64,000 nt of DNA, taken from positions 1,445 through 65,444 of the forward strand of contig JAVHLJ010000006.1 in assembly GCA_031082205.1 (NCBI GenBank), in the 5' to 3' direction. The translations under genes and the position numbers were made by a program. How positions within the stretch are numbered: the first letter of the stretch is position 1; each line of letters opens with the position of its first letter. Shown piece by piece: positions 1-64,000 of this stretch. The notes beneath the pieces are model-generated. The model ran no database searches, was not told the DNA's origin, and was given only the letters and a program-made list of their open reading frames with translations. Source of the stretch: Elusimicrobiales bacterium. GTDB taxonomy: Bacteria > Elusimicrobiota > Elusimicrobia > Elusimicrobiales > UBA9959.

Positions 1-7
1 CGGCCTG

Positions 8-2944
8 ATGTGCGGCATCTGCGGCTTCACGGATTATAAGAACGACTACCTCCTCGGTGCGATGGCGGCCTCGCTGCGCCATCGCGGGCCCGACGAGGAC
101 GGCTTTCATTACGACGGCGGGCGGGCCAGTCTGGCCAGCCGCCGGCTGAAGATAATAGACCTCGACACCGGCCGCCAGCCGGTCTCCAATGAGGACGGTA
201 CCGTCACTGTCGTCTTCAACGGCGAGATCTACAATTACAGGGAACTGCGCGAAGAGCTCCGCAGGAAAGGCCACTCTTTCCGCACGGCCTCCGATACCGA
301 GGTCCTGGTCCATCTCTACGAGGATCTCGGCGCGGAAATGTGCTCCGCTCTCAGGGGCATGTTCGCTTTCGCGCTCTGGGATTCCGGGAAGGGGCGGCTG
401 CTGCTGGCGCGCGACCAGTTCGGGATAAAGCCCCTCTACTACGCAGAGACCGGCGGGTCGCTCTTTTTCGCTTCAGAACTTAAGGCGCTGCTGCTCTCCG
501 ACAGGATCTCCCGGGACCTCGACCCCGTCGCGCTGGACGCCTATTTCACGCTGCTGCGCGTCCCGGCCCCGCTGACCGCCTTCCGGGCGGTAAAGAAGCT
601 CGAGAGCGGCTGCCTGCTGGTCCGCGAGGGAGGGCGCAGCGTGATAAGGCGGTACTGGGACCTCAAGCCGGAATTCCCGCCCGAGACCGGCGCGGCGCTG
701 CGCGAGAGGCTGCTGGCCGCTTTCGACGAGTCCGTCCGGGAGCAGCTGGTCTCGGACGTGCCGCTGGGCCTGCTGCTCTCCGGCGGCCTCGATTCCTCGG
801 CCATAGCGTATTCCCTGGGGGCGGCCGGGGCGCAGGTCACCGCCTTCTCGGCGGGCTTTTCCGGCGCAGATTCCGCCTACGACGAGACGCGCAAGGCCGC
901 GCTCGCCGCTTCCGCTTTCGGACTGCGGCACGAGCGGCTCGAGATAACGGCCGACGCCGCGGAGGTCTGCACGCGCCTGGCCGAAGGCTTCGACGAGCCT
1001 TTCGCCGATTCGTCCGCCATACCGACCTACCTGGTGACGCGGGCCGCGTCCGGCAAGGTCAAGGCGGCGCTGACGGGCATAGGGGGGGACGAGCTTTTCG
1101 GCGGCTACCCGCGGCACCTGGGCGCTCTGCACCTGAAGAAATACCTCATGCTGCCGCGGCCGCTGCGTTCGGCGGCGGCCGGGGCGGCGGGACTGCTCCG
1201 GGAGGGCCGCGGGCCGAGGAATCTGGCCGGCTGGGCCAAGCGCTTCACCAAGGGCGGGCTGCTCGACTTCCCCAAGGCCTACCACTACTGGTGCACCTTT
1301 CTCGACGAAAAGGGCAAGAACGAGCTCTACTCGCTGGATTTCCGGACCGCCCTTTCCGGCTCGCGCTACGCCCCGCCTTTCCTTCCGCCTTCGCCCGACG
1401 AGATAATGCGCTACGAACTGGGAGGCTACCTCCAGGACGACCTGCTGGCGCTGGCCGACCGCGTCTCGATGATGAACTCGCTGGAACTGCGCGTCCCTTT
1501 CCTCGACGTGCGCCTCGCGGCGCTGACGGCCGGCGTGACTCTTTCCGAGAAGACCGGGGGCGGCCTGGAGCCCAAGCGCCTGATGCGGCGCATGCTGGCT
1601 GGCAGGCTGCCCGCGGAGCTGCTGTCCCAGAAGAAGATGGGCTTCCAGGCGCCGGTCTCCAGGTGGCTCGCCGAGGACCTCGCCCCCTTCATGGCCGATA
1701 CGCTTTCGCCCCGCTCGCTCGAGCGCTCGGGCTACCTGGACTCTTCCGCCGTCGCGCGGCTGCGCGGGGACCATCTCTCCGGACGCCGCGACCACTCCGA
1801 CCGCCTCTACTCGGTGCTGATGTTCGAGCTCTGGCTGCGCTCGCTCAAAGGGCCGGCCGCCGCCGTGTCGGCCCTGCCAGTCTCCTCGCCGCGGGACTTC
1901 GACAGGATACTGCTCATGAACCTGGGGGGCCTCGGGGATATCGTGATGATGCGTCCCCTGCTCCGGGCGCTGCGCTCCCGTTTCCCGGCGGCGAAGATAA
2001 CCCTGCTCACGCTGGAGCGCTCCGCCTCCGCCGCGCGCCTGCTGCCCGAACTGGATTCCGTGGAATCCCTGGCCGTGCGCTACAAGCTCCCGACCCCGCT
2101 CGCCGCCTTAAGGGGGCTTATGACGCTCCTCAGGCTCAGGAAGGAGCGTTTCCCGCTGATGCTCAACCAGCTGGCGGTCTCGTCCCCCTGGGGGCGGCGC
2201 AAGATAAGGTTCCTCAAGTGGATACTGAAGCCGGGGTTTTCCGCCGGCCGCTGCATCGAGGACTGCCCGGGTCTTTACGACGCCCCTATTTACGAGCGGG
2301 AGGTGGAGGACCGGAGCGAGGTGGACCTTTCGCTGAGGCTGCTGGAGCCGCTCGGTCTCAGGCCGGAGGAGAGGCATATAACCTTCCCGGTACGGCCGGA
2401 GGATTCCGCCTGGGCCGACGCAGAGCTGTGCCGCCGCGGGCTGGCCGGCCGTTTCCTTATCGGCCTGAACCCGGGCTCGTTCAGGCCTTCGCGCCGCTGG
2501 CCCCCGGAGCGGTGGCTGGAACTGGCCAGGCGGATGCGCGCGCGCTATCCCGAAGCCGGCTTCGTCGTGACCACGGGCCCGGGAGAGGAAAAGCTGGCGG
2601 AAGCCCTGGGGGCCGGCGAAAGGACCTGGACCCCCGGAGGGGCACTGGGCGCCGGCCAGCTGGCCGCCCTGCTCGCCAAGCTCTCGGTATACGTCACCAA
2701 CGACACCGGGCCGATGCACCTGGCGGCCGCCGTCGGGACGAGGGTAGCGGCGATATTCGGTCCCAGCGACCATGTCCGCTTCACGCCGGCCGTGCCGCGC
2801 GCCATGGTCAGGGTCGTGAGGACCGGTTCGGCGGGCTGCTTCCGGCCCTGCTACGATTTCGAATGCGCCGATTCCCGGTGCCTTTCCGACATAACGCCCG
2901 AGGCCGTGCTCGCGGCGGTGGAGGACCTCCGTGCGGGAAAATAA
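8..2944 (+). CDS. Fusion protein: glutamine-hydrolysing asparagine synthetase-like amidotransferase (AsnB family) N-terminal part + glycosyltransferase family 9 (heptosyltransferase-like) C-terminal part
   Basis: 978-aa ORF starting MCGICGF (class II Gln-amidotransferase Cys2 nucleophile). SGGLDSS PP-loop motif and AsnB-type C-terminal helix region to about aa 620. The last ~340 aa carry GT9 hallmarks (ILLMNLGGLGDIVMMRPLL, TNDTGPMHLAAAVGT). Confidence 0.8.
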   Translation: MCGICGFTDYKNDYLLGAMAASLRHRGPDEDGFHYDGGRASLASRRLKIIDLDTGRQPVSNEDGTVTVVFNGEIYNYRELREELRRKGHSFRTASDTEVLVHLYEDLGAEMCSALRGMFAFALWDSGKGRLLLARDQFGIKPLYYAETGGSLFFASELKALLLSDRISRDLDPVALDAYFTLLRVPAPLTAFRAVKKLESGCLLVREGGRSVIRRYWDLKPEFPPETGAALRERLLAAFDESVREQLVSDVPLGLLLSGGLDSSAIAYSLGAAGAQVTAFSAGFSGADSAYDETRKAALAASAFGLRHERLEITADAAEVCTRLAEGFDEPFADSSAIPTYLVTRAASGKVKAALTGIGGDELFGGYPRHLGALHLKKYLMLPRPLRSAAAGAAGLLREGRGPRNLAGWAKRFTKGGLLDFPKAYHYWCTFLDEKGKNELYSLDFRTALSGSRYAPPFLPPSPDEIMRYELGGYLQDDLLALADRVSMMNSLELRVPFLDVRLAALTAGVTLSEKTGGGLEPKRLMRRMLAGRLPAELLSQKKMGFQAPVSRWLAEDLAPFMADTLSPRSLERSGYLDSSAVARLRGDHLSGRRDHSDRLYSVLMFELWLRSLKGPAAAVSALPVSSPRDFDRILLMNLGGLGDIVMMRPLLRALRSRFPAAKITLLTLERSASAARLLPELDSVESLAVRYKLPTPLAALRGLMTLLRLRKERFPLMLNQLAVSSPWGRRKIRFLKWILKPGFSAGRCIEDCPGLYDAPIYEREVEDRSEVDLSLRLLEPLGLRPEERHITFPVRPEDSAWADAELCRRGLAGRFLIGLNPGSFRPSRRWPPERWLELARRMRARYPEAGFVVTTGPGEEKLAEALGAGERTWTPGGALGAGQLAALLAKLSVYVTNDTGPMHLAAAVGTRVAAIFGPSDHVRFTPAVPRAMVRVVRTGSAGCFRPCYDFECADSRCLSDITPEAVLAAVEDLRAGK

Positions 2945-3773
2945 AGCCTGCGCCGCCTGCGGCGGAGCCGTCGAAGCCGTTCCCGGCCTGCTGGCCTGCC
3001 GGGCCTGCGGCCTGGCGCGGCGGGCGGAACTTTCTTTCGGAGATCCTGTATACGAGGGGCTCGACGAGAAGGAGATATACGGTCCTTCCAAGAGCCGGAT
3101 AATATCGGAACTGGTCTCGGACCTCTCCTCCTTCAGGCCCGGCGGTGGGCGGCTGCTGGACGTGGGCTGCGCTTCGGGAGAGATAATGAAGGCGGCCGCC
3201 CCGGCCGGCTGGGACTGCACCGGGGTCGAGATCTCTCACCGGCTGGCGGCGGAGGCTTCGGCCGCGGGCTTCCCGGTCCACGCGGGCAGGCTCGAGACGC
3301 TGCGGACGCCGGATTCCTCTTTCGACGCAGTCGTGTTCTACGACGTGCTCTCCCTGGTGGAGGACCCGCGTCCGCTGCTGGGGCGGGCCTTCGCCCTCCT
3401 GCGTCCCGGCGGCGCCGTTTTCATACGCGAGCTAAACGCCTCCTTCCACCTGCGGGCGCTGGCCCTTTCCGGGCTCGCACCGCTGCGCTCTCTGGGCCTG
3501 AGGCCCGGCGTGGTCCATAACTGGAACTATACCCCCGCCGCCATGAGGGCGCTACTGTCCGGCTGCGGCTTCGAAGGAGTCAGGCTGCGCAATTCAAGGC
3601 CGACCTCCGGCGATCCTTACGCCACCGGCGGCCGGATGGGCGCCGCGGCCGTCGGCGTCTTCAAATCCGTCTTCTTCGCGGCGGCGAGGGCCGCCGAAGT
3701 TCTCAGCGGCGGGCGGGTGCTCGCGGCCAGCGCCTTCGCGGCCTCCGCCCTGAAACCGCGGGCGGGCTCGTGA
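2931..3773 (+). CDS. Class I SAM-dependent methyltransferase with N-terminal CxxC...CxxC zinc-ribbon
   Basis: 280-aa ORF with a GTG start overlapping the upstream stop. Motif I LLDVGCASGE, plus CAACGG...CRACG at the N-terminus. Confidence 0.7.
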   Translation: MRENKACAACGGAVEAVPGLLACRACGLARRAELSFGDPVYEGLDEKEIYGPSKSRIISELVSDLSSFRPGGGRLLDVGCASGEIMKAAAPAGWDCTGVEISHRLAAEASAAGFPVHAGRLETLRTPDSSFDAVVFYDVLSLVEDPRPLLGRAFALLRPGGAVFIRELNASFHLRALALSGLAPLRSLGLRPGVVHNWNYTPAAMRALLSGCGFEGVRLRNSRPTSGDPYATGGRMGAAAVGVFKSVFFAAARAAEVLSGGRVLAASAFAASALKPRAGS

Positions 3774-4444
3774 TATTGGCCGCCCACCAACTCCAGTACA
3801 TGCCGGGGCTGCGCTTCCTGGCCAAGATGCGCCGTTCGGACCTGTTCGTACTGCTCGACGACGTGCAGTACGAGCGCCGCGAGTTCCAGAACCGCAACCG
3901 CATCCGCGTGCCCGCGGGGCCGCAATACCTGACCGTTCCGGTGCTGGCGAAGGGGCGCTTCGATTCGCAGATAAGGGATATCCCCGTCGACAATTCACGG
4001 CCCTGGGCGGCCGACCACCTGCGCTCGATAAGGACCAATTACTCCCGGGCGCCTTATTTCAAGGCCCATCTGCCGGCGCTCGAGGAGCTTTACGGCGCCC
4101 GTTACGAGAGGCTGGGCGAGCTGGCGCTGGCCACGATAAATTTCCTGCGGGACGGTTTCGGGATAAAGACGCCTATGCGGCCGTCATCCGAGTTCGCGGT
4201 AAAGTCGGTTTCCACGGCCAGGCTCGTCGACATCTGCCGCGCGGCAGGAGCGGACGAATATCTCTCCGGCGCCGGCGCCAGGGATTACCTGGACGAAAAA
4301 CTTTTTTCCGCCGCCGGTATAAAGGTCTCCTGGCAGAAGTTCGAAGTGAAACCCTATGAGCAGGCTTTCCCCGGCTTCACGCCGGACCTGTCGGCGCTGG
4401 ACCCCCTGCTAAATATCGGGCCTTCTTGCGCCGATCTTCTTTGA
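3770..4444 (+). CDS. WbqC family protein (polysaccharide-biosynthesis associated)
   Basis: 224-aa ORF with a GTGA start/stop overlap with the methyltransferase. The N-terminus HQLQYMPGLRFLAKMRRSDLFVLLDDVQY...FQNRNRI is typical of the WbqC family. Confidence 0.7.
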   Translation: MILAAHQLQYMPGLRFLAKMRRSDLFVLLDDVQYERREFQNRNRIRVPAGPQYLTVPVLAKGRFDSQIRDIPVDNSRPWAADHLRSIRTNYSRAPYFKAHLPALEELYGARYERLGELALATINFLRDGFGIKTPMRPSSEFAVKSVSTARLVDICRAAGADEYLSGAGARDYLDEKLFSAAGIKVSWQKFEVKPYEQAFPGFTPDLSALDPLLNIGPSCADLL

Positions 4445-4491
4445 GGCTGGAGGGCCTTTACCCGCGAGCGCATCATTACTATACTTTCGAT

Positions 4492-5100
4492 ATGCCAAAG
4501 ACAAAGAAACTTCTTTCCAGCGAGGAATTCTTCGATATCCTGCGCCTGCGCACGCCGGCCAACGCCGCGCGCACCGACGCCCTGATAAACTCCCGGGGCT
4601 TGGCCGAGATGGCCGTCCTGGTCTGCGACTCCTCCGGATTCTCAAAGAAGACGCACGATCACGGGATCATCGAGTTCCTCGACACGATGGTCAAATGCCA
4701 CGACCGGTTCGTCAGGATAGTGGAAGGGGTCGGCGGGCAGGCCCTCTCCAGCAAGGCCGACAACCTGATAGCTCTTTTTCCTTCCGTCGAGTCGGCGGCG
4801 CGCGCCGCGCTCGAGCTCAACGCATGGCTGAAGGCGCGCAACGCGAAGGTCCCCGCGTATAAACGCTACAACATCTGCTCGGGTATAGACTTCGGGCCTC
4901 TGATAAGGCTGGCCGACGACGCCTACGGGCCGACCGTGAACGTAGCCTTCAAGGTGGGCGAGGACATCGCCGGCGTGGACGAGATACTCCTTACCTCCCG
5001 CGCGGCCGACGGGCTGCCGTCCTCCTTCCGCAGGCGTTACGCTAAAAATGTCACTATAGGCGCGATCAACTTCGATCTGTACAGGCTTACCGGGGGCTGA
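4492..5100 (+). CDS. Minimal stand-alone class III nucleotidyl cyclase (adenylate/guanylate cyclase catalytic domain-like)
   Basis: I place the start at ATG 4492 (MPKTKK). MAVLVCDSSGFSKKT matches the metal-Asp FxDxxGFT region, and SKADNLIALFPS matches the second GD-type motif. About 200 aa with no other domain. The stop overlaps the next start (TGATG). Confidence 0.55.
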   Translation: MPKTKKLLSSEEFFDILRLRTPANAARTDALINSRGLAEMAVLVCDSSGFSKKTHDHGIIEFLDTMVKCHDRFVRIVEGVGGQALSSKADNLIALFPSVESAARAALELNAWLKARNAKVPAYKRYNICSGIDFGPLIRLADDAYGPTVNVAFKVGEDIAGVDEILLTSRAADGLPSSFRRRYAKNVTIGAINFDLYRLTGG

Positions 5101-6782
5101 TGCGGGGTTTCTTGAAAAATATGGGCCCTTACCCCCGGCTCCTGCTGATTTTCCTGCTGCCTTTCTTCTTTTTCCCTCTGATCGCCGGAAAGACAGGCGG
5201 TCCTTCCGTACAGTGGGAAAACACCGCCCTGGACGCGGCGGCCCGCATAAATTCAGGGGCTTTCGGAACGGACCCCTATCTGATACATCCCCCCGGTTAT
5301 CTCTACCTGCTGTCTTTTTTCGTGCCTCCCGGCGGCGGCGCCCTGGAAAGCGCAAGGCTCTTTAACTACGTTTGTTTTGTATTGACCGGATGGATGGTCT
5401 TCTTATTGGGCCGCCGGCTTTCTCCCTCCGGCGCCGCCGGCGGGGGGGGCGCAGCGGTCCTTTTATATTGCACTTCCCCGCTCGCCCTGCAGGGGACGCT
5501 ATTAATAGATCTGGGGGACACTTCGATCGTCCCTTTGGCCGCTTCCGTTTACTTCCTTGCGCTTGGGGGAAGTTCGGCCGCGGCGACGGGCGTCGCCTAC
5601 GCTTTCAACCTCTGGACCAAATTCATCCACCCCCTTTTTATAGCATTGGCGGCCGCGGCGTCCCTCCTTTTCCGTCCCCGCTCACGCGAGGATGGTAAGC
5701 GGTTTTTCGCGATCGTCGCCGGAGCCGTACTTTTCCTCGCCTCCTGGGTCCTTTACTCCTCCCAGGCCATGCCGGCCGGCAGCCGCTGGCTCCCGTTCGA
5801 ATACATGTTCGGGGAGATGTTCTTCAATTATCACAGGTCAGAGGCGGCCTCTTCGGGGGCGCTCGCTCTTCTGTATGTGCGTGCCGTGGAGCTGGCCAGG
5901 GTCCTGCTCTGGCTCTGGCCGGCATTGCTCGTTTGGGGCATAAGGCTGTCGCGCAAAGGGGTAGGTGAGGGGGCGGAGCGCCAGATGAATCTTTTCATCC
6001 TTATACTGCTGTTCGCCGCCGCGTTTACCAAGGGCACTTCCAACGGCTTTCCTAAATACCACGCGGCCTTGCTGCCGGTCGTTTCCGCGCTCGGGGGGGC
6101 TTTCGTTTTTGAGCGGGCCGCCCGGTTGTTCCGGAGACCGGTCGGCCCGCTCTTCGCGCTTTTCCTGCTCGCGGGCCTTGCTGTTTTCCTGGCCGGGGAT
6201 CCTATACTCGCGCTCAACTACTCCTTCCGGAGATCCATGGTGTTCGGAGGGGACCTTAGCGGCCCGGCTTTGTCCCTGCTTCTGCGACTGACCGCCGCCG
6301 CGGCCTGCGTATCTTTTTTTGCGCTTTTTTTCAGGAGGGAAGAGAGGAAAGACCGGTTTCTCGCGGCCGTGTTCGCCGGGGGCCTGGCCTGGCAGGCCTC
6401 GATCGGGCTCATCCAGTGGAGGGGAGACTACTCTACCACTTACGGCTACGGGACATCAGGAAAGCGGGAGATCGTCTCTCTGCTGGCCAGGGAATGTCCT
6501 TCCTGCAGAGTGCTGGCCCCCAACGAGTTTCGCCTGGAACTGAAGGCGGCCGGGCTTGTGCCGGAAACCCCGCCGGACACCTGTTGGCAGAATGACGACT
6601 GCCTTAGGGGCCGGCTGCGGGACAGGGATAACCGCGCTTTTGTCTATGGCCTGCCTACGAACACGGTGGCGCAGTTAAGAGTCCTTTCCTCCCTGTCTCC
6701 CGACCTCCTGTCCCGGGATTTCAGCACGGATTCAAGGGGGGATTTTACAATGCTTCTTTTCAAGTCCGAGCCGCGCCGCTAG
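5100..6782 (+). CDS. GT-C fold integral membrane glycosyltransferase (ArnT/PMT family 39/83-like)
   Basis: 560 aa, hydrophobic over most of its length, consistent with about 12 TM segments. The first loop carries DAAARINSG...HPPGYLYLLSFF, typical of ArnT/PMT_2. Soluble C-terminal ~120 aa. Confidence 0.6.
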   Translation: MRGFLKNMGPYPRLLLIFLLPFFFFPLIAGKTGGPSVQWENTALDAAARINSGAFGTDPYLIHPPGYLYLLSFFVPPGGGALESARLFNYVCFVLTGWMVFLLGRRLSPSGAAGGGGAAVLLYCTSPLALQGTLLIDLGDTSIVPLAASVYFLALGGSSAAATGVAYAFNLWTKFIHPLFIALAAAASLLFRPRSREDGKRFFAIVAGAVLFLASWVLYSSQAMPAGSRWLPFEYMFGEMFFNYHRSEAASSGALALLYVRAVELARVLLWLWPALLVWGIRLSRKGVGEGAERQMNLFILILLFAAAFTKGTSNGFPKYHAALLPVVSALGGAFVFERAARLFRRPVGPLFALFLLAGLAVFLAGDPILALNYSFRRSMVFGGDLSGPALSLLLRLTAAAACVSFFALFFRREERKDRFLAAVFAGGLAWQASIGLIQWRGDYSTTYGYGTSGKREIVSLLARECPSCRVLAPNEFRLELKAAGLVPETPPDTCWQNDDCLRGRLRDRDNRAFVYGLPTNTVAQLRVLSSLSPDLLSRDFSTDSRGDFTMLLFKSEPRR

Positions 6783-6798
6783 CCGGCCGCCGGAGGAA

Positions 6799-6830
6799 TA
6801 AAAAAAGCCCCGCCCTGGCGGGGCTTTTTT
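6799..6830. terminator. Bidirectional intrinsic terminator between convergent genes
   Basis: AAAAAAAGCCCCGCC-ctg-GCGGGGCTTTTTT: a GC stem flanked by an A-run and a T-run. Confidence 0.8.
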
Positions 6831-6845
6831 CATGGCCGGCGGGGG

Positions 6846-8213
6846 TCAAAGGCCGGGAACGGCGGGCACTTCCGGCGGCTCCACGGCGGAGCCGGAGCCG
6901 AAGGCGGCGCCCAGCGCGCCGAAGGCGCCGGTGATGATGCCGGGGTTCGGGGCCACGATCCCGGAAGGGGTCTGCTGCGCCCAGACGCCGGGCGGGCGCG
7001 TCCCCACGTTCACCGCCGCGTCGTACTGCTCGGCGGGGGTAAGGGGCCATCCCCAGCCCGTCTCCTGTTCGTCCGGTGTTATGTTCAGCCCGGCCTGCTC
7101 ATAGGCGTACTCGCTGTAGCCGACGCAGTCGAAGGTGTCCGGGCCTTTCTGCTGCACGTGCGTCAGTCCGTAATCCTTGCCCTGCAGCTCGCGGGCCACG
7201 CGCAGTATGGACTCCCGCTGCGCGGCCGTGGGCGCGACCGCGCTGGTCTTGACCGCGTAGAGCGGGTACTTGAAGTGATGCGTGTAATTGTACCAGCCGA
7301 CCGTGCGTACCCCGCCGGGGCTGAAGTAGTTGGGGACGCAGTCGTAGATGACGGTCAGTATTTTGCCGTCCTCGGTCCTGGTGCCGCCGTAGATGCCGGT
7401 GTGGCCTATCGGGAGCATGTCGGTGAACCAGTCGGAGATGGTGCCGGTCTGGCCGCCGGTGTAGAGTATGTCCGCGGGGGTGAAGGCGCTGGGTACGGCC
7501 GAGGGGGCGCCGGAGACGCCGCCGGACAGGCCGAGTCGTTCCAGTATCTCGAAAGCGGCCGCGCGGACGGGTTCGGTCTCGTTCACGTTCCCGGCTATGG
7601 CGCGCAGAAAGGGGCCGGACTTTTCCGTCTTCTGCTTGCCGGCGCCGAAGGCTATGTTGAGCCTGAAGACCTCGTCGGAGGCGCGGTAGAGGCGCTCGAG
7701 CTCTCTCATTACCTTGGGGCTCGATATTTCGCCCAGGGCCCAGACGGAGTTTATGGCCGCTATGCGGGCGCGGAAATCGTCCTCGTAGGCGCCCTTGTTG
7801 CCGGAGCCGCCCAGGTAGGCCTCTATGCCGGCCACCAGCAGCGGGATCGCGTGCTCGTTCTTCTGCAGGCCGAGCTGGCGGGAGGCGCACACGCGCACGC
7901 CGGGGTCGGGATCGAGGGCGGAGGCGGCCAGTTCCTTCCGCACGGAATCGTCGGTCGCGGCGCCCAGCACGTCTATCACGGAGCAGCGGTAGCCCGGATC
8001 GCGGGAGCCGTCGAGTGCGTCGCCCAGCATCACCCGGGCCTTGAAAGGATCGGCCGCGGCCAGCCTCAGCGCGGCGGCGGGGTCGGCGGCGGCTGACTTG
8101 TTCAGCCGGCCTCCTTCCACCCGCGCGAGCAGGCTGTCGAGGTTGTCGGCCGCGCCGGCGTTAACTGAAATAGAGGTCATGACCGCGAATAAGATGACCG
8201 GGATTCTTCTCAT
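6846..8213 (-). CDS. Secreted HEAT-repeat protein with C-terminal NlpC/P60-like (papain-fold) domain
   Basis: Signal peptide MRRIPVILFAVMTSISVNAGAA. HEAT-like repeats (DPGVRVCASRQLGLQKNEHAIPLL). C-terminal FDCVGYSEYAYEQAGL resembles the NlpC/P60 catalytic Cys motif. SD GGAGG upstream. Confidence 0.5.
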   Translation of the reverse strand: MRRIPVILFAVMTSISVNAGAADNLDSLLARVEGGRLNKSAAADPAAALRLAAADPFKARVMLGDALDGSRDPGYRCSVIDVLGAATDDSVRKELAASALDPDPGVRVCASRQLGLQKNEHAIPLLVAGIEAYLGGSGNKGAYEDDFRARIAAINSVWALGEISSPKVMRELERLYRASDEVFRLNIAFGAGKQKTEKSGPFLRAIAGNVNETEPVRAAAFEILERLGLSGGVSGAPSAVPSAFTPADILYTGGQTGTISDWFTDMLPIGHTGIYGGTRTEDGKILTVIYDCVPNYFSPGGVRTVGWYNYTHHFKYPLYAVKTSAVAPTAAQRESILRVARELQGKDYGLTHVQQKGPDTFDCVGYSEYAYEQAGLNITPDEQETGWGWPLTPAEQYDAAVNVGTRPPGVWAQQTPSGIVAPNPGIITGAFGALGAAFGSGSAVEPPEVPAVPGL

Positions 8214-8414
8214 CTAAGGTCCTCCGTGACGTTCAGCTGAATAAATTATAGCCGGCCCCCGCCCGCCTTTCAGGGGCACAAAGGGCACCACGGGGGCGTA
8301 TTTTTTACCAGCCGGGAATGGGCCTTTCGGGCAGGTCCTCGCGCGGGGTTTACATCAAAAAATCCTATATGGTAGGATAAACCGGGGTTTAAACCGCTTT
8401 CACAGGAGCTGACA

Positions 8415-9209
8415 ATGAGGTTCGCGGCAATACTGGTATCGATGACGGCCCTCCTCGCGCCCTGCGCCTGGACGCAGACCGCCGAAGAGGTCGGCAGGGA
8501 GATCCTCACGGCTTACAAGAACAGGGACATAGAGGGCGTCAAGCGGCACATGCCTCCCGTACTGGCCATGACGGTGGACAAGAAGTTCTTCAAGGACAAG
8601 GCCATAAGGGCGGAGGTCGTCGGCCTGCGCCGCTGGGACGGCAAGGTCAGGGAAGTCCGCTATGTTCCCGCCAAGTCCGGCCTGACGGCTTCCGTCTATT
8701 ACGACGAGGACGCCGATCCCTCCAAGGTGAGGGTCTTCAACCTGAACAAGTCGGGCAACTCATGGAAGCAGGCCCTGGGCTCTTTCCTTGTCATAGAGAA
8801 GGAGAAGTTCATGGCCTACGACGCCAAGGAGCCTTCGGCCAAACCGGCCGCCCGCAAGGCGCCGGCCGCCCCCGCCATAGTGCAGGGGGCGCCGCAGGAC
8901 GCCCCGAACAGGGGCTACGCGATAGAGATGGCGGACGGGACCGTGGTGAAGGACCCGACGGTCGCGCAGCTGCAGAAGGCCTTCGAGTCGCTGGGCGAGG
9001 AGAATTTCTTCATAACCCTCAACGCGCCCGACGGTTTCATGACCGCCTCGCGCTCGGGCGGCGCCTACGACGTGGAGTACAAGGACGAGCAGGGGCAGTT
9101 CGCCGCTATAGACGAGATGTCGGCGGTCCAGTCCCTGGAGCTTTTCAGCGCCTATATCAAACGGGACAAGACCTGGAAGTCCAAGGCCAAGTGGCGGCCC
9201 TTCGACTGA
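8415..9209 (+). CDS. Hypothetical secreted protein
   Basis: 264-aa ORF with signal peptide MRFAAILVSMTALLAPCAWTQT and SD AGGAG. I recognise no family. Confidence 0.5.
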   Translation: MRFAAILVSMTALLAPCAWTQTAEEVGREILTAYKNRDIEGVKRHMPPVLAMTVDKKFFKDKAIRAEVVGLRRWDGKVREVRYVPAKSGLTASVYYDEDADPSKVRVFNLNKSGNSWKQALGSFLVIEKEKFMAYDAKEPSAKPAARKAPAAPAIVQGAPQDAPNRGYAIEMADGTVVKDPTVAQLQKAFESLGEENFFITLNAPDGFMTASRSGGAYDVEYKDEQGQFAAIDEMSAVQSLELFSAYIKRDKTWKSKAKWRPFD

Positions 9210-9233
9210 CGCGGAGGAGAGCGGCCCAATAAA

Positions 9234-9264
9234 AGACCCCCGGGAGACCGGGGGTCTTTGTTTT
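9234..9264. terminator. Bidirectional intrinsic terminator
   Basis: AGACCCCCGG-GAGA-CCGGGGGTCT followed by TTGTTTT: a 10-bp perfect stem with a GNRA loop. Confidence 0.8.
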
Positions 9265-9277
9265 AAAGCCGCCCGGC

Positions 9278-10381
9278 TTATTCAGCCCGCCTGAGCGTGA
9301 TCAGCGGCACTTCGGCCGGGGCCAGCAGGCGCATCGGCGGGCCCCAGGTGCCGGCGCCGGAGGTGACGTAGAAGAAAGAATCGCCCAGCCGGTAAAGTCC
9401 GTAGAAGTACCTGTAGGCCAGGCGGGTGAAGAAGTGAAAGGGGAAGATCTGTCCCCTGTGCGTGTGGCCGGAGAGCACCAGGAACCGGCCCTTCCCGGCG
9501 ATGACTTCGTAGAGCAGCGGCTGATGGCTGAGCACCAGCGCGAAAGGCTCGTCCCTGAGCGGGGCCAGCGCGCGCTCCACGTCGGCTTCCTCCAGCCCGG
9601 CCGTCCTTATGTCGTCGAGCCCCGCTATCTTCAGGCCGCCGGTCTCGGCTATGGAATTGCGAAGCAGTTTTATGCCCATGTGTTCGTAGCATCCCATGGA
9701 GCGGTCCAGGCCGTAGTAATATTCGTGGTTGCCCAGCGAGGCGAAACTCCCCAGGCGCGGCTTGAGGCCCGCCGCGGCCAGTTCCAGTTCGGCCTCGCAC
9801 CTTATGCCCGGGTCTACCAGGTCGCCGGTGAAGACTACCAGGTCGGGCGCCTCGGCCGCGATTTTCTCCGCGGCGCCCCTGAACTTCACCAGCTGGTAGC
9901 CGGAGTCCACGTGCATGTCCGAGATCTGCGCTATCTTCAGGCCGTCGAAGCTGGCCGGCAGGCCGGGCACCGCCAGGTCGAAACGCTTTATCTCGGGCGT
10001 CCTGAAGCCGTTGTAGAGGGACGCCGCGGTCAGGGCCGCCATGACCGCGCAGAAAGCCCGCGGGGCCCAGGGGGGCAGGGGGCGCGAGGCGGCCGAGAGG
10101 GCCAGCCGGAGCGCGTCGTAGACCAGGAACCCCATTCCCCAGAAGAAGATCACTCCCATCCAGACGAAGGCCGCGGTGTAGAGATGCTCGAGCGGGGCGT
10201 TGACCACGCGGCGCACGAACATGGAGGCCGGGGACAGGAGCGCCAGGCAGAGCAGCGAGAGGCGCAGGGCGCCGGCCAGGTGCGGGGCGAAATTGCGGGC
10301 CAGCCAGCCGGCCGCGTAGAAATGCAGCCAGACGTAGAAGGCCATCATCAGAGCGAAAACGAGGAGAAAGGTCGGTTTCAT
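9278..10381 (-). CDS. Membrane-anchored metallophosphoesterase (calcineurin-like, YkuE/YaeI type)
   Basis: N-terminal TM helices followed by the motifs ISDMHVD, GDLVD, GNHEYY and SGHTHRGQ. Confidence 0.8.
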   Translation of the reverse strand: MKPTFLLVFALMMAFYVWLHFYAAGWLARNFAPHLAGALRLSLLCLALLSPASMFVRRVVNAPLEHLYTAAFVWMGVIFFWGMGFLVYDALRLALSAASRPLPPWAPRAFCAVMAALTAASLYNGFRTPEIKRFDLAVPGLPASFDGLKIAQISDMHVDSGYQLVKFRGAAEKIAAEAPDLVVFTGDLVDPGIRCEAELELAAAGLKPRLGSFASLGNHEYYYGLDRSMGCYEHMGIKLLRNSIAETGGLKIAGLDDIRTAGLEEADVERALAPLRDEPFALVLSHQPLLYEVIAGKGRFLVLSGHTHRGQIFPFHFFTRLAYRYFYGLYRLGDSFFYVTSGAGTWGPPMRLLAPAEVPLITLRRAE

Positions 10382-10453
10382 CGCCTATATTATAGTAAGT
10401 AAGCCCCCGCCCGGTCGGAGGCCCGGCGGTGAAATTTGTATACTCTAAAACCC

Positions 10454-11083
10454 ATGGAGCTGCTGCATTACGCCCTGATGAGCGCCGCGTCGCTGTTCGC
10501 CATAATAAACCCCCTGGCGGCCATCCCGACTTTCTTCGCCATGACCTCCGGCAATACCGAGGCGGAGCGGCTGCGCATGGCGAGGACGGCCTGCGCGACG
10601 GCCGCCGCCGTTCTCTCTCTTTTCGCCGTCACCGGCATGGCCCTGTTCTCCGTCTTCGGCATAACGCTGGCCGCCTTCCAGATAGCCGGCGGCCTGCTGC
10701 TGCTGCTGGTCTCGCTGGACAACCTGCGCGCCAGGCGTTCGGGCGTGCAGGAGACGGAGGAGGAGCGGGAGGAGGGCGCGGCCAAGGCCGACGTCTCCAT
10801 CACTCCCCTGGCCATCCCGATGCTTTCAGGCCCCGGAGCGATAACCACGGCCATACTGCTCTCGTCGAAGGCGAAGAACCTGGTCTACGACGGCGTGCTG
10901 CTGCTGCTTTTCGGGCTGGTCTGCCTGGCCTGCTACGGCGTCTTCAGTTTCTCGATCAGGAAAGCGTCCAAAGTGAACCCGATACTTATGAACATCACGA
11001 CCCGGGTAATGGGCCTGATACTGGCGGCGACGGCCTTCCAGTTCATCATCGACGGCATAAAGAAAGCTTTCTTCCCGGCCTGA
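10454..11083 (+). CDS. MarC family (UPF0056) integral membrane protein
   Basis: MELLHYALMSAASLFAIINPLAAIPTFFAMT is typical of the MarC N-terminus. I chose ATG 10454 over the TTG at 10436 in the ORF track. Confidence 0.75.
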   Translation: MELLHYALMSAASLFAIINPLAAIPTFFAMTSGNTEAERLRMARTACATAAAVLSLFAVTGMALFSVFGITLAAFQIAGGLLLLLVSLDNLRARRSGVQETEEEREEGAAKADVSITPLAIPMLSGPGAITTAILLSSKAKNLVYDGVLLLLFGLVCLACYGVFSFSIRKASKVNPILMNITTRVMGLILAATAFQFIIDGIKKAFFPA

Positions 11084-11092
11084 CGGACGGGA

Positions 11093-12532
11093 TCACCCCT
11101 TGACCACGCACAGCGGCCTGAGCCTGGCGACTATCTTCGCCAGCCCGGCGCCCTCTACGACCCGCACCACCCCCCCGGCGTCCTTGTAGGCCTCGGGCAT
11201 TTCCTCGCCCAGCGTGCCGCGGGCGGCGGCCATTACCGACACCCCGCTCTCCGCCAGCTCGCGGACTATGTCGCGCCCCCGCGCCCGCCGCGAGGCCTCG
11301 CCGCGCGACATCAGCCGCCCCGCGCCGTGGCAGACCGAGCCGAAGGTCTCGCCCATCGCGCCGGTGCCGGCCAGGACATAGGAGCTCCTGCCCATGTCTC
11401 CCGGTATTATGACCGGCTGTCCGGCCTCGCGGTACTCCGCCGGCAGTTCCGGGTGGCCGGGAGGGAAGGCGCGCGTGGCGCCCTTGCGGTGCACCATCAG
11501 TTTCTCCCGGCGTCCGCCTGCGGAGTGTTCCTCGACTTTGGCGATATTGTGGGCCACGTCGTAAACCAGCCTCAGGCCGAGCTCCCGCGGCGAAAGTTTC
11601 AGCGCGGCGGCCAGGGCTTTTCCGGCCGCCCAGCCCAGGGCCTGGCGGTTGGCCCAGGCGTAATTGGCGGCCGCGCGCATGGCGGCCAGGTAGCGCTCCG
11701 CCTCCGGGCTTGAGCAGGGAGCGCAGGCCAGCTCGCGGTCGGGCAGGGCTATTCCGTAGCGGCGGGCGGCCGCCAGCATCTCGTCTATGGAATCGGCGCA
11801 GACCTGATGGCCCAGGCCGCGCGAGCCGGAATGTATCATTACGGCCGCCAGGCCCTTCTCCAGGCCGAAGGCCGCGGCGTCGGCGGGGTCGAGTATCTCC
11901 GCGACCTCCTGTATCTCGACGAAATGGTTGCCCGAACCCAGCGTGCCCAGCTGGCCTCGCCCGCGCTCCAGCGCGCGGCGGCTCAGCGCTCCGTACCCGG
12001 CGCCGTCGAGCCGTCCGCCGGATTCGCAGCGCTCCAGGTCGCCCGGCTCGCCCATGCCGCGTTCCACGGCCCAGCGCGCGCCCTTCTCCGCGACGGCCTT
12101 CTCGTCGGCCTTCGAAAGGCGGATGGAACTTTCGGAGCCGACGCCTGCCGGCACCGCGGCGAAAAGGGCGGCGGCCGCGGCGTCCCGGTCCCGGAGCAGC
12201 CGCGCGGCCGGGACGGCCGTCGCCAGCAGGCGCACGCCGCAGTTGATGTCGTAGCCGACGCCGCCGGGCGAGACCACGCCGTCGCGCAGTCCGAAGGCGG
12301 CCACGCCGCCTATCGGGAAGCCGTAGCCGGCGTGCGCGTCCGGCATGACCAGCGCGGCGCGCCTTATTCCCGGCAGGCAGGCGGTGTTGGCGGCCTGCCG
12401 CAGCACCTTTTCGTCGAGCGCGCGCTCTATTCCCTCGTCGGCGTAGATGACGGCGGGAACGGACATGCCGGGGATGGAGCCGGCCGGCAGTTCCAGCCGC
12501 CATTCGTCCGTCCGCCTGAGCTTCTCCTTCAT
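11093..12532 (-). CDS. rtcB: RNA 3'-phosphate/2',3'-cyclic phosphate ligase RtcB
   Basis: 479 aa with GSGNHFVEIQ, HSGSRGLGHQV and CHGAGR motifs. The start overlaps the archease stop (ATGA). Confidence 0.9.
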   Translation of the reverse strand: MKEKLRRTDEWRLELPAGSIPGMSVPAVIYADEGIERALDEKVLRQAANTACLPGIRRAALVMPDAHAGYGFPIGGVAAFGLRDGVVSPGGVGYDINCGVRLLATAVPAARLLRDRDAAAAALFAAVPAGVGSESSIRLSKADEKAVAEKGARWAVERGMGEPGDLERCESGGRLDGAGYGALSRRALERGRGQLGTLGSGNHFVEIQEVAEILDPADAAAFGLEKGLAAVMIHSGSRGLGHQVCADSIDEMLAAARRYGIALPDRELACAPCSSPEAERYLAAMRAAANYAWANRQALGWAAGKALAAALKLSPRELGLRLVYDVAHNIAKVEEHSAGGRREKLMVHRKGATRAFPPGHPELPAEYREAGQPVIIPGDMGRSSYVLAGTGAMGETFGSVCHGAGRLMSRGEASRRARGRDIVRELAESGVSVMAAARGTLGEEMPEAYKDAGGVVRVVEGAGLAKIVARLRPLCVVKG

Positions 12533-12951
12533 AGGTCCAGCGTCACCCTTATTTCCCAGCCGCCGGGCGCCGGCCCGGCCTTGAGTTCGTGGTAGGTGGC
12601 GGCCTTGGGCATCAGCCGCCTGGCGTGCTTTTTAGAACTGAACCGCTCGCCCAGTATCACCGCGCTGAGACGGTGCTCGCCGGCCGAAAAAGAATACCGC
12701 GCGTCGCAGGCGGCGCCGAGGAAGCGTTCCTGCTCGGCCCTGTGTATGAGCTCGTTGAGGAATTTTACCGTCAGCGTCTCCAGCGTCGGGGCGCTGAGCG
12801 ACAGGGATAGTCCTTTGGAGGGAGAGACCCGCGACGCGTCGGTCAGCAGCGAATAAAAACCTTCGCCCAGGGCCGAGAAGGCCGCGTGTGCGTCCGGGCC
12901 CCAGGCCCTGACCCCGATGTCGCCGGAGGAATCGATGAGGTCGAAAGGCAT
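12529..12951 (-). CDS. Archease (RtcB activator family)
   Basis: 140 aa with MPFDLIDSSGDIGVRAWGPD and KAATYHEL...VTLDL at the C-terminus. Translationally coupled to rtcB. Confidence 0.8.
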   Translation of the reverse strand: MPFDLIDSSGDIGVRAWGPDAHAAFSALGEGFYSLLTDASRVSPSKGLSLSLSAPTLETLTVKFLNELIHRAEQERFLGAACDARYSFSAGEHRLSAVILGERFSSKKHARRLMPKAATYHELKAGPAPGGWEIRVTLDL

Positions 12952-12954
12952 GCT

Positions 12955-13551
12955 TCAGGCCGAAAGCCCGGCCAGTTCGTCGAGCGCCGCGCTTATCGCC
13001 GCCGCGTCCAGCGCCGAGTCCAGGTCTTTGGCCGGCATGAAGGCCCGGGCCGTCCCCTTTTTGGCTTCTATCCGCTCGTAGCCTCTCTCCAGCAGGCGGC
13101 GCGCGGCGTCCCGACGGCGGGAGTCCGCGAAGAAGGCGGCGAAAGAGACCGGGTCCGGCGAGGCGGAGAGGAACTCCTCGTCGAAAGACCGGTCGCCGGT
13201 CTCGGCCTTCCTGATGAACGAGGCCAGCAGGCCGGCCAGCGGCCCCGGCCGCTGTATCTCGAAGGAGACCGGCAGCAGGCTGTCGATGACCAGTTTGAGG
13301 ACTGGCGGGGAATTCTTGCCTCCGGGGACCGCCTCGACCCTGAACTTCCTGCCGCCCTTGACCCCTTCCAGCCGCGGGCCCATGAAGCCGGAGACGGCCT
13401 GCGCGCCCAGGAAGGGGGCTATCTCCCGCAGTTTGTTGAGCCGCTTGCGCATTGTGAGCTTGCCTATCAGGTAGGCTACGGCGATTATCGCCCCGTAGGC
13501 CAGCACCCAGAAATATTTCATCAGTTCGAAGGGATCGAAACCGTCGGGCAT
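12955..13551 (-). CDS. Hypothetical single-pass membrane protein
   Basis: 198-aa ORF with one N-terminal TM segment (YFWVLAYGAIIAVAYLIG). Packed 3 nt upstream of archease and 7 nt downstream of fumA. Confidence 0.45.
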   Translation of the reverse strand: MPDGFDPFELMKYFWVLAYGAIIAVAYLIGKLTMRKRLNKLREIAPFLGAQAVSGFMGPRLEGVKGGRKFRVEAVPGGKNSPPVLKLVIDSLLPVSFEIQRPGPLAGLLASFIRKAETGDRSFDEEFLSASPDPVSFAAFFADSRRRDAARRLLERGYERIEAKKGTARAFMPAKDLDSALDAAAISAALDELAGLSA

Positions 13552-13558
13552 AAAGCTC

Positions 13559-15175
13559 CTATTTCCTGTCGAAGAAGTCGTTGCCCTTGTCGTCGACCAG
13601 TATGAAGGCGGGGAAGTCCTCCGCCTCTATCGCCCAGACGGCCTCCATGCCCAGTTCCGGGTAGTCGAGCGTCTCTACCTTCTTTATGTTGCGCTCGGCC
13701 AGCAGCGCGGCCGGGCCGCCGGGCGAGCCCAGGTAGAAGCCGCCGTGCTTCCTGCACGAATCGGTCACGGCCCGCGAGCGGTTGCCCTTGGCTATCATTA
13801 CCAGCGAGGCGCCGCGCGACTGCAGCAGCTCGGCGTAGGAGTCCATGCGGCCCGCCGTGGTGGGGCCGAAGGAGCCCGACGGCTTGCCGGCAGGCGTCTT
13901 GGCCGGCCCCGCGTAATAGACCGGGTGCTTCAGGAGATAGTCCGGCAGCGGTTCGCCGGCGTCGAGCAGCTCCTTGAACTTGGCGTGGGCTATGTCGCGC
14001 GCGACCACTATGCGGCCGTTGAGCGACAGGCGCGTGCCGACGGGGTGCCTGGACAGCTCGGCGCGGATCTCGTCCATCGGGCGGTTCAGGTCCACGGAGA
14101 CGCAATTGGAACACGACGAGAACCGCGCGCGGATATCGGCGGGTATCAGCCGGCCCGGGTCCCTGTCCATCTCCTCCAGCCAGACGCCTTCCTTGTCTAT
14201 TCGCGCCAGGATATTGCGGTCGGCGGAGCAGGAGACGCCCATGCCGACGGGGCAGGAGGCGCCGTGCCGGGGCAGCCGCACGACCCGTATGTCGTGGGCG
14301 AAATACTTGCCGCCGAACTGGGCGCCGAAACCGATCTTCTCCGCCGCCCTGAGCAGCCGGGCCTCCAGGTCCCGGTCCCGGAAGCCCCGGCCCAGGCCGT
14401 CGCCGGATTCCGGCAGGCCGTCGAGATAGCCCGTCGAGGCCAGCTTGACGGTCTTGAGGCACATCTCGGCGGAAGTGCCGCCCACGACGAAAGCGATATG
14501 GTAGGGCGGGCAGGCCGCGGTGCCGAGCGACTTCATTTTCTCCACGAGGAATTTCTCGAGGGAGCCCGGGTTGAGCAGCGCCTTGGTCTCCTGCCAGAGC
14601 ATGGTCTTGTTGGCCGAGCCGCCGCCCTTGGCGATGAAGAGGAACTCGTAGGCGTTGCCGGGCACGGCGTAGATGTCCACCTGGGCCGGCAGGTTGTCGC
14701 CGGTGTTCTTCTCGGCGTACATGTCCAGCGGCGCCGTCTGGGAGTAGCGCAGGTTCTCGCCGGTATACGCCTCCCAGATCCCCTGCGAGATGAAGTGGGA
14801 GTCGTAGACGCCCGTGCGGACGTTCTCGCCTTTCTTGGCCACCACGGTGGCCGTGCCGGTGTCCTGGCAGAAAGGCAGCTCGAACCGCGCCGAGATGGCC
14901 GCGTTCTCGAGCAGGCAGTAAGCCATGAACTTGTCGTTCTCCGAAGCTTCGGGGTCGGCGAAAATTTTGGCCACCTGCTCCTGGTGGGCGGGGCGCAGCA
15001 GGAAGGAGGTCTCGCGGAATGCCTCGCGCGCCAGCAGGGCCAGCGTCTCCGGCGCTACTTCGACCGTCTCGTGGCCCGGCTCGCCGGAGACCTTGAGGCC
15101 TTCCTTCGTGAGCAGGCGGTACTTGACGTCGGGTTTCCTGAGCTGGAATATCTCGCGGTAGACGAACTCGGGCAT
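13559..15175 (-). CDS. fumA: Class I (Fe-S) fumarate hydratase, FumA type
   Basis: 538 aa. Strong collinear similarity to E. coli FumA as I remember it ([54 protein letters not shown]). Confidence 0.9.
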
Positions 15176-15248
15176 TTGTCCTCTCCTGGTCCGGCGGCGG
15201 GGGGAAACGGCGGGAGGCTCCGCGCGCGGCGGGGCCTCCCGCGGGCGG

Positions 15249-16013
15249 TCAGCGCTTCGAGAGGAAGTTGGCCAGCAGGAACTCGCGGTTCATGCGGGCG
15301 ATATTGGCGACCTTGACTTCCTTGGGGCAGACGGCCTCGCACTCGTACTCGTTGGTGCAGTTGCCGAAGCCTTCGGCGTCCATGGCTTCCACCATGGCCA
15401 GCGCGCGCTTCGCCTTCTCCGGCTTGCCCTGCGGCAGCAGCGCCAGCTGCGAGATCTTGGCGCCGGTGAACAGCATGGCCGCGCCGTTGGGGCAGGCGGC
15501 CACGCAGGCGCCGCAGCCTATGCAGGCGGCCGCGTCCATGGCCTCCTCGGCGTCGTCCTTGTCCACGGGTATCGAGTTGGCGTCGGGCGCGGCTCCGGTA
15601 TTGACGGAGACGTAGCCGCCGGCGGCCATTATCCGCTCCAGCGACGACCGGTCCACGACCAGGTCCCTGAGCACCGGGAAGGACTTGACCCTCCAGGGCT
15701 CGACGGTGATGACGTCGCCGTCCCTGAACCGCCTCATGTGCAGCTGGCAGACGGTGGAATGCTCGTCGGGGCCGTGCACGTCGCCGTTGACGACCAGGCC
15801 GCAGCAGCCGCAGATCCCCTCGCGGCAGTCGCTGTCGAAGGCGATGGGGCTCTGTCCGCGCTTCACGAGGTCCTCGTTGAGCACGTCGAGCATCTCCAGG
15901 AACGACATGTCGGGGTCCACGCCCTCCACCTTGTAGGACTCCATGCGGCCTTTTTCGCCGGGCCCGGCCTGGCGCCAGGCGCGCACCGTCACTCCGAATT
16001 TCTTGTCGCTCAT
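15249..16013 (-). CDS. sdhB: Succinate dehydrogenase/fumarate reductase iron-sulfur subunit
   Basis: Three Cys clusters: [34 protein letters not shown]. Confidence 0.9.
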
Positions 16014-16025
16014 GATCGGTCTCCG

Positions 16026-17939
<1,914 letters not shown>

Positions 17940-17940
17940 G

Positions 17941-18630
17941 TTATCTGGCCTCCGTCGCGGCGACCTGGTAATGGTGCTCGACCTTCTTATGGTCGAGCTC
18001 GAGCAGGAAATAGACCGAGATCATGGCGAAGCCCGTCATGGCCAGGGCGAACAGCAGCCCGCCGAACTTTATGAAGGGCGTGTATTTGGGGTGGCTGAGG
18101 CCGAGCGTCTGGAAGGAGCTCTGCATGCCGTGGCTCAGGTGCAGGACCAGCGCCAGCGCGCCGGCCACGTAGAAGGACACGAAGACCGGGTCGCGGAAGG
18201 CGTCGGTCACCATCCGGTAGAAGCCGACGGAATGATCGCCGAAGCGGAAGTCTATTATGTGGTAGACCAGGAAGGCCAGCATGACCGCCGCCGTGTAGAG
18301 CATGGTGGCCGAGCCCACCGTGCGGCCGCCCTGCCATTTGCGCTCCTCGTAGCCCGAGGGGGCGTTGCGCCAGTCCTCCCAGCGCACCCAGGCCGCCGTC
18401 GCGATGTGCAGCAGGAAGAGCCCGGCCAGGCCCAGCTCGGCGTAGAGGATGAGCGGGTTGGCCAGCAGCAGCGCCACGTAGCCGTCATAGGCCGCCTCTC
18501 CCTTGAGCAGCAGCAGGTTGCCCGCCAGGTGCACCAGGATGAAGGCTCCCAGCGCCAGGCCCGTGACGGCCATGACGAACTTCCTGCCTATAGAGGTGAA
18601 GATCACGCGTCTCACGAATCCAATGTCCAT
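17941..18630 (-). CDS. sdhC: Succinate dehydrogenase cytochrome b558-type membrane subunit
   Basis: 229 aa, about 5 TM with conserved His residues. First gene of an sdhCAB arrangement. Confidence 0.75.
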
Positions 18631-18818
18631 TTTTCGGCTCCGTACCGGCCGTCCGGCGTATATGGAATCGAAAAATAATATAAATATAGCGGTGCCTTGG
18701 CAAGACTGACCGGCCGGCGGGGAGCGGGGTGATTTTCAGCGGAGGGTGAAACTGATATATAATAAAGAAGGGACCCCACAGATCCGACTAATGCACCCAG
18801 GTTTCCGCGGAGGATACG

Positions 18819-21800
18819 ATGAAGAGTCTTAATTTCTGCGCGCTTATACTCGCCGCCCTGCTGGCCGCCCCGGCGGGCGCCTACGACAGGATAGAGTTCA
18901 AGGGCCAGATAATAAATCCCATGCTGACCAAGCCCTCCGGGCTGGCGTCCGACGGCGCCCGCGTCTACGTGGCCGACGCCAAGGCGAACGCCGTGCTGGT
19001 GTTCGAGGCCGCGGACGGGAAGTTCGTTAAGAAGTCGGACGCGCAGCTCAAAGCCCCGGCGGGCCTGGCGATAGGCGCCGACCGGCTCTACATAGCCGAT
19101 TCCGGCAATTCCCGGATCAGCGTGACCGACCTCGACGGAAAATATCTCTGGTCCTTCTCCGGCAAGGGGACCTCGCCCGGCCAGCTCAGCGCTCCGCAGG
19201 CCCTGGCCTTCGGGCCCGACGAGCGGCTCTACGTCGCCAATACCGGCGCTTCCACTATCGAGGTATTCAACGCCGACGGCATCTATCTCTACGGCTTTCA
19301 GACGAAGCGGAACGACGGCGTCACGAAAGTTAAGCCGTCGGCCATAGCCGTAGACGTCGCCGGGAACGTATTCGTTTCCGATCCGTCCAAGTCGCTGGTG
19401 CAGCGCTACGACAGGGCCGGCAAGCTCCTGCGCGAGCAGGAGATAGCCAATAACGGCCTGGCTTTGCATCCCGACGGCATCGTCTACATCGTCAACGCCA
19501 GGGAGGGCAAGGTGCGCGAGCTGGCCTACGACGGCTCGGTGCTGGGGACCTTCGGCACGCGCGGCAAGGGCCGCACCGAGTTCCAGAACCTCTGCGGCGC
19601 CGCCGCCGACCCGGCCGGCGTCCTCTATCTCTGCGACGACGGCAACAAGAAGGTCACCTACATACGCCTGGAAGGCACCAAGGGGGAGGAGGGGCTCAAG
19701 CCCGCCCAGCTCCTGGCCCGCTTCACCGTGCGGGGCCCCTCCGACAAGGCGGCTTTCAAGACCGACGTGCTGGCCGTGCGGCCGGACGGCTCCGTGGTAG
19801 CGCACATGCCCGACGCCAAGGAGCTGGTGCTGATAGAGAAAGGCGTAAAGAAGACGGTGGCTTCCATGGGCAAGCTCCCCGGCCAGGTGAAAGCGCCCAG
19901 GGGAGTCTTCGCCGCGGCCGACGGCAGGTTCTTCGTCGCTGACACCGGCAACGACCGCGTCCAGGTCTTCAAGGCCGACGGCGCCTTCGACTCCGAGTTC
20001 GGCGGCTCCGGCTCCGGCGAGGGCAAGTTCAAGGCCCCGACCGGCCTGACCGTCAACCGCAACGCCAACGTGTACATCGCCGATTCCCGCAACAAGCGCG
20101 TGCAGGCCTTCAGCCAGGACGGCATCTTCCTCTTCGCCATAGGCCCGCAGGTGGGAAGCCTGTCGCTGGTGAACCCCGTCGACGTCGCGTCGGACGAGAA
20201 GAACAACCTCTACATACTCGACGCCGGGCTCAAGAAGGTGCTGGTCACCGACCACAGCGGCAGGTTCCTCTCGGCCTGGGACGATTCGGGCGCGCTCTCG
20301 GCCCCCGCCTCTCTGGTCTACGACGGGAAGGGCTTCTTCTACATCCTCGACAAGGGCGCCTACAGCGTCAAGATCTTCGACGCCGCCGGGCGCTTCCAGG
20401 CCTCTTTCTTCTCCCGCGGCACGGGCGAGAGGGAGCTCAATAACCCCCAGTTCCTGGCCTACGGCGGGGATAAGATACACATAGCCGACGCCGGCGCGGG
20501 CAGGATCGCTACCTTCGACATCGCCTATATACCGGAGGCCCCGTCGGGCTTCACCGCCGCGGCCGGCCCCAAGGGCGTAAAGCTGTCCTGGAAACCGGTC
20601 GCCAACGACCGGGTAAAGGGCTACAAGGTATTCAGGGCGCCCGCCGAGGGAGGCAAATGGGCCGAGCTGGCCTATACCGAGGCCCCTTCCTACGAGGACG
20701 CCTCCGCCGAGGCCGGGAAGGAGTACCGCTACCGCGCGGCCGCCGTGTCGGGGGCCGGCTTCGCCGGCGAGTATACCGCTCACGAGAAGGTCACGGCCTC
20801 CGCCGGGGGCGCAGCCGCGGCCAGGCCGGCGCCGGCCGCGCGCGACCCGCGCAATGTCGCGCCGGTGGAGATAGAGCCCGTCGAGCTGAACTACATCTTC
20901 TCGGCCAACTACAAGCGCTACCTGACCAAGCCGGTCGGCCGCATCGCGGTCCGCAATAATACCGACAAGGCCTTCAGCAACGTCAAGATCTCTTTCCACC
21001 TCAGGGACTACATGGACTTCCCTCACGACTCCATACTGGAGTCCATAGGTCCCAACGAGGTCAAGGAAGTCGACCTGATGGCGACGCTCAACAACCGCGT
21101 GCTGGGCATAACAGAGGACACCCCGATACAGGCCCAGCTCTCCGTGGTCTACTACTCCGACGGCCAGGAGAGGACGGCCACGCTCAACAGGCCCATAAAG
21201 GTCCTCTCCAAGAACGCCATAGTCTGGGACCGGCCCGAGCGCCTGGCGACCTTCATAACCGCCAAGGACACGCCGGTGTTCTCCTTCAGCCGCTACGCGC
21301 TGGTCGAGACGGCCAAGCTGGAGAAAGAGGCCGCCATGCTCGACGAGAACCTGGTCAAGGCCCTCTACGCGTGGGAAGCCCTCGGCGAGGAGGGGCTCGC
21401 CTACCTGGCCGACCCGGTAAATCCCTACGCCACGGCCAAGAGCGGGGCCGAGGCGCATATGCTCGACACCGTGCAGTTCCCGCGCACCACCCTCAAGATA
21501 CGCAGCGGCGACTGCGACGACCTGGTCGCCCTGTTCTCCTCCATATTCGAGGCGGGCGGCCTGCGCGCCGCGCTGCTGGACTTCCCGGCCCACATCGCCG
21601 TGATGTTCGAGGCGAAATCGGCCGACGCCAGGGAGATCGGCCTGCCGGAGGACATGCTCGTCCGGCATAACGACTCCTGGTGGATACCGCTCGAGACCAC
21701 CATGGTGGGCAAGGACTTCTACGACGCCGTCTCTACCGCCGCCGACATGTACAGGAAGATGAAGGACTCGGTCAGGGTGGCGGACGTGCGCCTGGCCTGG

Positions 21801-22298
21801 GGCGAGTTCGAGCCCGTCACCCTGCCGGAGGTCGAGGCCAAGTACGAGGGAGGGGAGAAGCTTTCTCCCCGCGTGAAGAAGGCCCTCGAGGCCCTGCTCA
21901 AGTCCCGCTACGAGCACATGAAGAAATACTACGGCAACATACTCATGCACGAGCCGTCCAACGAGGACGCGCTGCTGAACCTGGGCCTGCTCCACGCCCA
22001 GCACGGGGACAGCGGCGAGGCGGCCAAGTCGTTCGGGAAGCTGCTCGAAGGCGACCCCGGCCACGCGGCCGCGCTCAACAACATGGGCAACCTCGCTTTC
22101 GGCGCCGGCGACATGCCGAAGGCGTCGGATTATTATCACAAGGCTTCAAAGGCCGATCCTTTCGACGCGGAGATCTGGCTCAACCAGGCCCGCGCCGCGC
22201 TCAAGTCCGGCAAGAAGGACGACGCCAGGACCTTCGTGGAGCGCGCGGTCAGGATAGACGCCTCGCTCAAGTCCGTGGGCGACCAGCTGCTTAAATAA
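18819..22298 (+). CDS. Large secreted multidomain protein: NHL-repeat propeller(s) + FN3 + transglutaminase-like core + C-terminal TPR
   Basis: Signal peptide MKSLNFCALILAALLAAPAGA. Many NHL-type repeats (P.GLA.D..G.LYVAD..N.RV.VF). An FN3 unit (PSGFTAAAGPKGVKLSWKP...YRYRAAAV). SGDCDDLVALF...PAHIAVMFE...WWIPLETT resembles the Cys-His-Asp/Glu transglutaminase core. TPR at the C-terminus. Confidence 0.6.
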   Translation: MKSLNFCALILAALLAAPAGAYDRIEFKGQIINPMLTKPSGLASDGARVYVADAKANAVLVFEAADGKFVKKSDAQLKAPAGLAIGADRLYIADSGNSRISVTDLDGKYLWSFSGKGTSPGQLSAPQALAFGPDERLYVANTGASTIEVFNADGIYLYGFQTKRNDGVTKVKPSAIAVDVAGNVFVSDPSKSLVQRYDRAGKLLREQEIANNGLALHPDGIVYIVNAREGKVRELAYDGSVLGTFGTRGKGRTEFQNLCGAAADPAGVLYLCDDGNKKVTYIRLEGTKGEEGLKPAQLLARFTVRGPSDKAAFKTDVLAVRPDGSVVAHMPDAKELVLIEKGVKKTVASMGKLPGQVKAPRGVFAAADGRFFVADTGNDRVQVFKADGAFDSEFGGSGSGEGKFKAPTGLTVNRNANVYIADSRNKRVQAFSQDGIFLFAIGPQVGSLSLVNPVDVASDEKNNLYILDAGLKKVLVTDHSGRFLSAWDDSGALSAPASLVYDGKGFFYILDKGAYSVKIFDAAGRFQASFFSRGTGERELNNPQFLAYGGDKIHIADAGAGRIATFDIAYIPEAPSGFTAAAGPKGVKLSWKPVANDRVKGYKVFRAPAEGGKWAELAYTEAPSYEDASAEAGKEYRYRAAAVSGAGFAGEYTAHEKVTASAGGAAAARPAPAARDPRNVAPVEIEPVELNYIFSANYKRYLTKPVGRIAVRNNTDKAFSNVKISFHLRDYMDFPHDSILESIGPNEVKEVDLMATLNNRVLGITEDTPIQAQLSVVYYSDGQERTATLNRPIKVLSKNAIVWDRPERLATFITAKDTPVFSFSRYALVETAKLEKEAAMLDENLVKALYAWEALGEEGLAYLADPVNPYATAKSGAEAHMLDTVQFPRTTLKIRSGDCDDLVALFSSIFEAGGLRAALLDFPAHIAVMFEAKSADAREIGLPEDMLVRHNDSWWIPLETTMVGKDFYDAVSTAADMYRKMKDSVRVADVRLAWGEFEPVTLPEVEAKYEGGEKLSPRVKKALEALLKSRYEHMKKYYGNILMHEPSNEDALLNLGLLHAQHGDSGEAAKSFGKLLEGDPGHAAALNNMGNLAFGAGDMPKASDYYHKASKADPFDAEIWLNQARAALKSGKKDDARTFVERAVRIDASLKSVGDQLLK

Positions 22299-22309
22299 AG
22301 AGGGAGAGA

Positions 22310-22852
22310 ATGGGAGGAACCATGAACAAGACCATATTGGCGGCGGCGCTGATCGCCTTCTGCGCGGGAATGTCCGCGGCCGAAGACAAGGCCCCGGCGG
22401 CGGGCGCCGCCCAGGAAAAAGCCCGGGCCGGCGAAAAGAAGGACTGGAAATCCTGGTACGACAACCTCTACAAGGGGCTCCGCTCCAAGGTGCAGGGCCG
22501 GTTCGAGTCCAAGACCCGCGTCAGCGCGGTCGCCGCGGTGCGGGGCAGCAAGACCGGCCGCGACGCCTCCGAGCTCTACTGGAAGGGCGGCGTTTCTGAA
22601 CAGGCCCGCAAGAAGGCCGAGGCCGAGCGCAAGGCGCTGGGCGACGCGGTGGAACTGGTCGTCAACGGCGACGCCGCCGGCGGCCGCGCGGCCCTTGAAA
22701 AGTTCATGAAGGAGAACCCGGACAGCGCGTACCTGCCCGAAGCCCGCGAGGCCCTGGAGATGCTCCCCGCCGGCGAGGCCGCCCCGGCCCAGCCGCCAGC
22801 CGCTCCCGCCGTTCCGGCCAAGACCGCTGAGGAGACCCCCGCCGGAAAGTAA
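22310..22852 (+). CDS. Hypothetical secreted protein
   Basis: Signal peptide NKTILAAALIAFCAGMSAAED. The start may be ATG 22322. 11 nt downstream of the NHL gene. Confidence 0.45.
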   Translation: MGGTMNKTILAAALIAFCAGMSAAEDKAPAAGAAQEKARAGEKKDWKSWYDNLYKGLRSKVQGRFESKTRVSAVAAVRGSKTGRDASELYWKGGVSEQARKKAEAERKALGDAVELVVNGDAAGGRAALEKFMKENPDSAYLPEAREALEMLPAGEAAPAQPPAAPAVPAKTAEETPAGK

Positions 22853-22865
22853 AGCCCCGGATGAT

Positions 22866-22898
22866 AAAAGAGGCGGCCCGAGGGCCGCCTCTTTTTTT
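22866..22898. terminator. Bidirectional intrinsic terminator
   Basis: AAAAGAGGCGGCC-cgag-GGCCGCCTCTTTTTTT. Confidence 0.85.
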
Positions 22899-22911
22899 GC
22901 CTATCTGGCGC

Positions 22912-23688
22912 CTATTGCAGGGGGGTGCCGGGGAGTTTTTGCGTGCTGCCGGGTTCGGGGTACACTACCGGGGAATGCTCTATCTCTTCGGGCGCCTGCG
23001 GGACGGGCGTGCCGGTCTCTTCCTCCGGCGCCGGTCCCGCGTCCTCCGCGGGGGCGGGAGGGTTCTTCAGGCTGGCGTAAACGTCGGTGGCCGTCTTCCA
23101 GAGCAGGTTCCTGTGCAGGGCGCTTTCCCTGGCGCCGGGGCTGGCGAAAGGGTAGAGGGGGAATATAAGCGCGTGGAAAACGGTCCTGTGGGTAGCCAAC
23201 TCCTCGGCCAGCGTGAACTTGTCCCTGTCCGAAGTGACCGTCAGCCTGTAATTCGCCCGCAGCGACCGCGGGAAGATCATTATCCAGGGGGTTTCCACCA
23301 GGAAAGAGCCGAAAAGGTCGCGGTAGGTCCACCGGCCGTAGCTGGTGAGGTCCAGGTAAAGGGTCCCTTTGCCCCTCGCGCGGTCGTAGAGGCCGGCCTC
23401 GGCCATCACTTTCTCCGCCTTCCTCCGGAACTCGAAGAACTCCTCCCTGCCGACGGGGACGGGCTTGGGAGGGGGAGTCCCTTCCACCGTCCCCTGGCCT
23501 ATGAGCTCCGCCGGGTTGAAATACGGGTAGTTGGTCCAGGTGAACTTGATGGCGGAGAAAGGGACTATCTCCCTGTCGGCCAGCATGTCGCGCAGGTGGT
23601 TGCGGTCGACGCGCACGTCGCCGGACTGGAACGAGGCGCAGCCGGAGAGCCCCAGCGCGGCCATGAGCAAAATCGTGTTCGGTTTCAT
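22912..23688 (-). CDS. Hypothetical lipoprotein
   Basis: MKPNTILLMAALGLSGCASF contains a lipobox (LSGC). I prefer ATG 23688 to the TTG at 23700. Confidence 0.55.
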   Translation of the reverse strand: MKPNTILLMAALGLSGCASFQSGDVRVDRNHLRDMLADREIVPFSAIKFTWTNYPYFNPAELIGQGTVEGTPPPKPVPVGREEFFEFRRKAEKVMAEAGLYDRARGKGTLYLDLTSYGRWTYRDLFGSFLVETPWIMIFPRSLRANYRLTVTSDRDKFTLAEELATHRTVFHALIFPLYPFASPGARESALHRNLLWKTATDVYASLKNPPAPAEDAGPAPEEETGTPVPQAPEEIEHSPVVYPEPGSTQKLPGTPLQ

Positions 23689-23831
23689 CGGCCCATACAA
23701 ATTATCACATTAAGGGCCCAAAATCCAATCGGAGCGGCCGCGGCCGCATTAATCCGCGTCAATGACACGGCACGGAACAGAGTTATATAATGTCCACGCC
23801 GCTTGAAAGCCGCTCCTGAGGGGGATTTTCC

Positions 23832-25070
23832 ATGTCGATGAGTTTCCGCCAGACCGACCTTACCGTGAATTCGGGTGACAGCAATTTTTCCGTGCGCATA
23901 CGCAACGCGCGCGTGGAGGACGCCAGGCGCATACAGGTGCTCTACGCCGAGGTCTACGGCCCCAATTACTCCGTTTCACTGGTCTCCGACAAAGCCAAGA
24001 TGCTCCACGCGATAACCAGCGACGACTATGTCTGGCTGGTCGGGGAGCACAACGGCAGGATAATAGCCAGCCAGATAGTGCAGATAGACCCCGCCAACCG
24101 CCTGGCCAAGGCGCTGGGCGCCGTGGTCTCCCGCGAATACCGGCGCCACAACCTGATCTATTCCATGATGGAGATCATCATGGAAAGCGTGACGAAGAAG
24201 CACAAGCTGGTGGACGCGGTGTACGCCACCACCCGGACCGTTACCGCGGCGCCCCAGAAGATACTCAACAACATGGGCTTCTCCGCGCTGGGGATATTCC
24301 CCAACGCGCACAAGGTGTACGAGCACGAGACCCACTGCCTGACCGCCTACTACGTGATCCCCGCCTGGGGCAGGCGCCGCAGGCCCGTCAGGATACTCAA
24401 GCAGATAGAGCCGTTCTACAGGCTGGCGCAGCGCGAGCTTCTGGCCAAGCTGCCCGGCAAGGAGCTCGAGCTCGGCCGGCCGAAGATCATGCCGGAGGGC
24501 TACATCGACGAGAATCCCCAGCCGGGGCGCCATAACGAGAACCTGATACAGTTCGAGACCATACAGGCGCCGAGTTTCGTCTCCGCCCGATTCAGGAAAA
24601 TGGGGACCAGCGGGGTCTTCTCCAACTCGTACGTGCCTTTCCACAAGCCCAACCTGATGCTGGTCTCCCACGACCAGAAGACCGAGATCTACATGCAGTA
24701 CAACCCGCAGGACCACTACTCCGTGATACTGGGGGGCAACACCGTGGTGACGGATTTCGCCCTGCTCCTCAACAGCGTGGCCGAGGTGATACGCGGCATG
24801 AACGTGAGCTACCTCGAATGCCTGGTCGACGCCTACACCCCCGAACTCCAGCGCCAGGCCATGCACGCCGGCTTCCTGCCCAGCGCCTATTTCCCCTCCA
24901 TGCGCCAGGTCGGCCGCAAGAGGTGGGATTATATCGCCTTCTCCCGCTCCTTCGAGATACTGGACTTCCGCAAGGTCAGCCTCATCCGGACCTACCGTTC
25001 CTACCTCAAGGAGTACATAAAGCTCTGGAACGAAATGTACGTGGAGACGGCCCTGAGGAGCCGGCATTGA
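23832..25070 (+). CDS. GNAT-family N-acetyltransferase, apparently two tandem GNAT-like halves
   Basis: 412 aa. The N-terminal VRIRNARVEDARRIQVLYAEVYG...ALGAVVSREYRRHNL is a GNAT-like core. The C-terminal half again looks GNAT-like (YLECLVDAYTPELQRQAMHAGFLPSAYFP). Confidence 0.5.
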   Translation: MSMSFRQTDLTVNSGDSNFSVRIRNARVEDARRIQVLYAEVYGPNYSVSLVSDKAKMLHAITSDDYVWLVGEHNGRIIASQIVQIDPANRLAKALGAVVSREYRRHNLIYSMMEIIMESVTKKHKLVDAVYATTRTVTAAPQKILNNMGFSALGIFPNAHKVYEHETHCLTAYYVIPAWGRRRRPVRILKQIEPFYRLAQRELLAKLPGKELELGRPKIMPEGYIDENPQPGRHNENLIQFETIQAPSFVSARFRKMGTSGVFSNSYVPFHKPNLMLVSHDQKTEIYMQYNPQDHYSVILGGNTVVTDFALLLNSVAEVIRGMNVSYLECLVDAYTPELQRQAMHAGFLPSAYFPSMRQVGRKRWDYIAFSRSFEILDFRKVSLIRTYRSYLKEYIKLWNEMYVETALRSRH

Positions 25071-26227
25071 TGGCGCGCGCCATCTCCACGCCGATTTCCT
25101 CGCCGCTCGGAGGGCGGAGCGCGATGGACCGCCTGATGGAGGCGCCCGCCTATGACCGCTCCGCGCGCTCGGGAGCCCTTTTCCTGGAGGCCATGCGCGA
25201 GGCCGCCCGCGTCCATTGCCGCCGCAATCCCCGGTTCAGGGGGCTGTGGAAGCTCGCCGGCTTCTCTCCCTCCGACCTGCGCGCCGAGCCCGACCTGGCG
25301 CGCATGCCCCACGTGTTCGTGGCGGCGCTCAAGGAGAGGGACTTCGTCTCCATCCCCCGCCGGGAGATAGTCCTGGAGCTGACCTCCAGCGGCACCTCCG
25401 GCCAGCGCAGCCGCACCGTCCTGGACCAGGGCTCGCTGCTGCGCGTGCGGCGGATGGTATGGCGGATCTTCGGCGCCCTCGGCATGGCCGGGGACGGCGC
25501 GGTCAACGATTACCTCTGCTTCACCTACGATCCCCGCGTGGCGAAGGACGTCGGTACGGCCTTCAGCGACGAGAGCCTCACCGGCCTCACCCCGAGGGGG
25601 GAGGTCTTCTACGCGCTGCGCTGGGACGCGGCGAAGAAATCTTTTTATTTCGACATGGCCGGGGCCCTGGCCGCGCTGGAGCGCTTCGAAAGCTCCGGCC
25701 GCCCGGCCAGGCTGATAGGCTTCCCGGCGCACGCCATGGCCGTCTGCGACGAGTTCCGCGCGCGGCGCGGCCGCGCCGTGCGGCTGCATCCCGGCAGCTG
25801 GGTCATAACCGGCGGCGGCTGGAAGGACAAGCAGGACCGCGCGGTGGACAAGGGCGAGATGCGCGCCCGCCTGGCGGCCTCGCTCGGCCTGGGCCCGGAG
25901 CGCGTGCGCGACCTCTTCGGCATGGTAGAGCACGGCGTGCCCTACGTGGACTGCCCGCTCGGCAACTTCCACGTGCCGGCCTACAGCCGGGTCATCGCCC
26001 GCCACCCGGCCACGCTGGAGCCGCTGCCCTACGGAGAGACCGGCCTGCTGCAGTTCATAACCCCGTACCTGTCCAGCTACCCCTCGATCTCGCTGCTCTC
26101 CAGCGACAAGGGCCGGCTGGAGGAGCGCTGCTCCTGCGGGCTCGGCGGCCCCGTCATGCATATCGCCGGCCGGGCCGGGGTGAAGAAAATGAAGGGGTGC
26201 GCCATCTCGGCGTCCACGATGCTATGA
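25070..26227 (+). CDS. LuxE-like acyl-protein synthetase / adenylate-forming enzyme
   Basis: I place the start at ATG 25070, overlapping the GNAT stop (TGATG). LELTSSGTSGQRSR is an AMP-forming P-loop-like motif. Overall layout matches the LuxE family (PF04443-type) as I recall it. Confidence 0.6.
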   Translation: MARAISTPISSPLGGRSAMDRLMEAPAYDRSARSGALFLEAMREAARVHCRRNPRFRGLWKLAGFSPSDLRAEPDLARMPHVFVAALKERDFVSIPRREIVLELTSSGTSGQRSRTVLDQGSLLRVRRMVWRIFGALGMAGDGAVNDYLCFTYDPRVAKDVGTAFSDESLTGLTPRGEVFYALRWDAAKKSFYFDMAGALAALERFESSGRPARLIGFPAHAMAVCDEFRARRGRAVRLHPGSWVITGGGWKDKQDRAVDKGEMRARLAASLGLGPERVRDLFGMVEHGVPYVDCPLGNFHVPAYSRVIARHPATLEPLPYGETGLLQFITPYLSSYPSISLLSSDKGRLEERCSCGLGGPVMHIAGRAGVKKMKGCAISASTML

Positions 26228-28872
26228 AAAGACCAGACGCTTATATTTTCGGGAGGGAAACGGCCAGGACCTCGCCCTGGACCCCGGCCGAGGTGGAGAA
26301 GGTCTGCCTGCGCGCCCGCGCCGCGGCCGACAGGCTGCGCGCGGCGGGGCCGGACTATGTCCTGGACACGCTGGCCGAGGTCGGCCGCTTCTGTTCCGAC
26401 GAGAGGAGCCCGTGGTACCGCGAGGCCTTCCGGCAGGTCAGGGAACAGTCGGGCTTCTCGCGCGAGACCATAGCGGCCTCGATGAAGGTGCTGCCCGCGA
26501 TCTTCGACCGGGGGGAAATGGAGAAAAGGCTGCGCCTCGAGCTTTTCCTGCCGGGCGCCCTGGACGCCTGCGTCGCCCGCGAAGGCTACGACGGCCTGGT
26601 CACGGCCGTGCCGCGCGGCGTGGTCCTGCACGTCGGGGCGGGCAACGTCTTCCTCGGCATAATAGACTCGCTTCTCATGGGAATGCTGACCCGCAACGCC
26701 AACGTGGTCAAGACGGCCAGCGGCGGCGCGGCTTCCATGGTCCATTTCGCGCGGGCCCTTAAGAAATGCGACCGCAGGGGCCTGCTGGCCTCCTCGGTGG
26801 CCGTTCTCAGCTGGCCCGGCGGGGCCGCCGGGGTGGAGGAGGCCGCCGCGCGCAGCGTGGACGCCGTGATGGTCTGGGGCGGAGAGGAAGCGGTTGCTGC
26901 CTACCGGCGCGCCGCGCCGTCGCAGGTCCACGTGGCCGGCTTCGGCCCCAAGGTCAGCATGGCCGTCGTCTTCCCGTCGGCCCTGGGCTCCGCCGGCGCG
27001 GACGCCGTGGCGGAGAGGCTGGCCCGCGACGCCAGCGTCTGGGAGCAGAACGCCTGCTCCTCGCCGCACACCGCTTTCATCGTGGACCCGGACCTGCGCC
27101 GCAGGGACCCTCTGGCCCGCGGTTTCTGCTCCGCCCTTTCCGCCGCTTTCGAGAAGCTGCGCCGCGAGCTGCCGCCCGGCGAGCTCTCCTTCGACGAGCA
27201 GGTCGAGATCACCCGCGCCCGCGAGCTGGCGAAGGCGGACATGGCCGTCGGCGAGGCCTCGCTCCGCAGCTCTTTCCCTTCCACCGCCTGGACCGTCATA
27301 TCGGAGAAGGACCCGGTGTTCCGCGTCTCCGCTCTCAACCGCACGCTCTACGTGAAGTGCGTGGCCTCGTTCAGGGAGGTAGAGAAGGCCGCGGCCGCCT
27401 ACCGCGGGCACATACAGACCGCCGGCGTGGCCGGCACCATGGAGGAGCGCGAGGAGGCCGCCCGCCGGCTGGCGCCGCTCGGCATAGCGCGCGTCACCAG
27501 GCTGGGCGCCATGCTGGAAAGCCCGGCCGGCTCGCCTCACGACGGGACCTTTCCCATGCGCGAGCTGGTGCGCTTCACCGGCGTCGAGGGAGGCCCCGCG
27601 CCGGCCGACGTCCTTTCCGGGCTCGTGGAGCACGCCAGGGAGAAAAGCCCTTTCTACCGCCGCCACCTGCGCGGCGTGAAGAAGATATTTTCGGAGGAGG
27701 AGTTCCGGTCGGTGCCCCTGCTGACCAAGGAGCACATCCTGGCGAACACGCCGCCGGACAGCTCCGACATGTTCACCGGACCCGTAGGTTCCGGGGTCTA
27801 CTTCGCCAGCGGCGGCTCCACCGGCAGCCCCAAGTACATCTTCTACGACTGGAAGGAGTTCGACCGTCTCTGCCGGATGGTCGGCCGCGCCTACATGAGC
27901 GCGGGACTGGGGGCGGAGGACAGGGCCGCCAACCTTTTCGTCGCGGGCAATCTCTGGTCCAGCTGGGTGGGAGTAGAGCGCGCCCTCTCCACCACCCCGG
28001 CCGTCAGCGTGCCGGTCGGCAGCGCGCTGCCCATGGAGAGCATAGTGAAATACCTCTCCGAGTTCAGGGTGACGGCGATCATAGGCCTCCCTTCTTTCCT
28101 GCTCAAGCTGGCGCAGTACTGCGAGGAGGACCCGGCGCGCCGGAAGTTCCCGCTGCGCTACATCTTCTACGGCGGCGAGTACGTCGGCCCGGAGATGAGG
28201 GCCTACTTCGGCAGGGTCTTCCCCGGGGTCCGGCTGCGCTCCGGCGGCTACGCCACTGTCGACGCCGGCCTGATAGGCTACCACTGCGCGCATTGCGAGG
28301 GAGGGGTCCATCACCTCATGCGCTCCGAGCAGTACCTGGAGATACTGGACCCGGAGACCTGGAAGCCGGTATCCGGCGGCGGCGTGGGCGAGCTCGTCGT
28401 GACGGTCCTCAACAAGCGGCACATGCCGATAATCCGCTTCAGGACCGGCGACCTCGGCCGCTGGCTGGAGGGGCCCTGCGCCTGCGGCGGCTCCGACCCC
28501 CGCTTCGAGATACTCGGCCGCTGCGACGACCGCATACACGCCGGCGGGGCTCATATCTTCGTCAGCGACATCTCCCGGGCGATAGCCTCGGTGAAGGGCC
28601 TCAGCCTGCATTTCCAGGTGGAGATCTCCGCGGGCGCGTCAGGCGACCGGCTGAAGCTGCGCGTGGAAACGCGCGGCGCGGCCCCGGCCCCGAAAGGGAC
28701 CGCGTCCGCGCTGCTGGCGGCGCTGAGGAAGAACTGCCGGGACATGGCGGACTCGCTGGACATGAAGTGGCTGGCCCCGCCCGAGCTGGAGCTGCTGCCG
28801 CCGGGCGCCATAGAGCGCGTGGCGCGCACCGGCAAGATACGGCGCGTGATAGACCGCCGCGTGAAGGCCTGA
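26224..28872 (+). CDS. Fusion: LuxC-like acyl-CoA reductase (aldehyde-forming) + PaaK/F390-synthetase-like adenylate-forming ligase
   Basis: ATGA start/stop overlap with the LuxE-like gene. The N-terminal half has VLHVGAGNVFLGIIDSLLMGMLTRNANVVKTASG and WEQNACSSPH (LuxC-type catalytic Cys region). The C-terminal half has SPFYRRHL...VPLLTKEHI and FASGGSTGSPKYIFY (PaaK-like). Confidence 0.6.
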   Translation: MKRPDAYIFGRETARTSPWTPAEVEKVCLRARAAADRLRAAGPDYVLDTLAEVGRFCSDERSPWYREAFRQVREQSGFSRETIAASMKVLPAIFDRGEMEKRLRLELFLPGALDACVAREGYDGLVTAVPRGVVLHVGAGNVFLGIIDSLLMGMLTRNANVVKTASGGAASMVHFARALKKCDRRGLLASSVAVLSWPGGAAGVEEAAARSVDAVMVWGGEEAVAAYRRAAPSQVHVAGFGPKVSMAVVFPSALGSAGADAVAERLARDASVWEQNACSSPHTAFIVDPDLRRRDPLARGFCSALSAAFEKLRRELPPGELSFDEQVEITRARELAKADMAVGEASLRSSFPSTAWTVISEKDPVFRVSALNRTLYVKCVASFREVEKAAAAYRGHIQTAGVAGTMEEREEAARRLAPLGIARVTRLGAMLESPAGSPHDGTFPMRELVRFTGVEGGPAPADVLSGLVEHAREKSPFYRRHLRGVKKIFSEEEFRSVPLLTKEHILANTPPDSSDMFTGPVGSGVYFASGGSTGSPKYIFYDWKEFDRLCRMVGRAYMSAGLGAEDRAANLFVAGNLWSSWVGVERALSTTPAVSVPVGSALPMESIVKYLSEFRVTAIIGLPSFLLKLAQYCEEDPARRKFPLRYIFYGGEYVGPEMRAYFGRVFPGVRLRSGGYATVDAGLIGYHCAHCEGGVHHLMRSEQYLEILDPETWKPVSGGGVGELVVTVLNKRHMPIIRFRTGDLGRWLEGPCACGGSDPRFEILGRCDDRIHAGGAHIFVSDISRAIASVKGLSLHFQVEISAGASGDRLKLRVETRGAAPAPKGTASALLAALRKNCRDMADSLDMKWLAPPELELLPPGAIERVARTGKIRRVIDRRVKA

Positions 28873-28885
28873 CCGCCGGCCGCTT

Positions 28886-28894
28886 TGGTAGAAT
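28886..28894 (+). promoter_or_regulatory. Candidate extended -10 promoter element for the downstream aminopeptidase
   Basis: TGGTAGAAT (TGnTAnAAT) lies 48 nt upstream of ATG 28942. It is followed by the tandem palindromes CGGGCCCGaCGGGCCCG and the SD GGAGG. Confidence 0.35.
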
Positions 28895-28941
28895 ATCCGC
28901 GGGCCCGACGGGCCCGGCAGACGCGCGCACGGAGGATACAC

Positions 28942-30147
28942 ATGAGCGTTTACACGTCGAAGCAGCTGGAAAAATACGCCGATACTCTTATCTGGGGCCT
29001 GACCACCTCCCGCCCCAAGCCTTTCAAAAAATACGACAACATCCTGGTCAGGTGCGACCTTGAAGCTCGGCCGCTCGGCGAGACAGTCTACCGCAAACTG
29101 GTCGGTCGCGGTTTCAACGTGGTCTTCAATTTTCTCGCCACTCCCGCCATAGAGCGCTCCTTCCTCGAGCGTTCAGACCCCAGGCAGCGCGCCTTCCTCG
29201 GGTCCTGGGACGAGGAACTTTATGACAACCTTAACGGGTATGTCTACATAAACGCGCCGAGCTCGCTCACGCATCTGAAGGATATAGATCCAAAGCGGCA
29301 ATCCGAGGCCGCCATAGCGCGAAAGCCCCTGTTCAGGATCCGGGATAAACGCGAGGAAAAAGGGCTGTTTTCCTGGGTTCTCTGCACATATCCCACTGAA
29401 GAGCTCGCCAGCAGGGCGAAACTTACGCTGAAGGAATACGCCGCCCAGATCGCCAAGGCCTGCTATATCAACGAGCCCGACCCGGCGAAGAAATGGAACG
29501 CCGTCTTCAAAGAAGTAACGGCCATAAAGAAATGGCTCAACGCGATGCCCATTGACACCATACGCACGGAATCCGCCTCGATGGACTTTACGGTGAAACT
29601 GGGCGAGCGCAGGAAGTTCCTGGGCGTGAGGGGTCATAATATCCCCAGCTTCGAGATCTTCACCTCGCCCGACTGGCGCGGCACGCGAGGCGTCTATTGC
29701 GCCAACCTGCCGACCTTCCGCGGCGGCAATTACATCGAGAAGATACGCCTGGAATTCAAGGACGGGCGCGCCGTGAGGATCTCGGCCGCGAAAGGCGCTG
29801 ATTACGTCAGGAAGATCATGGCCACGGACAAGGGGGCCTCGCAGATAGGGGAATATTCGCTGACCGACCGCCGCTTCTCCAGGATAGACAAGTTCATGGC
29901 CGACATACTCTTCGACGAGAACCACGGCGGGAAGTACGGCAATTGCCACGTCGCCATCGGCAGCGCCTATACCGACACCTACGCCGGGGACCCCTCGAAG
30001 CTGACCAAAGAGGCCAAGGCGAAGCTTGGCTACAACGACTCGGCCGTGCACTGGGATATGATCAATACAGAGGACAAGAAGGTCACCGCGACGCTAAGGA
30101 ACGGTAAAAAAGCGACCATCTACGAGGGCGGGCAGTTCAAGTACTGA
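28942..30147 (+). CDS. M29 family aminopeptidase (AmpS/PepS/aminopeptidase T type)
   Basis: MSVYTSKQLEKYADTLIWGL and GNCHVAIGSAY are typical of M29. Start at ATG 28942 with SD GGAGG. Confidence 0.75.
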   Translation: MSVYTSKQLEKYADTLIWGLTTSRPKPFKKYDNILVRCDLEARPLGETVYRKLVGRGFNVVFNFLATPAIERSFLERSDPRQRAFLGSWDEELYDNLNGYVYINAPSSLTHLKDIDPKRQSEAAIARKPLFRIRDKREEKGLFSWVLCTYPTEELASRAKLTLKEYAAQIAKACYINEPDPAKKWNAVFKEVTAIKKWLNAMPIDTIRTESASMDFTVKLGERRKFLGVRGHNIPSFEIFTSPDWRGTRGVYCANLPTFRGGNYIEKIRLEFKDGRAVRISAAKGADYVRKIMATDKGASQIGEYSLTDRRFSRIDKFMADILFDENHGGKYGNCHVAIGSAYTDTYAGDPSKLTKEAKAKLGYNDSAVHWDMINTEDKKVTATLRNGKKATIYEGGQFKY

Positions 30148-30165
30148 TATTCCCGGTCTTCTTAT

Positions 30166-30205
30166 AAGGAGGGCCCTCCGCCGGTCACGGCGGAGGGCCC
30201 TCCTT
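30166..30205. terminator. 18-bp perfect hairpin between convergent aminopeptidase genes
   Basis: AAGGAGGGCCCTCCGCCG-gtca-CGGCGGAGGGCCCTCCTT. There is no strong U-tract on either side. Confidence 0.6.
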
Positions 30206-30219
30206 AATGCGGACCGGAC

Positions 30220-31398
30220 TCAGGGATTCCGGGTCCAGGAGCTTTTACTTAATTTTTTTCCGTCCAGGAGAACCTCCCGTCCGGCGCCGCCGTTGAACGA
30301 CACTACCAGATCGACGTGCTGTGAAGAATGGTTGGCGGAACCGGACCGGAGCAGCCTGCTGAAACGGCGTCTCCCTCGCGCGTTCTTCAGGTCCGCGCCG
30401 AAAGCTTCCGGAAAACACGTGCCAAGGGCTATATGCATGGTTCCCCCGATCTTTTCGCAGAAAAGGGGATGCTTTAGCGGCAGGGATAGCCCCGTGTTTA
30501 TTCCGAAAGCCACTTCTCCCACCCGTTTCGCCCCGCTGTCGGTGCGTATTATCTCGCTTAACTTCCGCCCCCCGTTTTTTGATCTGAACGCGACGACTTC
30601 TCCGTCCGTGAATTTGAGGTACGTTCCGGATATGATCTCGCCCTGGACCAGGATCGGCATGTCCAGGAAGATTTCTCCGTTCACGCTGTTGGCCAATGGG
30701 CTGGTGAACACTTCTCCCTGGGGTATATTGATGCCTTGCAGGTCGTTCAGAATGCGCTGGCCCTCTATGATCATTTTCAGTTCCAAGATCCGTCCGCCCG
30801 GTCTGGGACTGGTGAGTATGGACAGCTCCCTTGTTTTTGAGAGCGCGGCCGATATTTTTTCCGCCGTCTTTAGTGTTCTCGAGAATGGTTCGGTGGCCCC
30901 GCGGATGACGGCTTCCGCGTATTTCCTGAAAGGGAGCCCCTCTATGCGCGCGAAAGCCTCGGTCGGATACATCGTCACGACCCACTTTTTCTCCCTGCGT
31001 ATTTCGCGCATCCCGGCGTCCAGCTCGAGGATCCGTTTCATGACAGGCCCTTCGGCGCATTTTGCCGCCTCCGGGTCTTCCATCCCCAGTATTTCTATTA
31101 CCTTGTCCGCTGCTTCGTTGCGCAGCCGCTGCCAGGCCGGGGCCGCGCGCAGGTTGCGGAGATCTCCCAGCCGGGATACGGCCGCGCTCCAGATCCGCCC
31201 TCTTTCATTGTCGGGGGGGGCCATCGCGATGTCGGCCATGCCGCCCGACCTGAGTATCTTTTCCTGAAGCAGTTCTATCAGCGGCCAGGCGGCGTGTTCG
31301 CCTCTTATCATCACCGTTTCGCCGGGTCTTACGCCTCCCAGGGACCTTGTAAGGAGGATGTCCGCCCATTTGTCGAGCAGGTTGCGATGTTTATCCAT
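30220..31398 (-). CDS. M29 family aminopeptidase (second paralog)
   Basis: MDKHRNLLDKWADILLTRSL and GGTMHIALGTCF. ATG 31398 chosen, 32 nt downstream of the histidine kinase stop. Confidence 0.7.
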   Translation of the reverse strand: MDKHRNLLDKWADILLTRSLGGVRPGETVMIRGEHAAWPLIELLQEKILRSGGMADIAMAPPDNERGRIWSAAVSRLGDLRNLRAAPAWQRLRNEAADKVIEILGMEDPEAAKCAEGPVMKRILELDAGMREIRREKKWVVTMYPTEAFARIEGLPFRKYAEAVIRGATEPFSRTLKTAEKISAALSKTRELSILTSPRPGGRILELKMIIEGQRILNDLQGINIPQGEVFTSPLANSVNGEIFLDMPILVQGEIISGTYLKFTDGEVVAFRSKNGGRKLSEIIRTDSGAKRVGEVAFGINTGLSLPLKHPLFCEKIGGTMHIALGTCFPEAFGADLKNARGRRRFSRLLRSGSANHSSQHVDLVVSFNGGAGREVLLDGKKLSKSSWTRNP

Positions 31399-31430
31399 AA
31401 AATTCCCGCCTCGTCGGATTCGGTCCGGTC

Positions 31431-33599
31431 TTACTTCCACGGCGGCTCCTTGCCGGTCACGGTCAGCCATGGAAGATGGGCAAAGGCCTCGGGCGCATGT
31501 CCTGTCGCCAGCCGGATGTTCTTGTAGCCCGCTGCACGCAGCCGCAGGGCGACTTCCTCCCCTTTCTCTCCGTCGCCAAGTTCCGAATCTATGTATATGC
31601 GGCTGTCCTTGCTTATCTCCAGCTCCGCGGAAAAGAAGTCGGCAGCGGAGGGGAATATGCGTACCGGTTCTCCCCTGGTTTCGGCCGAGGTCTTCCAGGT
31701 CATCCGCGTAAGCGCGTCATCGTCTATTAGCACGGTCAGCGCTTTGACCGCCGGGGTTCCCGGTCTTATGCGTATAGGGACCAGCCCGGCCAGTCCTTTA
31801 GGTATGATACGGATCCCCATGTTAAGGCAGGACGCGATAATGTCCGGTTCCTCGTACCGGCTGGTCGCCAGGACCGCCCTCTTTTGCAGGGAGAACTCCG
31901 CCGCCAGGCTCAGCCCGGTTTCGAAAGTGTCGGCCAGTTCGTAATCGAGAAGGAATAGGGCCGTATTGGCTGCGCCGGTGTTTTCGTTCATCCAGGCGCG
32001 TAAATCAGCGGAAGACGAGAGATGCACGGCCGTTATCCCGCCCCTGCCCGAACTCAGGGACTCCAGCCTGCCGCGCCATATCTGATGTATGCTGCTGTCG
32101 TCGTCCAGGATCACCAGAGTCCCGCCTTTTTCGATGCTTATCTCAGGCATGAACCAGGCCGGCGCCTCCGCGCGGGGGAGTCGTATCTCGGCTTCCGTTC
32201 CCTTTCCAGTGGAAGAACTAAGCGAAAAGGTCCCGTTCCAGGACTCGGTTACTGTCTTGGCGTAATGGACCCCCAGCCCGGATCCGCCGGTTTTTCCGTG
32301 GGTCTCTCCCCTTTTGCCTATTTTGGCCAGGATACCGGGCGGTATGCCTTTGCCGTCGTCGCGGACCCTTATGACCGCTTCATCGCCTTCCCGGTCCAGG
32401 GAGACGGTCGCGTAACCTTCCCTATCCATGGCCTCGACGGAGTTGTTTAGAAGGTTGGAGAGGGCCCGCTTAAGTTCGGAGGGACGAACCTTGGCGAAGA
32501 GGCCATAGGAGTCCCTCCCGAAGCAGGAGTCGATGCGGACGCCTATTTTGCCGCGGAACTGAAGACGCTTCTCGCTCACTATGGATTCTATGAGCGATGA
32601 GATAAGGCAGGCGGAAAGCGGCGCCTCCTGTTCTTTCGGCGCCGGGGCGCCGCCGTCTTCGCGGAACGGCAGGCTCCTGTTCCGCTCTATCAGGTCGTTC
32701 GCGATATCCCTGATCCTGTCTATGGCGCTCCGCAGCAGGCGGCGCTTCTCCTCCGGAAGGGAGGAGATGTCTTTGTTCAGGGAATCCATGGCCGCGAGGG
32801 GCGAGCGGATATCGTGCGCTACCTGGGCGGCCTGTTTGCCGAGCGCCGAGAAACTGGCCTCGCGCTGATGGGCTTCCTGGGAGGCGATAAGTTTTTTCAG
32901 CGAGTTCTTGAGGACGTCCAGCAGCACTTTCAGTTCCGGGCTGCTTTTCCGCGGCGCCAGGCGCGCGTCGAAGTCCTCAAGCGGTATCGGCCATTCTGTG
33001 CCTATTTTTTTAAGATTCGACACGAATTCGTCCAGCGGTCTCAGGATCGCCCTGGTGTTGTAGAGAAGCACGGCCGTCCAGGCCGGGATGAAAAGCAGGA
33101 AAAAGAAGAATACGCTGTTGAGCTGCCGGAGGAAATTCCCGTACGCCGTTTTCCAGTAATAGGCGATTTCCACGGCGCCCCAGTATTTCCCCGTATCGTC
33201 CCTCACGTCGGAACGGAGCACGGCGACCTTTTCCGCTCCGAGCACCAGGGACTCCTGTATCGCCCGCGTGGCGACCGCGACCCGGAAGGACTCTATTTCA
33301 AATACGTCCTTTTCCGTGCTCAGATGGACGGGCAGGCCCCGCTCATCGAGTATCGCCAGATAGGCCATTTCGTCCTTCTTGAAGAGGCCGGTGGAAAGCC
33401 TGGACAACTCGAAATAATTGGATATCTGCAGGCCGCTCAGCGCGATGTTGGCGACCTGTTCGCCGAAAGAGGCTCTGTCGGACAGGAACTCTTTCTTGTG
33501 GCTCTTTTCAAAACGGTACAAGTGGGATAGAAAAATCCCCAGGAGCATGGAGAAGCTCATCGCTATCACGAGGAGCACTAGTTTGAGGTTGGTTCTCAT
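31431..33599 (-). CDS. Hybrid sensor histidine kinase with two C-terminal receiver domains
   Basis: I place the start at ATG 33599 (MRTNLKLVLLVIAMSF). Two TM segments flank a ~170-aa extracytoplasmic region. H-box AHDIRSPLAAM, N box LLNNSVEAM, DDGKGIP, GGSGLGV. Then REC1 (LVILDDD...FLLDYEL...IPKG) and REC2 (VLIDDD...IYIDSEL). Confidence 0.8.
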   Translation of the reverse strand: MRTNLKLVLLVIAMSFSMLLGIFLSHLYRFEKSHKKEFLSDRASFGEQVANIALSGLQISNYFELSRLSTGLFKKDEMAYLAILDERGLPVHLSTEKDVFEIESFRVAVATRAIQESLVLGAEKVAVLRSDVRDDTGKYWGAVEIAYYWKTAYGNFLRQLNSVFFFFLLFIPAWTAVLLYNTRAILRPLDEFVSNLKKIGTEWPIPLEDFDARLAPRKSSPELKVLLDVLKNSLKKLIASQEAHQREASFSALGKQAAQVAHDIRSPLAAMDSLNKDISSLPEEKRRLLRSAIDRIRDIANDLIERNRSLPFREDGGAPAPKEQEAPLSACLISSLIESIVSEKRLQFRGKIGVRIDSCFGRDSYGLFAKVRPSELKRALSNLLNNSVEAMDREGYATVSLDREGDEAVIRVRDDGKGIPPGILAKIGKRGETHGKTGGSGLGVHYAKTVTESWNGTFSLSSSTGKGTEAEIRLPRAEAPAWFMPEISIEKGGTLVILDDDSSIHQIWRGRLESLSSGRGGITAVHLSSSADLRAWMNENTGAANTALFLLDYELADTFETGLSLAAEFSLQKRAVLATSRYEEPDIIASCLNMGIRIIPKGLAGLVPIRIRPGTPAVKALTVLIDDDALTRMTWKTSAETRGEPVRIFPSAADFFSAELEISKDSRIYIDSELGDGEKGEEVALRLRAAGYKNIRLATGHAPEAFAHLPWLTVTGKEPPWK

Positions 33600-33616
33600 A
33601 GCCTCGTAAAACAGCT

Positions 33617-35173
33617 TTACCTGCCGCAAAAGACGGCTCTCGAGGGTCTCGAGTCCTTGCCGCCGCCGGCGATGCTCACATGGTACATTTCGATGTCGTT
33701 GAAAGATGTGTTGGGGTACTGCACGCCTTCCACCCATTTCTGGACGGTGCCGTCGAAGATGTCCCCGGAGTAAAGCGGTATTATGTACGCTTTTTCTATC
33801 AGCATATCGTTCACCATCCTGAAAAGGGAGGTCCGCCTGGACGGGTTCATTTCGGTCCTGCATTTGTCCAGCAGCGTGTCCAGTTCCTTGTCCGCCTGAC
33901 TGAACATTTTTTTGCCGGAGTCCGATCGGTATGCCGACAAGAGAAAATAGCTGTCCATGAAAGGCCAGTCGCTGCCCAGCAGGGTCATATGCCAGAGTCC
34001 GGATTTGAAATTGGCGGCGATGCCGGAATTATCGGTCTTTTCCGGTATTATCCGCAGCCCTGACTTGGCCGCGTAAGCCGCCAGCCCGTCCAGCAGCGGC
34101 CCCGTGTAGGGGATGTTGCCCGTGAACTGGAGCTTTATCGGCGGAACATCCTTGAATTCTTTATACCCGGCCTTGCGGATAAGACGGAGCGCCTCGGCAG
34201 GGTCGTAGGCCGTCCCTTTGAACCCCGGGTCATAACCTACACGGCCTTTCGGGATATACGACGCCGATCTGCCGAGCAACGGGAACTCCGAACTGAGCCC
34301 GTCGAGCACCCGGTCGTAGTCTATGGCTCTCGCTAAGGCCTGACGGACGTATTTGTTGTCCAGCGGCGGATTGGAGGCGTTCAGGGTGAATATGAAGGAG
34401 ATTATCCCGTTGGTGAAAATACGCTTAAATCCGGAACGGTCGGCGCCCTTGGGGAGATTATATGGGGCGATGTCGTCCAGTTCGCCTTTGACGAAGTCCT
34501 CGAACAGGCGCTCCTTGTCGGGATATATGAAATAGACGATGCCGGGGAGTTTTGGGGGGGACATGAAATAGTCCGGGTTGGCTTTCAGGATCAGGCTGTT
34601 GTCGTTCCGGCATTCCAGTGTGAAAGGCCCGGTCCCTGTCGGAGCCTCTTCCGGCGACCCGCCGTACCCTTTTTTTATGATCGACGCCGCCGAACCGGCG
34701 AGGATGTGCAGAAGATAGGGGGTGGACTGCCTCGTCTCCACTATTACGGTGTCCCCCTCCGCCTTTATCCCGGAAATGTCGTTGAACTGCCTTACCTGGT
34801 CCGACCCCCTGATCATGCGCTGCAGCGAGAATACCACATCGTCGGGCGTAAGTTCGGACCCGTCCACGAAGCGGACCCCTTTCCTTATACGGAAGGCGTA
34901 TTTCCGGCCGTTGTCCGAGACCGACCAGCTCTCCGCCAGCATCGGTTTCCATCTGTAGTCCTTGTCGTAAGCGACCAGCTGGTCGAACAATTGACGTATC
35001 ACCTGCACCTCGTTGCCGGAAGTGCCCTTCACGGGGTCCAGGCTGATAGGCATGGCGTAGAGTATCCGCCGGTAATAATCGTTACGGGGGACCGGCTTTT
35101 CATCTCCGATCGCCGGGCCGGCGAAGGCCGTGACGATGGCGAGAACCGAGATCATGACAGGGCCGCTAAACAT
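33617..35173 (-). CDS. Extracytoplasmic solute-binding protein, family 5 (peptide/nickel Opp/Dpp type), orphan
   Basis: Signal peptide MFSGPVMISVLAIVTAFAGPAIG with SD GGGAG upstream of ATG 35173 (alternative ATG at 35203). Typical SBP_bac_5 layout (LDPVKGTSGNEVQVIRQLFDQLV...). No permease or ATPase genes are adjacent. Overlaps the radical SAM stop by 8 nt. Confidence 0.75.
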   Translation of the reverse strand: MFSGPVMISVLAIVTAFAGPAIGDEKPVPRNDYYRRILYAMPISLDPVKGTSGNEVQVIRQLFDQLVAYDKDYRWKPMLAESWSVSDNGRKYAFRIRKGVRFVDGSELTPDDVVFSLQRMIRGSDQVRQFNDISGIKAEGDTVIVETRQSTPYLLHILAGSAASIIKKGYGGSPEEAPTGTGPFTLECRNDNSLILKANPDYFMSPPKLPGIVYFIYPDKERLFEDFVKGELDDIAPYNLPKGADRSGFKRIFTNGIISFIFTLNASNPPLDNKYVRQALARAIDYDRVLDGLSSEFPLLGRSASYIPKGRVGYDPGFKGTAYDPAEALRLIRKAGYKEFKDVPPIKLQFTGNIPYTGPLLDGLAAYAAKSGLRIIPEKTDNSGIAANFKSGLWHMTLLGSDWPFMDSYFLLSAYRSDSGKKMFSQADKELDTLLDKCRTEMNPSRRTSLFRMVNDMLIEKAYIIPLYSGDIFDGTVQKWVEGVQYPNTSFNDIEMYHVSIAGGGKDSRPSRAVFCGR

Positions 35174-37082
35174 TGGATATCGCTCCCATGTCCGCAAGGT
35201 CATTGAGGTGCCGGATGAGGTCTTCTTTTCCTCCCAGGCCTTCCTCGCGAGGCATATCGCCGGGCCTGGCTGGCCGGCGCTTCGCTGCCTTCAGCGCCTT
35301 GAACAGGCGCGGTTCCAGCTCGAAAGACTCTATGTCCTCCCCCGTGTCGACGAGGCAGAGGAGCGTCCTCCCCGGCCGGGGCCTTTCGGGCAGCGGCCCG
35401 GGCCCGAGATAATCGGAAAGCCGTATTCTCGATTCCAGCAGAAAGGCTTTTCCCGAGAGGCGGTACGGTCTGCCGACGTCGAAAGGGCGCGATTTGCGGG
35501 GCGCGGCCGTCCCCCTGGCCTTTACCATTTTCAGAAGAAGCTTCTCGTATCGGAATATTTCCCGGAAGACGAGGAACTCGGATGGTTTTAGTTTTTTGCG
35601 AATGCAGGCCGTCAGTCCGGGCTTCCACGCCCGCCCGCTAAGGACAGGAAAGACGGCGGCCGGCGGTAATCCGGGGACTGAAAATAGGTAGTTGAAAGAG
35701 CGGTAATGTCCGACCGCCAGTTCCTGCAGCCTCCAGGTCGCGTGCGGCAGCAGCAGGCTTCTTCCCGGCCTGTCCTTAAGGGCCCAGAACTGCCTGAATA
35801 TTTCCGGGTGCCCGTGTATCATGCCGCGGGTCTTCCCGTCGCTGGCTATCAGGGGGGGGGTATAGTAGGAATTCTTCGCGCTGACCTTCCGGGTCCGCTC
35901 CGCTATTTCCGTTCCCGGAAGGGGGAACAGGTGGAGGATGTTCACCCGCTCCGCGCCCATGACCCGCAGCCTGAACGCGAGCCGCACCGAGGCGTTACGG
36001 TCCGAGTCGGACTCCTGGGGGAACCCGAGGATGAAGGAAAAAACGGGGTTGAGGCCGCTGGCGATGAGGTCAGAGGCCAGCGGGAGGACTTTCTTGACGT
36101 CTACGTTCTTCCCGATCGAGTGCTGTATCCTCCGGGATCCGCTCTCGATCCCCACGAAAAGACCGATGCAGCCGGCCTTTTTCATGCCATCCATCAGCCC
36201 CCTGTCCCCAAAAAGGTGTTCCAGCCGCCCGCTGGCGCCCCAGGAGAGCGCTTTGCCCTCGAGTTCCGAGCAAAGCTTTACCGCGAACTCCCTGTCGCAG
36301 AGCAGGTTGTCGTGCACGAGGGAGAACCTTGCCCCGGGGAATTTGGCGGCCAGGGACTGCATTCGCCCGGCTATTACGGCCGGCGGGAGCACGCGGTATT
36401 TCCGTTCCCACATCAGGGACGTGGAGCAGTACGAGCATTTATACGGACAGCCGGTCCCCGCCAGCACCAGCATGAGGCACGCGGGGTTAATCCGGCGGTA
36501 CCCGCCGAAATCGACAAGGCCGTAGTCCGGTTCTATGGTCGTCACGTCAGGCCCCGAGGACTGCGTCGGCGTAGATCTCGCGGCGCCGCTTCCCGGCTCG
36601 CGGTATGTCAGTGACGGGACCTCACGGAAGTCCAGGCCGTTCAGCGCGGCGCAGAGCCTGGTCAACGGTGTTATCCCGTCGTTCCTGATCACGAAGTCGA
36701 CGAAAGGGAAATCCCGTATTATATTTTCCGCTACGAAGGTCGCATGAGGCCCGCCCATCACTATACGCGAGCCGTATCTGCGTTTTATGTACTCGGCGAG
36801 CCTGACCGACAGGTGGAAGTTGTCGCAGAATCCGCCCAGCCCGACCAGGTCGAAAGGGCCCCTTTTCCTGAAAACAGAATCGACGCACCTTTCCTGCGCT
36901 TTCGCGGGGGGGAGCCGTCGCATTTTTTTATCGCAGTATTCGAAGGGGATGTCCAGGATGGTCGTTTCGGTGCCCGGCGAGGCCTCTTTCAGCCCGGAAG
37001 CCAGGTATACCAGGTGCAGGGGATATTCCAGGTCGCGATTTGAAAGCATCGCGAGCATTGGATTTATCAGGAGTACTTTCAT
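35166..37082 (-). CDS. B12-binding (class B) radical SAM enzyme with ~150-aa C-terminal extension
   Basis: MKVLLINP... is a B12-binding-domain N-terminus. CX3CX2C cluster motif GCPYKCSYCS. 638 aa. I do not recognise the C-terminal region after about aa 480. Confidence 0.8.
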   Translation of the reverse strand: MKVLLINPMLAMLSNRDLEYPLHLVYLASGLKEASPGTETTILDIPFEYCDKKMRRLPPAKAQERCVDSVFRKRGPFDLVGLGGFCDNFHLSVRLAEYIKRRYGSRIVMGGPHATFVAENIIRDFPFVDFVIRNDGITPLTRLCAALNGLDFREVPSLTYREPGSGAARSTPTQSSGPDVTTIEPDYGLVDFGGYRRINPACLMLVLAGTGCPYKCSYCSTSLMWERKYRVLPPAVIAGRMQSLAAKFPGARFSLVHDNLLCDREFAVKLCSELEGKALSWGASGRLEHLFGDRGLMDGMKKAGCIGLFVGIESGSRRIQHSIGKNVDVKKVLPLASDLIASGLNPVFSFILGFPQESDSDRNASVRLAFRLRVMGAERVNILHLFPLPGTEIAERTRKVSAKNSYYTPPLIASDGKTRGMIHGHPEIFRQFWALKDRPGRSLLLPHATWRLQELAVGHYRSFNYLFSVPGLPPAAVFPVLSGRAWKPGLTACIRKKLKPSEFLVFREIFRYEKLLLKMVKARGTAAPRKSRPFDVGRPYRLSGKAFLLESRIRLSDYLGPGPLPERPRPGRTLLCLVDTGEDIESFELEPRLFKALKAAKRRPARPGDMPREEGLGGKEDLIRHLNDLADMGAISNV

Positions 37083-37101
37083 CGGCCCGGGCAGGAATTT
37101 A

Positions 37102-37134
37102 CAAATAGAAAGGGACCATGCGCCTATGGTCCCG
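37102..37134 (-). terminator. Candidate leaky intrinsic terminator/attenuator between the small ORF and the radical SAM gene
   Basis: On the minus strand: GGGACCAT-AGGCGC-ATGGTCCC followed by TTTCTATTTGT. It lies 25 nt after the small-ORF stop and 30 nt before the radical SAM ATG. Confidence 0.5.
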
Positions 37135-37159
37135 TCCTGTGCGTAATGACGTCAGCGGA

Positions 37160-37228
37160 TCAGACTATGTCCGCGTTGATACGACCGACATTGAAGTTCT
37201 TCTTCTTCACGCTGTCTATGCGTTTCAT
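37160..37228 (-). CDS. Unannotated 22-codon ORF (MKRIDSVKKKNFNVGRINADIV), candidate precursor/leader peptide
   Basis: ATG preceded by AGGGGGAttaac (strong SD, 5-6 nt spacing). Candidate sigma70-like promoter about 55 nt upstream. TGA stop followed by a hairpin. Below the ORF-track length cut-off. Confidence 0.5.
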   Translation of the reverse strand: MKRIDSVKKKNFNVGRINADIV

Positions 37229-37282
37229 GTTAATCCCCCTGGGGGCCGGAACATCGGGACCGCAAGGACCCCCGTAAAATAA

Positions 37283-37311
37283 AGTTTAGCAGAATGCGTC
37301 TCAGTTCGCAA
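37283..37311 (-). promoter_or_regulatory. Candidate promoter of the small ORF/radical SAM operon
   Basis: Minus strand TTGCGA-17 nt-TAAACT, located in the locally AT-richer intergenic region. Confidence 0.4.
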
Positions 37312-37398
37312 GGGCCGGAGGGCCCGGGTAACCCGGCATTCCCGGGTCGCGGCGCAACTGCTTTGTCCGGAGCTTTTTAATTTGGAATAATGTGATAC

Positions 37399-38646
37399 AT
37401 GAGCACACTCTTCGCGGCTTTAAGGACGGAGCGCGGCCGGCACGTGGCGCGCGGCGTTTTCCTGGCGGGCTTCTCGGCCACTTTCCTCTTCTGCGGCTAC
37501 GAGTTCATCCGCTCGCCAGCCGAATCCATCTTCATGGCCCATTTCAGCGCGGCCGACAAGCCCTACGCGCTGAGCGTGGTGCCTTTCTTCATGGCCGCGC
37601 TCATTTACCTCTACGGGCGCTCGCTCTCGGCCTTCGGCGGCTCCCGCACCATGGTCGGCTCCATGCTGGCCTCGGCCGCCGGCCTGGTCGGCCTCTATTT
37701 CGCCGTGGGCGTCTTCGGCAAGCCGGCCGCCTTCCTGCTCTACGTTTTCAAGGAAGCCTATGTCGTCATCATCTCGGAGCAGTACTGGTCGTTCATCAAC
37801 AGCGTGCTGCGCGACGAGGAGGGAAAGGTCTTCAACGGGCCCGTGGCCGGCCTGGGCGCGCTGGGCTCTCTGCTGGGCGGCTTCTTCCTTAGCCGCTACG
37901 TGGCGTCTTTCGGCACCGAGGCCTTCATCCTCTTCTCGGCCGTCATGTTCTTCCCGGCGGCCGTCCTGATACGCGGCGCCTACAAGGAGGCCGGCGAGCC
38001 GCAGCCCTCCCGCGAGGAGGCCGGCGGCCGCCTCGGCCACGTGCACCTCAGCATACTCAGGCAGAACCGCACGGTGCTCTTCATCGCGCTGGTCATCTTC
38101 AGCACTCAGGTCGTGGCTACCATGCTGGACATGCGCTTCTCGCTGCTCGTGCAGGACGCCATGCCGGACAAGGACCTGCGCACCGCCTACCTGGGCTCTT
38201 TCTGGATGTGGGTGAACAGCTTCTCCTTCTCCATGCAGTTCATCCTGGCGCCGCTGCTGCTGCGCTGGGTGCCTACCCGGGGCATACAGGCGGCCATACC
38301 GGCCGTGCACATCGTCGCCTGCGCGCTGCTGCTGCTGGCCCCGTCGCTGGGCCTGGCGGCCGGCGCCTTCCTGCTCTTCAAGGGCATGGACTATTCGATC
38401 TTCCGCGCCTCCAAGGAGACGCTCTACATACCGTTCTCCTACGACACGCGCTACCGCGCCAAGCAGGTGGCCGACGCCTTCACCTACCGCTTCTCAAAGG
38501 GTTTCACCTCGATAGTCCTGTCCATGATAAAAGCCTCGGGCGGGATGCCGGCCGGCGCCTACGCGGGGGCCGCGCTGGTCTTCGCGGCGGCCTGGCTGGG
38601 CCTCTCTTTCCCGATGACCGCGAAGCGGGAGACGGCCGCCGCCTGA
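37399..38646 (+). CDS. Polytopic membrane transporter, MFS-type, possibly TLC (ATP/ADP antiporter-like) family
   Basis: 415 aa, hydrophobic over most of its length. The N-terminus FLFCGYEFIRSPAESIF...KPYALSVVPFFMAALIYLYGRSL resembles the short Npt/TLC-like family. The family assignment is tentative. Confidence 0.45.
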   Translation: MSTLFAALRTERGRHVARGVFLAGFSATFLFCGYEFIRSPAESIFMAHFSAADKPYALSVVPFFMAALIYLYGRSLSAFGGSRTMVGSMLASAAGLVGLYFAVGVFGKPAAFLLYVFKEAYVVIISEQYWSFINSVLRDEEGKVFNGPVAGLGALGSLLGGFFLSRYVASFGTEAFILFSAVMFFPAAVLIRGAYKEAGEPQPSREEAGGRLGHVHLSILRQNRTVLFIALVIFSTQVVATMLDMRFSLLVQDAMPDKDLRTAYLGSFWMWVNSFSFSMQFILAPLLLRWVPTRGIQAAIPAVHIVACALLLLAPSLGLAAGAFLLFKGMDYSIFRASKETLYIPFSYDTRYRAKQVADAFTYRFSKGFTSIVLSMIKASGGMPAGAYAGAALVFAAAWLGLSFPMTAKRETAAA

Positions 38647-38667
38647 CGCCGGGCGCCCCGTAAAGAG

Positions 38668-38697
38668 AAGAGCCGCCGGGCGGCGGCTCTTTTCTTT
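38668..38697. terminator. Bidirectional intrinsic terminator
   Basis: AGAGCCGCC-gggc-GGCGGCTCT followed by TTTCTTTT. Confidence 0.8.
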
Positions 38698-38716
38698 TCC
38701 GGACCCGGGGCCCGCG

Positions 38717-39709
38717 TCAGTAGTTGAGTGTCAGCGACATGCGGTGGGCGGCTCCCAGGTCGCCCTGCGGGGAGAAGGAATAATCGAGGCTGTATATGTC
38801 GTGCCGCAGCCCGGCGCCCAGGCCTATATTGCGCAGGCCCGTGTTGTCGGTCAGCGACCGGGTATTGAAGCCGGCCCTGAGCGCCATGCCGGTCTTTTTC
38901 CCGAAAGGTATCCTCAGTTCGCTTCCCAGGGCCAGCCAGGGATAATTGTCGTTGGGCTGGGCGAAATCCACCGTTATGTCCAGGTACTTGGCCAGGTGCG
39001 TCACGCTGCCCACTTTCAGCACCAGGGGCAGCGGGGCCTCCTCCTTGTCGTGGCGCAGGCTGCCCATGATATTGAGAGCTACCATGCTCAGGCGGAACCT
39101 GTTGTCGAAGATGTAAGGGAACAGCAGGCCTATGTCGGAAGAGATGGTATTGTCGCTGGCCAGTATCTTGGAGCGGACCAGCTTGCCGGTGGCGCCCAGT
39201 ATGAAGCGCTCCTCGGGGTCGCGGTTGAACCCGGTTATGTAGCAGGCGAAACCGACGCTCAGCGCCAGGTCGTAGGGGCTGAAAGAGCCCAGGTCGACCG
39301 CGTTCTCGTCGGTCCTGTCGATGCCGCCGGCCGAGAAATGCTTGGCCGCCATGCCCCAGGCGCCTACTTCGCCGGCGTTCTGCGCGTAGGCCACGTAGTT
39401 CATCGAGGTGTCGGCCAGGTACATGGAATGCATCATGAAGAGGGACTGTCCCTCGATGTTTATGAGGCCGGCGGGGTTCCAGTCGATGGCCGAGGCGTCG
39501 TCGACCAGCGAGGAATACGCCTCGCCCAGCGCGGCGCCCCTGGGGCCCGCCATTATCTTCAGGAACTGGCCGGAGGAGGTGCCTATGGCCGCCGCCCCGT
39601 ACTCGGCCCGTGCCGGGGCCGGCGCCGCCGCCAGCGCGGCGCAAAGGCAGAGGGCCGCCGCGCGCGTCGCCGCGCGGGCCGCCTTGTCCTCGTCCGGGTA
39701 TCCCGTCAT
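38717..39709 (-). CDS. PorV/PorQ family outer-membrane beta-barrel protein
   Basis: TSSGQFLKIMAGPRGAALGEAYSSLVDDASAIDWNPAGL matches the family N-terminal signature as I recall it. The C-terminus ends SLTLNY (terminal aromatic). The start lies 2 nt after the upstream cargo gene stop. Confidence 0.65.
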   Translation of the reverse strand: MTGYPDEDKAARAATRAAALCLCAALAAAPAPARAEYGAAAIGTSSGQFLKIMAGPRGAALGEAYSSLVDDASAIDWNPAGLINIEGQSLFMMHSMYLADTSMNYVAYAQNAGEVGAWGMAAKHFSAGGIDRTDENAVDLGSFSPYDLALSVGFACYITGFNRDPEERFILGATGKLVRSKILASDNTISSDIGLLFPYIFDNRFRLSMVALNIMGSLRHDKEEAPLPLVLKVGSVTHLAKYLDITVDFAQPNDNYPWLALGSELRIPFGKKTGMALRAGFNTRSLTDNTGLRNIGLGAGLRHDIYSLDYSFSPQGDLGAAHRMSLTLNY

Positions 39710-39711
39710 GT

Positions 39712-42700
39712 TCAGCGCTCCACCGCCAGCTTGAAAACTTTTCCCTCGCCGCCGGGCGGCTTGATGAAGGCCAGGTATACGCCGCTGGCCACCTCCGTGC
39801 CTTTCTCGTTCTTTCCGTCCCAGGTGCCGGTGCCGTCATGCCCGGTCTTGAACTCCCGGACCAGCTCGCCCAGGAGGGTGTAGATCTTGACGCTGGCGTC
39901 GTAGGGCAGGTTGGCGAAGCGCACCGCCCCGGCTACCGACGAGGGACGGAAAGGATTCGGGTAGATCTTCACGCCGGACAGCCCCGCGGCGGGCTGAGAC
40001 ACCATTATCTGGAAAGTGGAGAGGTGCCAGGTCTGGGCGCGCACCACGTTCGCCGCGGTGTCGGGTACTGAGGGCAGCGGGACCCAGCGCGAGCTGGAGA
40101 CGTCGTAGAGCGCCAGTATCAGGCTGCGCTCGTCGGTGCCCGCGGGCAGAGAGCTCTCCAGGTAAGGAACGGCCAGCGTGAGGGCGCTCAGTACCGAGAC
40201 CGGCGGGAAATGGGTGACCTCCATTCCCACGCCCGTGGGTATGAGCGTGCCGGCGTTGCCGGGGGCGGAGGGGAAGTCGGTCTCCGGCTCTATCGTTATC
40301 CTGGTGGAGCCGCCCAGCGCGCCGGCCGGCGCCGTCACGGAATAGTCGCCGTACGAGGTGGGCAGCGTCACCACGGTATCCTCGCCGTAAGGCGCGGTAA
40401 GGCTCTGGCCGGAAAGGGTCCTGGTCGATCCCGAGTCGGAGAAGACCGAGCGGAATATCCCGCCCCGGCTTATGGCCTGTATCCTGGCGTAATAAGTCGT
40501 CCCTACGAGGAGGCCGGTAAAATCGAAGCTGAGGCCGCCGGCCGTGCCCGAAGAGTACATCGGGTCGAAGCCCTCCTCCGTGGAAACCTCCACCGCGTAC
40601 ACGGTCCCGGTCTGGTTATTGCCGTGCAGCCAGTGCAGCGTGAAGCCGTCGAGCCGCATGCCCGAGAAGGCCTGCGGCTTGGCCAGGACCTGCGCCGTGG
40701 CCGGCAGAGTGAGGGGCGCCGGCAGCGGCGCGTATTTGGTGCCCACTCCGGTATGGTTCAGGGCGGAGACCCGCGAATAGTAGGAGGCGTTCGACAGCAG
40801 TCCGCCGAACCAGGCGCTGAGGCTGAGCGTGGTGGAGGAATGGACCGCGCCCGAGAAGTCCGGCAGGGTGGATATCTCCACGGTGTATTCCGTGGAAGGA
40901 GGGGGAGGGTTTGCCCCGTTGCCCCAGTTTATGGTGACCGAGGACTGCCAGACTCCCGACGGGGCGGCGTTCTCCGGAACGAAGGCGAGCGTGGCCATAG
41001 GAGAGAAGGCGTACGGGCCCTCGGCTATGCCGCGGCGGTTGTACGAGGTCACCTGGAAGAAATAGGTAGTGTTCGGTATCAGCCCCGCCGTGCTCAGGTA
41101 AGTGTTGTAGGTGTCGGAGCTGACGACCTGCCCGCCTACGAGCGCGGTGCTGCTCGCCACCCGGTAGAGCGTGTCCGCCGGATTGGTCCCCGCCGTCCAA
41201 TTGACGCGCAGGGTCCCCGTGGTCATGTCGGTATAGGCTGCCTGCAGCGGGCGCGCCGCGCGGGTCGCCGTCGCGACGAGGAGGGCGTAGTTGGCCCCGC
41301 CGTCCTGGGCCAGCGTCCCCAGCCGCAGGTAATAACTCGTGTTGGCGGCCAGGCCGGCTATCGTCAGCGTGGAGGTCCCTATGGCCGCGGACCGGGAGGA
41401 GAACTCGATCGTGGCGAAAGAAGGGGACTGCGAGGCTTCGAGCAGATAGCCGCCGGCCGCCGTCTGTTCCTGAGGGCCGGACGGCAGGGCCGACCAGGTC
41501 ACCGCGATGCTGGAATAGAACACCCCGCTGAAAGCCACGCCTGACGGCAGCGGCGGCAGCGTGTAGTCGTAAGAGGGGGTTGAGACGGTATAGACGGTGG
41601 TGCCGGCGAAAACGGGCCCCGCCCTGAAGTAGTAGAGAGTGTTGGGGTCGAGGCCTTCGACGCTAACCGAGGTCGCCGCCCCGTTCGAGGTGAAGCCTTC
41701 GGCCTCTATGGTCGCGAACGAAGAGAACGCCGACGCCTGCAGTACATAGCCGTCCGACCCGGCGGGGTCGAAGGTCACGGCCGCGCTGGTGCTCCATACA
41801 CGGTAGAGAGTCACCAGGGCCAGCGGATCGGCCGCCAGCGTGACCGTCTGGCCGATATCCGTGTAGGTAGGGGTATTGTCCCAGTTCAGCGTGGCCAGGC
41901 GCAGGTAATAGGTGGTGCTGGGGCGCAGGCTGTCGAAGCCGATTCTCCCGTTATTGGCGGCCGGAGCGGCCGAGGAGGTTATCACCGAGCCTTCGCCGAA
42001 AGGCCTGGTCGAACGCTGCAGGACATAGCCCTCGCAGGCCGAGCCCTGCGGCGCGAGCGGCAGGGGGGAGAAATGGACCGTAAGGGAGGTCTTGTCGGGC
42101 GCTATCGGCGGGTTGATCTGGTTGTTCAGGCCCGCCGGGTTGGCCCTGGTTATGGTTGACAGCACCGCGGTGTAGTTGAGCTCGCCGTTGGAGTTGAGGG
42201 AACCGGCCCTGAAATACCAGGTGGTGTTGGGCTGCAGCCCCGCCACGGTCAGGGAATTGTCGGCCAGCGCGTAGGTGCGGCTGGAGATTACGGGGGCCGG
42301 GCCGGCGAAAGCGTCGCTTGAAGCCTGCAGCTCGTAGCCCTCGGCGCCCCCTACCAGCGCGCCCCAGGAGAGCGACGCCTCGTTTATGTCCCTGGAGACG
42401 AGGGCGAAAGAAGAGATGGTGGAGGCCTGCGTCGTGAAGTCGTCCACGTCGCTCAGGTTGGCGGCGTAGTTCCAGTTCAGCGCGCCCGCCTTGTAGTAAT
42501 AGGTCGTATTGGTCAGCAGTCCCGTTATGGACAGCGAGCCGAGCGCCGGCTGCAGCGTGGACGAGGTGTGGACTACGCCCTCGAAGACCGGCGAGCTGGA
42601 CATGGTCAGCGTGTAGCCCTCGGCGGCGCGCTCCCGCACGGCGCCCGTCATGGGGGTCCAGGACACGGCGGCGCTGCTGCGGTAGGCTGAATACGAGAGG

Positions 42701-43347
42701 TTCTCCAGCCTGGCCGCCAGCGTGCTCGTCGCGGTCTGCACGGCGGCCGTTTCCACGTCCGCCAGGTTGGAGGCCCTTACCCTGAACTGGTAGGTGGTAT
42801 TGGCCAGCAGGCCGCCCAGCGTCCAGGGGGGCATGACGTCCGCGAGTGTGTACTTGTACGAGGTGAAACTGGTGTGCGAGGTGTATTCCAGTATGTACTC
42901 GGTCGTTTCGGGGTTGCCGTTGGTCGCCCAGCCTATGTTGACATGGGCCGTCACCGACGATTCCGCGTTGAAGAAGTATTCGCCCTGCTGGAAGTATATG
43001 CCCGACGGCGCGGCCGCCAGCGTCACCGCCTGGGTGACGTTGCCCGCGTAAGAGCCGCCGGAGCTCTTGACCCGGAAATAGTAAAGCGTGTCGCGGGTGA
43101 GGCCGGATACGGTGACATCGGACGCCGCGGAAATGCCCGAATCGGTGAGAGGCGAGAAATCGGATTCCTCGGATATTTCCCAGGTGTAGTTCGGAGTGCC
43201 GTCGTTCCAGTCGAAGGTCAGGCTGGTCTCGGTCCAGCCGGCGGCGGCGGGGCTGAGCTGCGCCGAGGCCGTGGCCGCCAACGCCGGCGCCAGGCACAGC
43301 GCGAGGGCGCCGGCCAAAAGCCTGGACTTTCCGGTCGGAAGGGACAT
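39712..43347 (-). CDS. Large surface protein: ~10 fibronectin type III-like repeats + T9SS type-A/FlgD-Ig-like C-terminal sorting domain
   Basis: Signal peptide MSLPTGKSRLLAGALALCLAPALAATASA. ATG 43347 preferred over the TTG at 43386. Ten recurrences of an FN3 F-strand-like motif (DTLYYFRV, NTTYQFRV, NTTYYYKA, NTTWYFRA, STTYYLRL, NTLYYFRA, NTSYYLRL, NTTYFFQV, NASYYSRV, GTTYYARI). C-terminal KIYPNPFRP...VKIYTLLGELV...WDGKNEKGTEVASGVYLAFI. Confidence 0.7.
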   Translation of the reverse strand: MSLPTGKSRLLAGALALCLAPALAATASAQLSPAAAGWTETSLTFDWNDGTPNYTWEISEESDFSPLTDSGISAASDVTVSGLTRDTLYYFRVKSSGGSYAGNVTQAVTLAAAPSGIYFQQGEYFFNAESSVTAHVNIGWATNGNPETTEYILEYTSHTSFTSYKYTLADVMPPWTLGGLLANTTYQFRVRASNLADVETAAVQTATSTLAARLENLSYSAYRSSAAVSWTPMTGAVRERAAEGYTLTMSSSPVFEGVVHTSSTLQPALGSLSITGLLTNTTYYYKAGALNWNYAANLSDVDDFTTQASTISSFALVSRDINEASLSWGALVGGAEGYELQASSDAFAGPAPVISSRTYALADNSLTVAGLQPNTTWYFRAGSLNSNGELNYTAVLSTITRANPAGLNNQINPPIAPDKTSLTVHFSPLPLAPQGSACEGYVLQRSTRPFGEGSVITSSAAPAANNGRIGFDSLRPSTTYYLRLATLNWDNTPTYTDIGQTVTLAADPLALVTLYRVWSTSAAVTFDPAGSDGYVLQASAFSSFATIEAEGFTSNGAATSVSVEGLDPNTLYYFRAGPVFAGTTVYTVSTPSYDYTLPPLPSGVAFSGVFYSSIAVTWSALPSGPQEQTAAGGYLLEASQSPSFATIEFSSRSAAIGTSTLTIAGLAANTSYYLRLGTLAQDGGANYALLVATATRAARPLQAAYTDMTTGTLRVNWTAGTNPADTLYRVASSTALVGGQVVSSDTYNTYLSTAGLIPNTTYFFQVTSYNRRGIAEGPYAFSPMATLAFVPENAAPSGVWQSSVTINWGNGANPPPPSTEYTVEISTLPDFSGAVHSSTTLSLSAWFGGLLSNASYYSRVSALNHTGVGTKYAPLPAPLTLPATAQVLAKPQAFSGMRLDGFTLHWLHGNNQTGTVYAVEVSTEEGFDPMYSSGTAGGLSFDFTGLLVGTTYYARIQAISRGGIFRSVFSDSGSTRTLSGQSLTAPYGEDTVVTLPTSYGDYSVTAPAGALGGSTRITIEPETDFPSAPGNAGTLIPTGVGMEVTHFPPVSVLSALTLAVPYLESSLPAGTDERSLILALYDVSSSRWVPLPSVPDTAANVVRAQTWHLSTFQIMVSQPAAGLSGVKIYPNPFRPSSVAGAVRFANLPYDASVKIYTLLGELVREFKTGHDGTGTWDGKNEKGTEVASGVYLAFIKPPGGEGKVFKLAVER

Positions 43348-43358
43348 ATAGCTTTTAT

Positions 43359-43386
43359 AGTTTAACAGATTCGGCCCGAAATTCAA
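43359..43386 (-). promoter_or_regulatory. Candidate promoter of the FN3-cargo/PorV operon (near-leaderless)
   Basis: Minus strand TTGAAT-16 nt-TAAACT. The -10 ends 11 nt before ATG 43347. Shares GTTAAACTATA with the site at 47768. Confidence 0.4.
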
Positions 43387-43525
43387 TTAACGATATGTTA
43401 CAGGGGAGCCCATTGAAAGCGGCTCGGCTTGTATTATATTATAATTGCGTCGGCGCCATTCGCGCGCATTCCCGACAGCGAACCCCCAGCCCCAGCCGGG
43501 CTCCCGCGCAGCCAGGAGAGAACGA

Positions 43526-44650
43526 ATGACGGAAAAAAAACTGAACATACTCGTAATAAACCCGGGCTCCACCTCCGACGAGGTGAGCTATTACCGCGGC
43601 AACGACCTGGTCTTCCATAAGACCGTCCGCTACAGCCCCGCGGAGCTCGCGCCTTTCGAGCGGGAGAAGATAACGGCTCAGTTCGATTTCCGCAAGAAGA
43701 TGGTCCTGAGGTCCCTGCAGGAGCACGGCGTGGACCCTAAGGAGATGCACGCCGTGATAGGACGCGGCGGCCTGGTCAAGCCCATAGAGGGCGGCGTCTA
43801 CGAAGTGGACGAGGCCCTGCTGGCCGACCTGCGCGAGGGCGTGCTGGGCGACCACTCCTCCAATCTCGGCGGCATCATAGCCCAGGACATAGCCGCCCCG
43901 CTGGGCATCAAGGCCTTCATCGCCGACCCGGTCGTGGTGGACGAGATGGACCCGCTGGCCCGCTATTCCGGCATGCCGGAGAACCCGCGCATCTCCATCT
44001 TCCACGCCCTCAACCAGAAGCGCTGCGGCCGCCACGCCGCGCGCCAGCTGGGCAAGCCCTACGAGGAATGCCGGCTGATAATCATGCACGGCGGCGGCGG
44101 CATCTCCGTCGGCGCGCACCGCGACGGGCGCGTGGTGGACGTCAACAACGCGCTCAACGGCGACGGCCCCTTCACCCCGCAGCGCTCCGGCGGCGTGCCG
44201 GCCGGCGGCCTGGTGAAGATGTGCTTCAGCGGCAAGTACAGCCAGCAGGACATGATGCTCAAGCTCAAAGGCCAGGGCGGCCTGGTGGCCTACACCGGCA
44301 CCTCGGACTGCATCGCCCTGGAGAAATACATACTCAGCGGAGAGGTAAAGGAAGGCGCGGGCCTGGACCCCGCGAAGATAAGCCGCGAGCAGGCTAAGGA
44401 GGCCGTGCTGGCCATGGCCTACCAGGTGGCCAAGGAGATAGGCGCCATGGCCTGCGTGCTCGAAGGCAAGGTGGACGCCGTGGTGCTGACCGGCGGCCTG
44501 GCCTACGACAAGATAGTGGTGGAGGAGCTCAAGCGCAGGATCTCCTGGATAGCGCCCGTGCTCTCCTATCCCGGCGGCGACGAGATGGCCGCGCTGCGCA
44601 TAGCGGCGGAGAAAGGCGTGCTGCACCCGAATTTGGTCAAAAAATACTGA
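43526..44650 (+). CDS. buk: Butyrate kinase
   Basis: MTEKKLNILVINPGSTSDEV start with SD AGGAGAG. ASKHA-fold layout, about 374 aa. Confidence 0.85.
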   Translation: MTEKKLNILVINPGSTSDEVSYYRGNDLVFHKTVRYSPAELAPFEREKITAQFDFRKKMVLRSLQEHGVDPKEMHAVIGRGGLVKPIEGGVYEVDEALLADLREGVLGDHSSNLGGIIAQDIAAPLGIKAFIADPVVVDEMDPLARYSGMPENPRISIFHALNQKRCGRHAARQLGKPYEECRLIIMHGGGGISVGAHRDGRVVDVNNALNGDGPFTPQRSGGVPAGGLVKMCFSGKYSQQDMMLKLKGQGGLVAYTGTSDCIALEKYILSGEVKEGAGLDPAKISREQAKEAVLAMAYQVAKEIGAMACVLEGKVDAVVLTGGLAYDKIVVEELKRRISWIAPVLSYPGGDEMAALRIAAEKGVLHPNLVKKY

Positions 44651-44664
44651 TAAGGAGACTTCCC

Positions 44665-45594
44665 ATGAACTTCAAGAATTTCGACGACCTGCTGTCCAAG
44701 GTGCGCGGAAAGACCAACCGCATCGTGGTCCCCGGCGCCAACAACGACGAGGTGCTGACCGCCTGCAAGATGGGCGTGGACAACTCTATAATCTCCGGCG
44801 GCATACTTATAGGGCCCAGGGCGCAGGTCGAGGAGATGGCGAAGAAGGTAGGCCTCAAGCTCGACATCTTCGAGATAGTGGACAAGAGCGATTACGCCGA
44901 GATGTGCAACCTGGCCGTCGACCTGGTCAAGGCCGGCAAGGGCGACTTCCTGGTCAAGGGCCTCGTCGACACCAAGTTCTACATGAAAGCCATACTCCGC
45001 AAGGAGATAGGCGCCGTGGCCGAGGGCACCGTGCTCAGCCACTTCGTCCTGTTCGAACAGGCCAACTACCACAAGCTCTTCGCCGTCACCGACGCGGCCA
45101 TCATGATAAGCCCCACGCTGGAGCAGAAGGCCATGATCCTCAACAACGCGGTGGACATGATGCGCATGCTGGGCGTGGAGAAGCCCAATGTCGCGGTGGT
45201 CTGCCCCGTGGAGAAGGTCAACGAGAAGATCCCCAGCACGCTCGACGCGGCCGCGCTGGCGGGCATGAACAAGGAAGGGAAGATAAAGAACTGCGTGGTG
45301 GAGGGCCCCTACGACGTGTACATCTCCTTCTCCAAGGAGCTCGCCGCCGAGAAAGGCATCAAGGGCGCCGTCGTGCCCGGCAACACCGACATCGCGCTGT
45401 TCCCCGACCTCGACTCGGCCAACCCGGTGTACAAATGCCTGAGCTTCTTCGGCGCCGGCATGAAATCCGCCACCCTGCTGGCCGGCTCCAATATCCCGGT
45501 CATCCTGCCCTCGCGCACGGATTCGCCGATGACCAAGCTGCATTCGATAGCGCTGGCCTGCTATCTCAAGGACAGGAACAAGGTGCCGGCCTGA
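44665..45594 (+). CDS. ptb: Phosphate butyryltransferase (phosphate acyltransferase family)
   Basis: 309 aa with a Pta/Ptb-type sequence (RIVVPGANNDEVLTA..., GNTDIALFPDLDSANPVYK). Adjacent to buk. Confidence 0.8.
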   Translation: MNFKNFDDLLSKVRGKTNRIVVPGANNDEVLTACKMGVDNSIISGGILIGPRAQVEEMAKKVGLKLDIFEIVDKSDYAEMCNLAVDLVKAGKGDFLVKGLVDTKFYMKAILRKEIGAVAEGTVLSHFVLFEQANYHKLFAVTDAAIMISPTLEQKAMILNNAVDMMRMLGVEKPNVAVVCPVEKVNEKIPSTLDAAALAGMNKEGKIKNCVVEGPYDVYISFSKELAAEKGIKGAVVPGNTDIALFPDLDSANPVYKCLSFFGAGMKSATLLAGSNIPVILPSRTDSPMTKLHSIALACYLKDRNKVPA

Positions 45595-45642
45595 CAAAAA
45601 AGGGGAACCCGCGCCGCGTGGCGTACCCATAGGAGAACAAAG

Positions 45643-46110
45643 ATGATCTGGAACTTCATAAAGGAAAAGCTGTCCAAGGAAAAGCCGGCGGAGCCTAAAA
45701 AAGAGGCCTCCCCGTCAGCGGCCGCGGCCGTCAAGCCCGTGCCGCCGTCGGCGGAGAAGCAGGCCCAGGCCGCGGCCGTGAAAACGGCCAAGCCGGTCAA
45801 GGACAAGACCGACGATGAACTGGCCGCGGAACTCGACAAGATCTCGCCCGAGATCCTGTCCCAGGCCCGCACGCCGCAGATGCGCCAGATGATAATCGGC
45901 GTCTACCGCAAGATGCTGGCCGACGGCGTCGACATAAACGACGGCCACGCCGTCAAGAAGTGGCTCAAGAAGCATCCCGAGGTGCTGCAGGGCGGCGAGG
46001 TGCAGAAGGTGGAGACCGTGCGCCGCGAGGAGCCCAAGATCGGCCGCAACGATCCCTGCCATTGCGGCTCGGGAAAGAAATACAAGAAGTGCTGCGGCGC
46101 CAAGGGCTGA
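45643..46110 (+). CDS. SEC-C metal-binding motif protein
   Basis: The C-terminal [14 protein letters not shown] is the SEC-C motif. The N-terminal region is low-complexity, rich in K, P, A and E. Confidence 0.65.
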
Positions 46111-46133
46111 GCCCCTTTCCGCCAGGCGTGAAA

Positions 46134-46172
46134 AGAAGACCCCCGGCGTACGGCCGGGGGTCTTCTCCTTTA
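46134..46172. terminator. Bidirectional intrinsic terminator
   Basis: AGAAGACCCCCGGC-gtacg-GCCGGGGGTCTTCT: a 14-bp perfect stem with T/A-runs on both sides. Confidence 0.8.
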
Positions 46173-46186
46173 TCAGGCGGCGTCGG

Positions 46187-46972
46187 TCAGTTCCAGGAAA
46201 CGGCCGGGAGCTCCGCGTTCTGCGGGACCGCGAGCTCCTGGTTGAAATCGGGGTTGTCCGCGCTGAGGTCTATGAACCTGCCGTCGCCGTAGACGCCGTA
46301 GGTCTGGAAGCCGTCCACCTTGTCTATCAGCGGGCTGCTGAAGGTCCAGGCGGCGTCCGTCTGCAGGTAAGCCACGGGGGCCTCGTCCGTGCCGGCGTTG
46401 GCGGGGTTGGAGATCCTGATGCCGAGAGAGAACTTGGTCGCCCACTTTATGTCGAACCTTTCGGTCTTGACCGTCAGGTTGCCGATGTAGGCGCCCTTGC
46501 CGTCGGGCGTTTTTCCGCCGTAATTGAAGGAAACTGCGTAGGCCATGTCCAGGACGGTCACGCCCGACCTGTTCGCGCAGGTTATGCCGTAGCGCGCTTC
46601 GCGGCGGCCCTTCCAGCCGGAGATCTGGCTCCAGCTGGCCCATCCCGGGTAGGCGCTGGCGTAATAATGGTCCAGGTGAGCGACCGGTTGTCCGGCGTTG
46701 ATTATCTTCCAGGCCCCGGCGCCGACCGCGACTATGACCACGCCGGGACCGATCTTCCCGCCGGTGAAAACGGGGCCGCCCGGCTGCAGCTGCGGCTCCT
46801 GGCCGAAGAGGGGGCCGCCGGCCGGCAGCGCCGGCTCCTGGGAGAATGGTACGGTGCTGTCGGACAGCCGTGTGAACACGCACCGCGTGGTTATGCCCTT
46901 CTCCTCCGCGGCCCCGGCGAAGGCCGGGGCCTGGAGCATCAGCAGGGCCAACAGGGCGTTGCGGAGTGTCAT
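46187..46972 (-). CDS. Secreted protein of unknown function, tandem paralog A
   Basis: Signal peptide MTLRNALLALLMLQAPAFAGAA. The core aligns with the neighbouring gene (AWKIINAGQ...YASAYPGW...ISGWKG...VLD..Y.VSF.YGG...G.YI.N.T.K..RF.IKW...IRIS.P.N.GT...P.AY.Q.D..W.FSSP...GFQTY.V.GDG.F.D.S). Both proteins end in WN. Confidence 0.6.
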   Translation of the reverse strand: MTLRNALLALLMLQAPAFAGAAEEKGITTRCVFTRLSDSTVPFSQEPALPAGGPLFGQEPQLQPGGPVFTGGKIGPGVVIVAVGAGAWKIINAGQPVAHLDHYYASAYPGWASWSQISGWKGRREARYGITCANRSGVTVLDMAYAVSFNYGGKTPDGKGAYIGNLTVKTERFDIKWATKFSLGIRISNPANAGTDEAPVAYLQTDAAWTFSSPLIDKVDGFQTYGVYGDGRFIDLSADNPDFNQELAVPQNAELPAVSWN

Positions 46973-46979
46973 CGTTCGC

Positions 46980-47729
46980 TCAGTTCCACTCCACGGTCAC
47001 TTTTTCGGGAGCCTGGGGCGGCGCCAGTTCCTCGGCCATCTTTCCCGCGTCGGGGCTGATGTCGCGGAACATGCCGTCGCCGCGCACCGCGTAGGTCTGG
47101 AAGCCGCGGGTGGTCTTGATGGGGCTGGAGAAGCTCCAGTTGACGTCGGCCTGCATGTAGGCGAGCGGGTCCTCGGGGGTGCCGACGTTCATCGGGTCGG
47201 ATATCCTTATATCCATATAGTACTTGAAGCCCCACTTGATGGAGAAGCGGGTGGCCTTGGCGGTGAAGTTGGTTATGTACTTGCCGCGGTTGTTCTGGTC
47301 GTGGCCGCCGTAGAAGAAGGAGACTTCGTACTGCACGTCCAGCACGGTCATGCCGTAGAGGTTCTTGGATTTCAGCTCGTAAACGACCTTCTTTGGGCCG
47401 CGCCAGCCGGTGATATTGTGCCAGTTGCCCCAGCCGGGCAGCGCGCTGGCGTAAGTGTGGCTGAGATGGGAGGAGGCCTGCCCGCCGTTGACTATGTTCC
47501 AGGCGGTCGCGCCGCCGTTTATGATGGCGCCCGCCGCGGCCACGGGGGCGGCCTTGCGCTCGGGCATGACGAGGTCGGCTGGTTCTTCGGGCGCCTCAAC
47601 CTCGCGGACGTTCACCACGGTGTCGGCTATGGTGAAGTAGGAGGGATCGTTCTCCAGGCCCTCGGCTCCCAGGAAAGAAAAGGGAGATATGACGAGTATG
47701 GCGGACAGCGCTGTCTTGAGGTAGTTCAT
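46980..47729 (-). CDS. Secreted protein of unknown function, tandem paralog B
   Basis: Signal peptide MNYLKTALSAILVISPFSFLGA with SD GGAGGAAACAG. Homologous to 46187..46972 over about 170 aa. Confidence 0.6.
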   Translation of the reverse strand: MNYLKTALSAILVISPFSFLGAEGLENDPSYFTIADTVVNVREVEAPEEPADLVMPERKAAPVAAAGAIINGGATAWNIVNGGQASSHLSHTYASALPGWGNWHNITGWRGPKKVVYELKSKNLYGMTVLDVQYEVSFFYGGHDQNNRGKYITNFTAKATRFSIKWGFKYYMDIRISDPMNVGTPEDPLAYMQADVNWSFSSPIKTTRGFQTYAVRGDGMFRDISPDAGKMAEELAPPQAPEKVTVEWN

Positions 47730-47767
47730 CTGTTTCCTCCGTTCGGGGATTCGTTATCCCCGCATAT

Positions 47768-47795
47768 AGTTTAACCCGCCGGTAAAAAACCACAA
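47768..47795 (-). promoter_or_regulatory. Candidate promoter of the tandem paralog pair
   Basis: Minus strand TTGTGG-16 nt-TAAACT, followed by the 5' UTR hairpin GGGGAT-aacga-ATCCCC and the SD. Confidence 0.35.
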
Positions 47796-48085
47796 GGGCG
47801 CAAGGGCCCACGCCGGGTCATGGTCAAAGGTCCCAGTGCGGTCTGGGCCCCGCGCCGCCGTCCCGCGCGCCCCGGACCGCGCCCGCCGGGCATTGACGCG
47901 TCAACCCCGGGGCCGCGGCGGCCCCCGGCGGTGAAGACCTTTGGGCCTATGCCGCCTGGGCCATTTGGGCCCTTGACAAAGGAGAGGAGGTCTTTTACCC
48001 TATAAATGAGAATGACCGCCGGGGATAAGGAAAGGGACTTTCCTGTATTCAAGCGGAAGTTTTGTTGTCAGCGGATCGGAAAAAT

Positions 48086-50605
48086 ATGCGCAAGCCGGTG
48101 ATATACCTGACGCTCCTCGCGGCCCTGTCGGCCGCGGTCCTGCCGGCCGCGGCCGGGGGCCAGGACGCCCCGGCCATACCGGAGCCGGGCAGCGCGGTCG
48201 TCACTCATCAGGATCGCGACAGCCTGCCTCCCCAGGTCCCCTTCAAAAGGCCCCCCCTGGAGATGGCACAGTCCCTTCTGTCCGACCTGGACGGAAAGAC
48301 GGGCGACGCGCTGTCGGAGTACATCGAGGACAACTGCCGCAGGATCGGGTTCGTGGTGCTGCGGGTGCGCAAGGCCATAAGGGAAGGGTCGCTGGACGCT
48401 CAGGACCCCGTGCTGATGCGCCTCTCGGACCTGGGCGTGGGGCCTTTCACCGGGGAACTGTCGTTCAGAAGGGAAGATCTCACCAGGCGCACCTTTCCAG
48501 GCGTCAAGCCGTCGGGCGGCGCCGGGGACGGAGGCCTGGACAATAAGTCCGACCAGGGCGGTCCCGGCGCGCCCGGAGGGTCCGGTTCAAGGCGCACCGG
48601 TCCCGGAAGCAGGCGCCCCGATCCCCTGGTGGAGGCGCTGGCCAGGGTGGGGGAGGAGGTCGAGTCCGGCAATAACAAGCAGGCCGAGGCCGACATCTCC
48701 GCCCTTCAGAACGTTTTCCCCCGCAACCCGGACGTTCATACCGCCGCGGCCGAATATTTCAACGAGATGCAGAATTTCGCCCGCGCGGCCGACGCGGCCA
48801 CCACCGCCATAAAGCTGGCCCCGGACAGCCCCGACGCCTACAAGGCCAGGGCCCTGGCCCGGTCCTCGATGGAGGACCGCAAGGGAGCCATCGAGGACAT
48901 ACGCAAGGCCATGGCCGCCGACCCGCAGGACGAATCGGCGCGGATACTTTCAGCCCTCATTGAGAGCCGCCGCGAGACCTCCAGCCTCAGGAGCCTCGCT
49001 TCCCTGCAGGACATAAAGCGCAGTTTCGAGGGGGGCGCCCCTTCGGCGGCAGAGGGCGCGGCCGCGGCGGGCCTCTCCGGTCTCGAGCTCAAGCCGGCGG
49101 CCGCCGCGCAGGTCCCGCCGCAGGAATCGGCCAAGGCCTCGGCCTACCTCAAGACCGCCGCCTCCAAGACGCGGCTGGGCGACTACGAGGCGGCCGCGCG
49201 CTACGCCACCATGGCCCTGGAGAAGAACCCCGCCTCGGACGAGGCCTACCTGGAGCGCGCCAACGCCTATAATTTCCTCGGCAAATACGACGACGCCGTG
49301 CGCGACACCACCCGCGTGCTCGACCACGACCCCGGCAACGTGCAGGCCCTGAACATGCGCGCCTGGGCGCTCAACCGCAAGGGCATGTTCCGCGAGGCGG
49401 AGGGCGACGCCGATAAGGCGATAAAGCTCAATCCCGGCTACGCCGACTCCTGGTTCAACCGGGCCCTGGCCTACGAGAAAATGGGCGACTACAAGCGCAT
49501 GCTGGAGGATTTCCGGCAGGCCGCCTCGCTCAATACGGCCTACGCCTCCCGCTTCCGCGACGCCGTGGCCCAGTACTCGGGCCGCGTGCAGGATTTCGAT
49601 CCCGGCGCGGCGGCGGTACAGCCGGAGCCCGGCGCGGAGCCCCGCCCCCGCCGCAACAAGACCGGCCGCTTCGCCATGACGCTGGGCTTCACGCTGAGCG
49701 GCGGCCTGCTCATCGCCTTCGGCATGCTGCACGTTCTCTCCGGGCGCCGGGAGCGGCCCGACGGCCGCGACACCCAGCCCGACATACTCTCCCCGTCCAT
49801 CTTCTACGAGGGCGTTACCTCGGGCAAGTACAAGATAGAGCGCAAGCTGGGCGAGGGAGGCATGGGCGTTGTCTACGAGGCCGTGGACCAGTCGCTCGAG
49901 CGCCCCGTCGCCATCAAGCGCATGAACGACGAGATCAAGCTCAACGAGAACGAGAAGCAGCGCTTCCTGCAGGAGGCCCGCACCGTCGCGCTGCTCCACC
50001 ACCCTAACATCGTGGAGATCTACACCATCTTCGAAGAGGACGACAATATCTACCTCGTCTTCGAGTTCATCGACGGCCCCACGCTGGACAAGAAGCTCGA
50101 GAAAGAGGTCATGCTGGGCACCGCCAGCGTGGTGGAGATCTTCGACCAGGTCTGCAAGGCGCTCTCCTACGCCCATTCCAAGAACGTCGTCCACCGCGAC
50201 CTCAAGCTGGGCAACATCATGATCAACTCCGAGGGCGACGTGAAGGTCATGGACTTCGGCCTGGCCCGCTCGGCCAAGGAGACTCTGGCCCGCGCCAGCC
50301 GGGAAGTCGTCGGCAGCCCGGCCTACATGGCCCCCGAGCAGGCCTACGGCGTCTCGGGCAAGGAATCCGACATCTATTCGCTGGGCGTCTGCGTCTACGA
50401 GTCCCTGACCGGCACGCTGCCATTCCCCGGCCCCGATTTCCAGGAGCAGAAGGAGAAGATGCGCTACCACCCGGTGAGCGCTGTGATGGCCGGCATCCCC
50501 AAGGCCTTCGACGCTCTGCTGGAGAAGGCCATGGACCCCGACCCCGACAAGCGCTTCCGCACGGTGGAAGAGTTCAGGGCGGCCCTGCTCGCCGTGCGCG
50601 GCTGA
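48086..50605 (+). CDS. Membrane Ser/Thr protein kinase with extracytoplasmic N-terminal TPR region and C-terminal Hanks-type kinase domain
   Basis: Signal peptide MRKPVIYLTLLAALSAAVLPAAAGG. TPR repeats. TM segment FAMTLGFTLSGGLLIAFGMLHVL. Kinase motifs GEGGMGVVYEA, AIK, HRDLKLGNIMI, DFGLAR, SPAYMAPE. Confidence 0.8.
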   Translation: MRKPVIYLTLLAALSAAVLPAAAGGQDAPAIPEPGSAVVTHQDRDSLPPQVPFKRPPLEMAQSLLSDLDGKTGDALSEYIEDNCRRIGFVVLRVRKAIREGSLDAQDPVLMRLSDLGVGPFTGELSFRREDLTRRTFPGVKPSGGAGDGGLDNKSDQGGPGAPGGSGSRRTGPGSRRPDPLVEALARVGEEVESGNNKQAEADISALQNVFPRNPDVHTAAAEYFNEMQNFARAADAATTAIKLAPDSPDAYKARALARSSMEDRKGAIEDIRKAMAADPQDESARILSALIESRRETSSLRSLASLQDIKRSFEGGAPSAAEGAAAAGLSGLELKPAAAAQVPPQESAKASAYLKTAASKTRLGDYEAAARYATMALEKNPASDEAYLERANAYNFLGKYDDAVRDTTRVLDHDPGNVQALNMRAWALNRKGMFREAEGDADKAIKLNPGYADSWFNRALAYEKMGDYKRMLEDFRQAASLNTAYASRFRDAVAQYSGRVQDFDPGAAAVQPEPGAEPRPRRNKTGRFAMTLGFTLSGGLLIAFGMLHVLSGRRERPDGRDTQPDILSPSIFYEGVTSGKYKIERKLGEGGMGVVYEAVDQSLERPVAIKRMNDEIKLNENEKQRFLQEARTVALLHHPNIVEIYTIFEEDDNIYLVFEFIDGPTLDKKLEKEVMLGTASVVEIFDQVCKALSYAHSKNVVHRDLKLGNIMINSEGDVKVMDFGLARSAKETLARASREVVGSPAYMAPEQAYGVSGKESDIYSLGVCVYESLTGTLPFPGPDFQEQKEKMRYHPVSAVMAGIPKAFDALLEKAMDPDPDKRFRTVEEFRAALLAVRG

Positions 50606-50624
50606 ACCGGGCCCAGCGCCGGAG

Positions 50625-50652
50625 GGCGCCCGCCGCCGGCGGGCGCCTTTTT
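50625..50652 (+). terminator. Intrinsic terminator after the kinase gene
   Basis: GGCGCCCGCC-gcc-GGCGGGCGCC followed by TTTTT. A TATAAT hexamer at 50667-50672 follows, upstream of tdh. Confidence 0.7.
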
Positions 50653-50713
50653 CATTTGTCTATTTGTATAATGTTCCCATAGCCGTTCACACCGTTCCAC
50701 AGGAGCGACACCG

Positions 50714-51742
50714 ATGAAAGCCCTCGTCAAGAAAAAGGCCGAAAAAGGACTCTGGCTGGAGGACGTTCCCGAGCCCGAGGTCGGAGACAACGACGTCCTC
50801 ATAAAGATAAAGAAGACCGCCATCTGCGGCACCGACATACACATCTACCAGTGGGACGAGTGGGCGCAGAAAACGATCCCGGTCCCGATGCACGTCGGCC
50901 ACGAGTTCGTCGGCGAGATAGCGGCGCTGGGCAAGGCGGTCAAGGGCCACCGCGTCGGCGAGCGCGTCAGCGGCGAAGGACACATCGTATGCGGGCACTG
51001 CCGCAACTGCAAGGCCGGCCACCGCCACCTCTGCATCAATACCCGCGGCGTGGGCGTTAACCGCCCCGGCTGCTTCGCCGAGTACCTCTCCATCCCCGCC
51101 GAGAACGTCTTCTCTATCCCGTCCGGGGTCAGCGACGACGAGGCCTCCATACTCGATCCCCTGGGCAACGCGGTGCACACGGCGCTCTCGTTCGACCTTA
51201 TAGGCGAGGACGTGCTGATAACCGGCGCGGGCCCGATCGGCATCATGGCCGGGGCGATAGCCAACCATGTCGGCGCGCGCCACGTGGTCATCACCGACGT
51301 CAACGAGTACCGCATGGAGCTGGCGCGAAAGCTCGGTATAAAGAACGTGGTGGACCCGCGCAAGGAGACCATGCCCGAGGTGATGAAGCGGCTGGGGATG
51401 ACCGAGGGCTTCGACGTGGGCCTGGAGATGAGCGGCAACGGCGGCGCCTTCAACGACATGATAAATTCCGTCAAGATGGGGGCCAAGATAGCCCTGCTGG
51501 GCATACTGCCCTCCGACACGGCCATACCGTGGAGCCAGGTCATCTTCAAGGCCCTGTTCCTCAAGGGCATATACGGCCGCGAGATGTTCGAGACCTGGTA
51601 TAAAATGTGCGCCATGCTGACCAGCGGCCTCGACATCAAGCCGGTCATCACCCACCGCTTCCCCTACACGGAGTTCAAAGAGGGTTTCGAGATCATGTCC
51701 TCCGGGAAGTCGGGGAAGATAATACTGGACTGGACGAAATAG
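50714..51742 (+). CDS. tdh: L-threonine 3-dehydrogenase
   Basis: 342 aa. [36 protein letters not shown] and the structural-Zn Cys cluster [15 protein letters not shown]. Confidence 0.85.
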
Positions 51743-51755
51743 GAACGGAGGCCCC

Positions 51756-52256
51756 TTGCACTTCTACCGCGACTTCGACAAGCTCTGCCTGGCCCTGAAA
51801 GGGCCCGGCGCCTTCCTCGTCGTGGAGGACGGCAGGGGCGGCGCCAACCCCATGACCATCGGGTGGGCGCAGCTGGGCGTGACCTGGGGCCTGCCCGTGA
51901 TGAGCGTGCTGGTCCGTCCCTCGCGCCACACCTATTCGCTGCTGCGCAGCGCCTCCTGCTTCACGGTCTGCGTGCCGCGCGAGGGGGAGATGAGGAAGGA
52001 GCTCGCCTTCTGCGGCTCCCGCTCCGGCCGCGACGCGGACAAGGCCAAAGAGTGCGGGCTGGTCCTCCGTCCCGGCTCGCTGCCGGGCTCCTTCTTCGTC
52101 GAAGGCTCCGCCCTGGTCTACGAATGTTCGCTCCTTCACCGGACGCCGCTTACGCCCGGCGCCCTGCCGGCGGAACTGGTCTCCCGCTATTACCCCGAGG
52201 GCGACTGGCACGATATCTTCACCGGCGAAGTGAAACTGCTGAGGGGTGCGAAGTGA
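51756..52256 (+). CDS. Flavin reductase-like (FMN-binding split-barrel) domain protein
   Basis: TTG start with SD GGAGG. ANPMTIGWAQLGVTWGLPVMSVLVRPSRHTYSLL is typical of the flavin reductase-like family. Confidence 0.6.
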   Translation: MHFYRDFDKLCLALKGPGAFLVVEDGRGGANPMTIGWAQLGVTWGLPVMSVLVRPSRHTYSLLRSASCFTVCVPREGEMRKELAFCGSRSGRDADKAKECGLVLRPGSLPGSFFVEGSALVYECSLLHRTPLTPGALPAELVSRYYPEGDWHDIFTGEVKLLRGAK

Positions 52257-52258
52257 GA

Positions 52259-53482
52259 ATGCCCCGCTCCGCCGCGCTGATCCCGCTCTGCCTGTGCCTC
52301 GCCGCCTGCGGGCCGGTCAAGCGCAAGGCCGCGGACTATTACGTGGACAAGGCGGCCGGCGTGATGGAGGCCGTCTCCGTGCGCGAGGCCGACGTAGAGA
52401 AGGCCTTCGGCTGGCTGGCCAAAGCGCTCAGCCTGGACCCTTCCTCCGGGCGGGCCGTCGCCGTGGCGCAGGAGCTTTCCGCCGCTGCCGCCCGCAACGG
52501 CTTCGCCAGGGCTTCTGAACTCGAGGTCAGGGTCCTTTCCGACCTTGTGGCCGCCAGCCCGGAACAGTGGCACGCCTACCCTCCGCTGGTGCAGGCGCTG
52601 GCGCTGCGCGGGGAGCTGGAGCCGCTGGCTTCGCTGGCCGCCTCGCTGTCGAAGAGGGAAAAGAACCTGCCCGGCCCGGAGCGGCATCGCGCGCTGATGT
52701 CCCTGTGCATAGCCCGCGCCGCGCTCCTGCCATGGCTGGAGTCCGACGGTTTCCTCGCCCTCAACCGCAGTCCCGACCGCGTTCGCGAGCGAACGATGGA
52801 ATACGTCTCGCAGGCCGAACTGCTTGCGGAGTCCAGGACGCTGATAGACGACCTTGAAAAAAAGGACGCCTCCCTGAAGGCCGGCGCGCCGCAGGCCCTG
52901 GTCTCTTCCTTCGAGGTGGCCATGGGCGACGTCTTCGGCCGGCCGGAAGAAATGGAGCGCATGCGTTCCATCGCCGCCCTTTTCGCTTCCGAGCAGGCCT
53001 ACACCCGGGCGGCGGAGCTGACCGTGCAGGGCAATGTCCACCTGCTGGCCAGGGAATACGGGAAAGCCCGAGCCATGTTCACATCAGCCCTGCGCAACTG
53101 GCCGGCCATGCTGGACGCCAGGCGCCAGCTGGTGGAAGTGGACTTCCAGGAAGGGGCCGGTCTGGCCGTGGCCGGCAAGGACATGCGGCAGGCCCGCAGG
53201 CTGCTTTACAGGGCCTACGAGGACAGCGAGGAACTTATAGAGTCCGCCCTCGAGAAGGGGCCCGCGCTCCCTTTCGTCAGCCCGGGCCGCTTCGCCGGCG
53301 ACCTCTACGCCCTCAAGGCCGCAGTCATTTCTGCCGTCTACGCCATAGAGGGGAAAAAGCTGCGCAACAAGGTTAAGCTGGAGACCGAATTCAAGGCGGC
53401 CCTCGACGAGGCCGTGCGCCTCGCCCCCGACAGCCGCCTGGCGAGGGAACTGCTTGAGCGCTATTCCAAAGAAGGCTTCTAG
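52259..53482 (+). CDS. Hypothetical lipoprotein, helical-repeat (TPR-like)
   Basis: MPRSAALIPLCLCLAACGP contains a lipobox. The rest is alpha-helical in composition. Confidence 0.45.
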   Translation: MPRSAALIPLCLCLAACGPVKRKAADYYVDKAAGVMEAVSVREADVEKAFGWLAKALSLDPSSGRAVAVAQELSAAAARNGFARASELEVRVLSDLVAASPEQWHAYPPLVQALALRGELEPLASLAASLSKREKNLPGPERHRALMSLCIARAALLPWLESDGFLALNRSPDRVRERTMEYVSQAELLAESRTLIDDLEKKDASLKAGAPQALVSSFEVAMGDVFGRPEEMERMRSIAALFASEQAYTRAAELTVQGNVHLLAREYGKARAMFTSALRNWPAMLDARRQLVEVDFQEGAGLAVAGKDMRQARRLLYRAYEDSEELIESALEKGPALPFVSPGRFAGDLYALKAAVISAVYAIEGKKLRNKVKLETEFKAALDEAVRLAPDSRLARELLERYSKEGF

Positions 53483-54101
53483 GGCCGCCCTGGCCAGCGC
53501 CGCGCTGCTGTTCTGCTGCGCGGCCGGTTCTTACGGCCAGGAGGCATCCACCGCCCCCGTTCCCTCGCAGGGCTCGCTGAAACTCAACCTGGTGACCGAC
53601 ATGGACGGTTCCAGGATGGGGCTGGATTATTCGCTGCGCTGGGATTTCCGCGACCTGGCCGGCATCAATCCCTTCTCGCTCAAAGGCTACTCCAGGCTGA
53701 ACCCTTTCCGGGGCTGGAACATCTACGACAACACCCGCTGGCGCTTCTACGGGGTCAGCGTGAACCCGTGGCGCGCCGTGGTCAGCCGGCGCAAGCCTGA
53801 TATCTCCGGCGGCGGCCAGGCCGCGGGCGGCGGAGAGGCCGACGGTAACGGCCGGAGGGAGGCGGGTCGCAGGGTATGGAAACTTTCCCTGAGCCCTCTG
53901 CTGGACGACCTGCGCGAGAACCTCGACGAGGATCTCAGGCGCGCCCTGCTCGACGCGGCGCTGGACCCCGTCTCCGAGGACTGGGACGCCGTGCCGCGCG
54001 AAGGCAAGAAAGCTTTCATGAGGGACGTCCTGTCCCTCCAGGTCTGGGAACTGCCCCTCATGGGGCAGCCCAGGAAAGGCATAAAGTATATCGCCGAGTA
54101 G
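53454..54101 (+). CDS. Hypothetical secreted protein
   Basis: TTG start (uncertain) and signal-like AALASAALLFCCAAGSYGQEA. Overlaps the upstream gene by 29 nt. Confidence 0.35.
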   Translation: MSAIPKKASRAALASAALLFCCAAGSYGQEASTAPVPSQGSLKLNLVTDMDGSRMGLDYSLRWDFRDLAGINPFSLKGYSRLNPFRGWNIYDNTRWRFYGVSVNPWRAVVSRRKPDISGGGQAAGGGEADGNGRREAGRRVWKLSLSPLLDDLRENLDEDLRRALLDAALDPVSEDWDAVPREGKKAFMRDVLSLQVWELPLMGQPRKGIKYIAE

Positions 54102-54104
54102 CGG

Positions 54105-57047
54105 TCAGGTAAGCGCGGCCAGTCCCTTGCCCGTCCAGCCGTCTATCCTGACGTCCAGCGGGCGCTCCAGACGCAGGTGCCGCACGTAAGAGGTCTCGCC
54201 CGCCGGACGCTGGGACTCCAGCCAGCCCCAGTTTATCTCCCCGTCCTTCCGGAAGGAATTAATCGTCAGGTAGCCCAGCCCCAGCGAGGTCACGTTGTGG
54301 AAGAAGTGCGTGCCGTAGGACGGGTCCACGGAGAAATCCCCGTAGCTGGCCTCCACTATCACGCGCGAGCCGGAGATCTGGTGCCAGCTTACAGGCACGC
54401 CCAGGTAGGGGTCGCTCGATCCCCAGCGGCCGGGACCGATCAGGAGATATGGCCGCCCTTCTTCCTGCAGCAGGCGGTTGAGCCCGTTTATCTGCTCCGC
54501 TATCTCGCGCGTCTTCGAAGGAGAGAACGTTTCCGGCTTGACGTAAACTATGTCGCGCACGTCCCTGACCTCGCCGTTGCCCAGGGCCGCGCCGCTGCTG
54601 CATATGACCTTGGCCGGGTCCACGCCGGACATGTCCACCCTCCGGGCGGCCGTGCGCGAGACCATGGGCCTCATCTGCAGTATGCAGAAGTCCACGCGGC
54701 CCGTGCCCGGGTCGCGGGTCCCCGCGAACTCCATCTCGATATTGCTGCCCATCGCTTCGCGGCCGAGGTCCGAAAGCTCGCTGAGCAGCGCCGAGAGAGG
54801 TATGACCTCGCTCTTGAGCACCGGCGCGAAAGTGACCAGCCTGGGCCCGTCGGCTGACAGGCTGTCCACCACCGCGTCGTTCTCGCGCGAGTAGGTCGAA
54901 CCGACCAGCTCCAGCGTGCCGTCGGCGGCCGCGGCGTCCAGCCCGAACACCGCCAGGTCCGGCTCCTTGTCGTAAGTGAAGGACTGCCCGGCTTTTTTGA
55001 GGTCCAGCGCCGCGAACTTCTTCTGCGAGTTGCCCAGGAAGTCCTTTATCGTGGAGAACTGGTGCAGGTTGCGGGGGTGCGCCGGCGAGAAGCGCAGGGC
55101 GTTGTGTCCCTCCACTATCGTCCTTCCCAGCCCCAGCGCGATATGGGCTATCGGTTCCTCGGCTTCCAGCGGAGGGACGGGGTAATAATTGTACGACTGC
55201 ACCACGCCGGCGAAGTCCGGGTAGTGGCGTCCGCCCTCCGCGTGCGTGCGGCCCACCACCTTCTGTATTATGACGGCCATCTTCTCCTCGTCGGGCAGGT
55301 GGGGGGAGAAGCGCCGGTAGGCCCGCGCCTCGCGCGAGAAAGCGGAGGCGTAGACGTACTTGATGGCCCGGCGCAGCTGCTCCAGCCGCACCGCCTGGTC
55401 GGGGTGGTTGTTGGCCAGCATGTACGTCTTGTAGATGCCCGCGAAAGGCTGTGTCTTGGAATCCTCCAGGAGTGAAGAGGAGCGCACCGCTATCGGACCG
55501 TCTATGGCCGCGACTATGGCCTTTAGGTCCTCTATCAGGAAATCGGGCAGCTTCGCGGCGTCGAATATCTGCGCCACCCGCTCGTTCGAGTGGGTCTCGC
55601 TCAGCTGCGCGTCCAGGCCGTTCTGCTCCATGAAGAAGTCGTAGACGTCGGTCGCCAGCACGATGGTGTTGGGGGTCTGGACGGTCACTTCCGGGAACTT
55701 CTCCCGGAAATCCTCCCGGCTGAGCAGGAAGTCCACGAAGGCCAGGCCGCGCGCCTTGCCGCCTATGGAGCCGGAGCCTATCTTTACGAAAGGAGTGGAG
55801 TCGTCGAAGAGCCTGCGGTCGAACTTGAGCACCGTCCCCAGCTGCGTGCGGTGTACGAACTGGTAGAGCGTCTCTATCAGGTACTTGCGCAGTTCCTCGC
55901 GGTCGCGGAACTCCGAGATCCTCTTGGGGCGGATGTGGTAGGCGATCTCGAACTCGGTGCGGGCGAAGAGCCACTTGGAGAAGTGGTTGCGCTCGGCGTG
56001 GTAGTAGATCGAGTCCAGCGGCACGGCCTTGAGCAGCTTTATCATGCCCTGAAGGTCCGCCGCGCGGGCCAGCTCGTTGCCCTGGGGGTCGGAGAAGATG
56101 AATTCGCCGAAGCCGAAGTAGCGCAGGATGAAGCCCCGCAGCTGCCGCCCCAGGTCCTTGGAGGACTTGTGCAGGAAGGAGGCTCCCAGCTCGCCGGCAG
56201 CCCGCGACATCGCCGAGTTGGACGACTGCAGCAGCACCGGCATGTCCGGGTCCTCGGCCTTGATGCGGCGGGCCAGGTTCAGGCCCGCCTCGGGCTCGCA
56301 TTTGTCGCCGACCGGGTACTCTATGTCGCTGATGACGCCCAGCAGGTTGGCCTTGTACCTGGAGTATATCTCCCAGGCCTCGTCGAAATTGTCGGCCAGC
56401 AGCACCTTGGGCCGCGCCTTGAGCCGGAGCATCTTCTTGGACGGGTTGAGCTCGTCGGCCATCACTATCTGCGTCTGCTTCATCAGCTCCGAGTAGATTA
56501 TGGGCAGGTAGGAGGAATAGAAGCGGACATTGTCCTCCACCAGCAGCACGGCCTGCACGCCGGCCTTCGAATCGCTCTCGAAATTGGCCGCGTCCTCCAT
56601 CAGGTTGATGATGGCCGAGAAGATGGCAGTGTCGCCGTGCCAGAGGAAGACTCCGTCCACAAGCTCGCGCGTGGCGGGGGAGACGTTGAGCACGTCCTGC
56701 ATGTTGAAGGAGAGCAGCACCACCGGCAGGCCCGGGCGCTGCTCCCGTATGCCGGCGGCGAACTCGCGCATGTCGGTGTCGCCCAGCTGCACCATGGCGA
56801 TCACCAGGTCGTAATCGCCGGTCGCCAGCCGCAGCGAGGCCTCTTCCGCCGTGGAGACGCGGGTTATGCGCGGGGCCTCCGCCAGTTCGCTGAACAGCGC
56901 CTCGGTCAGGCGCTCGTCGTCGGCTATCAGGAAGGAGTCGTAGAGCGAGGCCACCATCAGGATGTTCTTTATCCTGCGGGGCATCAGCTGCTCGAAGCCC
57001 CTGAACTTGAGGTCGTGCTCCGGGAGGTCCTTGCGCGGCGTCATCAT
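54105..57047 (-). CDS. Receiver-domain protein fused to a PEP/pyruvate-binding (PPDK N-terminal ATP-grasp) domain
   Basis: 980 aa. The N-terminal pseudo-receiver (IKNILMVASLYDSF) lacks the acidic pair. The second REC has LLVEDN...GVISDIEYP. The C-terminal ~550 aa has KIGSGSIGGKARGLAF, typical of PPDK_N/PEP synthase N-domains. No phosphohistidine swivel or TIM-barrel domain is evident. Confidence 0.65.
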   Translation of the reverse strand: MMTPRKDLPEHDLKFRGFEQLMPRRIKNILMVASLYDSFLIADDERLTEALFSELAEAPRITRVSTAEEASLRLATGDYDLVIAMVQLGDTDMREFAAGIREQRPGLPVVLLSFNMQDVLNVSPATRELVDGVFLWHGDTAIFSAIINLMEDAANFESDSKAGVQAVLLVEDNVRFYSSYLPIIYSELMKQTQIVMADELNPSKKMLRLKARPKVLLADNFDEAWEIYSRYKANLLGVISDIEYPVGDKCEPEAGLNLARRIKAEDPDMPVLLQSSNSAMSRAAGELGASFLHKSSKDLGRQLRGFILRYFGFGEFIFSDPQGNELARAADLQGMIKLLKAVPLDSIYYHAERNHFSKWLFARTEFEIAYHIRPKRISEFRDREELRKYLIETLYQFVHRTQLGTVLKFDRRLFDDSTPFVKIGSGSIGGKARGLAFVDFLLSREDFREKFPEVTVQTPNTIVLATDVYDFFMEQNGLDAQLSETHSNERVAQIFDAAKLPDFLIEDLKAIVAAIDGPIAVRSSSLLEDSKTQPFAGIYKTYMLANNHPDQAVRLEQLRRAIKYVYASAFSREARAYRRFSPHLPDEEKMAVIIQKVVGRTHAEGGRHYPDFAGVVQSYNYYPVPPLEAEEPIAHIALGLGRTIVEGHNALRFSPAHPRNLHQFSTIKDFLGNSQKKFAALDLKKAGQSFTYDKEPDLAVFGLDAAAADGTLELVGSTYSRENDAVVDSLSADGPRLVTFAPVLKSEVIPLSALLSELSDLGREAMGSNIEMEFAGTRDPGTGRVDFCILQMRPMVSRTAARRVDMSGVDPAKVICSSGAALGNGEVRDVRDIVYVKPETFSPSKTREIAEQINGLNRLLQEEGRPYLLIGPGRWGSSDPYLGVPVSWHQISGSRVIVEASYGDFSVDPSYGTHFFHNVTSLGLGYLTINSFRKDGEINWGWLESQRPAGETSYVRHLRLERPLDVRIDGWTGKGLAALT

Positions 57048-57092
57048 GGGGATAATTCTACAAAAATCGGCGGCGCGCCCCCTCGCGGCTCC

Positions 57093-57136
57093 GGATTTTG
57101 CCCGGATTTTACACGGACTTCGCCGGGACTTTTCAG
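57093..57136 (+). promoter_or_regulatory. Array of four 11-bp phased direct repeats (candidate Pho boxes) upstream of the phoB operon
   Basis: GGATTTTGCCC GGATTTTACAC GGACTTCGCCG GGACTTTTCAG, followed by the -10-like TAGGAT/GATATA. Contains TTTTACnnnnnCTTCGCC, which also occurs at 59858-59875. Confidence 0.5.
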
Positions 57137-57181
57137 CCGGGCGGTAGGATATAGGCGATGAAAGCGACTCGTGGAGGCGAA

Positions 57182-57376
57182 ATGAAAGAATCTTCCGTGC
57201 TCAAAACTTCCGCCGCGGCCCTGGCCTTCTTCCTCGGACCGCTGGCCTGGGCCGAGCCCTGGCACGAAAGCGAGACCGCCGGGGAAACGGCCTCCCTGTC
57301 CTCTCCCGCCGGGCCGGGGCCCTCCGCCGCGGCGCCGTCTTGCCATCCTGAGGGCGCGTTTGTATCATATCGGTAG
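57182..57376 (+). CDS. Small secreted protein of unknown function, first gene of the phoB-phoR operon
   Basis: ATG 57182 preceded by GGAGGcgaa. Signal peptide MKESSVLKTSAAALAFFLGPLAWAEP. The TAG stop abuts the phoB ATG (TAGATG). Confidence 0.4.
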   Translation: MKESSVLKTSAAALAFFLGPLAWAEPWHESETAGETASLSSPAGPGPSAAAPSCHPEGAFVSYR

Positions 57377-58060
57377 ATGGCGAGAAAGATACTCATAGTC
57401 GAGGACGAGCGGGACATCTCCCGCATGCTCGACTATAACCTGCGGAAAGAAGGTTACTCCACGGCGGTCGTAGAGGACGGTTCGCGCGCCGCCCTGGCGG
57501 CGGCGAAAGAGCGGCCCGACCTGGTCCTGCTGGACGTCATGCTGCCGGGCCTGGACGGCACCGAGGTCCTGCGGCGCCTGCGCGCCGACCAGAAGACCGC
57601 CTCCGTCCCGGTCATAATGCTCACCGCGAAATCCGAGGAGACCGACAAGATCGTGGGCCTGGAGCTGGGCGCCGACGACTATGTCGCCAAGCCCTTCGCC
57701 ATAAAAGAACTGCTGGCCCGGATAAAGGCCGTGCTGCGCCGCTCTTCCGCAAAAGCCGCGGAGGCGTCCCGCTTCAAGGACGGCGGCCTGGAGATAGATT
57801 TCGACCGGGTGCTGGTCACGGTCAAAGGGAAGCCCGTAGAGGTGACCGCCAAGGAATTCATACTGCTGCGGGCCCTGGTCTCCGCCGGCGGCAAGGTCCT
57901 ATCGCGCGAGGAACTGCTGGAGCGCGCCTGGGGCATGGACTCCGCCCTGGACATAGAGACCCGCACGGTCGACGTGCACGTCGGCACGCTGCGCCGCAAG
58001 CTGAAAAGCGAGGGCGCCCGCATCGTAACCGTCAAGAACTTCGGCTACCGCTTCGAGTAA
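57377..58060 (+). CDS. phoB: OmpR/PhoB-family response regulator
   Basis: ILIVEDERDI, LLDVMLPGLDG, and C-terminal winged helix RTVDVHVGTLRRKL. Context with phoR and pstSCA. Confidence 0.8.
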   Translation: MARKILIVEDERDISRMLDYNLRKEGYSTAVVEDGSRAALAAAKERPDLVLLDVMLPGLDGTEVLRRLRADQKTASVPVIMLTAKSEETDKIVGLELGADDYVAKPFAIKELLARIKAVLRRSSAKAAEASRFKDGGLEIDFDRVLVTVKGKPVEVTAKEFILLRALVSAGGKVLSREELLERAWGMDSALDIETRTVDVHVGTLRRKLKSEGARIVTVKNFGYRFE

Positions 58061-58065
58061 CCCCG

Positions 58066-59835
58066 ATGTTCAAGACCTTCAGGTTCCGCATAATCGTTTC
58101 CTGTCTCGCGCTGGTCCTTTTCTCCCTGGGGCTGGCGGCCTGGCTGGCCTCCGGCCGCCTGCAGGAGGCGGCCATGGAGAACCTGCGCGCCTCGCTGGCC
58201 GCGGAGGCTTCCCTGATCGAGGAATCCCTTTCCGCCGCAGGCTTCGACGGGCGGCCCGGCGCCGGACCCCGGCGGCTCGCGCTCCGGTTCGGCGCCCTGC
58301 TGGGCCACCGCGTCACTTTCATAGCCATGGACGGGTCCGTCCTGGCCGATTCGGGCGTGCCGGGCGGCGATCCGTCGGGCATGGACAATCACGCTGGCAG
58401 GCCCGAAGTCGCGGCCGCCCTTGCGGGTTCCCAGGAGAACGCCACCCGGTACTCCTCCACTCTGGACAAGGGGATGTTCTACCTCGCCCGCCCGGTCCTG
58501 GTGAACGGGCGGCAGGCCGGGGTGATCCGCCTCTCGGTCCCGCTGTCCTCCGTAGAGGCGCAGCTGGCCTCCGTGCGCCGGGTGGTGCTGCAGGCCTCGG
58601 CCGTGGCGGCGGCGCTTTCGCTGCTGCTCGGGCTCTGGCTGATACAGGTCCTCTCGGCTCCCTTCGGGGAGATAATAGAGGCCTCCAAGCGCTTCGCCGC
58701 CGGGGACCTGGGGCACCGCGCCCGCGTGGCCGGCTACGGCGAACTGAAGAAACTGGCGCAGACCCTCAACTCGATGGCGGAGGAGCTTTCGCGCCGCATG
58801 GGAGAACTGGCCTCCCGCAAGGGAGAGCTGGAGGCCGTATTCGACAATATGTCCGAGGGCCTGATACTGACCGACGCCTCCGGCGTCATAAAGGCCATGA
58901 ACTCGGCGGCGGGCCGGCTGACCGGGATCGCCCCGGAAAAAGGCGCCGGCGGCCGCATTTCCGATATTTTCGGCGGCACCGGCTTCGACGAGGCGGTCGC
59001 CGAAGCGATCGCCTCGGGGCGCCCGGTTTCCAGGGAGACCTCGGCCGCCTTCCGCCAGCGCTTCGAGCTCGGCGTCAGCGCCGCGCCAGTGCTGCGCGGC
59101 GGCGCGGCCGCCGGCTGCGTGCTGGTGGTTCACGACGTCAGCGAACTTAAAAAGGCGGAGCGCATACGCCGGGATTTCGTGGCCAACGTGTCGCATGAGC
59201 TCAAGACACCGCTCACGGCCATCAAGGGCAGCGTCGAAACGCTGATAGGCGGCGCCGTGGACGACAGGGAGCACCGGGGGGAGTTCCTCGACGCCGTTCT
59301 GCGCCAGGCCGTCCGCCTGGAGGACCTCGTCGACGACCTGCTCAGGCTCTCCAGCCTGGAATCCGCCTCGGCCAGGCCGGACCTCTCCGACTTCCCGCTC
59401 CGCGGCCTGGTGGAGGACGTCCACCGCTCCCTGCTGCCGGCCTTCAGGGGCAAGAAGATAGATTTCCGCGACGGGGTCCCCGAGGACCTGCCGGTGAAGG
59501 CGGACAGGAAGAAATTGGAACAGGCGCTCTTCAACCTGCTCGACAACGCCTTCAAGTACACGCCCGGCGGCGGCCGCGTCTCCGTCTCGGCCGCCGCGGA
59601 GGAGGGCCTCGTGCGCGTGACGGTGTCCGACACCGGCCCCGGCATACCGGCCGATTCGCTGTCCCGCGTCTTCGAACGCTTCTACCGCGTGGACAAGGCC
59701 CGCTCCCGGGAGCTCGGCGGCACCGGCCTCGGCCTCGCGATAGTCAAGCACTCCGTCGAGCTGCACGGCGGCTCCGTCGGAGTGGAATCGGAGGAAGGCC
59801 GCGGTTCGGCCTTCTGGTTCACCCTGCCGTCCTGA
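58066..59835 (+). CDS. phoR: Phosphate-regulon sensor histidine kinase (PhoR-like) with periplasmic loop, HAMP and PAS
   Basis: Two TM segments, a HAMP-like region, PAS (VFDNMSEGLILTD), H-box SHELKTPLTAI, and the motifs LDNAFKYTP, DTGPGIP, GGTGLGLAIVKH. Confidence 0.8.
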   Translation: MFKTFRFRIIVSCLALVLFSLGLAAWLASGRLQEAAMENLRASLAAEASLIEESLSAAGFDGRPGAGPRRLALRFGALLGHRVTFIAMDGSVLADSGVPGGDPSGMDNHAGRPEVAAALAGSQENATRYSSTLDKGMFYLARPVLVNGRQAGVIRLSVPLSSVEAQLASVRRVVLQASAVAAALSLLLGLWLIQVLSAPFGEIIEASKRFAAGDLGHRARVAGYGELKKLAQTLNSMAEELSRRMGELASRKGELEAVFDNMSEGLILTDASGVIKAMNSAAGRLTGIAPEKGAGGRISDIFGGTGFDEAVAEAIASGRPVSRETSAAFRQRFELGVSAAPVLRGGAAAGCVLVVHDVSELKKAERIRRDFVANVSHELKTPLTAIKGSVETLIGGAVDDREHRGEFLDAVLRQAVRLEDLVDDLLRLSSLESASARPDLSDFPLRGLVEDVHRSLLPAFRGKKIDFRDGVPEDLPVKADRKKLEQALFNLLDNAFKYTPGGGRVSVSAAAEEGLVRVTVSDTGPGIPADSLSRVFERFYRVDKARSRELGGTGLGLAIVKHSVELHGGSVGVESEEGRGSAFWFTLPS

Positions 59836-59844
59836 CCCGCTTTT

Positions 59845-59902
59845 TTATTTACCCGCATTTTACCCCCGCTTCGCCCCGTCTTTAACCCGTCTTTCTACAC
59901 TA
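59845..59902 (+). promoter_or_regulatory. Array of five 11-bp phased direct repeats (candidate Pho boxes) plus -10-like TACACT upstream of porin-pstSCA
   Basis: TTATTTACCCG CATTTTACCCC CGCTTCGCCCC GTCTTTAACCC GTCTTTCTACA in strict 11-bp register. TACACT lies at 59897-59902, about 34 nt before ATG 59936. Confidence 0.55.
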
Positions 59903-59935
59903 TCCCCGCAGTCGACGGTCCCAGGGAGGTGGCGA

Positions 59936-61222
59936 ATGACGTACGGAAAAACTTTAAGTATGGCCGGGGCCCTGCTGGCCCTGGCCGCCCTCTGCGCCCC
60001 GGCTGCCCGCGCCGGCGAGCTGGACCTGCTTCTCGACCGCCTGGTGGAGAAAGAGGTGCTCGATCCCGGCGAGGCGCAGGAGATACGCATCGGGACGCAG
60101 GAGGAAGTTAAGAAGGAGATCTCGCAGCAGCGGCACCGCACGCTGCCGCTCTGGCTCCAGACCATGAAGCTGCGCGGCGACGTGCGCCTGCGCTACCAGT
60201 TCAACGACAACGGCAACTCCGCCGTCGCCCAGCACCGCGGCCGCTACCGCCTGCGCTTCTTCGCGGACTCCAAGGTCAACGAGAAGGTCTACATGGGCTT
60301 CGGCTTCGCCAGCGGCAACAGCGCCGATCCGCGCTCCACCAACCAGACCTTCACCGACAATAACGGCAAGAAGAACCTCTACATAGACTATGTCTTCGCC
60401 GAGTACAACGCCTCGGATAACCTGGCGCTGACGGCGGGGCGAACCAGGAACCCGCTCTGGCTGACCAGCGACATGCTCTGGGACACGGATATAAACCTGG
60501 AAGGCCTGGCGCTGAGGGCGAACCTGCCCGGCGACGACTGGGGCCTCTTCGCCAACGCGGGGCTGGCCATACTGGGGGAGTCCTCCACCAACAAGCAGGA
60601 CCCCCACCTGCTCTATGTCCAGCCGGGGGTCGGTTGGACCCATCCGGAAGGGAAAGCGGACTTCAGGGCCGCCGCCGCGCTGTATTCCTTCAACCACGTG
60701 CGCGGCGCGACGGCGCTGCCGCACAGGCCCTCGGCGACGGACTATCAGCAGGCCAACACTCTGGTCTCCTCCCGGTACAAGTACGACTACGACGCCTTCA
60801 GCCCCGAGGCCGAGTTCAACTGGAACCTCTTCGAGCCTGTGCCCGTGCCGGGCCTGAGCGCCTTGGGCTGGAACGTGACCCACGTCGGCGCCTTCGGCAA
60901 CTGGGTCAGGGCGCTGGAGCACGGCCGCGACGCCGAAGGCTGGATAGCCGGACTCAGGCTTGGACAGCGCAAGGTGGAGGATGCCGGGCAGTGGCAGGCC
61001 TCCTGGTCAGTCAGGCGTCTGGAGCGCGACGCCTGGCTGGACAATTATCCCGATTCCGACTTCTACGGCGGCGCCGCGGGCGTCAAGGGGCAGGAGTTCA
61101 TAGTGACCCTGGGGCTGATGCGCGATTTCGCCCTGACGCTGGACTACTACGACGCGAAGCCGGTATACGGCGCGTTGAAGCGGGAGAAACTGTTCCAGGC
61201 CGACATAAACCTCAAGTTCTGA
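59936..61222 (+). CDS. Outer-membrane porin, pho-regulon linked (possible phosphate-selective porin)
   Basis: Signal peptide MAGALLALAALCAPAARA. N-terminal helical LLDRLVEKEVLDPGEAQEI, then an alternating beta-strand pattern. C-terminal ...INLKF (terminal Phe). Confidence 0.6.
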   Translation: MTYGKTLSMAGALLALAALCAPAARAGELDLLLDRLVEKEVLDPGEAQEIRIGTQEEVKKEISQQRHRTLPLWLQTMKLRGDVRLRYQFNDNGNSAVAQHRGRYRLRFFADSKVNEKVYMGFGFASGNSADPRSTNQTFTDNNGKKNLYIDYVFAEYNASDNLALTAGRTRNPLWLTSDMLWDTDINLEGLALRANLPGDDWGLFANAGLAILGESSTNKQDPHLLYVQPGVGWTHPEGKADFRAAAALYSFNHVRGATALPHRPSATDYQQANTLVSSRYKYDYDAFSPEAEFNWNLFEPVPVPGLSALGWNVTHVGAFGNWVRALEHGRDAEGWIAGLRLGQRKVEDAGQWQASWSVRRLERDAWLDNYPDSDFYGGAAGVKGQEFIVTLGLMRDFALTLDYYDAKPVYGALKREKLFQADINLKF

Positions 61223-61241
61223 AACGTACAAGGAGAAACAA

Positions 61242-62048
61242 ATGAAAAAGCTGAACACGCTGATACTGGCCGTCTGCATGGCCGCCCCGGCCTTCGCCGG
61301 CGGCAAGATAACCGCGGAAGGTTCCACCACCGTGCTGTCTATAACGCAGAAAGCCGCCGAGGAGTTCATGAAGGTCCGCAAGGACGCCGACATCAGCATA
61401 CGCGGCGGCGGTTCCGGGGTGGGCATAGCGTCCATCATAGACGGCACCTGCCAGATCGCGGCCGCTTCGCGCGCCATAAAGCAGTCCGAGCTGGAGAGGG
61501 CCTCCAAACGCGGCCGCGACCTCGTCGCCCATGTGATAGCCATGGACGGGATCTCGCATATACTGCACCCCTCGAACCCGCTCAAGGGGCTGACCAGGGA
61601 GCAGATAAAGAAGATCTACACCACGCGCGCCAGGAACTGGAAGGAGATAGGAGGTCCGGACCTGCCGATAGTGGTCATCTCGCGCGACAGCGCCAGCGGC
61701 ACCTTCGAGGCCTTCAGCGAGCTGGTGCTCGACAAGAAGAAGATAAGGCCGGACGCCATCATGCAGGCCTCCAACCAGGGCATAGCCTCCATCGTGGCCC
61801 GGACGCCCGGCGCCATCGGCTATGTCGGTCTCGGCTACGTCACTGATTCGGTCAAGGCGATAGCGGTGGACGGCGTGATGCCCGACAAGGACTCGGTCAT
61901 ACGCAACAAGTACGGGATCTCGCGGCCGCTGTTCCTCTACACCGCCGGCAAGCCGGAGGGGCTGGTCAAGGACTTCATCGACTTCATCAAGGGCCCGGAG
62001 GGGCGCAGGATAGTCGAGGAGCAGGGCTTCGTCGCCCTGAAGAAGTAA
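61242..62048 (+). CDS. pstS: Phosphate ABC transporter substrate-binding protein
   Basis: 268 aa with a signal peptide. GSTTV, IRGGGSGVG and SRDSASGT motifs of the short PstS family. SD AAGGAG. Confidence 0.85.
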   Translation: MKKLNTLILAVCMAAPAFAGGKITAEGSTTVLSITQKAAEEFMKVRKDADISIRGGGSGVGIASIIDGTCQIAAASRAIKQSELERASKRGRDLVAHVIAMDGISHILHPSNPLKGLTREQIKKIYTTRARNWKEIGGPDLPIVVISRDSASGTFEAFSELVLDKKKIRPDAIMQASNQGIASIVARTPGAIGYVGLGYVTDSVKAIAVDGVMPDKDSVIRNKYGISRPLFLYTAGKPEGLVKDFIDFIKGPEGRRIVEEQGFVALKK

Positions 62049-62210
62049 GGAGAACTATTCCGGGGGATGTCGGCGTGTCAGCACGCAGGACACGGACTCG
62101 CGCGCATAGCGCGTCGGTCCTCGGCTCTCGGCGCTCGCGCTTACGATGCTCGCGCCTCCGAGGCGGTCCTGCTTAGCTGACACGCCGCCCTCCCCCGGCT
62201 GTCTCCTTAC
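62045..62210 (+). repeat. Nested inverted-repeat (long stem-loop) element in the pstS-pstC intergenic region
   Basis: Outer arms GTAAGGAGA (62045-62053) / TCTCCTTAC (62202-62210). 23-nt arms at 62060-62082 and 62176-62198 pair at 21/23 positions. Inner GCAGGAC/GTCCTGC and CCTCGG/CCGAGG pairs. Confidence 0.7.
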
Positions 62211-62270
62211 CGGGAATTTACACGGTCTTCGCGCCGGCTTTGCGCGCTTTCCCTAGACTATACCCGTAAG

Positions 62271-63155
62271 ATGAACACGACCAAAGAGAAGCTCATAAAG
62301 CTCCTGTTCGCCGCGGCCGCCTTCTCCTCGCTGGCCCTGCTGGCCGGGATCATCATCGTCCTCTTCCGCGAGGCGCTGCCGGTCTTCAGCTTCGTCTCTC
62401 CGCTCGCCTTCCTCGGCGGTGAGAGCTGGTATCCCACGGCCGAGCCGCCGGAGTTCGGCGTGTGGCCGCTCATAGCCGCCTCCGCCTGGGTCACCGGCAT
62501 AGCCCTGGTCATCTGCGTGCCGCTGGGCGTGGGCAGCGCGCTGTACCTGCACGAGCTCGCCGGTCCGCGCCAGCGCGCCGCGCTGAAGCCGGTCATAGAG
62601 GTCCTGGCCTCGATTCCCTCCATCATCTACGGCTTCTTCGGCATGACCGTAATGGCGCCATTCATGCAGGAGGCCTTCGGACTGCCCATAGGGCTCTGCG
62701 CCCTGACGGCAGGCGTCATACTGGGCGTCATGGCCACCCCGACGGTGGCCAGCATAGCCGAGGACGCTCTGGGCTATGTGCCGCGCTCGTTCAGGGAAGC
62801 CTCTTTCGCCCTGGGCGCCAACCGCTGGGAGACACTGGTGAAGGTCATAGTCCCGGCCGCCGGCTCCGGCATCTCCACGGCCGTGATACTCGGCATGAGC
62901 CGCGCCATCGGCGAGACCATGACCGTGCTGATGGTGGCCGGAGGGGCCGCGGTCGTGCCGTCCTCGGTCTTCGACCCGGTGCGCCCGATGACGGCGGCCA
63001 TCGCCGCCGAGATGGGCGAGGCCGCGGTGGGCGGCGAGCATTACCACGCTCTGTTCGCCATCGCGCTCGCCCTGTTCCTTGTCACTTTCGTATTCAATAT
63101 CGCCGCGGAGCTCATCAGCCGCCGCTACCGCCTGAAGCTGGGGCTGGCCCGATGA
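62271..63155 (+). CDS. pstC: Phosphate ABC transporter permease PstC
   Basis: 294 aa, polytopic, with the EAA-type loop REASFALGANRWETLVKVIVPAA. Confidence 0.85.
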   Translation: MNTTKEKLIKLLFAAAAFSSLALLAGIIIVLFREALPVFSFVSPLAFLGGESWYPTAEPPEFGVWPLIAASAWVTGIALVICVPLGVGSALYLHELAGPRQRAALKPVIEVLASIPSIIYGFFGMTVMAPFMQEAFGLPIGLCALTAGVILGVMATPTVASIAEDALGYVPRSFREASFALGANRWETLVKVIVPAAGSGISTAVILGMSRAIGETMTVLMVAGGAAVVPSSVFDPVRPMTAAIAAEMGEAAVGGEHYHALFAIALALFLVTFVFNIAAELISRRYRLKLGLAR

Positions 63156-64000
63156 GCAGGCGCGATGTCTTTCAGAAGGCCGGGTTCGGGCTGCTGTGGC
63201 TGTGCATGGCCGCCAACATCGTCTTCCTGGGCGCCATACTCTGGTTCATCGCCGTTCGCGGCCTGCCGGCGATAAGCTGGGAATTCCTGACGGCCGCGCC
63301 CCGCGACGCCATGACGGCCGGCGGCATAGCACCGGCCATACTTGGCACGCTTTACCTTACGCTCGGCGCGGTGCTGGTCGCGCTGCCGCTTGGCGTCGCC
63401 TGCGCCGTCTACCTGACCGAATATTCGCCCAAAGGCTGGGCCGTCAACGCCATACGCGTCAGCGTGAACAATCTCGCCGGCGTACCGTCCGTCGTCTTCG
63501 GTCTTTTCGGACTGGCGGTCTTCGTGAAAGGCGCGGGCTTCGGGGTCTCCATACTTTCCGGCTCGCTCACGCTGGCCATGCTGACGCTGCCGCTGATAAT
63601 CTCCGCCTCGCAGGAGGCGCTGGTCGCGGTGCCGCAGTCCGTGCGCGAGGCCTCGCTGGCGCTGGGCGCCTCGCGCTGGGAGACCATCCGCAAGGTGGTG
63701 CTGCCGGCCGCCCTGCCCGGCATACTGACCGGCGTGATACTCAGCGTCGGCCGCGCCGCCGGCGAGACCGCGCCGATACTCTTCACCGCCGCCGCCTTTT
63801 ACCTGAAGGGCTATCCGGATTCGGTGTTCTCGGAGGTCATGGCCCTGCCCTATCACATCTACGCTCTCATGACCGAGGGCACGCATCCCGAAGCCCAGAC
63901 GCGCATCGCCTACGGCTCGAGCCTGGTCCTGCTGGCCCTGGTGCTGGCCATGTCCATGCTCGCGATATATATCAGGCAGCGCCAGAGGAGGACATACCAT
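63152..64000 (+). CDS. pstA: Phosphate ABC transporter permease PstA (3' end outside the window)
   Basis: ATGA overlap with the pstC stop. My hand translation gives MSRRDVFQKAGFGLLWLCMAANIVFLG... and REASLALGASRWETIRKVVLPAA. The frame is still open at the window edge. Confidence 0.8.
   Translation, partial: MSRRDVFQKAGFGLLWLCMAANIVFLGAILWFIAVRGLPAISWEFLTAAPRDAMTAGGIAPAILGTLYLTLGAVLVALPLGVACAVYLTEYSPKGWAVNAIRVSVNNLAGVPSVVFGLFGLAVFVKGAGFGVSILSGSLTLAMLTLPLIISASQEALVAVPQSVREASLALGASRWETIRKVVLPAALPGILTGVILSVGRAAGETAPILFTAAAFYLKGYPDSVFSEVMALPYHIYALMTEGTHPEAQTRIAYGSSLVLLALVLAMSMLAIYIRQRQRRTYH

Follow-up and report, generated by a model that had tools for sequence, protein, structure and literature searches.

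A three-gene LuxE and LuxC::PaaK operon of Elusimicrobiales, a possible minimal relative of the leupeptin-type pathway

What does a bacterium make with a LuxE-type acyl-protein synthetase and a LuxC-type reductase encoded in an operon without luciferase genes? This question is raised by three genes, here called g1, g2 and g3, located in the 64,000-nt stretch of DNA from an uncultured Elusimicrobiales bacterium that was analysed (the window). All are on the + strand: g1 (23832..25070) encodes a tandem GNAT protein of 412 aa, g2 (25070..26227) a LuxE-type acyl-protein synthetase of 385 aa and g3 (26224..28872) a LuxC::PaaK fusion of 882 aa. The g1/g2 overlap is TGATG (25068-25072) and the g2/g3 overlap is the 4-nt ATGA (26224-26227). 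A putative strong sigma-70-like promoter (ATGACA, 18-nt spacer, TATAAT; 23762..23791, + strand) precedes the operon, 40 nt 5′ of the g1 start codon. This assignment is based on the consensus match (11 of 12 hexamer positions), which is not proof of function; three comparable promoter-like sites were found in 7.6 kb vs 1.0 expected by chance.

The g2 product matches LuxE PF04443 (Pfam, E 1.7e-32) and was aligned to LuxE of P. phosphoreum (7xc6_E, E 1.1e-16). In the latter, Cys364 is the acylated Cys, and Lys238 and Arg355 are key sites (PMC9157457). In this same alignment they are matched by g2 Cys377, Lys252 and Arg368, respectively. Lys252 belongs to the catalytic Lys loop GGGWK (nt 25811-25825, + strand) and Cys377, the C-terminal acyl-Cys, to KGCAIS (nt 26192-26209, + strand); both motifs are conserved in 8/8 partner LuxE proteins checked. 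Against the NCBIfam LuxE equivalog model NF052244, g2 scores 82.8 bits, below the cutoff of 550.

The first part of g3 (residues 1 to ~460; 26224..27603, + strand) is a LuxC-type thioester reductase domain, residues 46-450 matching LuxC PF05893 with E 2.4e-70. Its catalytic Cys278 (nt 27055-27057, + strand), within NACSS at residues 276-280, corresponds in the alignment to the active-site Cys of LuxC 7xc6_A. Across 26 fusions that are 35-76% identical to g3, Cys278, Gln398, His439 and Asp440 never vary, and the reductase Cys is also invariant in a paralogous family. The score with the NCBIfam LuxC equivalog model NF052251 is 100.5 bits, below the cutoff of 750. Residues 463-882 (27610..28872, + strand) form a PaaK-type adenylate-forming ligase domain with a C-terminal subdomain: residues 529-879 match AMP-binding and AMP-binding_C_2 (Pfam), NCBIfam PaaK models cover residues 463-879 (E 4e-45 to 4e-36) and the domain aligns full length with PaaK structures 4r1l, 2y27 and 2y4o (E 3e-36 to 3e-28). 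It carries the P-loop SGGSTGSPK (residues 529-537; nt 27808-27834, + strand) and the A10 lysine Lys871 (nt 28834-28836, + strand); neither the P-loop nor the TGK lysine varies among the fusions compared. Scores with the PaaK equivalogs TIGR02155 and NF041878 are 124 and 154 bits vs cutoffs of 646 and 700. Every catalytic hallmark of g2 and g3 is retained: the LuxE Lys loop, the C-terminal Cys, the LuxC Cys, the P-loop and the A10 Lys.

In g1, Pfam recognises the N half only (Acetyltransf_4, residues 23-167, E 1.5e-6). For the full-length protein, AlphaFold2 gave a model with a pLDDT of 90 and a pTM of 0.90, whose top structure hits are ArsN/phosphinothricin acetyltransferases and SpeG. The N half (residues ~20-200), amino-acid N-acetyltransferase-like, gives GNAT matches in structure comparison with E 2e-10, and it retains the acyl-CoA pyrophosphate-binding motif (Q/R-x-x-G-x-G/A) only in part, with R104-R-H-N-L-I at this position (family consensus R-K-H-x-L-A). 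The C half (residues ~235-412) is predicted to adopt a divergent GNAT fold with a long helix at the end, and its sequence contains no such motif; modelled alone (residues 235-412, pLDDT 88), it retrieved GNAT proteins in 50/50 listed matches (E 3e-7, TM ~0.5). Among NCBIfam models, g1 scores best with that of the beta-lysine acetyltransferase AblB (E 2.6e-7; 30 bits vs a cutoff of 205). Full-length homologues occur in a Streptomyces operon (hhalign E 4.5e-41) and in an Oligoflexales operon (E 6.5e-36). As a clue to the substrate, the model of the N half suggests a closest likeness to acetyltransferases of free amino acids (ArsN, phosphinothricin acetyltransferases). The original prediction had described three translationally coupled genes encoding a protein with two GNAT-like halves, a LuxE-family adenylating enzyme and an 882-aa LuxC reductase joined to a PaaK-like ligase. 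All of these domain calls agree with the profile (Pfam/NCBIfam) and structure matches, the C half of g1 through structure; the quoted motifs and both overlaps were also located.

The same prediction regarded the LuxC-PaaK fusion as an unrecognised architecture. This view had to be abandoned, since fusions paired with LuxE are widespread and the family set matches the description of the leupeptin (leup) cluster. Counted as lower bounds, LuxC::PaaK fusions form at least ~120 clusters at 50% identity and are encoded by at least 122 GTDB species genomes, nearly all Elusimicrobiota among those listed; they are also found in Streptomyces, Salmonella plasmids, Oligoflexales and Riflebacteria. The order g1-g2-g3 is collinear in ~77/87 related loci, while flanking genes vary. 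With this collinearity and strong domain E-values, the cassette is real and not a chance assembly. In Elusimicrobiales it is embedded in a core gene order that is conserved (fumarate reductase, NHL/TPR protein, lipoprotein), a setting more suggestive of a housekeeping role than of a sporadic cluster for secondary metabolism. Two M29 aminopeptidase genes and a peptide-binding protein gene follow the cassette in the window, and M29 is again found downstream in ~30 loci. The distance varies from 13 bp to ~4.5 kb (ORF clustering) and the association is confined to Elusimicrobia, so we consider it lineage synteny. In one locus, lysine 5,6-aminomutase genes lie just downstream.

As predicted for luxA, luxB and luxD, no luciferase or LuxD family was detected among the ~40 window ORFs (all but a few) scanned with Pfam or among conserved neighbours. 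Nor did the window ORFs scanned include a stand-alone AMP-binding/PaaK gene, the LuxC-fused unit being the sole one. The operon includes no gene for an MFS exporter; the closest MFS/TLC-like gene (37399-38646) lies 8.5 kb downstream, and no paa catabolic genes are near the cassette.

Cultured bacteria carry fuller versions. The operon of Streptomyces sp. NBC_01426 contains all five parts: PaaK-family ligase, MFS, GNAT, LuxE and LuxC::PaaK. This operon is plasmid-borne, and its GNAT is the Streptomyces homologue of g1 mentioned above (E 4.5e-41). On IncF plasmids of Salmonella, LuxE, LuxC::PaaK and a PaaK-family ligase occur together, in a cassette (LuxE, reductase, PaaK order) that spans ~5.76 kb; here, LuxE is 36% identical to g2, the fusion 28% identical to g3 over 763 residues in both domains, and ORFs 3′ of the PaaK-family ligase gene are weakly g1-like. 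The Streptomyces, Salmonella, Oligoflexales and L090 cassettes each include a stand-alone PaaK-family ligase. MFS_3 exporters adjoin the cassette in Oligoflexales, Riflebacteria and Streptomyces loci, which suggests export of the product.

Li et al., in a 2020 article said to be Angew Chem 59:17872, reportedly presented leup as an NRPS-independent route to acetyl-Leu-Leu-argininal and located leupABCD in Klebsiella oxytoca/michiganensis, Photorhabdus and Xenorhabdus. Passages of PMC8283571 and PMC11480411 attribute the leupeptin pathway to these authors. The K. oxytoca leup cluster, which is characterised by experiment, has been described as MFS, LuxE/PaaK-family acyltransferase, acyl-CoA reductase, PaaK-family ligase and GNAT (bioRxiv 10.64898/2026.08.25.747093); a separate phenylacetate-CoA ligase-family gene of K. 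oxytoca is KOX_RS06930, and the leup products are leupeptin, a protease inhibitor, and a derived pyrazinone. Since the leupABCD region measures 5.83 kb, against the ~5.76 kb of the Salmonella cassette, we infer that LeupB itself may be a LuxC::PaaK fusion.

Because Klebsiella and Photorhabdus make leupeptin with nearly the same enzyme set, we lean, with slightly better than even confidence, towards the operon being a minimal three-gene relative of the leup-type NRPS-independent pathway, most likely making a small N-acylated amino aldehyde or dipeptide aldehyde. The order of steps, the substrates, the use of CoA by the ligase and the product are as we would propose them. g1 would N-acylate, probably acetylate, an amino acid. 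The PaaK domain of g3 would adenylate a carboxylate and either join it to a second amino acid through the amine of the latter, so that an N-acyl dipeptide results, or make an acyl-CoA donor for g1. g2 would adenylate the free C-terminal carboxylate and carry the acyl group as a thioester on the flexible C-terminal Cys377. Finally, the Cys377 arm would pass this group on to Cys278 in the LuxC domain, where NAD(P)H reduction would yield the aldehyde. The earlier guess, a small molecule or peptide that is N-acylated or bears an aldehyde, has the best support of the readings considered, given the catalytic completeness and the leup family set. Points that weigh against the leup-type reading are the low identity to the enterobacterial cassette, the weak g1 likeness of the Salmonella ORFs, the missing second ligase and exporter, and the core synteny in Elusimicrobiales.

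Other products were considered. g2 and the LuxC domain could act as a fatty-acid reductase giving a fatty aldehyde, with the PaaK domain and the tandem GNAT making an N-acyl lipid (e.g. a lipoamino acid) or modifying envelope lipids. The sole biochemically characterised LuxC/LuxE pair does reduce myristic acid, and an envelope or housekeeping role would agree with the vertical conservation of the cassette in Elusimicrobiales, in core synteny beside a lipoprotein gene. We nevertheless judge this lipid pathway improbable: the cassette and its conserved neighbourhood contain no LuxD, ACP or fatty-acid synthesis gene, the N half of g1 is amino-acid acetyltransferase-like, the homologous leup cluster yields a peptide aldehyde, and the LuxE and LuxC equivalog cutoffs are missed widely (83 vs 550 bits for g2, 100 vs 750 for g3). 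Moreover, the N-terminal part of LuxC with the mutated cleft residues 107-121 was left unaligned by phmmer, whose alignment begins with g3 residue 123 and LuxC-chain residue 133. We give an equally small chance to an acyl substituent of a glycan or of the envelope, for which LuxE/LuxC would reduce one carboxyl of a dicarboxylic or hydroxy acid, the ligase would activate the other and the GNAT would transfer the product to an amino sugar or envelope amine. Glycosyltransferase, sugar-nucleotide, ACP and alcohol dehydrogenase genes are all absent from the genes conserved alongside the cassette, and the glycan genes of the window (AsnB-GT9, WbqC) are ~19 kb away, although such a role would account for two carboxylate activators acting on one substrate and for the core-genome location. 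LuxE/LuxC homologues with extra AMP-ligases do occur in O-antigen and flagellin glycosylation loci (PMC4772473; PMC7874193; PMC4875605), and a scheme of this kind has been proposed for the Vibrio cholerae O1 tetronate pathway and for flagellin glycosylation islands, but these pathways are themselves predictions only.

Less probable still is a part in primary or catabolic metabolism, where the carboxylate of an amino acid or aryl acid would be reduced with ATP and NAD(P)H, for example from an N-acetyl amino acid to a semialdehyde as by ArgB/ArgC, in connection with peptide or lysine fermentation. It would draw on the M29 aminopeptidases and peptide-binding protein after the cassette, on the recurrence of M29, on the aminomutase genes and on AblB as the best NCBIfam match of g1. 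However, M29 was attributed above to lineage synteny, the aminomutase genes adjoin the cassette in just one locus, the AblB match is far below its cutoff, and the extra PaaK ligase and exporters of related cassettes would be left unexplained.

Returning to the leup-type reading, a broader version of it can be put forward, tentatively and as rather doubtful: the module would be a self-sufficient minimal NRPS-independent peptide-aldehyde synthase, vertically inherited as a core operon throughout Elusimicrobiales, whose product (N-acyl dipeptide/amino aldehyde or pyrazinone) would serve as a housekeeping regulator or signal and not as an accessory virulence metabolite. If so, the product could control the cell's own peptidases during peptide fermentation, the neighbouring M29 aminopeptidases could be its targets or processing enzymes, and the LuxC::PaaK fusion would channel the ligase product straight to reduction.

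Several known systems share parts of this chemistry. For g2/g3, the same reactions are predicted as in the LuxC-LuxE fatty acid reductase of lux (cryo-EM 7XC6, PMC9157457), namely adenylation, self-thioesterification of a C-terminal Cys, transfer to the reductase Cys and NADPH reduction to an aldehyde, and the mapped catalytic residues are all conserved. The lux operon, however, has luxA, luxB and luxD, which are lacking in the cassette; g2 and g3 match LuxE and LuxC at the level of the Pfam family while failing the equivalog cutoffs, the LuxC domain of g3 ends in a PaaK ligase where lux LuxC has its own ~30-residue tail and, unlike in lux, the g2/g3 substrate is probably not a fatty acid. Surface-glycan loci (O-antigen; flagellin glycosylation islands of Aeromonas and Enterobacteriaceae) also contain LuxE and LuxC homologues with extra AMP-dependent ligases and acyltransferases outside bioluminescence, but carry ACP, FabG, alcohol dehydrogenase and glycosyltransferases, none of which is associated with the window cassette, and in place of a fused PaaK-type domain they have a CaiC-like or fatty-acid CoA ligase. 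NRPS with a terminal reductase and carboxylic acid reductases reach the same outcome, a peptide or acid aldehyde, by ATP activation, thioester formation and NAD(P)H reduction; the cassette has no carrier-protein, condensation or SDR-type reductase domains, the thioester being on the LuxE Cys and reduction proceeding via the ALDH-fold LuxC domain. With the phenylacetate-CoA ligase PaaK, the C-terminal domain of g3 shares an end-to-end fold alignment, the P-loop and the A10 lysine, but it is LuxC-fused, far below the equivalog cutoffs and without paa genes.

The closest comparison is with leup. By family description, both combine a LuxE/PaaK-family protein, a LuxC reductase (adjoining LuxE in the cassette), a PaaK-family ligase and a GNAT in one co-directional operon, and the enterobacterial (Salmonella) cassette with leup gene order contains homologues of g2 and g3, at low identity (28-36%). 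Leup has two ligase units and an MFS exporter; the window operon has one ligase unit, with neither a separate PaaK-family ligase gene nor an exporter. The 412-aa tandem GNAT of the window has only weak similarity to its enterobacterial counterpart, and the Elusimicrobia cassette is no strain-specific island but is conserved over the entire order. The suspicion that this might prove a widespread, already characterised pathway is thus half borne out: the three-gene Elusimicrobia version is uncharacterised, but its type is known and widespread, and the operon represents a stripped-down, phylum-wide form of it and no novel class of system.

The three genes of the cassette follow one another on the plus strand of a GC-rich window (GC ~65%): g1 (23832-25070, 412 aa) encodes a tandem GNAT protein, g2 (25070-26227, 385 aa) a LuxE-type acyl-protein synthetase and g3 (26224-28872, 882 aa) a LuxC::PaaK fusion. 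Codon-position GC backs all three frames, and the predicted stop-start overlaps are indeed found: TGATG at 25068-25072 between g1 and g2, and ATGA at 26224-26227 between g2 and g3. A predicted sigma-70-like promoter (ATGACA, 18-nt spacer, TATAAT; 23762-23791, 11 of 12 matches) ends 40 nt 5′ of the g1 start. Since only ~40 nt separate the -10 hexamer from the start codon, a riboswitch upstream of g1 was excluded for lack of space. The true upstream gene encodes a lipoprotein (22912-23700, minus strand, lipobox LSGC) and, in 60 loci, is oriented divergently to the cassette. On the opposite strand, a 309-aa ORF (22861-23790, plus strand) was rejected as its shadow because of conservation (identity of 40-85% for the lipoprotein gene versus 23-62% for the ORF) and codon-position GC. 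A secreted-protein gene (22310-22852) also lies upstream; it and the lipoprotein gene match no Pfam family and are conserved in Elusimicrobia only. A defence-system or phage origin was set aside, the context offering no pointer to either.

Pfam detects only the N half of g1 (Acetyltransf_4, E 1.5e-6). The full-length AlphaFold2 model, built on 47 homologues, is nevertheless confident (pLDDT 90, pTM 0.90). Its N half matches known GNAT structures, best of all two amino-acid acetyltransferases, ArsN and phosphinothricin acetyltransferase, with SpeG next (E 2e-10). Profile-profile alignment of the two halves, as a test of internal duplication, gave a marginal match (E 0.005), and the question was settled instead by a fold search with the C half modelled alone (pLDDT 88), in which all 50 listed matches were GNAT structures (E 3e-7, TM ~0.5). 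As both halves match GNAT structures, the ‘two GNAT-like halves’ of the original prediction are confirmed. The N half retains just part of the acyl-CoA motif and the C half lacks it; probably one half alone is catalytic.

The assignment of g2 to LuxE and of g3 to a LuxC::PaaK fusion also stood up to Pfam searches. The g2 protein belongs to the LuxE family (PF04443, E 1.7e-32), while g3 matches LuxC over residues 46-450 (PF05893, E 2.4e-70) and AMP-binding plus AMP-binding_C_2 over residues 529-879. NCBIfam PaaK models span residues 463-879 of g3 (E 4e-45 to 4e-36), although the equivalog cutoffs for LuxC, LuxE and PaaK are all missed widely. Among solved structures, PaaK (4r1l, 2y27, 2y4o) aligns with the C-terminal domain of g3 over its full length, Photobacterium phosphoreum LuxC (7xc6_A) with the N-terminal domain of g3, and LuxE (7xc6_E) with g2. 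Every functional residue of LuxC-LuxE named from cryo-EM (PMC9157457) is present. In g2, Lys252 of a GGGWK loop, Arg368 and Cys377 of the C-terminal KGCAIS correspond to LuxE Lys238, Arg355 and the acylated Cys364 of TRxxKGCxLS, respectively; in g3, Cys278 (NACSS) corresponds to the LuxC active-site Cys, and Gln398, His439 and Asp440 to the polar residues around it. In the ligase domain of g3, the P-loop SGGSTGSPK is retained, as is Lys871 of the C-terminal TGK. These catalytic and ligase residues of g3 are invariant across 26 fusions with 35-76% identity to g3, and the Cys and Lys are invariant too in a more distant, paralogous set. By homology with LuxE/LuxC, g2 would adenylate a carboxylate, thioesterify its own Cys377 and pass the acyl group to Cys278 of g3, where reduction with NAD(P)H would yield an aldehyde. 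Some PaaK-like ligases form amides or esters independently of CoA. Weak NCBIfam matches (DdaG, BagE/FevW) and PDB matches (AjiA1, a PaaK-like ligase) are in line with such enzymes.

The cassette is vertically conserved across Elusimicrobiales. Full-length relatives of g3 number more than 120 (34-86% identity), those named being nearly all Elusimicrobia MAGs, and one Elusimicrobiales MAG encodes an identical protein. With one genome scanned per GTDB species, 122 genomes carried the fusion; of the 80 listed, almost all belong to Elusimicrobiota and one is an Armatimonadetes MAG. Using tblastn with the window proteins, g1-g2-g3 were collinear in ~77 of 87 loci, and the gaps lay mostly at contig ends. 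In Elusimicrobia a wider synteny is kept: fumarate reductase, an NHL/TPR protein, the lipoprotein gene, the cassette and, at variable distance, an M29 aminopeptidase. In distant carriers the flanks are wholly different and the three genes are still together. All-against-all clustering of ORFs from the loci gave no further universal partner. In a few loci genes are inserted between g1 and g2 or g2 and g3, and these are mutually unrelated; among them are those for a DUF362 protein, an AAA-type ATPase-like protein, a periplasmic solute-binding-like protein and a membrane/secreted protein pair. Small ORFs 3′ of the fusion in three loci (L001, L004 and L005) encode unrelated small membrane-like proteins.

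Downstream of the cassette, an M29 (aminopeptidase T-type) gene starts 70 bp past the g3 stop (28942-30147, plus strand), with a second, convergent one at 30220-31470 (minus strand) and then a SBP_bac_5 peptide-binding protein gene (33617-35203). The first M29 gene recurs downstream in ~30 Elusimicrobia loci; because it does so in these only, and at variable distance, it was rejected as an operon feature. Such aminopeptidases might be a target or a processing enzyme of the putative aldehyde product. In ~12 Elusimicrobia loci, and in the unrelated Oligoflexales locus described below, a HI0933-like flavoprotein gene is found a few kb or less from the cassette (L033 11425-12855; L089 242-1474).

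Other genes of the window deserve mention. A 978-aa protein (8-2944, plus strand) joins asparagine synthase (GATase and Asn_synthase) to a family-9 glycosyltransferase (heptosyltransferase) domain and is followed by methyltransferase and WbqC-like genes (2931-4444, plus strand); the fusion is unusual, and the locus looks like a surface-glycan one. A 979-aa protein (54105-57047, minus strand) combines a response-regulator receiver with a PPDK_N (PEP-utilising, ATP-binding) domain and adjoins a two-component system (57377-59835). We also observed an RtcB RNA ligase with archease (11093-12951, minus strand), a B12-binding radical SAM protein (35166-37082, minus strand) and an acetate-kinase-like gene with a phosphotransacetylase/butyrylase gene (43445-45594, plus strand). 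Genes for fumarate reductase and fumarase (13559-18630) are in keeping with an anaerobic fermenter.

The fusion had not been recognised as a characterised architecture, and surveys showed it to be widespread. In addition to the 122 species genomes, 1.84 billion cluster representatives were searched exhaustively with HMMER, which yielded 532 matches at E < 1e-30; ~120 of the best 150 were 770-950-aa proteins matching both domains, down to 25-30% identity. Fusion relatives amount to at least ~120 clusters at 50% identity. LuxC::PaaK fusions are thus not rare. Riflebacteria, Oligoflexales, Deltaproteobacteria, Pseudomonadota and other Elusimicrobia MAGs carry a paralogous family with ~30% identity. 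Three of its loci were inspected; in each, a LuxE gene shares a 4-nt overlap with the fusion gene and keeps the LuxE hallmarks. In the Oligoflexales locus the gene order is MFS, a homologue of g1 (hhalign E 6.5e-36), a separate PaaK-like ligase, LuxE and the fusion.

Full-length fusions were also found by tblastn against plasmids in several cultured bacteria, among them Streptomyces, Kitasatospora and Streptantibioticus cattleyicolor. On a plasmid of Streptomyces sp. NBC_01426, a fully coupled operon encodes a PaaK-family ligase, an MFS transporter, a GNAT that is a full-length g1 homologue (E 4.5e-41), an acyl-protein synthase and an ‘acyl-CoA reductase’ of 845 aa carrying LuxC and AMP-binding domains (L093, 8734-11271). 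The conjugative IncF plasmid of Salmonella enterica CP053580.1 (L094, 836-4202 and 7155-13317) carries LuxE (36% identical to g2), a fusion of 802 aa (28% identical to g3 over 763 residues) and a PaaK-family ligase, possibly followed by a degraded GNAT, with a HlyD protein and a peptidase-domain ABC exporter a few kb upstream. These proteins occur also in many Salmonella enterica subspecies, Cedecea and Erwinia. Annotation of the fusion family is inconsistent and probably misleading: the Streptomyces fusion bears the RefSeq GO term ‘bioluminescence’, and other members are named ‘AMP-binding protein’, ‘aldehyde dehydrogenase family protein’, ‘long-chain-fatty-acyl-CoA reductase’ or ‘acyl-CoA reductase’.

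These operons resemble the leupeptin (leup) locus of Klebsiella oxytoca, for which five components are listed: an MFS transporter, a LuxE/PaaK-family protein, an acyl-CoA reductase, a PaaK-family ligase and a GNAT (2026 preprint, bioRxiv 10.64898/2026.08.25.747093). As related in PMC8283571 and PMC11480411, leupABCD was characterised by genetics and heterologous expression (Li et al. 2020); its products are leupeptin (acetyl-Leu-Leu-argininal) and a Leu-Arg pyrazinone signal that arises after proteolysis. A length of 5,831 bp is reported for leupABCD, and the Salmonella cassette, measured from the start of LuxE through the ORFs past the ligase, spans ~5.76 kb. This agreement in length, without being proof, suggests that LeupB itself may be a LuxC::PaaK fusion. 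As a functional reading, the original guess of an N-acylated or aldehyde-bearing product is supported.

Other roles can be envisaged. The core-genome location is consistent with a fatty-aldehyde or lipid function, which we consider unlikely as the cassette lacks LuxD, ACP or fatty-acid synthesis partners. A glycan acyl substituent, akin to the Vibrio cholerae tetronate pathway or flagellin glycosylation islands, would call for a conserved glycosylation partner; none is seen and this role also appears improbable. A link to peptide or lysine catabolism draws on the M29 synteny, on a weak match of g1 to the beta-lysine acetyltransferase AblB, its best in NCBIfam, and on one Elusimicrobia relative (L091 10503-14393, g3 56% identical). 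There, the 3′ side of the cassette holds an unknown 280-aa gene, one with a MutS_V domain, and lysine 5,6-aminomutase-like genes that match Lys-AminoMut_A and OAM_dimer/B12-binding. This neighbourhood and the AblB match could be coincidence or a hint at an amino-acid substrate, and we regard a catabolic role as very improbable. All three explain the five-gene homologous operons with exporters less well than does a peptide-aldehyde pathway of the leupeptin type.

If the peptide-aldehyde reading is true, leupeptin-type logic, in which an NRPS is replaced by a GNAT, a LuxE/LuxC reductase and separate PaaK-like ligases, reaches beyond a few gammaproteobacterial pathogens to a large, mostly unannotated superfamily. 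Its members would include operons of cultured Streptomyces and a core operon of Elusimicrobiales, an order about which little is known. It would provide a genome-mining signature for peptide-aldehyde protease inhibitors or pyrazinone signals that standard NRPS-centred searches may overlook, and a compact three-gene chassis for peptide-aldehyde production. In the literature searched we found no description of the three-gene cassette, and no study of family members outside Gammaproteobacteria was apparent.

Making leupeptin takes one acetylation, two amide bonds and the reduction of one carboxylate. The leup set has one GNAT, one LuxE/LuxC pair and two PaaK-type ligase units; the window cassette likewise has one GNAT and one LuxE/LuxC pair, with a single ligase unit. 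From this count, the simplest prediction is an N-acyl dipeptide aldehyde. Alternatively, the ligase might make an acyl-CoA donor for g1, and the product would be an N-acyl amino aldehyde. The claim of novelty is reduced: the pathway type is known and characterised and the fusion widespread. The cassette has a distinctive tandem GNAT and lacks the second ligase and the exporter. The cassette is best read as a minimal variant of the leup type of pathway, within a large family.

Follow-up and report, generated by a model that had tools for sequence, protein, structure and literature searches.

A rare, conserved gene cluster from an Elusimicrobiales bacterium that may make and sense a small ribosomal peptide

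We analyzed a 64,000-nt stretch of DNA, here called the window, from an Elusimicrobiales bacterium (GCA_031082205.1, contig JAVHLJ010000006.1, positions 1,445-65,444 of the forward strand). Reading its open reading frames, we found a cluster of five elements, all on the minus strand, as are all features described below. A 22-codon small ORF (37160..37228) is separated by a 77-nt spacer from a gene encoding a 638-aa class B, or cobalamin-type, radical SAM enzyme (rSAM; 35166..37082). The rSAM stop is overlapped by 8 nt by the start of a gene for a family-5, DppA-like binding protein (SBP; 33617..35173; 518 aa from M11, with 35203 or 35173 as alternative starts). After a gap of 17 nt comes a gene for a membrane sensor histidine kinase of 722 aa (31431..33599), where the long ORF opens at 33863 but the real start is at 33599 (MRTNLK), and after a further 32 nt a gene for a divergent M29 metallo-aminopeptidase (30220..31398; 392 aa from M25, with 31470 or 31398 as alternative starts). 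These coordinates, the overlap and both gaps agree with the tight five-element layout given in a preliminary description of this DNA.

The small ORF is preceded by a promoter (37283..37311), read directly as a -35 hexamer TTGCGA (37311..37306), a 17-nt spacer and a -10 hexamer TAAACT (37288..37283) with TG upstream, giving (TGc)TAAACT. The promoter had been proposed in the preliminary description; it is present, but it matches the sigma-70 consensus at only 8 of 12 positions, and consequently a generic promoter scan did not list it. We accept it because TTGCnn-N17-TAnACT aligns in all nine loci compared. Abutting the -35 hexamer is a GC-rich dyad, GGCCC-TCC-GGCCC (37312..37324), which is a candidate operator. 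Its pattern, GGNCCNNNGGNCCTTGC, has one exact occurrence in the window, and the dyad is found at the equivalent position in L002/3/5, L114 and L116, with close variants in L001, L115, L117, L009 and L122.

The small ORF encodes a precursor-like peptide, MKRIDSVKKKNFNVGRINADIV, and has the SD sequence GGGGGA (37239..37234) that was originally noted. Homologous ORFs of 20-22 codons, with SD sequences, precede the rSAM gene at 12 loci; none was found in L008. The consensus, MKRVDxVxKKNF, comprises 12 conserved N-terminal residues and is followed by a variable tail, with the final 5-6 residues differing between loci. Differences at codon positions 1, 2 and 3 number 51, 33 and 177, a third-position bias in line with a translated frame, and this frame is the sole one open in every locus. 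The small ORF is therefore conserved as a coding sequence.

The spacer that separates the small ORF from the rSAM gene contains a terminator-like hairpin (37133..37102, that is 37102..37133 in ascending order) with an 8-bp stem and a 6-nt loop, GGGACCAT-AGGCGC-ATGGTCCC, plus the T-run TTTCTATTTG. A terminator scan ranked it first within 30000-37500, and an equivalent stem and U-run stand 3′ of the small ORF in seven related loci (L001, L114, L115, L116, L117, L002 and L121). The hairpin had been called an attenuator; the stem and T-run stand, but the folding energy of the full 77-nt spacer is unremarkable (z = -0.78), so that the notable part is the local structure only. We read it as a leaky terminator, of a kind common after RiPP precursor genes.

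We now turn to the rSAM enzyme. Pfam returns Radical_SAM at 61 bits and B12-binding at 25 bits, the latter under its cut-off, and the three cysteines C212, C216 and C219 are invariant across the family. A full-length predicted model (pLDDT 84.5) has the cobalamin-rSAM fold and matches AprD4, MgmA, TsrM, TokK, CysS and OxsB, which supports the class B assignment made earlier. MgmA, among these matches, is a protein methylase. In NCBIfam, the RiPP rSAM ApyD matches best (180 bits over residues 60-433), with BchE, HpnJ and AprD4 among the weaker matches. ApyD, from the aminopyruvatide pathway of Burkholderia thailandensis, is an RRE-containing cobalamin-type rSAM maturase that works close to the C-terminus of a short precursor, adding a methyl group to the beta carbon of its penultimate Tyr (PMC10635010). 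The resemblance extends to the enzyme type and the RRE; however, 180 bits against the ApyD cut-off of 750 means that our enzyme is not an ApyD equivalog. The ApyD pathway has MNIO, P450 and SAM methyltransferase partners, which the window cluster lacks, and a precursor unrelated to our small ORF, whereas the SBP, kinase and M29 genes of the window cluster have no counterpart in the apy cluster.

The C-terminal domain of the rSAM is a sequence orphan: it has no Pfam or NCBIfam match, and by sequence it is confined to the rSAM's own family (13 matches among 1.84 billion representatives), itself very rare at about 15 protein clusters. A predicted model of this domain (pLDDT 84) matches TglI (8hi7_A, E = 6e-5) and NGO1945 (3dee); for residues 425-638, the Foldseek E-values are 6e-5 to 2e-4 with TM scores of 0.5-0.6. 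In TglI and NGO1945, DUF2063-type proteins that partner MNIO enzymes, a helical domain and an RRE bind the precursor (PMC10880893, PMC12452194). From the modeled fold, the last 214 residues of our enzyme are predicted to be a helical domain plus an RRE-type peptide-binding domain, with the same two-part order of N-terminal helical and C-terminal RRE regions. The known proteins serve a multinuclear iron oxidase and share no sequence similarity with the window domain, which is instead fused to an rSAM. Together, the conserved short ORF 5′ of the rSAM gene and the RRE-like fold bear out the RiPP-like front end that had been proposed, and the production half of the cluster, a precursor and its maturase, is well supported by these sequence and structure comparisons.

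The same features allow a different reading, in which the small ORF encodes a leader peptide whose translation regulates read-through of the hairpin (attenuation), the substrate of the rSAM is not a peptide, and peptide scavenging is the task of the SBP and M29 enzyme. The presence of such a hairpin ahead of the rSAM gene in all loci compared would suit it, as would the many class B rSAMs that use small molecules or lipids, with BchE, HpnJ and AprD4 as the weaker matches here. We nevertheless consider it very improbable. The rSAM has a predicted RRE-type fold; what the ORF conserves is an amino-acid motif of 12 N-terminal residues and not a regulatory codon run; the hairpin and ORF do not overlap; no alternative anti-terminator pairing is evident in the locus alignment; and the SBP is not accompanied by an importer.

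The SBP scores 194 bits against SBP_bac_5, and Sec signal peptides are predicted on all of its orthologues. No Opp/Dpp permease or ATPase occurs throughout the 64-kb window, and no transporter partner is linked to it in any of the related loci examined, which upholds its description as an orphan. Its nearest solved relatives are DppA proteins. DppA Asp408, the residue gripping the free amino terminus of a bound peptide, has its equivalent in all nine SBPs, whereas Arg355, which caps the dipeptide carboxylate in DppA, is swapped for Phe or Tyr. The best NCBIfam matches are nickel and peptide binders, and opine binders are among the PDB matches. The subfamily comprises 13 clusters, below which identity falls to 30%; it occurs almost only in the gene clusters described here, with a rarity equal to that of the rSAM family. 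In a sister clade the SBP genes are in operon with sensor kinases, without biosynthetic genes, and overlap the kinase gene by 4 nt.

The kinase is arranged as TM1, a periplasmic domain of ~135 aa, TM2, HisKA, HATPase_c and two divergent receiver-like domains. HATPase_c scores 79 bits; HisKA, at 21.5 bits, falls short of its cut-off, but orthologues share an invariant H-box, AHDIRSPL, and invariant G-boxes, and the periplasmic domain is conserved. Of the earlier assignment as a hybrid kinase with two REC domains, the kinase core stands, while both REC domains are below Pfam thresholds: the first matches Response_reg at E = 0.13, sub-threshold, and the second has no Response_reg match. The DD/D/T-S/K residues are conserved, and a family profile searched against the PDB retrieves receiver domains at E = 0.06-1.3. 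In every locus examined, the linked genes lack both an Hpt and an output-domain response regulator.

The assignment of the last gene as an M29 aminopeptidase is backed by a Peptidase_M29 score of 136 bits and by metal-ligand motifs that align with AmpS (1zjc), with the ligands intact; no signal peptide is predicted. It shares only 23% identity with a canonical M29 gene adjoining it, and 50-61% with its orthologues in seven loci. By sequence, the cluster enzyme is a dedicated paralogue, separate from the housekeeping copy.

Across the neighborhoods of rSAM homologues, which include some in Elusimicrobia MAGs and one in a 'Deltaproteobacteria' MAG, the short ORF, the SBP_bac_5 gene and the kinase gene recur together. 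An SBP_bac_5 orthologue follows the rSAM gene in 13 of 14 family loci, usually with the 8-nt overlap. The M29 gene is present in 9 of the 13 rSAM-SBP loci, missing in L008, and the contigs are too short in L009, L122 and L123. An orthologous kinase occurs in nine loci and is absent from L116, where the rSAM, SBP and M29 genes are retained. The four proteins diverge in parallel (identities of 33-53%, 37-52%, 40-59% and 50-61%), and an MFS exporter gene lies within the cluster in three loci; no exporter of this type is found in the window. In one locus (L007) the rSAM gene lacks both an SBP and a kinase companion, and in another (L118) an SBP of this subfamily adjoins an rSAM and a small ORF that both differ from ours; the parts can therefore work in other combinations. 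GC-rich DNA often contains short ORFs, a consideration of prior expectation only, and five unrelated genes could in principle adjoin a spurious one by chance. We give this a negligible probability and reject it on the recurrence of the gene set in about a dozen loci, with overlaps and promoter conserved, and on the coding conservation of the small ORF.

In our preferred explanation, to which we assign an even chance, the locus is a rare, conserved biosynthetic-plus-sensory module that both makes and senses a small ribosomal peptide. The peptide would dock on the RRE-like domain through its conserved N-terminal residues, and the rSAM would modify a residue of the variable tail at the C-terminal end. 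C-methylation is the likeliest reaction; in ApyD, the nearest curated family, the methyl group goes to the beta carbon of a penultimate Tyr. The cytoplasmic M29 enzyme would then remove leader residues from the N-terminal end, stopping where the modification or the size of the peptide blocks further cleavage, and the short remaining peptide, its amino terminus free, would be exported by an MFS pump. In the periplasm, the SBP would bind the peptide, with the conserved Asp anchoring the free alpha-amino group, and the loaded SBP would dock on the periplasmic domain of the kinase, as in LuxP-LuxQ, TorT-TorS and CBP-ChiS. The kinase output would run via the receiver-like domains to an unlinked regulator, which plausibly acts at the dyad beside the -35 hexamer, resulting in autoinduction. 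Against this explanation stand the absence of a linked response regulator or Hpt, the sub-threshold receiver domains, the lack of the MFS exporter gene in the window, the kinase-less L116, the other gene combinations of L007 and L118, the missing small ORF in L008, the want of precedent for M29 in leader removal, and the range of SBP_bac_5 ligands. For the sensing half that was first proposed, the architecture holds (an exported SBP, no transporter and an orthologous kinase); that the SBP and kinase sense the cluster's own product is what we infer from co-conservation.

Alternatively, a RiPP of any role (antimicrobial, metallophore or other) may be made while production is gated by some unrelated signal from the environment (nutrient peptides, nickel or an oligosaccharide, for instance), which the SBP and kinase sense in place of the product. 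The production half supports this equally, SBP_bac_5 ligands are diverse (nickel, peptides, opines, sugars and haem), and the loci with the SBP beside a different rSAM and small ORF, or with the rSAM and no SBP, would fit. We regard it as unlikely: a sensor of some general cue should turn up in other settings too, but this subfamily is rare and nearly confined to the clusters; the 8-nt rSAM/SBP overlap and the peptide-amine-binding Asp are conserved; and in L118 the SBP again adjoins an rSAM and a small ORF, as expected if such SBPs read rSAM-made peptides.

The SBP may also handle the product and not sense it, acting in periplasmic immunity or sequestration, or chaperoning a toxic peptide after its export, with the kinase reporting envelope load or self-damage. 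Lantibiotic clusters encode lipoprotein immunity factors, an exported SBP translationally coupled to the maturase would give matched amounts, and L116 keeps the rSAM, SBP and M29 genes without the kinase. This we judge decidedly unlikely, as an orthologous kinase co-diverges with the SBP in nine loci, the sister SBP clade is in operon with sensor kinases in the absence of biosynthetic genes, and known SBP-kinase pairs are ligand sensors (PMC8050422).

If the make-and-sense explanation is true, it would represent an undescribed route by which double-membraned bacteria make and sense a modified peptide signal. As the preliminary description had supposed, we found no prior description of the combined system in NCBIfam, Pfam or the literature, although its separate logics are known. 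RiPP autoinduction via a kinase is established for the nisin type, in which nisin itself signals through its cognate two-component system, NisK-NisR. Control of a hybrid kinase by an SBP_bac_5 protein is known from CBP-ChiS (PMC8050422). Nisin, subtilin and the streptococcal shp/rgg rSAM RiPPs (Rgg/SHP systems are covered in PMC13361665) likewise tie RiPP expression to peptide sensing, but these are monoderm systems, where peptide detection falls to the kinase itself or, after import, to a cytoplasmic Rgg regulator; their clusters include a response regulator and no SBP co-receptor, the reverse of the window cluster.

In CBP-ChiS of Vibrio cholerae, LuxP-LuxQ and TorT-TorS, a periplasmic SBP controls a hybrid kinase via its periplasmic domain (PMC8050422). 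CBP-ChiS shares with our locus the pairing of an SBP_bac_5 protein with a membrane hybrid kinase, a contact that is presumed here, but the ligands of CBP are chitin oligosaccharides, and CBP has a second role in supplying an ABC transporter, whereas the window SBP is DppA-like, transporter-less and encoded with a maturation enzyme. For leader removal, AplP (M1), PttP1/P2 (M16) and BotP (M17) provide aminopeptidase-type examples (PMC10885120), and these cluster-encoded metallopeptidases share the stepwise N-terminal removal that we propose for the M29 enzyme. The families reported in this role do not include M29, and we found no precedent for it in the literature searched; with no endopeptidase step in the window cluster, the entire 15-16-residue leader would need trimming. 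Finally, in dipeptide chemotaxis DppA presents its ligand to the membrane chemoreceptor Tap (PMC8050422), so that a DppA-type protein serves a membrane signaling protein; DppA, however, is primarily a transporter component that signals to a chemoreceptor and not to a kinase, and its Arg355 is replaced in the window SBP.

The cluster spans positions 30220–37324 on the minus strand of the window and consists of a promoter, an SD site, a small ORF and a hairpin, followed by four long genes. The promoter has TTGCGA at 37311..37306, a 17-nt spacer and TGC-TAAACT with its −10 element at 37288..37283 (−). The small ORF (37228..37160, −; SD GGGGGA) has 22 codons and encodes MKRIDSVKKKNFNVGRINADIV, and a terminator-like hairpin with a T-run lies at 37133..37102 (−). 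The four long genes, all on the minus strand, encode a 638-aa radical SAM enzyme (rSAM, 35166..37082; Pfam Radical_SAM and a weak B12-binding match), a family-5 solute-binding protein (SBP, 33617..35173; SBP_bac_5), a 722-aa sensor histidine kinase (31431..33599; HisKA and HATPase_c) and an M29 metallo-aminopeptidase (30220..31398; Peptidase_M29). With gene starts picked by ortholog comparison, the small ORF and the rSAM gene lie 77 nt apart, the rSAM and SBP genes overlap by 8 nt, and gaps of 17 nt and 32 nt separate the SBP from the kinase gene and the kinase from the M29 gene. Five elements are in place: a promoter-driven coding small ORF, an rSAM with a peptide-recognition fold, an exported SBP, a membrane kinase and a cytoplasmic aminopeptidase. 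The cluster's GC content (57–61%) and GC3 (0.68–0.76) are lower than those of its surroundings (63–70% and 0.85–0.93), and the genes around it are of ordinary chromosomal kinds, for fumarate reductase, fumarase, RtcB together with archease, acetate kinase together with PTA, and a Pho-type set. A protein annotated at NCBI from an Elusimicrobiales MAG is 100% identical to the window's SBP. The Elusimicrobiota are diderms, and PorV-like and porin proteins are also encoded in the window.

Full-length relatives of the rSAM are rare. Among 5.8 billion protein clusters we found only about 15, at 33–53% identity; matches beyond these span the catalytic core only, and a metagenome scan with the rSAM alignment returned no new family members, all its matches being distant class B rSAMs with identities of 30% or less. 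We compared 14 distinct loci of the rSAM family, those from other genomes being denoted by L numbers. The order peptide, rSAM, SBP, kinase and M29 is found in the window, L001, L114 and L115, with an MFS gene added in L115. L002/L117 carry peptide, rSAM, SBP, M29, kinase and ApbE genes, L004/L121 carry peptide, rSAM, SBP, M29, MFS and kinase genes, and L116 carries peptide, rSAM, SBP and M29 genes. The short contigs L122 and L123 hold peptide, rSAM and SBP genes, and L009, a partial contig that ends within the rSAM gene, holds the peptide and rSAM genes. At L008 (33% identity) the set is rSAM, SBP and GNAT, with a kinase on the opposite strand. At L007 (9001–13029; 39% identity) a family rSAM without SBP, kinase or M29 is followed by a 41-codon ORF (MKKTTKAKGYKKPVMKTVITPKEIRDIEQPCAFTIYTVYR) and an rSAM-SPASM-PqqD gene, and an M61/M1-like peptidase is encoded further downstream.

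The preliminary description had asked whether a short ORF, an SBP_bac_5 gene and a kinase recur beside rSAM homologs; in most of the 14 loci they do, although L007 lacks the SBP and kinase genes and L116 the kinase gene. In nine loci the rSAM stop and the SBP start share an 8-nt overlap, and the rSAM, SBP, kinase and M29 proteins diverge in parallel across loci. This conserved layout argues against chance adjacency of the genes, to which we assign a negligible probability.

A homologous ORF of 20–22 codons is present in 12 loci, 77–250 nt upstream of the rSAM gene. It encodes MKRIDKVNKKNFNKGRSCGEIM in L001, MKRVDKVNKKNFNNGRSNGEIF in L115, MKRVDTVKKKNFSKTKSISEVI in L114, MKRVDTVSKKNFKVARTTQIT in L117, MKCVDSIKKKNFKNGRATQID in L002, MKCVDTVSKKNFRNSRATHYN in L116, MKRVDVVKKKNIITQTVAYD in L009, MEQIDITEKRDLENSTYQQDF in L004 and MNPIDIVEKESLQDSNNTHCD in L123; the L121 copy is cut by the contig end and its peptide terminates in ...YQQDF. 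In L122 (about 165–230) the ORF is in frame and intact (…KRIDVVKKKKLLKTSSTDK), with AGG in place of ATG, owing to a sequencing error, to decay of this copy or to use of a non-canonical start. Sequence conservation of the small ORF, a point on which the modified-peptide proposal had turned, is found as coding conservation in the 12 loci with substitutions biased to third codon positions (pairwise differences at positions 1/2/3 of 51/33/177, codons 2–12). The frame is the sole one open in all loci, and an SD site lies before every copy. The N-terminal 12 residues of the peptide and an R/K at position 16 are conserved, and a tail of 5–6 residues is variable. Judged by these comparisons, the small ORF is a real gene, and its conservation pattern is that of a predicted leader plus core.

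The region between the small ORF and the rSAM gene bears on a different reading. A stem and U-run are found 3′ of the small ORF in every locus; the stem sequence varies between loci, so the conserved feature is the structure. Rfam and tRNA scans of the window gave no match, and hence no known riboswitch or leader RNA accounts for the region upstream of the rSAM gene. The recurrent stem would suit a small ORF that is an attenuation leader, with the rSAM acting on a non-peptide substrate; set beside the coding conservation of the ORF and the peptide-recognition fold of the enzyme, described below, we consider this reading very improbable.

The promoter TTGCgg-N17-(TGn)TAnACT is conserved across loci whose proteins share only about 50% identity. 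It is preceded by a GC-rich dyad, GGnCC-N3-GGCCC (37312..37324, −), of which the window and each related locus have a single copy, and conservation of a dyad at this position suggests that expression is regulated. A sigma-54 promoter for the small ORF was considered and rejected: the GG-N10-GC spacing is missing, and sigma-70-type −35 and −10 elements with 17-nt spacing and TGn are conserved instead. The idea came from sigma-54 neighbor genes in L001 (5110–7695), namely one for a 354–378-aa protein with Sigma54_DBD as its only domain, directly upstream of the small ORF, and one close by for an NtrC-type sigma-54 activator. Their conservation does not extend to other loci, which further weakens the sigma-54 reading.

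The rSAM scores 61 bits with Pfam Radical_SAM (29.5-bit cut-off), and its CxxxCxxC cysteines C212, C216 and C219 do not vary among 15 sequences. The Pfam B12-binding score, 25.3 bits, is under the 32.1-bit cut-off. The AF2 model of the full-length enzyme (pLDDT 84.5) matches all solved cobalamin-type rSAM folds (AprD4, MgmA, TsrM, TokK, CysS and OxsB), aligning to TsrM, TokK, CysS, OxsB and MgmA over 480–710 columns with E = 1e-16 to 1e-18. According to this model, the protein is a class B enzyme with a predicted N-terminal Rossmann-type cobalamin-binding domain. The closest curated family is ApyD (NF050148), with 180.5 bits over profile positions 60–430 of 645; the ApyD cut-off is 750 bits, and the rSAM is therefore not an ApyD member. 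ApyD, a cobalamin rSAM that contains an RRE, places a methyl group on the beta carbon of a RiPP precursor's penultimate Tyr (PMC10635010).

In its C-terminal part, the model of residues 425–638 (pLDDT 84, pTM 0.79) has a helical bundle and then a beta-beta-alpha-alpha-alpha-beta unit, and its significant matches in the PDB are limited to TglI, from the TglHI holoenzyme (E = 6e-5), and NGO1945 (3dee, E = 2e-4). TglI combines an N-terminal helical domain with a C-terminal RRE that binds TglA, and NGO1945 combines DUF2063 with an RRE (PMC10880893, PMC12452194). The preliminary description had pointed to residues 480–638 as a place to look for an RRE, and an RRE-type fold is recovered there by fold only; the domain has no PqqD/RRE sequence match and is blank in Pfam and NCBIfam. 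It is a sequence orphan, since a profile search of 1.84 billion representatives returned 13 proteins, all of the rSAM family or its fragments. The L007 member of the clade, beside another small ORF and an rSAM-SPASM-PqqD gene, again points to RiPP work. On its modeled fold the rSAM is a predicted peptide maturase, and we hold with considerable confidence that the small ORF and the rSAM form a production half, a predicted precursor with its maturase.

The M29 protein scores 136 bits with Pfam PF02073 (27-bit cut-off), and its motifs EVFTSP, GEVA, HIALG and HVD align to AmpS (1zjc); we take the Glu/Glu/His/His/Asp of these motifs to be metal ligands, as in AmpS and aminopeptidase T. No signal peptide was found in the M29 proteins of the cluster loci, and the orthologs share 50–61% identity in seven loci. 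A canonical M29 gene (Pfam 350 bits) lies at 28885–30147 (+), convergent and 72 nt from the cluster M29 gene. The two proteins are only 23% identical, so the cluster M29 is a dedicated paralog, and a housekeeping copy and a cluster-dedicated copy stand tail to tail. A review of RiPP leader proteases places aminopeptidase activity in the M1, M16 and M17 families and does not include M29 (PMC10885120). At L008, a 392-aa protein encoded upstream was ruled out as a hidden M29, with no similarity to it. After the M29 gene, L001 (14943–15755) and L114 (7687–8487) encode a secreted protein of ~268 aa, rich in Gly/Thr/Ser repeats and with a weak DUF4097 match, a possible accessory gene that is not in the window.

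An MFS gene lies inside the cluster in L115, L004 and L121. In the window, a divergent MFS-like gene was considered as a possible cluster exporter; it is unrelated to the MFS orthologs inside L115 and L004, with no similarity to them. This MFS/TLC-like gene (37399–38646) is served by a divergent sigma-70-like promoter, TTGTCC-17-AATAAT with TG, at 37363–37391 (+); it lies ~40 nt from the conserved dyad, and both promoters may therefore share a control region.

The SBP scores 194 bits with Pfam PF00496 (SBP_bac_5; 32.4-bit cut-off), and all nine SBP orthologs have Sec signal peptides. It had been described as lacking a cognate permease and ATPase, and this holds in the window and beyond: no Opp/Dpp-type BPD_transp_1 or ABC ATPase gene lies near the SBP gene within the 64 kb of the window, nor is there one in any of the related loci, and the window's sole permease belongs to a PstS-type set 26 kb from the SBP gene. 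The subfamily is as rare as the rSAM family, with 13 clusters at 44–56% identity followed by a fall to 30%. The closest solved relatives are DppA proteins, in which Asp408 anchors the ligand's free alpha-ammonium group and Arg355 caps the dipeptide's carboxylate. The Asp408-aligned residue, which lies in GSDWPF, is Asp in 9/9 cluster SBPs, and the Arg355 position is Phe or Tyr. This combination fits a putative ligand that is a short peptide with a free N terminus, not restricted to two residues.

Three further loci were found through SBP relatives. The nearest outside SBP clade, at 30% identity and without biosynthetic genes, is found at L119 (8840–13785) and L120 (1696–5660), where the order is sigma-54 response regulator, 45-codon signal-peptide ORF (MPKLVAAALLLASLLLALPVVESGTSSSTQIFQAIGTADGGGGGY), SBP_bac_5, sensor kinase and hybrid kinase; the sensor kinase is of the sCache_3_2-HAMP-PAS type and its gene overlaps the SBP gene by 4 nt. 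This clade may represent another type of module built from a small peptide, an SBP and kinases. At L118 (8688–11220) an in-family SBP (44% identity) has no adjoining class B rSAM; its gene is flanked on one side by a Cys-rich ORF of 45 codons (...ISWFLCTCPTKEWVE) and on the other by a different radical SAM gene, whose product is extended N-terminally by ~95 aa. Both contexts fit SBPs of this lineage as candidate small-peptide receptors.

In the kinase, TM1 and TM2 enclose a ~135-aa periplasmic domain at about residues 29–163, and an H-box that is invariant, the N and G boxes and one or two C-terminal domains come after TM2. HATPase_c scores 78.7 bits and HisKA 21.5 bits, the latter under its 26.9-bit cut-off; eight orthologs share AHDIRSPL and both the N and G boxes without change. 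The kinases of the related loci are true orthologs, periplasmic domain included. A homolog search with the N-terminal 273 residues gave two weak matches and missed known orthologs, so relatives may exist elsewhere. The two C-terminal domains had been assigned as REC domains. By hhalign the two are homologs (probability 93%), the receiver positions DD, D, T/S and K are conserved, and 9/11 PDB matches of their joint profile are receiver domains, colinear and with E = 0.06–1.3. Pfam Response_reg, however, falls below its cut-off for the first domain (E = 0.13, 12.8 bits versus 30.2) and gives no match for the second, and hhalign of each domain versus CheY gave no detection. Because the Pfam and PDB-profile scores are weak, we call these domains receiver-like.

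An SBP_bac_5 protein can control a hybrid kinase, as in CBP-ChiS (PMC8050422). For SBP–kinase sensing of the LuxPQ, TorTS or CBP-ChiS type in this cluster, the evidence consists of co-conservation and an operon-fused sister clade, and we give even odds to the cluster's own product being what the SBP and kinase detect. The pair could also sense an unrelated cue, a reading that we judge unlikely. Immunity, or handling of the product, by the SBP would be in keeping with the rSAM–SBP gene overlap and leaves aside the co-conserved kinase, and we find it less probable still.

In the mechanism that we favor, the leader of the small-ORF peptide would bind the RRE-like domain of the rSAM, and the enzyme would modify the peptide's tail, probably by C-methylation. 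The M29 enzyme would trim the leader to give a short peptide with a free amine, an MFS pump would export the trimmed peptide, and the SBP would bind it in the periplasm and gate the kinase. An unlinked regulator would act at the promoter dyad. The complete reading, a self-contained peptide quorum-sensing circuit for diderms built from these steps, with a very short peptide as the signal and the variable C-terminal tails as strain-specific variants of it (pherotypes), is offered tentatively.

Class B rSAM RiPPs, kinase-mediated RiPP autoinduction and SBP-gated kinases are each known separately. The present cluster is new in how its genes are combined, in its precursor family, in the orphan recognition domain and in the putative role of its M29. 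No component of the cluster has a family-specific curated model, and no published description of this gene combination was found in the literature searched, in agreement with the earlier statement that no system of this kind had been described. Ribosomal-peptide signaling is textbook knowledge for Gram-positive bacteria; to our knowledge, it is hardly known in double-membraned bacteria. The conserved module, which couples a ribosomal peptide, predicted to be tailored, with a kinase and a periplasmic binding protein, is a concrete, testable candidate for diderm peptide signaling. It comprises six genes, with a peptide no longer than 22 residues and a putative receptor that is soluble and amenable to binding assays. 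For RiPP biology it offers putative new parts: a clade of class B radical SAM enzymes that carry, as a fusion, a TglI/DUF2063-like recognition domain without sequence relatives, a new precursor family and a first candidate M29 leader peptidase. Transporter-less family-5 SBP genes, usually labeled 'ABC transporter substrate-binding protein', may be signal receptors. If the quorum-sensing reading is true, the L119 clade would widen 'small peptide gene + orphan family-5 SBP + kinase' to a broader diderm signaling architecture. The hosts are uncultured Elusimicrobiota and other MAG-only organisms, and heterologous reconstitution is consequently the realistic route.

Several other gene sets were observed. 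In L004 (Elusimicrobia), a 55-codon ORF, an rSAM-SPASM gene and an MFS gene lie upstream of the cluster (2212–4751), and a RamC_N/Pkinase/LANC_like lanthipeptide synthetase is encoded downstream (13773–15494), forming a RiPP island with the upstream RiPP-type genes. In the window, a 1218-aa protein (25216–28872, +) joins a LuxC-type acyl-CoA reductase to an AMP-binding (acyl-protein synthetase-like) module, and its gene is preceded by a 412-aa GNAT-containing ORF (23832–25070, +), the set being an unusual fused fatty-aldehyde-type module. A 980-aa protein with a receiver domain and a PPDK_N (PEP-utilizing, ATP-grasp) domain (54105–57047, −) is encoded next to a set of OmpR-type regulator, PAS kinase, porin, PstS and PstC genes (57377–63155). 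Finally, an asparagine synthase (GATase and Asn_synthase) fused to a family-9 heptosyltransferase domain (8–2944, +) is followed by a methyltransferase and a WbqC-like gene, which together look like a glycan-modification set.

Follow-up and report, generated by a model that had tools for sequence, protein, structure and literature searches.

Does a 22-codon open reading frame (ORF) immediately upstream of a B12-binding radical SAM (rSAM) gene encode a peptide, and if it does, what acts on that peptide and what is the product for? The locus that raises this question lies in a 64,000-nucleotide stretch of DNA, which we refer to as the window. We put the probability that the ORF is a real peptide gene whose product is the substrate of the neighboring enzyme at about 0.7, and lay out below the evidence on the frame, the enzyme, the genes inherited with them and the regulatory elements around them.

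A short conserved reading frame upstream of the rSAM gene

The frame and its putative ribosome-binding site are located as follows.

37160-37228, minus strand: predicted precursor peptide gene, 22 codons plus stop, encoding MKRIDSVKKKNFNVGRINADIV, assigned from its translation and from orthologous ORFs in 12 loci
37234-37240, minus strand: Shine-Dalgarno sequence AGGGGGA, 5 nt 5' of the ATG

Translation of the minus strand returned the peptide and its stop codon exactly where the original prediction, made from the sequence of the window alone, had located them. The Shine-Dalgarno sequence that it had proposed could likewise be read directly at 37240-37234, 5 nt from the ATG at 37228. It had further pointed to the ATA isoleucine codon as one that genes of the window favor, and ATA is indeed the commonest Ile codon in ten window genes (ATA 167, ATC 139, ATT 13). 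Taken by itself, without comparison, the peptide ORF is no better than chance. The G+C content of the window is 64.8%, and nine ORFs with 20 codons or more overlap the 316-bp intergenic region or its margins, a count that leaves out the flanking rSAM and transporter ORFs and three other long ORFs. The ORF exceeds chance through its conservation across 12 independent loci and a substitution pattern typical of coding sequence.

These loci belong to Elusimicrobia and unclassified MAGs, and their rSAM proteins are 38-53% identical to that of the window. The absence of any conserved ORF from the intergenic regions of related genomes had been named as the observation that would speak against the prediction; all 12 loci carry the same ORF, 20-22 codons long, 5' of the orthologous B12-rSAM gene. 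The resulting family comprises 11 distinct peptides of 20-22 residues each, in which the N-terminus is kept as MKRVDxVxKKNF, or, with the alternative at residue 4 written out, MKR(I/V)DxVxKKNF. Residues 1-12 are conserved and the last 8-10 residues vary, a division that fits the leader-core arrangement guessed from the composition of the window peptide.

The nucleotide changes underlying this pattern are those of a coding sequence. Across the columns of codons 2-12, the third position changes in 11 of 11, the first in 5 of 11 and the second in 2 of 11, and pN/pS is 0.15 for codons 2-12 against 0.43-0.60 for the tail. The codon of Ser6 is AGC in the window and TCC in locus L001, two substitutions that leave the same amino acid, and the peptides of L111 and L113 are identical despite three synonymous differences. 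Both other frames on the strand of the peptide ORF contain stops. In addition, a purine-rich GGAG/GGGG box precedes the start codon by 5-9 nt in all 12 loci. Judged from these alignments, the ORF is under purifying selection and is a real, conserved small gene that is probably translated.

The peptide motif is present in one copy per locus and nowhere else among 125 loci, about 100 of them unrelated, and in all 12 loci with the full system its gene stands directly 5' of the rSAM gene, though the gene order downstream shifts. Pfam and NCBIfam searches with the peptide family matched no family. Two related loci depart from the general picture: in L119 an AGG occupies the place where the start codon is expected, and L004 has no recognizable peptide, though its rSAM (33% identical), binding protein and kinase are present. 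In line with joint inheritance of the system, the rSAM orthologue of L003/L120 occurs without the binding protein, kinase and M29 aminopeptidase described below, and also without the peptide. A scan of metagenome contigs yielded distant rSAMs only (at most 30% identity), none of them with the peptide.

The adjacent enzyme is related to peptide-modifying B12-rSAM proteins

35166-37082, minus strand: B12-binding radical SAM enzyme, 638 aa, with Pfam Radical_SAM and B12-binding matches and a predicted RRE-like C-terminal domain at about residues 528-638

To place the enzyme we combined profile searches with structure prediction. Pfam recognized a Radical_SAM domain (E 1.6e-16) and a B12-binding domain (E 1.4e-5), the latter with a score of 25.3 that lies under the gathering score of 32.1. 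All 15 sequences compared retain the CxxxCxxC cysteines, C212, C216 and C219, and the AF2 model (pLDDT 84) found MgmA, AprD4, TsrM, CysS, TokK and OxsB as its top Foldseek matches, all of them B12-rSAMs. The enzyme thus possesses both the CxxxCxxC core and the B12-binding domain that define class B (cobalamin-binding) radical SAM proteins.

Its best NCBIfam match is ApyD (NF050148; 180.5 bits, E 5e-53), a match that fails the equivalog cut-off of 750 bits and whose alignment is confined to residues 60-433 and to model positions 60-430 out of 645. ApyD, a B12-rSAM with an RRE, adds a methyl group to the Cβ of the Tyr that stands next to last in its precursor (PMC10635010). The original prediction had instead drawn a comparison with PoyB/C, which are not the closest relatives: TIGR03975 (RiPP maturation rSAM C-methyltransferase), the nearest listed model to that comparison, scored 40.2 bits, short of its cut-off of 281.85 and well behind the 180 bits of ApyD.

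The C-terminal domain of the enzyme found nothing in Pfam, NCBIfam or the PDB sequences. Its structural model (pLDDT 85) suggests an RRE-like fold, with TglHI 8hi7_A, TigE and the PbtF RRE as best Foldseek matches. The match on which the RRE assignment depends, that to 8hi7_A (TMq 0.65, probability 1.0), has a borderline E of 1e-3, and chain A may not be TglI, the protein whose C-terminal domain is an RRE (PMC10880893). The link to B12-rSAM peptide C-methylation, which we infer, is strengthened by the kinship with ApyD and by the RRE-like domain. On the side of the peptide, the penultimate residue is Ile, Val or Tyr in nine of the 11 family members and Asp or Cys in two distant ones, and the tails share no residue plainly needed for one chemistry.

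Binding protein, sensor kinase and aminopeptidase are inherited with the peptide

Three further genes follow on the same strand.

33617-35173, minus strand: periplasmic SBP_bac_5 (DppA-like) peptide-binding protein, 518 aa (Pfam E 4e-57)
31431-33599, minus strand: sensor histidine kinase, about 722 aa when read from MRTNLK, with Pfam HATPase_c and HisKA
30220-31398, minus strand: divergent M29-family metallo-aminopeptidase, 392 aa (Pfam Peptidase_M29 E 1.6e-39)

The ATG of the binding-protein gene overlaps the rSAM stop (ATGTTTAG), and a hydrophobic N-terminal signal sequence is found on the window protein and on 8 orthologues. Its best solved relatives are dipeptide-binding proteins of the DppA type, and its top NCBIfam matches include nickel and metallophore binders. 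The orthologues are 37-52% identical and lie directly 3' of rSAM in every locus that extends that far; neither an ABC permease nor an ATPase was found beside the gene.

The kinase is laid out as TM1, an extracytoplasmic domain of about 130 aa, TM2, HisKA, HATPase and a receiver-like C-terminus with a weak Response_reg match (E 0.009). No protein of the set is better conserved (identity of 54-59% across 8 full-length loci and 40% in L004), and of the 11 loci that reach far enough, 10 encode the kinase and L115 does not. The M29 gene, the last of the operon in the window, has orthologues in 11 loci and AmpS, aminopeptidase T and PepS as PDB relatives. E229, E295, H322, H361 and D363 are invariant and common to a canonical M29 paralogue, a pattern by which the metal ligands, and with them catalysis, are predicted to be intact.

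The rSAM enzyme, binding protein, kinase and M29 are inherited together with the peptide, and the best reading of the sequence is an operon ordered as peptide, B12-rSAM, DppA-like binding protein, histidine kinase and M29 aminopeptidase. The operon of four related loci (L114, L122, L002/L124) also includes an efflux-type MFS of the DHA3/MFS_3 kind, 54-58% identical across lineages and belonging to efflux family PF05977/DHA3. The 64-kb window itself contains no system-type MFS exporter and no DNA-binding response regulator; a nearby, divergently transcribed MFS/TLC-like gene of the window was considered as the exporter and rejected, having no homology to the conserved system MFS. Conservation of the binding protein, kinase, M29 and MFS exporter points to a sensed extracellular peptide and not merely to another methylated RiPP.

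The same neighborhood could also surround a RiPP precursor whose product is not a signal, namely an antimicrobial or metallophore-like compound, with the binding protein serving recapture or immunity and the kinase only autoregulating. There is precedent for an OppA-like periplasmic binding protein in RiPP operons, those of methanobactin, where MbnE binds the mature product, Cu-methanobactin (PMC7558416). The nickel and metallophore binders among the best NCBIfam matches, the efflux family of the system MFS and the location of the L124 system amid other RiPP-like clusters would all suit this explanation, and so would the variable tail, as bacteriocins also typically have a fast-evolving core. 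However, the system has no TonB-dependent receptor, ABC permease or immunity gene as a conserved companion across loci, the tails lack conserved Cys/His pairs or other metal ligands, and MbnE is absent among the solved relatives of the binding protein at E <1e-10, which are DppA-type. The kinase, moreover, is the most conserved component and nearly always there, which fits sensing as the core function. We regard a non-signal product as unlikely.

A conserved putative promoter, a candidate operator and a terminator-like hairpin frame the peptide gene

37283-37311, minus strand: predicted σ70-type promoter, with -35 TTGCGA at 37311-37306, a 17-nt spacer and -10 TAAACT at 37288-37283
37312-37325, minus strand: GC palindrome GGGCC-CTCC-GGCCC, directly upstream of the -35 box
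37102-37133, minus strand: intrinsic-terminator-like hairpin plus T tract, with an 8-bp stem and a 6-nt loop, in the spacer that separates the peptide gene from rSAM

A σ70-like promoter had been predicted upstream of the frame. The element TTGCGA-N17-TAAACT agrees with the consensus at 8 of 12 positions, and a consensus promoter scan of the minus strand of the window reported none, the element falling under the scan threshold. The prediction thus receives no backing from the scan of the window, but 11 related loci share the arrangement in the form TTGCGG-N17-(TGn)TAnACT, and the promoter claim therefore holds on comparative grounds. Upstream of it, a GGNCC-NNN-GGNCC-TTGC element recurs at the equivalent place in related loci. 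The palindrome with an exact 3-nt spacer is found in 11 locus records, which correspond to 8 independent loci without duplicates, and the pattern is confined to the peptide promoter and absent from about 100 unrelated loci. The palindrome is a candidate operator that might bind a protein.

A σ54 promoter was also considered and dropped, with GG and GC elements 13-14 nt apart instead of 10; a σ70-type promoter is the simpler assignment because the loci keep an extended -10 element at the proper spacing. A σ54-like gene adjoins the system in some loci only: a short σ54-like protein and a σ54-type response regulator flank it in L110 and L005, and a σ54-like gene also flanks it in L111 and L113.

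The hairpin expected after the peptide stop was found at 37133-37112, where GGGACCAT-AGGCGC-ATGGTCCC is followed by TTTCTATTTG, 26 nt past the stop and about 30 nt ahead of the rSAM ATG at 37082. Clear hairpins with a T-run, unrelated in sequence, lie in the corresponding spacer of L110, L111, L113, L114, L115 and L123, and less clear candidates were seen in L116, L001, L002 and L119. By this comparison, the terminator in the peptide-rSAM spacer is kept in structure and not in sequence, and read-through at it would be partial.

An intrinsic terminator between ORF and rSAM in most loci is also what a cis-acting leader peptide would call for, that is, a peptide without function in trans whose translation governs the downstream terminator by attenuation or stalling; the ORF is very short, and its conserved Lys run could slow ribosomes. 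We consider this improbable on several counts. The search for an alternative antiterminator was negative, with the 5' arm of the terminator pairing with the ORF in only two of seven loci when folded without the 3' arm. The geometry between stop and terminator is not fixed either, the distance ranging over 23-48 nt and the spacer reaching 176-251 nt in L123, L119 and L005. Folding of the leader region is no more stable than that of shuffled sequence (z = -1.3). Rfam gave nothing relevant, whether with permissive E-values over the region or at the gathering score over the whole window, and showed neither a cobalamin riboswitch nor a leader family; a tRNA search found none. Finally, the N-terminal residues are conserved and the C-terminus is relaxed, whereas a stop-proximal arrest peptide should show the reverse.

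Another explanation accepts a genuine small protein that is not the rSAM substrate, and that for instance modulates the kinase or the binding protein while the enzyme has another substrate. Because the entire gene set is inherited along with the peptide, co-occurrence alone cannot single out its partner protein; L004, furthermore, retains rSAM, binding protein and kinase without the peptide. Against this, the gene keeps its place next to rSAM despite the changing order downstream, the enzyme, whose nearest named relative is a peptide-modifying protein, bears an RRE-like domain, and the peptide has no signal sequence, whereas the sensor domains are extracytoplasmic. We rank this explanation after the leader peptide, as a poor candidate. 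That the ORF arose at random within a 5' untranslated region, a view for which the nine ORFs overlapping this stretch might be cited, is hardly credible given frame, length, start, Shine-Dalgarno sequence and amino acids conserved in 12 loci and saturated synonymous change.

A proposed modified-peptide circuit

Under the favored reading, in which the ORF encodes the substrate of the rSAM enzyme, the peptide would be a RiPP-type precursor with a leader-core layout, and its product may be exported and sensed by the binding protein and kinase. Considered alone, the signaling role of the operon falls somewhat short of even odds. The σ70-type promoter, together with the upstream palindrome, would drive a short and abundant peptide transcript, and the leaky intrinsic terminator would pass less transcript on to the enzyme genes. 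The conserved leader, MKR(I/V)DxVxKKNF, would dock on the RRE-like C-terminal domain of rSAM, which would then modify the variable tail. The likeliest reaction is a cobalamin-dependent C-methylation at an unactivated carbon, and if the enzyme behaves like ApyD, the penultimate residue could be its site. The M29 aminopeptidase might remove the leader from the N-terminus, the MFS transporter might carry the product out, and the binding protein would catch it and signal to the two-transmembrane kinase. The outcome would be an autoinducer- or pheromone-type circuit with its specificity set by the variable tail.

More tentatively still, the system might represent a new class of diderm modified-peptide cell-cell signal in Elusimicrobia and their relatives, in which rSAM alkylates, M29 trims, MFS exports, the binding protein and a hybrid kinase read, and the tail defines strain-specific 'pherotypes'. 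Literature searches for this gene combination found no report, and neither Pfam, NCBIfam and Rfam nor the searched literature covers the peptide or the operon, which is rare and undescribed.

An unannotated frame of 22 codons, under the cut-offs of gene callers, is here a real, selected gene, and its peptide defines a new precursor-peptide family without a Pfam or NCBIfam model. The parts that accompany it form an unreported combination, in which an ApyD-like B12-rSAM and an aminopeptidase occur with a periplasmic peptide-binding protein, an efflux pump and a sensor kinase. This suggests that RiPP chemistry is used for signaling in poorly studied, mostly uncultured diderm phyla, in which, to our knowledge, peptide pheromones are almost unknown. 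The system is also small: one peptide and one enzyme could be expressed heterologously in search of new B12-rSAM chemistry on Ile, Val and Tyr, and a single binding protein could be used in ligand tests.

Comparison with known systems

The aminopyruvatide system of Burkholderia thailandensis, ApyA/ApyD, has a B12-rSAM of about 640 aa with an RRE acting on a ribosomal precursor, an arrangement that the window enzyme, with its RRE-like domain, may share, and two members of our family end in Y-N or Y-D, compared with the Y-D of ApyA. In contrast to apy, the window operon has no MNIO (ApyHI), P450 (ApyO) or methyltransferase (ApyS), its precursor is unrelated, much shorter and without the GYLYD motif, and the context of binding protein, kinase and M29 is missing from apy clusters as described.

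The Firmicutes comQXPA and agrBDCA operons each combine a short precursor, a modifying enzyme and a sensing histidine kinase, and their precursors pair a rapidly changing signal part with a conserved remainder. The operon described here likewise brings a precursor together with its predicted modifying enzyme and a sensor kinase, and its peptides divide in a similar way, but the enzyme is a B12-rSAM, where the Firmicutes use ComQ, an isoprenyl transferase, or AgrB, a peptidase. The present host is diderm, the sequences are unrelated, and no LytTR or NarL-type response regulator is adjacent. Sensing would also differ, using a separate DppA-like protein and not a polytopic kinase alone.

Methanobactin operons share with this one a short RiPP precursor, predicted in our case, encoded with a family-5 periplasmic binding protein. 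They differ in their modifying enzyme, which is a B12-rSAM here, and in components that no locus of the present system has, namely MbnB/C, the TonB-dependent MbnT and conserved core Cys pairs; MbnE is not a close solved relative of the binding protein.

A peptide of 20-30 residues beside an RRE-using rSAM, with a peptidase in the cluster, is the arrangement of PqqA/PqqE-PqqD and MftA/MftC-MftB, which the present operon would resemble. Those precursors hold invariant residues that become the product, and their enzymes are SPASM-type, whereas here the C-terminal part is variable and the enzyme is of the B12 type.

Binding-protein-dependent sensing is known from DppA with Tap, LuxP with LuxQ and TorT with TorS, in which the ligand is not a RiPP of the same operon. 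The likeness lies in a periplasmic binding protein without a permease alongside a membrane sensor with a periplasmic domain, a pairing that is predicted for the operon described here.

A conserved short gene precedes the B12-dependent radical SAM gene

The 22-codon frame upstream of the radical SAM (rSAM) gene was located and translated as originally predicted, with both its Shine-Dalgarno box and the hairpin after its stop. The elements of the operon are arranged as follows.

37240-37234, minus strand: Shine-Dalgarno AGGGGGA, 5 nt before the ORF ATG
37160-37228, minus strand: peptide ORF, translated as MKRIDSVKKKNFNVGRINADIV, then TGA
37133-37112, minus strand: terminator-like hairpin GGGACCAT/ATGGTCCC followed by TTTCTATTTG, between the ORF stop and the rSAM ATG (37082)
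35166-37082, minus strand: rSAM, 638 aa, ATG at 37082
33617-35173, minus strand: SBP_bac_5 binding protein, its ATG overlapping the rSAM stop in ATGTTTAG
31431-33599, minus strand: histidine kinase
30220-31398, minus strand: M29 peptidase

The remark that real genes here favour ATA was also correct, as ATA leads the Ile codons in ten window genes (167 ATA, 139 ATC, 13 ATT; window G+C 64.8%). Together with common AGG for Arg, this is unusual codon usage for a genome of such G+C content. Judged alone, a 22-codon frame is unremarkable at this spot: even without the long flanking frames, the 316-bp intergenic region is overlapped by nine ORFs that reach 20 codons or more.

Among 5.8 billion protein clusters we found only about 14 full-length relatives of the rSAM (33-53% identity), so the system is rare. 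Their DNA was taken from genome and metagenome assemblies. At 12 independent loci the rSAM gene is preceded by a homologous ORF; the named hosts among them are two Elusimicrobia MAGs (L002 and L005) and an unclassified MAG (L001).

Peptides encoded upstream of the rSAM gene (L-numbers denote loci fetched as DNA)
Window: MKRIDSVKKKNFNVGRINADIV
L110: MKRIDKVNKKNFNKGRSCGEIM
L111 and L113 (common peptide): MKRVDTVKKKNFSKTKSISEVI
L114: MKRVDKVNKKNFNNGRSNGEIF
L115: MKCVDTVSKKNFRNSRATHYN
L116: MKRVDTVSKKNFKVARTTQIT
L117: MKRVDTVNKKNFKVVRTTQIT
L001: MKCVDSIKKKNFKNGRATQID
L005: MKRVDVVKKKNIITQTVAYD
L002: MEQIDITEKRDLENSTYQQDF
L123: MNPIDIVEKESLQDSNNTHCD

Across codons 2-12 of the ten closer members, variable columns comprise all 11 third positions, five first and two second positions, with pS 0.85, pN 0.12 and a ratio of 0.15; pN/pS is higher in the tail (0.43-0.60). 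The remaining two same-strand frames are broken by stops. These substitutions follow the pattern expected of a coding sequence, a reading reinforced by Ser6, whose codon is AGC in the window but TCC in L001, and by L111 and L113, which share an identical peptide despite three synonymous differences. A six-frame regular-expression search of every locus returned the peptide motif once per system locus and never in about 100 unrelated loci. The original prediction was to fall if related genomes had no conserved ORF at this position; since the ORF is kept in 12 loci, we conclude that it is a gene under selection, probably translated and with its own promoter, and a chance ORF is excluded.

Three loci with an rSAM 39-42% identical (L003, L120 and L121) have a different context, lacking the binding protein, kinase and M29 peptidase, and the peptide was not found there. 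At L004 (33% identical) the binding protein and kinase are kept and no recognisable peptide was found. A homologous frame at L119 (151-226; …KRIDVVKKKKLLKTSSTDK) carries AGG where other loci have ATG, downstream of a good GGAGG box; the copy may have decayed, the assembly may be wrong here, or the start may be non-canonical.

Promoter and terminator elements flank the peptide gene

The predicted sigma70-like promoter fared less evenly. In the window alone, a consensus scan called no minus-strand promoter and TTGCGA-N17-TAAACT (37311-37283) matches only 8/12 consensus positions, but related loci conserve a block composed of GGGyCC-AAA-GGCCC, TTGCGG, 17 nt and (TGn)TAnACT, which we read as a putative σ70-type promoter with an extended -10 element, preceded by a 14-bp palindrome centred near -45. 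The exact pattern GGNCCNNNGGNCCTTRY occurs in 11 locus records (8 independent loci once duplicates are merged), only at the peptide promoter and in none of the unrelated loci. As the window palindrome has a 4-nt spacer (37325-37312), the search pattern matches there in an overlapping register (37324-37308). At every locus a purine-rich Shine-Dalgarno box precedes the start codon by 5-9 nt.

In some relatives the operon is flanked by genes for a short σ54-like protein (354 aa; only Sigma54_DBD detected) and a σ54-dependent response regulator (L110 5110-7695; L005 2610-5215; upstream ends of L111 and L113); neither occurs within the 64-kb window. This regulator may partner the kinase. Canonical -24/-12 spacing is absent from the conserved peptide promoter.

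In the peptide-rSAM spacer most loci have a GC hairpin followed by a T run, at the same position but with different sequence. Bacteriocin and RiPP operons usually have a leaky terminator behind the precursor gene. The ORF could alternatively be a cis-acting attenuation leader, a reading we disfavour: there is no conserved antiterminator, the stop-to-terminator distance varies from 23 to 48 nt with spacers of up to 251 nt, the region folds no better than shuffles, and conservation of the peptide is N-terminal rather than stop-proximal.

The rSAM is ApyD-like and carries a putative peptide-binding-like domain

The enzyme has an invariant CxxxCxxC motif and Pfam Radical_SAM and B12-binding domains, and the best PDB matches of its AlphaFold model (pLDDT 84) are all cobalamin-dependent rSAMs: MgmA, AprD4, TsrM, CysS, TokK and OxsB. 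Its best named family is ApyD (E 5e-53, 180 bits; next BchE, 85 bits), at a score so far under the 750-bit family cut-off that the protein is not an ApyD orthologue. ApyD has been described as a B12-rSAM containing a peptide-recognition element (RRE) and forming (2S,3R)-β-methyltyrosine at the next-to-last position of ApyA (PMC10635010). Of the peptides studied here, 9/11 have Ile, Val or Tyr at the penultimate position, mostly following Asp, Glu, Gln or His, and this position may suit Cβ-methylation of the ApyD kind. At its C-terminus, about 110 residues of the enzyme fold as a separate β-β...β-β-α-α domain (model pLDDT 85) whose best Foldseek match is the TglHI holoenzyme 8hi7_A (E 1e-3, probability 1.0, TMq 0.65), with further matches to TigE and, weakly, the PbtF RRE; the model suggests that it is peptide-binding-like.

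Conserved partners suggest a modified, sensed peptide

Tblastn recovered the same gene set in related loci, ordered rSAM-SBP-HK-M29 or rSAM-SBP-M29-(MFS)-HK, where SBP is the binding protein and HK the kinase. Identity to the window proteins is 54-59% for the kinase (full-length matches), 50-61% for the M29 peptidase, 45-52% for the binding protein and 38-53% for the rSAM. A DHA3/MFS_3 efflux gene lies in the operon at L114, L122 and L002/L124, with orthologues 54-58% identical across lineages; none was found in the window. The window gene at 37399-38646 (plus strand), divergent from the peptide's intergenic region, encodes an MFS/TLC-like (ATP/ADP-transporter-like) membrane protein and was rejected as the system's exporter, having no homology to the conserved MFS.

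All binding proteins have Sec-type signal sequences, their nearest solved relatives are dipeptide-binding DppA proteins, and no ABC permease or ATPase lies alongside. In the kinase, two transmembrane segments flank an extracytoplasmic domain that is well conserved and some 130 residues long, and the C-terminus is weakly receiver-like. The operon M29 protein has no signal sequence, matches AmpS, aminopeptidase T and PepS, and is 22% identical to a canonical paralogue, with E229, E295, H322, H361 and D363 invariant across both groups. The paralogue's gene (28885-30147, plus strand; Pfam E 2e-104) is convergent with that of the divergent operon M29.

The original interpretation is supported as far as it went. 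The peptide gene is conserved, under selection and linked to a B12-rSAM. Judging from gene content, this linkage extends to a DppA-like binding protein, a membrane kinase and an intact aminopeptidase, and to an efflux pump in several lineages. From the peptide gene, its promoter and terminator and these conserved partners we infer a chemistry and a signalling role: the N-terminal half would be a leader docking on the rSAM, the tail would be alkylated, the aminopeptidase would take off the leader, possibly halting at the modified residue, and the exported product would be captured by the binding protein, which would report to the kinase. A fast-evolving tail against a conserved sensor scaffold resembles pheromone systems with several specificities, such as comQXPA and agrBDCA.

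An antimicrobial product with autoregulation is an unlikely, though not negligible, alternative to such a signal. A methanobactin-like metallophore has precedent in that methanobactin RiPP operons also have an OppA-like binding protein (PMC7558416), but the present system lacks MbnB/C, a TonB-dependent receptor and metal-binding residues. A cofactor of the PQQ or mycofactocin type does not fit the variable peptide C-terminus.

Novelty and neighbouring systems

RiPP precursors encoded next to an rSAM maturase are well known. The peptide and its leader region match no Pfam, NCBIfam or Rfam model, and a literature search on the peptide/rSAM/SBP/kinase/M29 combination found nothing relevant. What appears new is the peptide family, the ApyD-like yet distinct clade of enzymes and, in diderm bacteria, the coupling with a periplasmic binding protein, kinase and M29 peptidase. 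A more distant Firmicutes relative, L006 (Paenibacillus sp. ClWae2A), hints that ApyD-like rSAMs are associated with family-5 binding proteins more widely than has been explored; one of its rSAMs shares 31% identity with the window enzyme, and two other rSAM genes accompany it. Its cluster (3835-12360) encodes two B12-rSAMs (one ApyD-like, 270 bits), a HemN/HutW-like rSAM, an MFS transporter, an SBP_bac_5 protein without signal peptide and a 61-aa ORF, MKGGENDMSKVLNTTQVEEVVQQPVEETVEAVLDSEKVTDTSALTPKRLTRVVTSRVVSEW; L007 and L009 have a similar cluster, which may be another uncharacterised RiPP-like system.

On the Elusimicrobia contig L124 the system is flanked by two other RiPP-like clusters (2212-4751 and 13773-16494): one with a 55-aa ORF, an rSAM/SPASM maturase (resembling anaerobic sulfatase maturase and DynA) and an MFS gene, another with a RamC_N/Pkinase/LANC_like lanthipeptide-synthetase-like gene and an ABC transporter. 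Within the window, genes at 23832-28872 (plus strand) encode in a row a GNAT-domain protein, a LuxE-like acyl-protein synthetase and a 1218-aa LuxC-like acyl-CoA reductase fused to an AMP-binding domain, and look like an acyl-activating and acyl-reducing cluster. A 1224-aa protein (38717-43386, minus strand) carries five fibronectin-III domains and, at its C-terminus, a CHU_C/FlgD-Ig type IX secretion sorting domain, which, with the adjoining gene for a PorV/UPF0164-like outer-membrane protein, suggests a type IX secretion substrate in this Elusimicrobiales bacterium. An 847-aa protein (48062-50605, plus strand) combines N-terminal TPR repeats with a C-terminal eukaryote-type Ser/Thr protein kinase domain.
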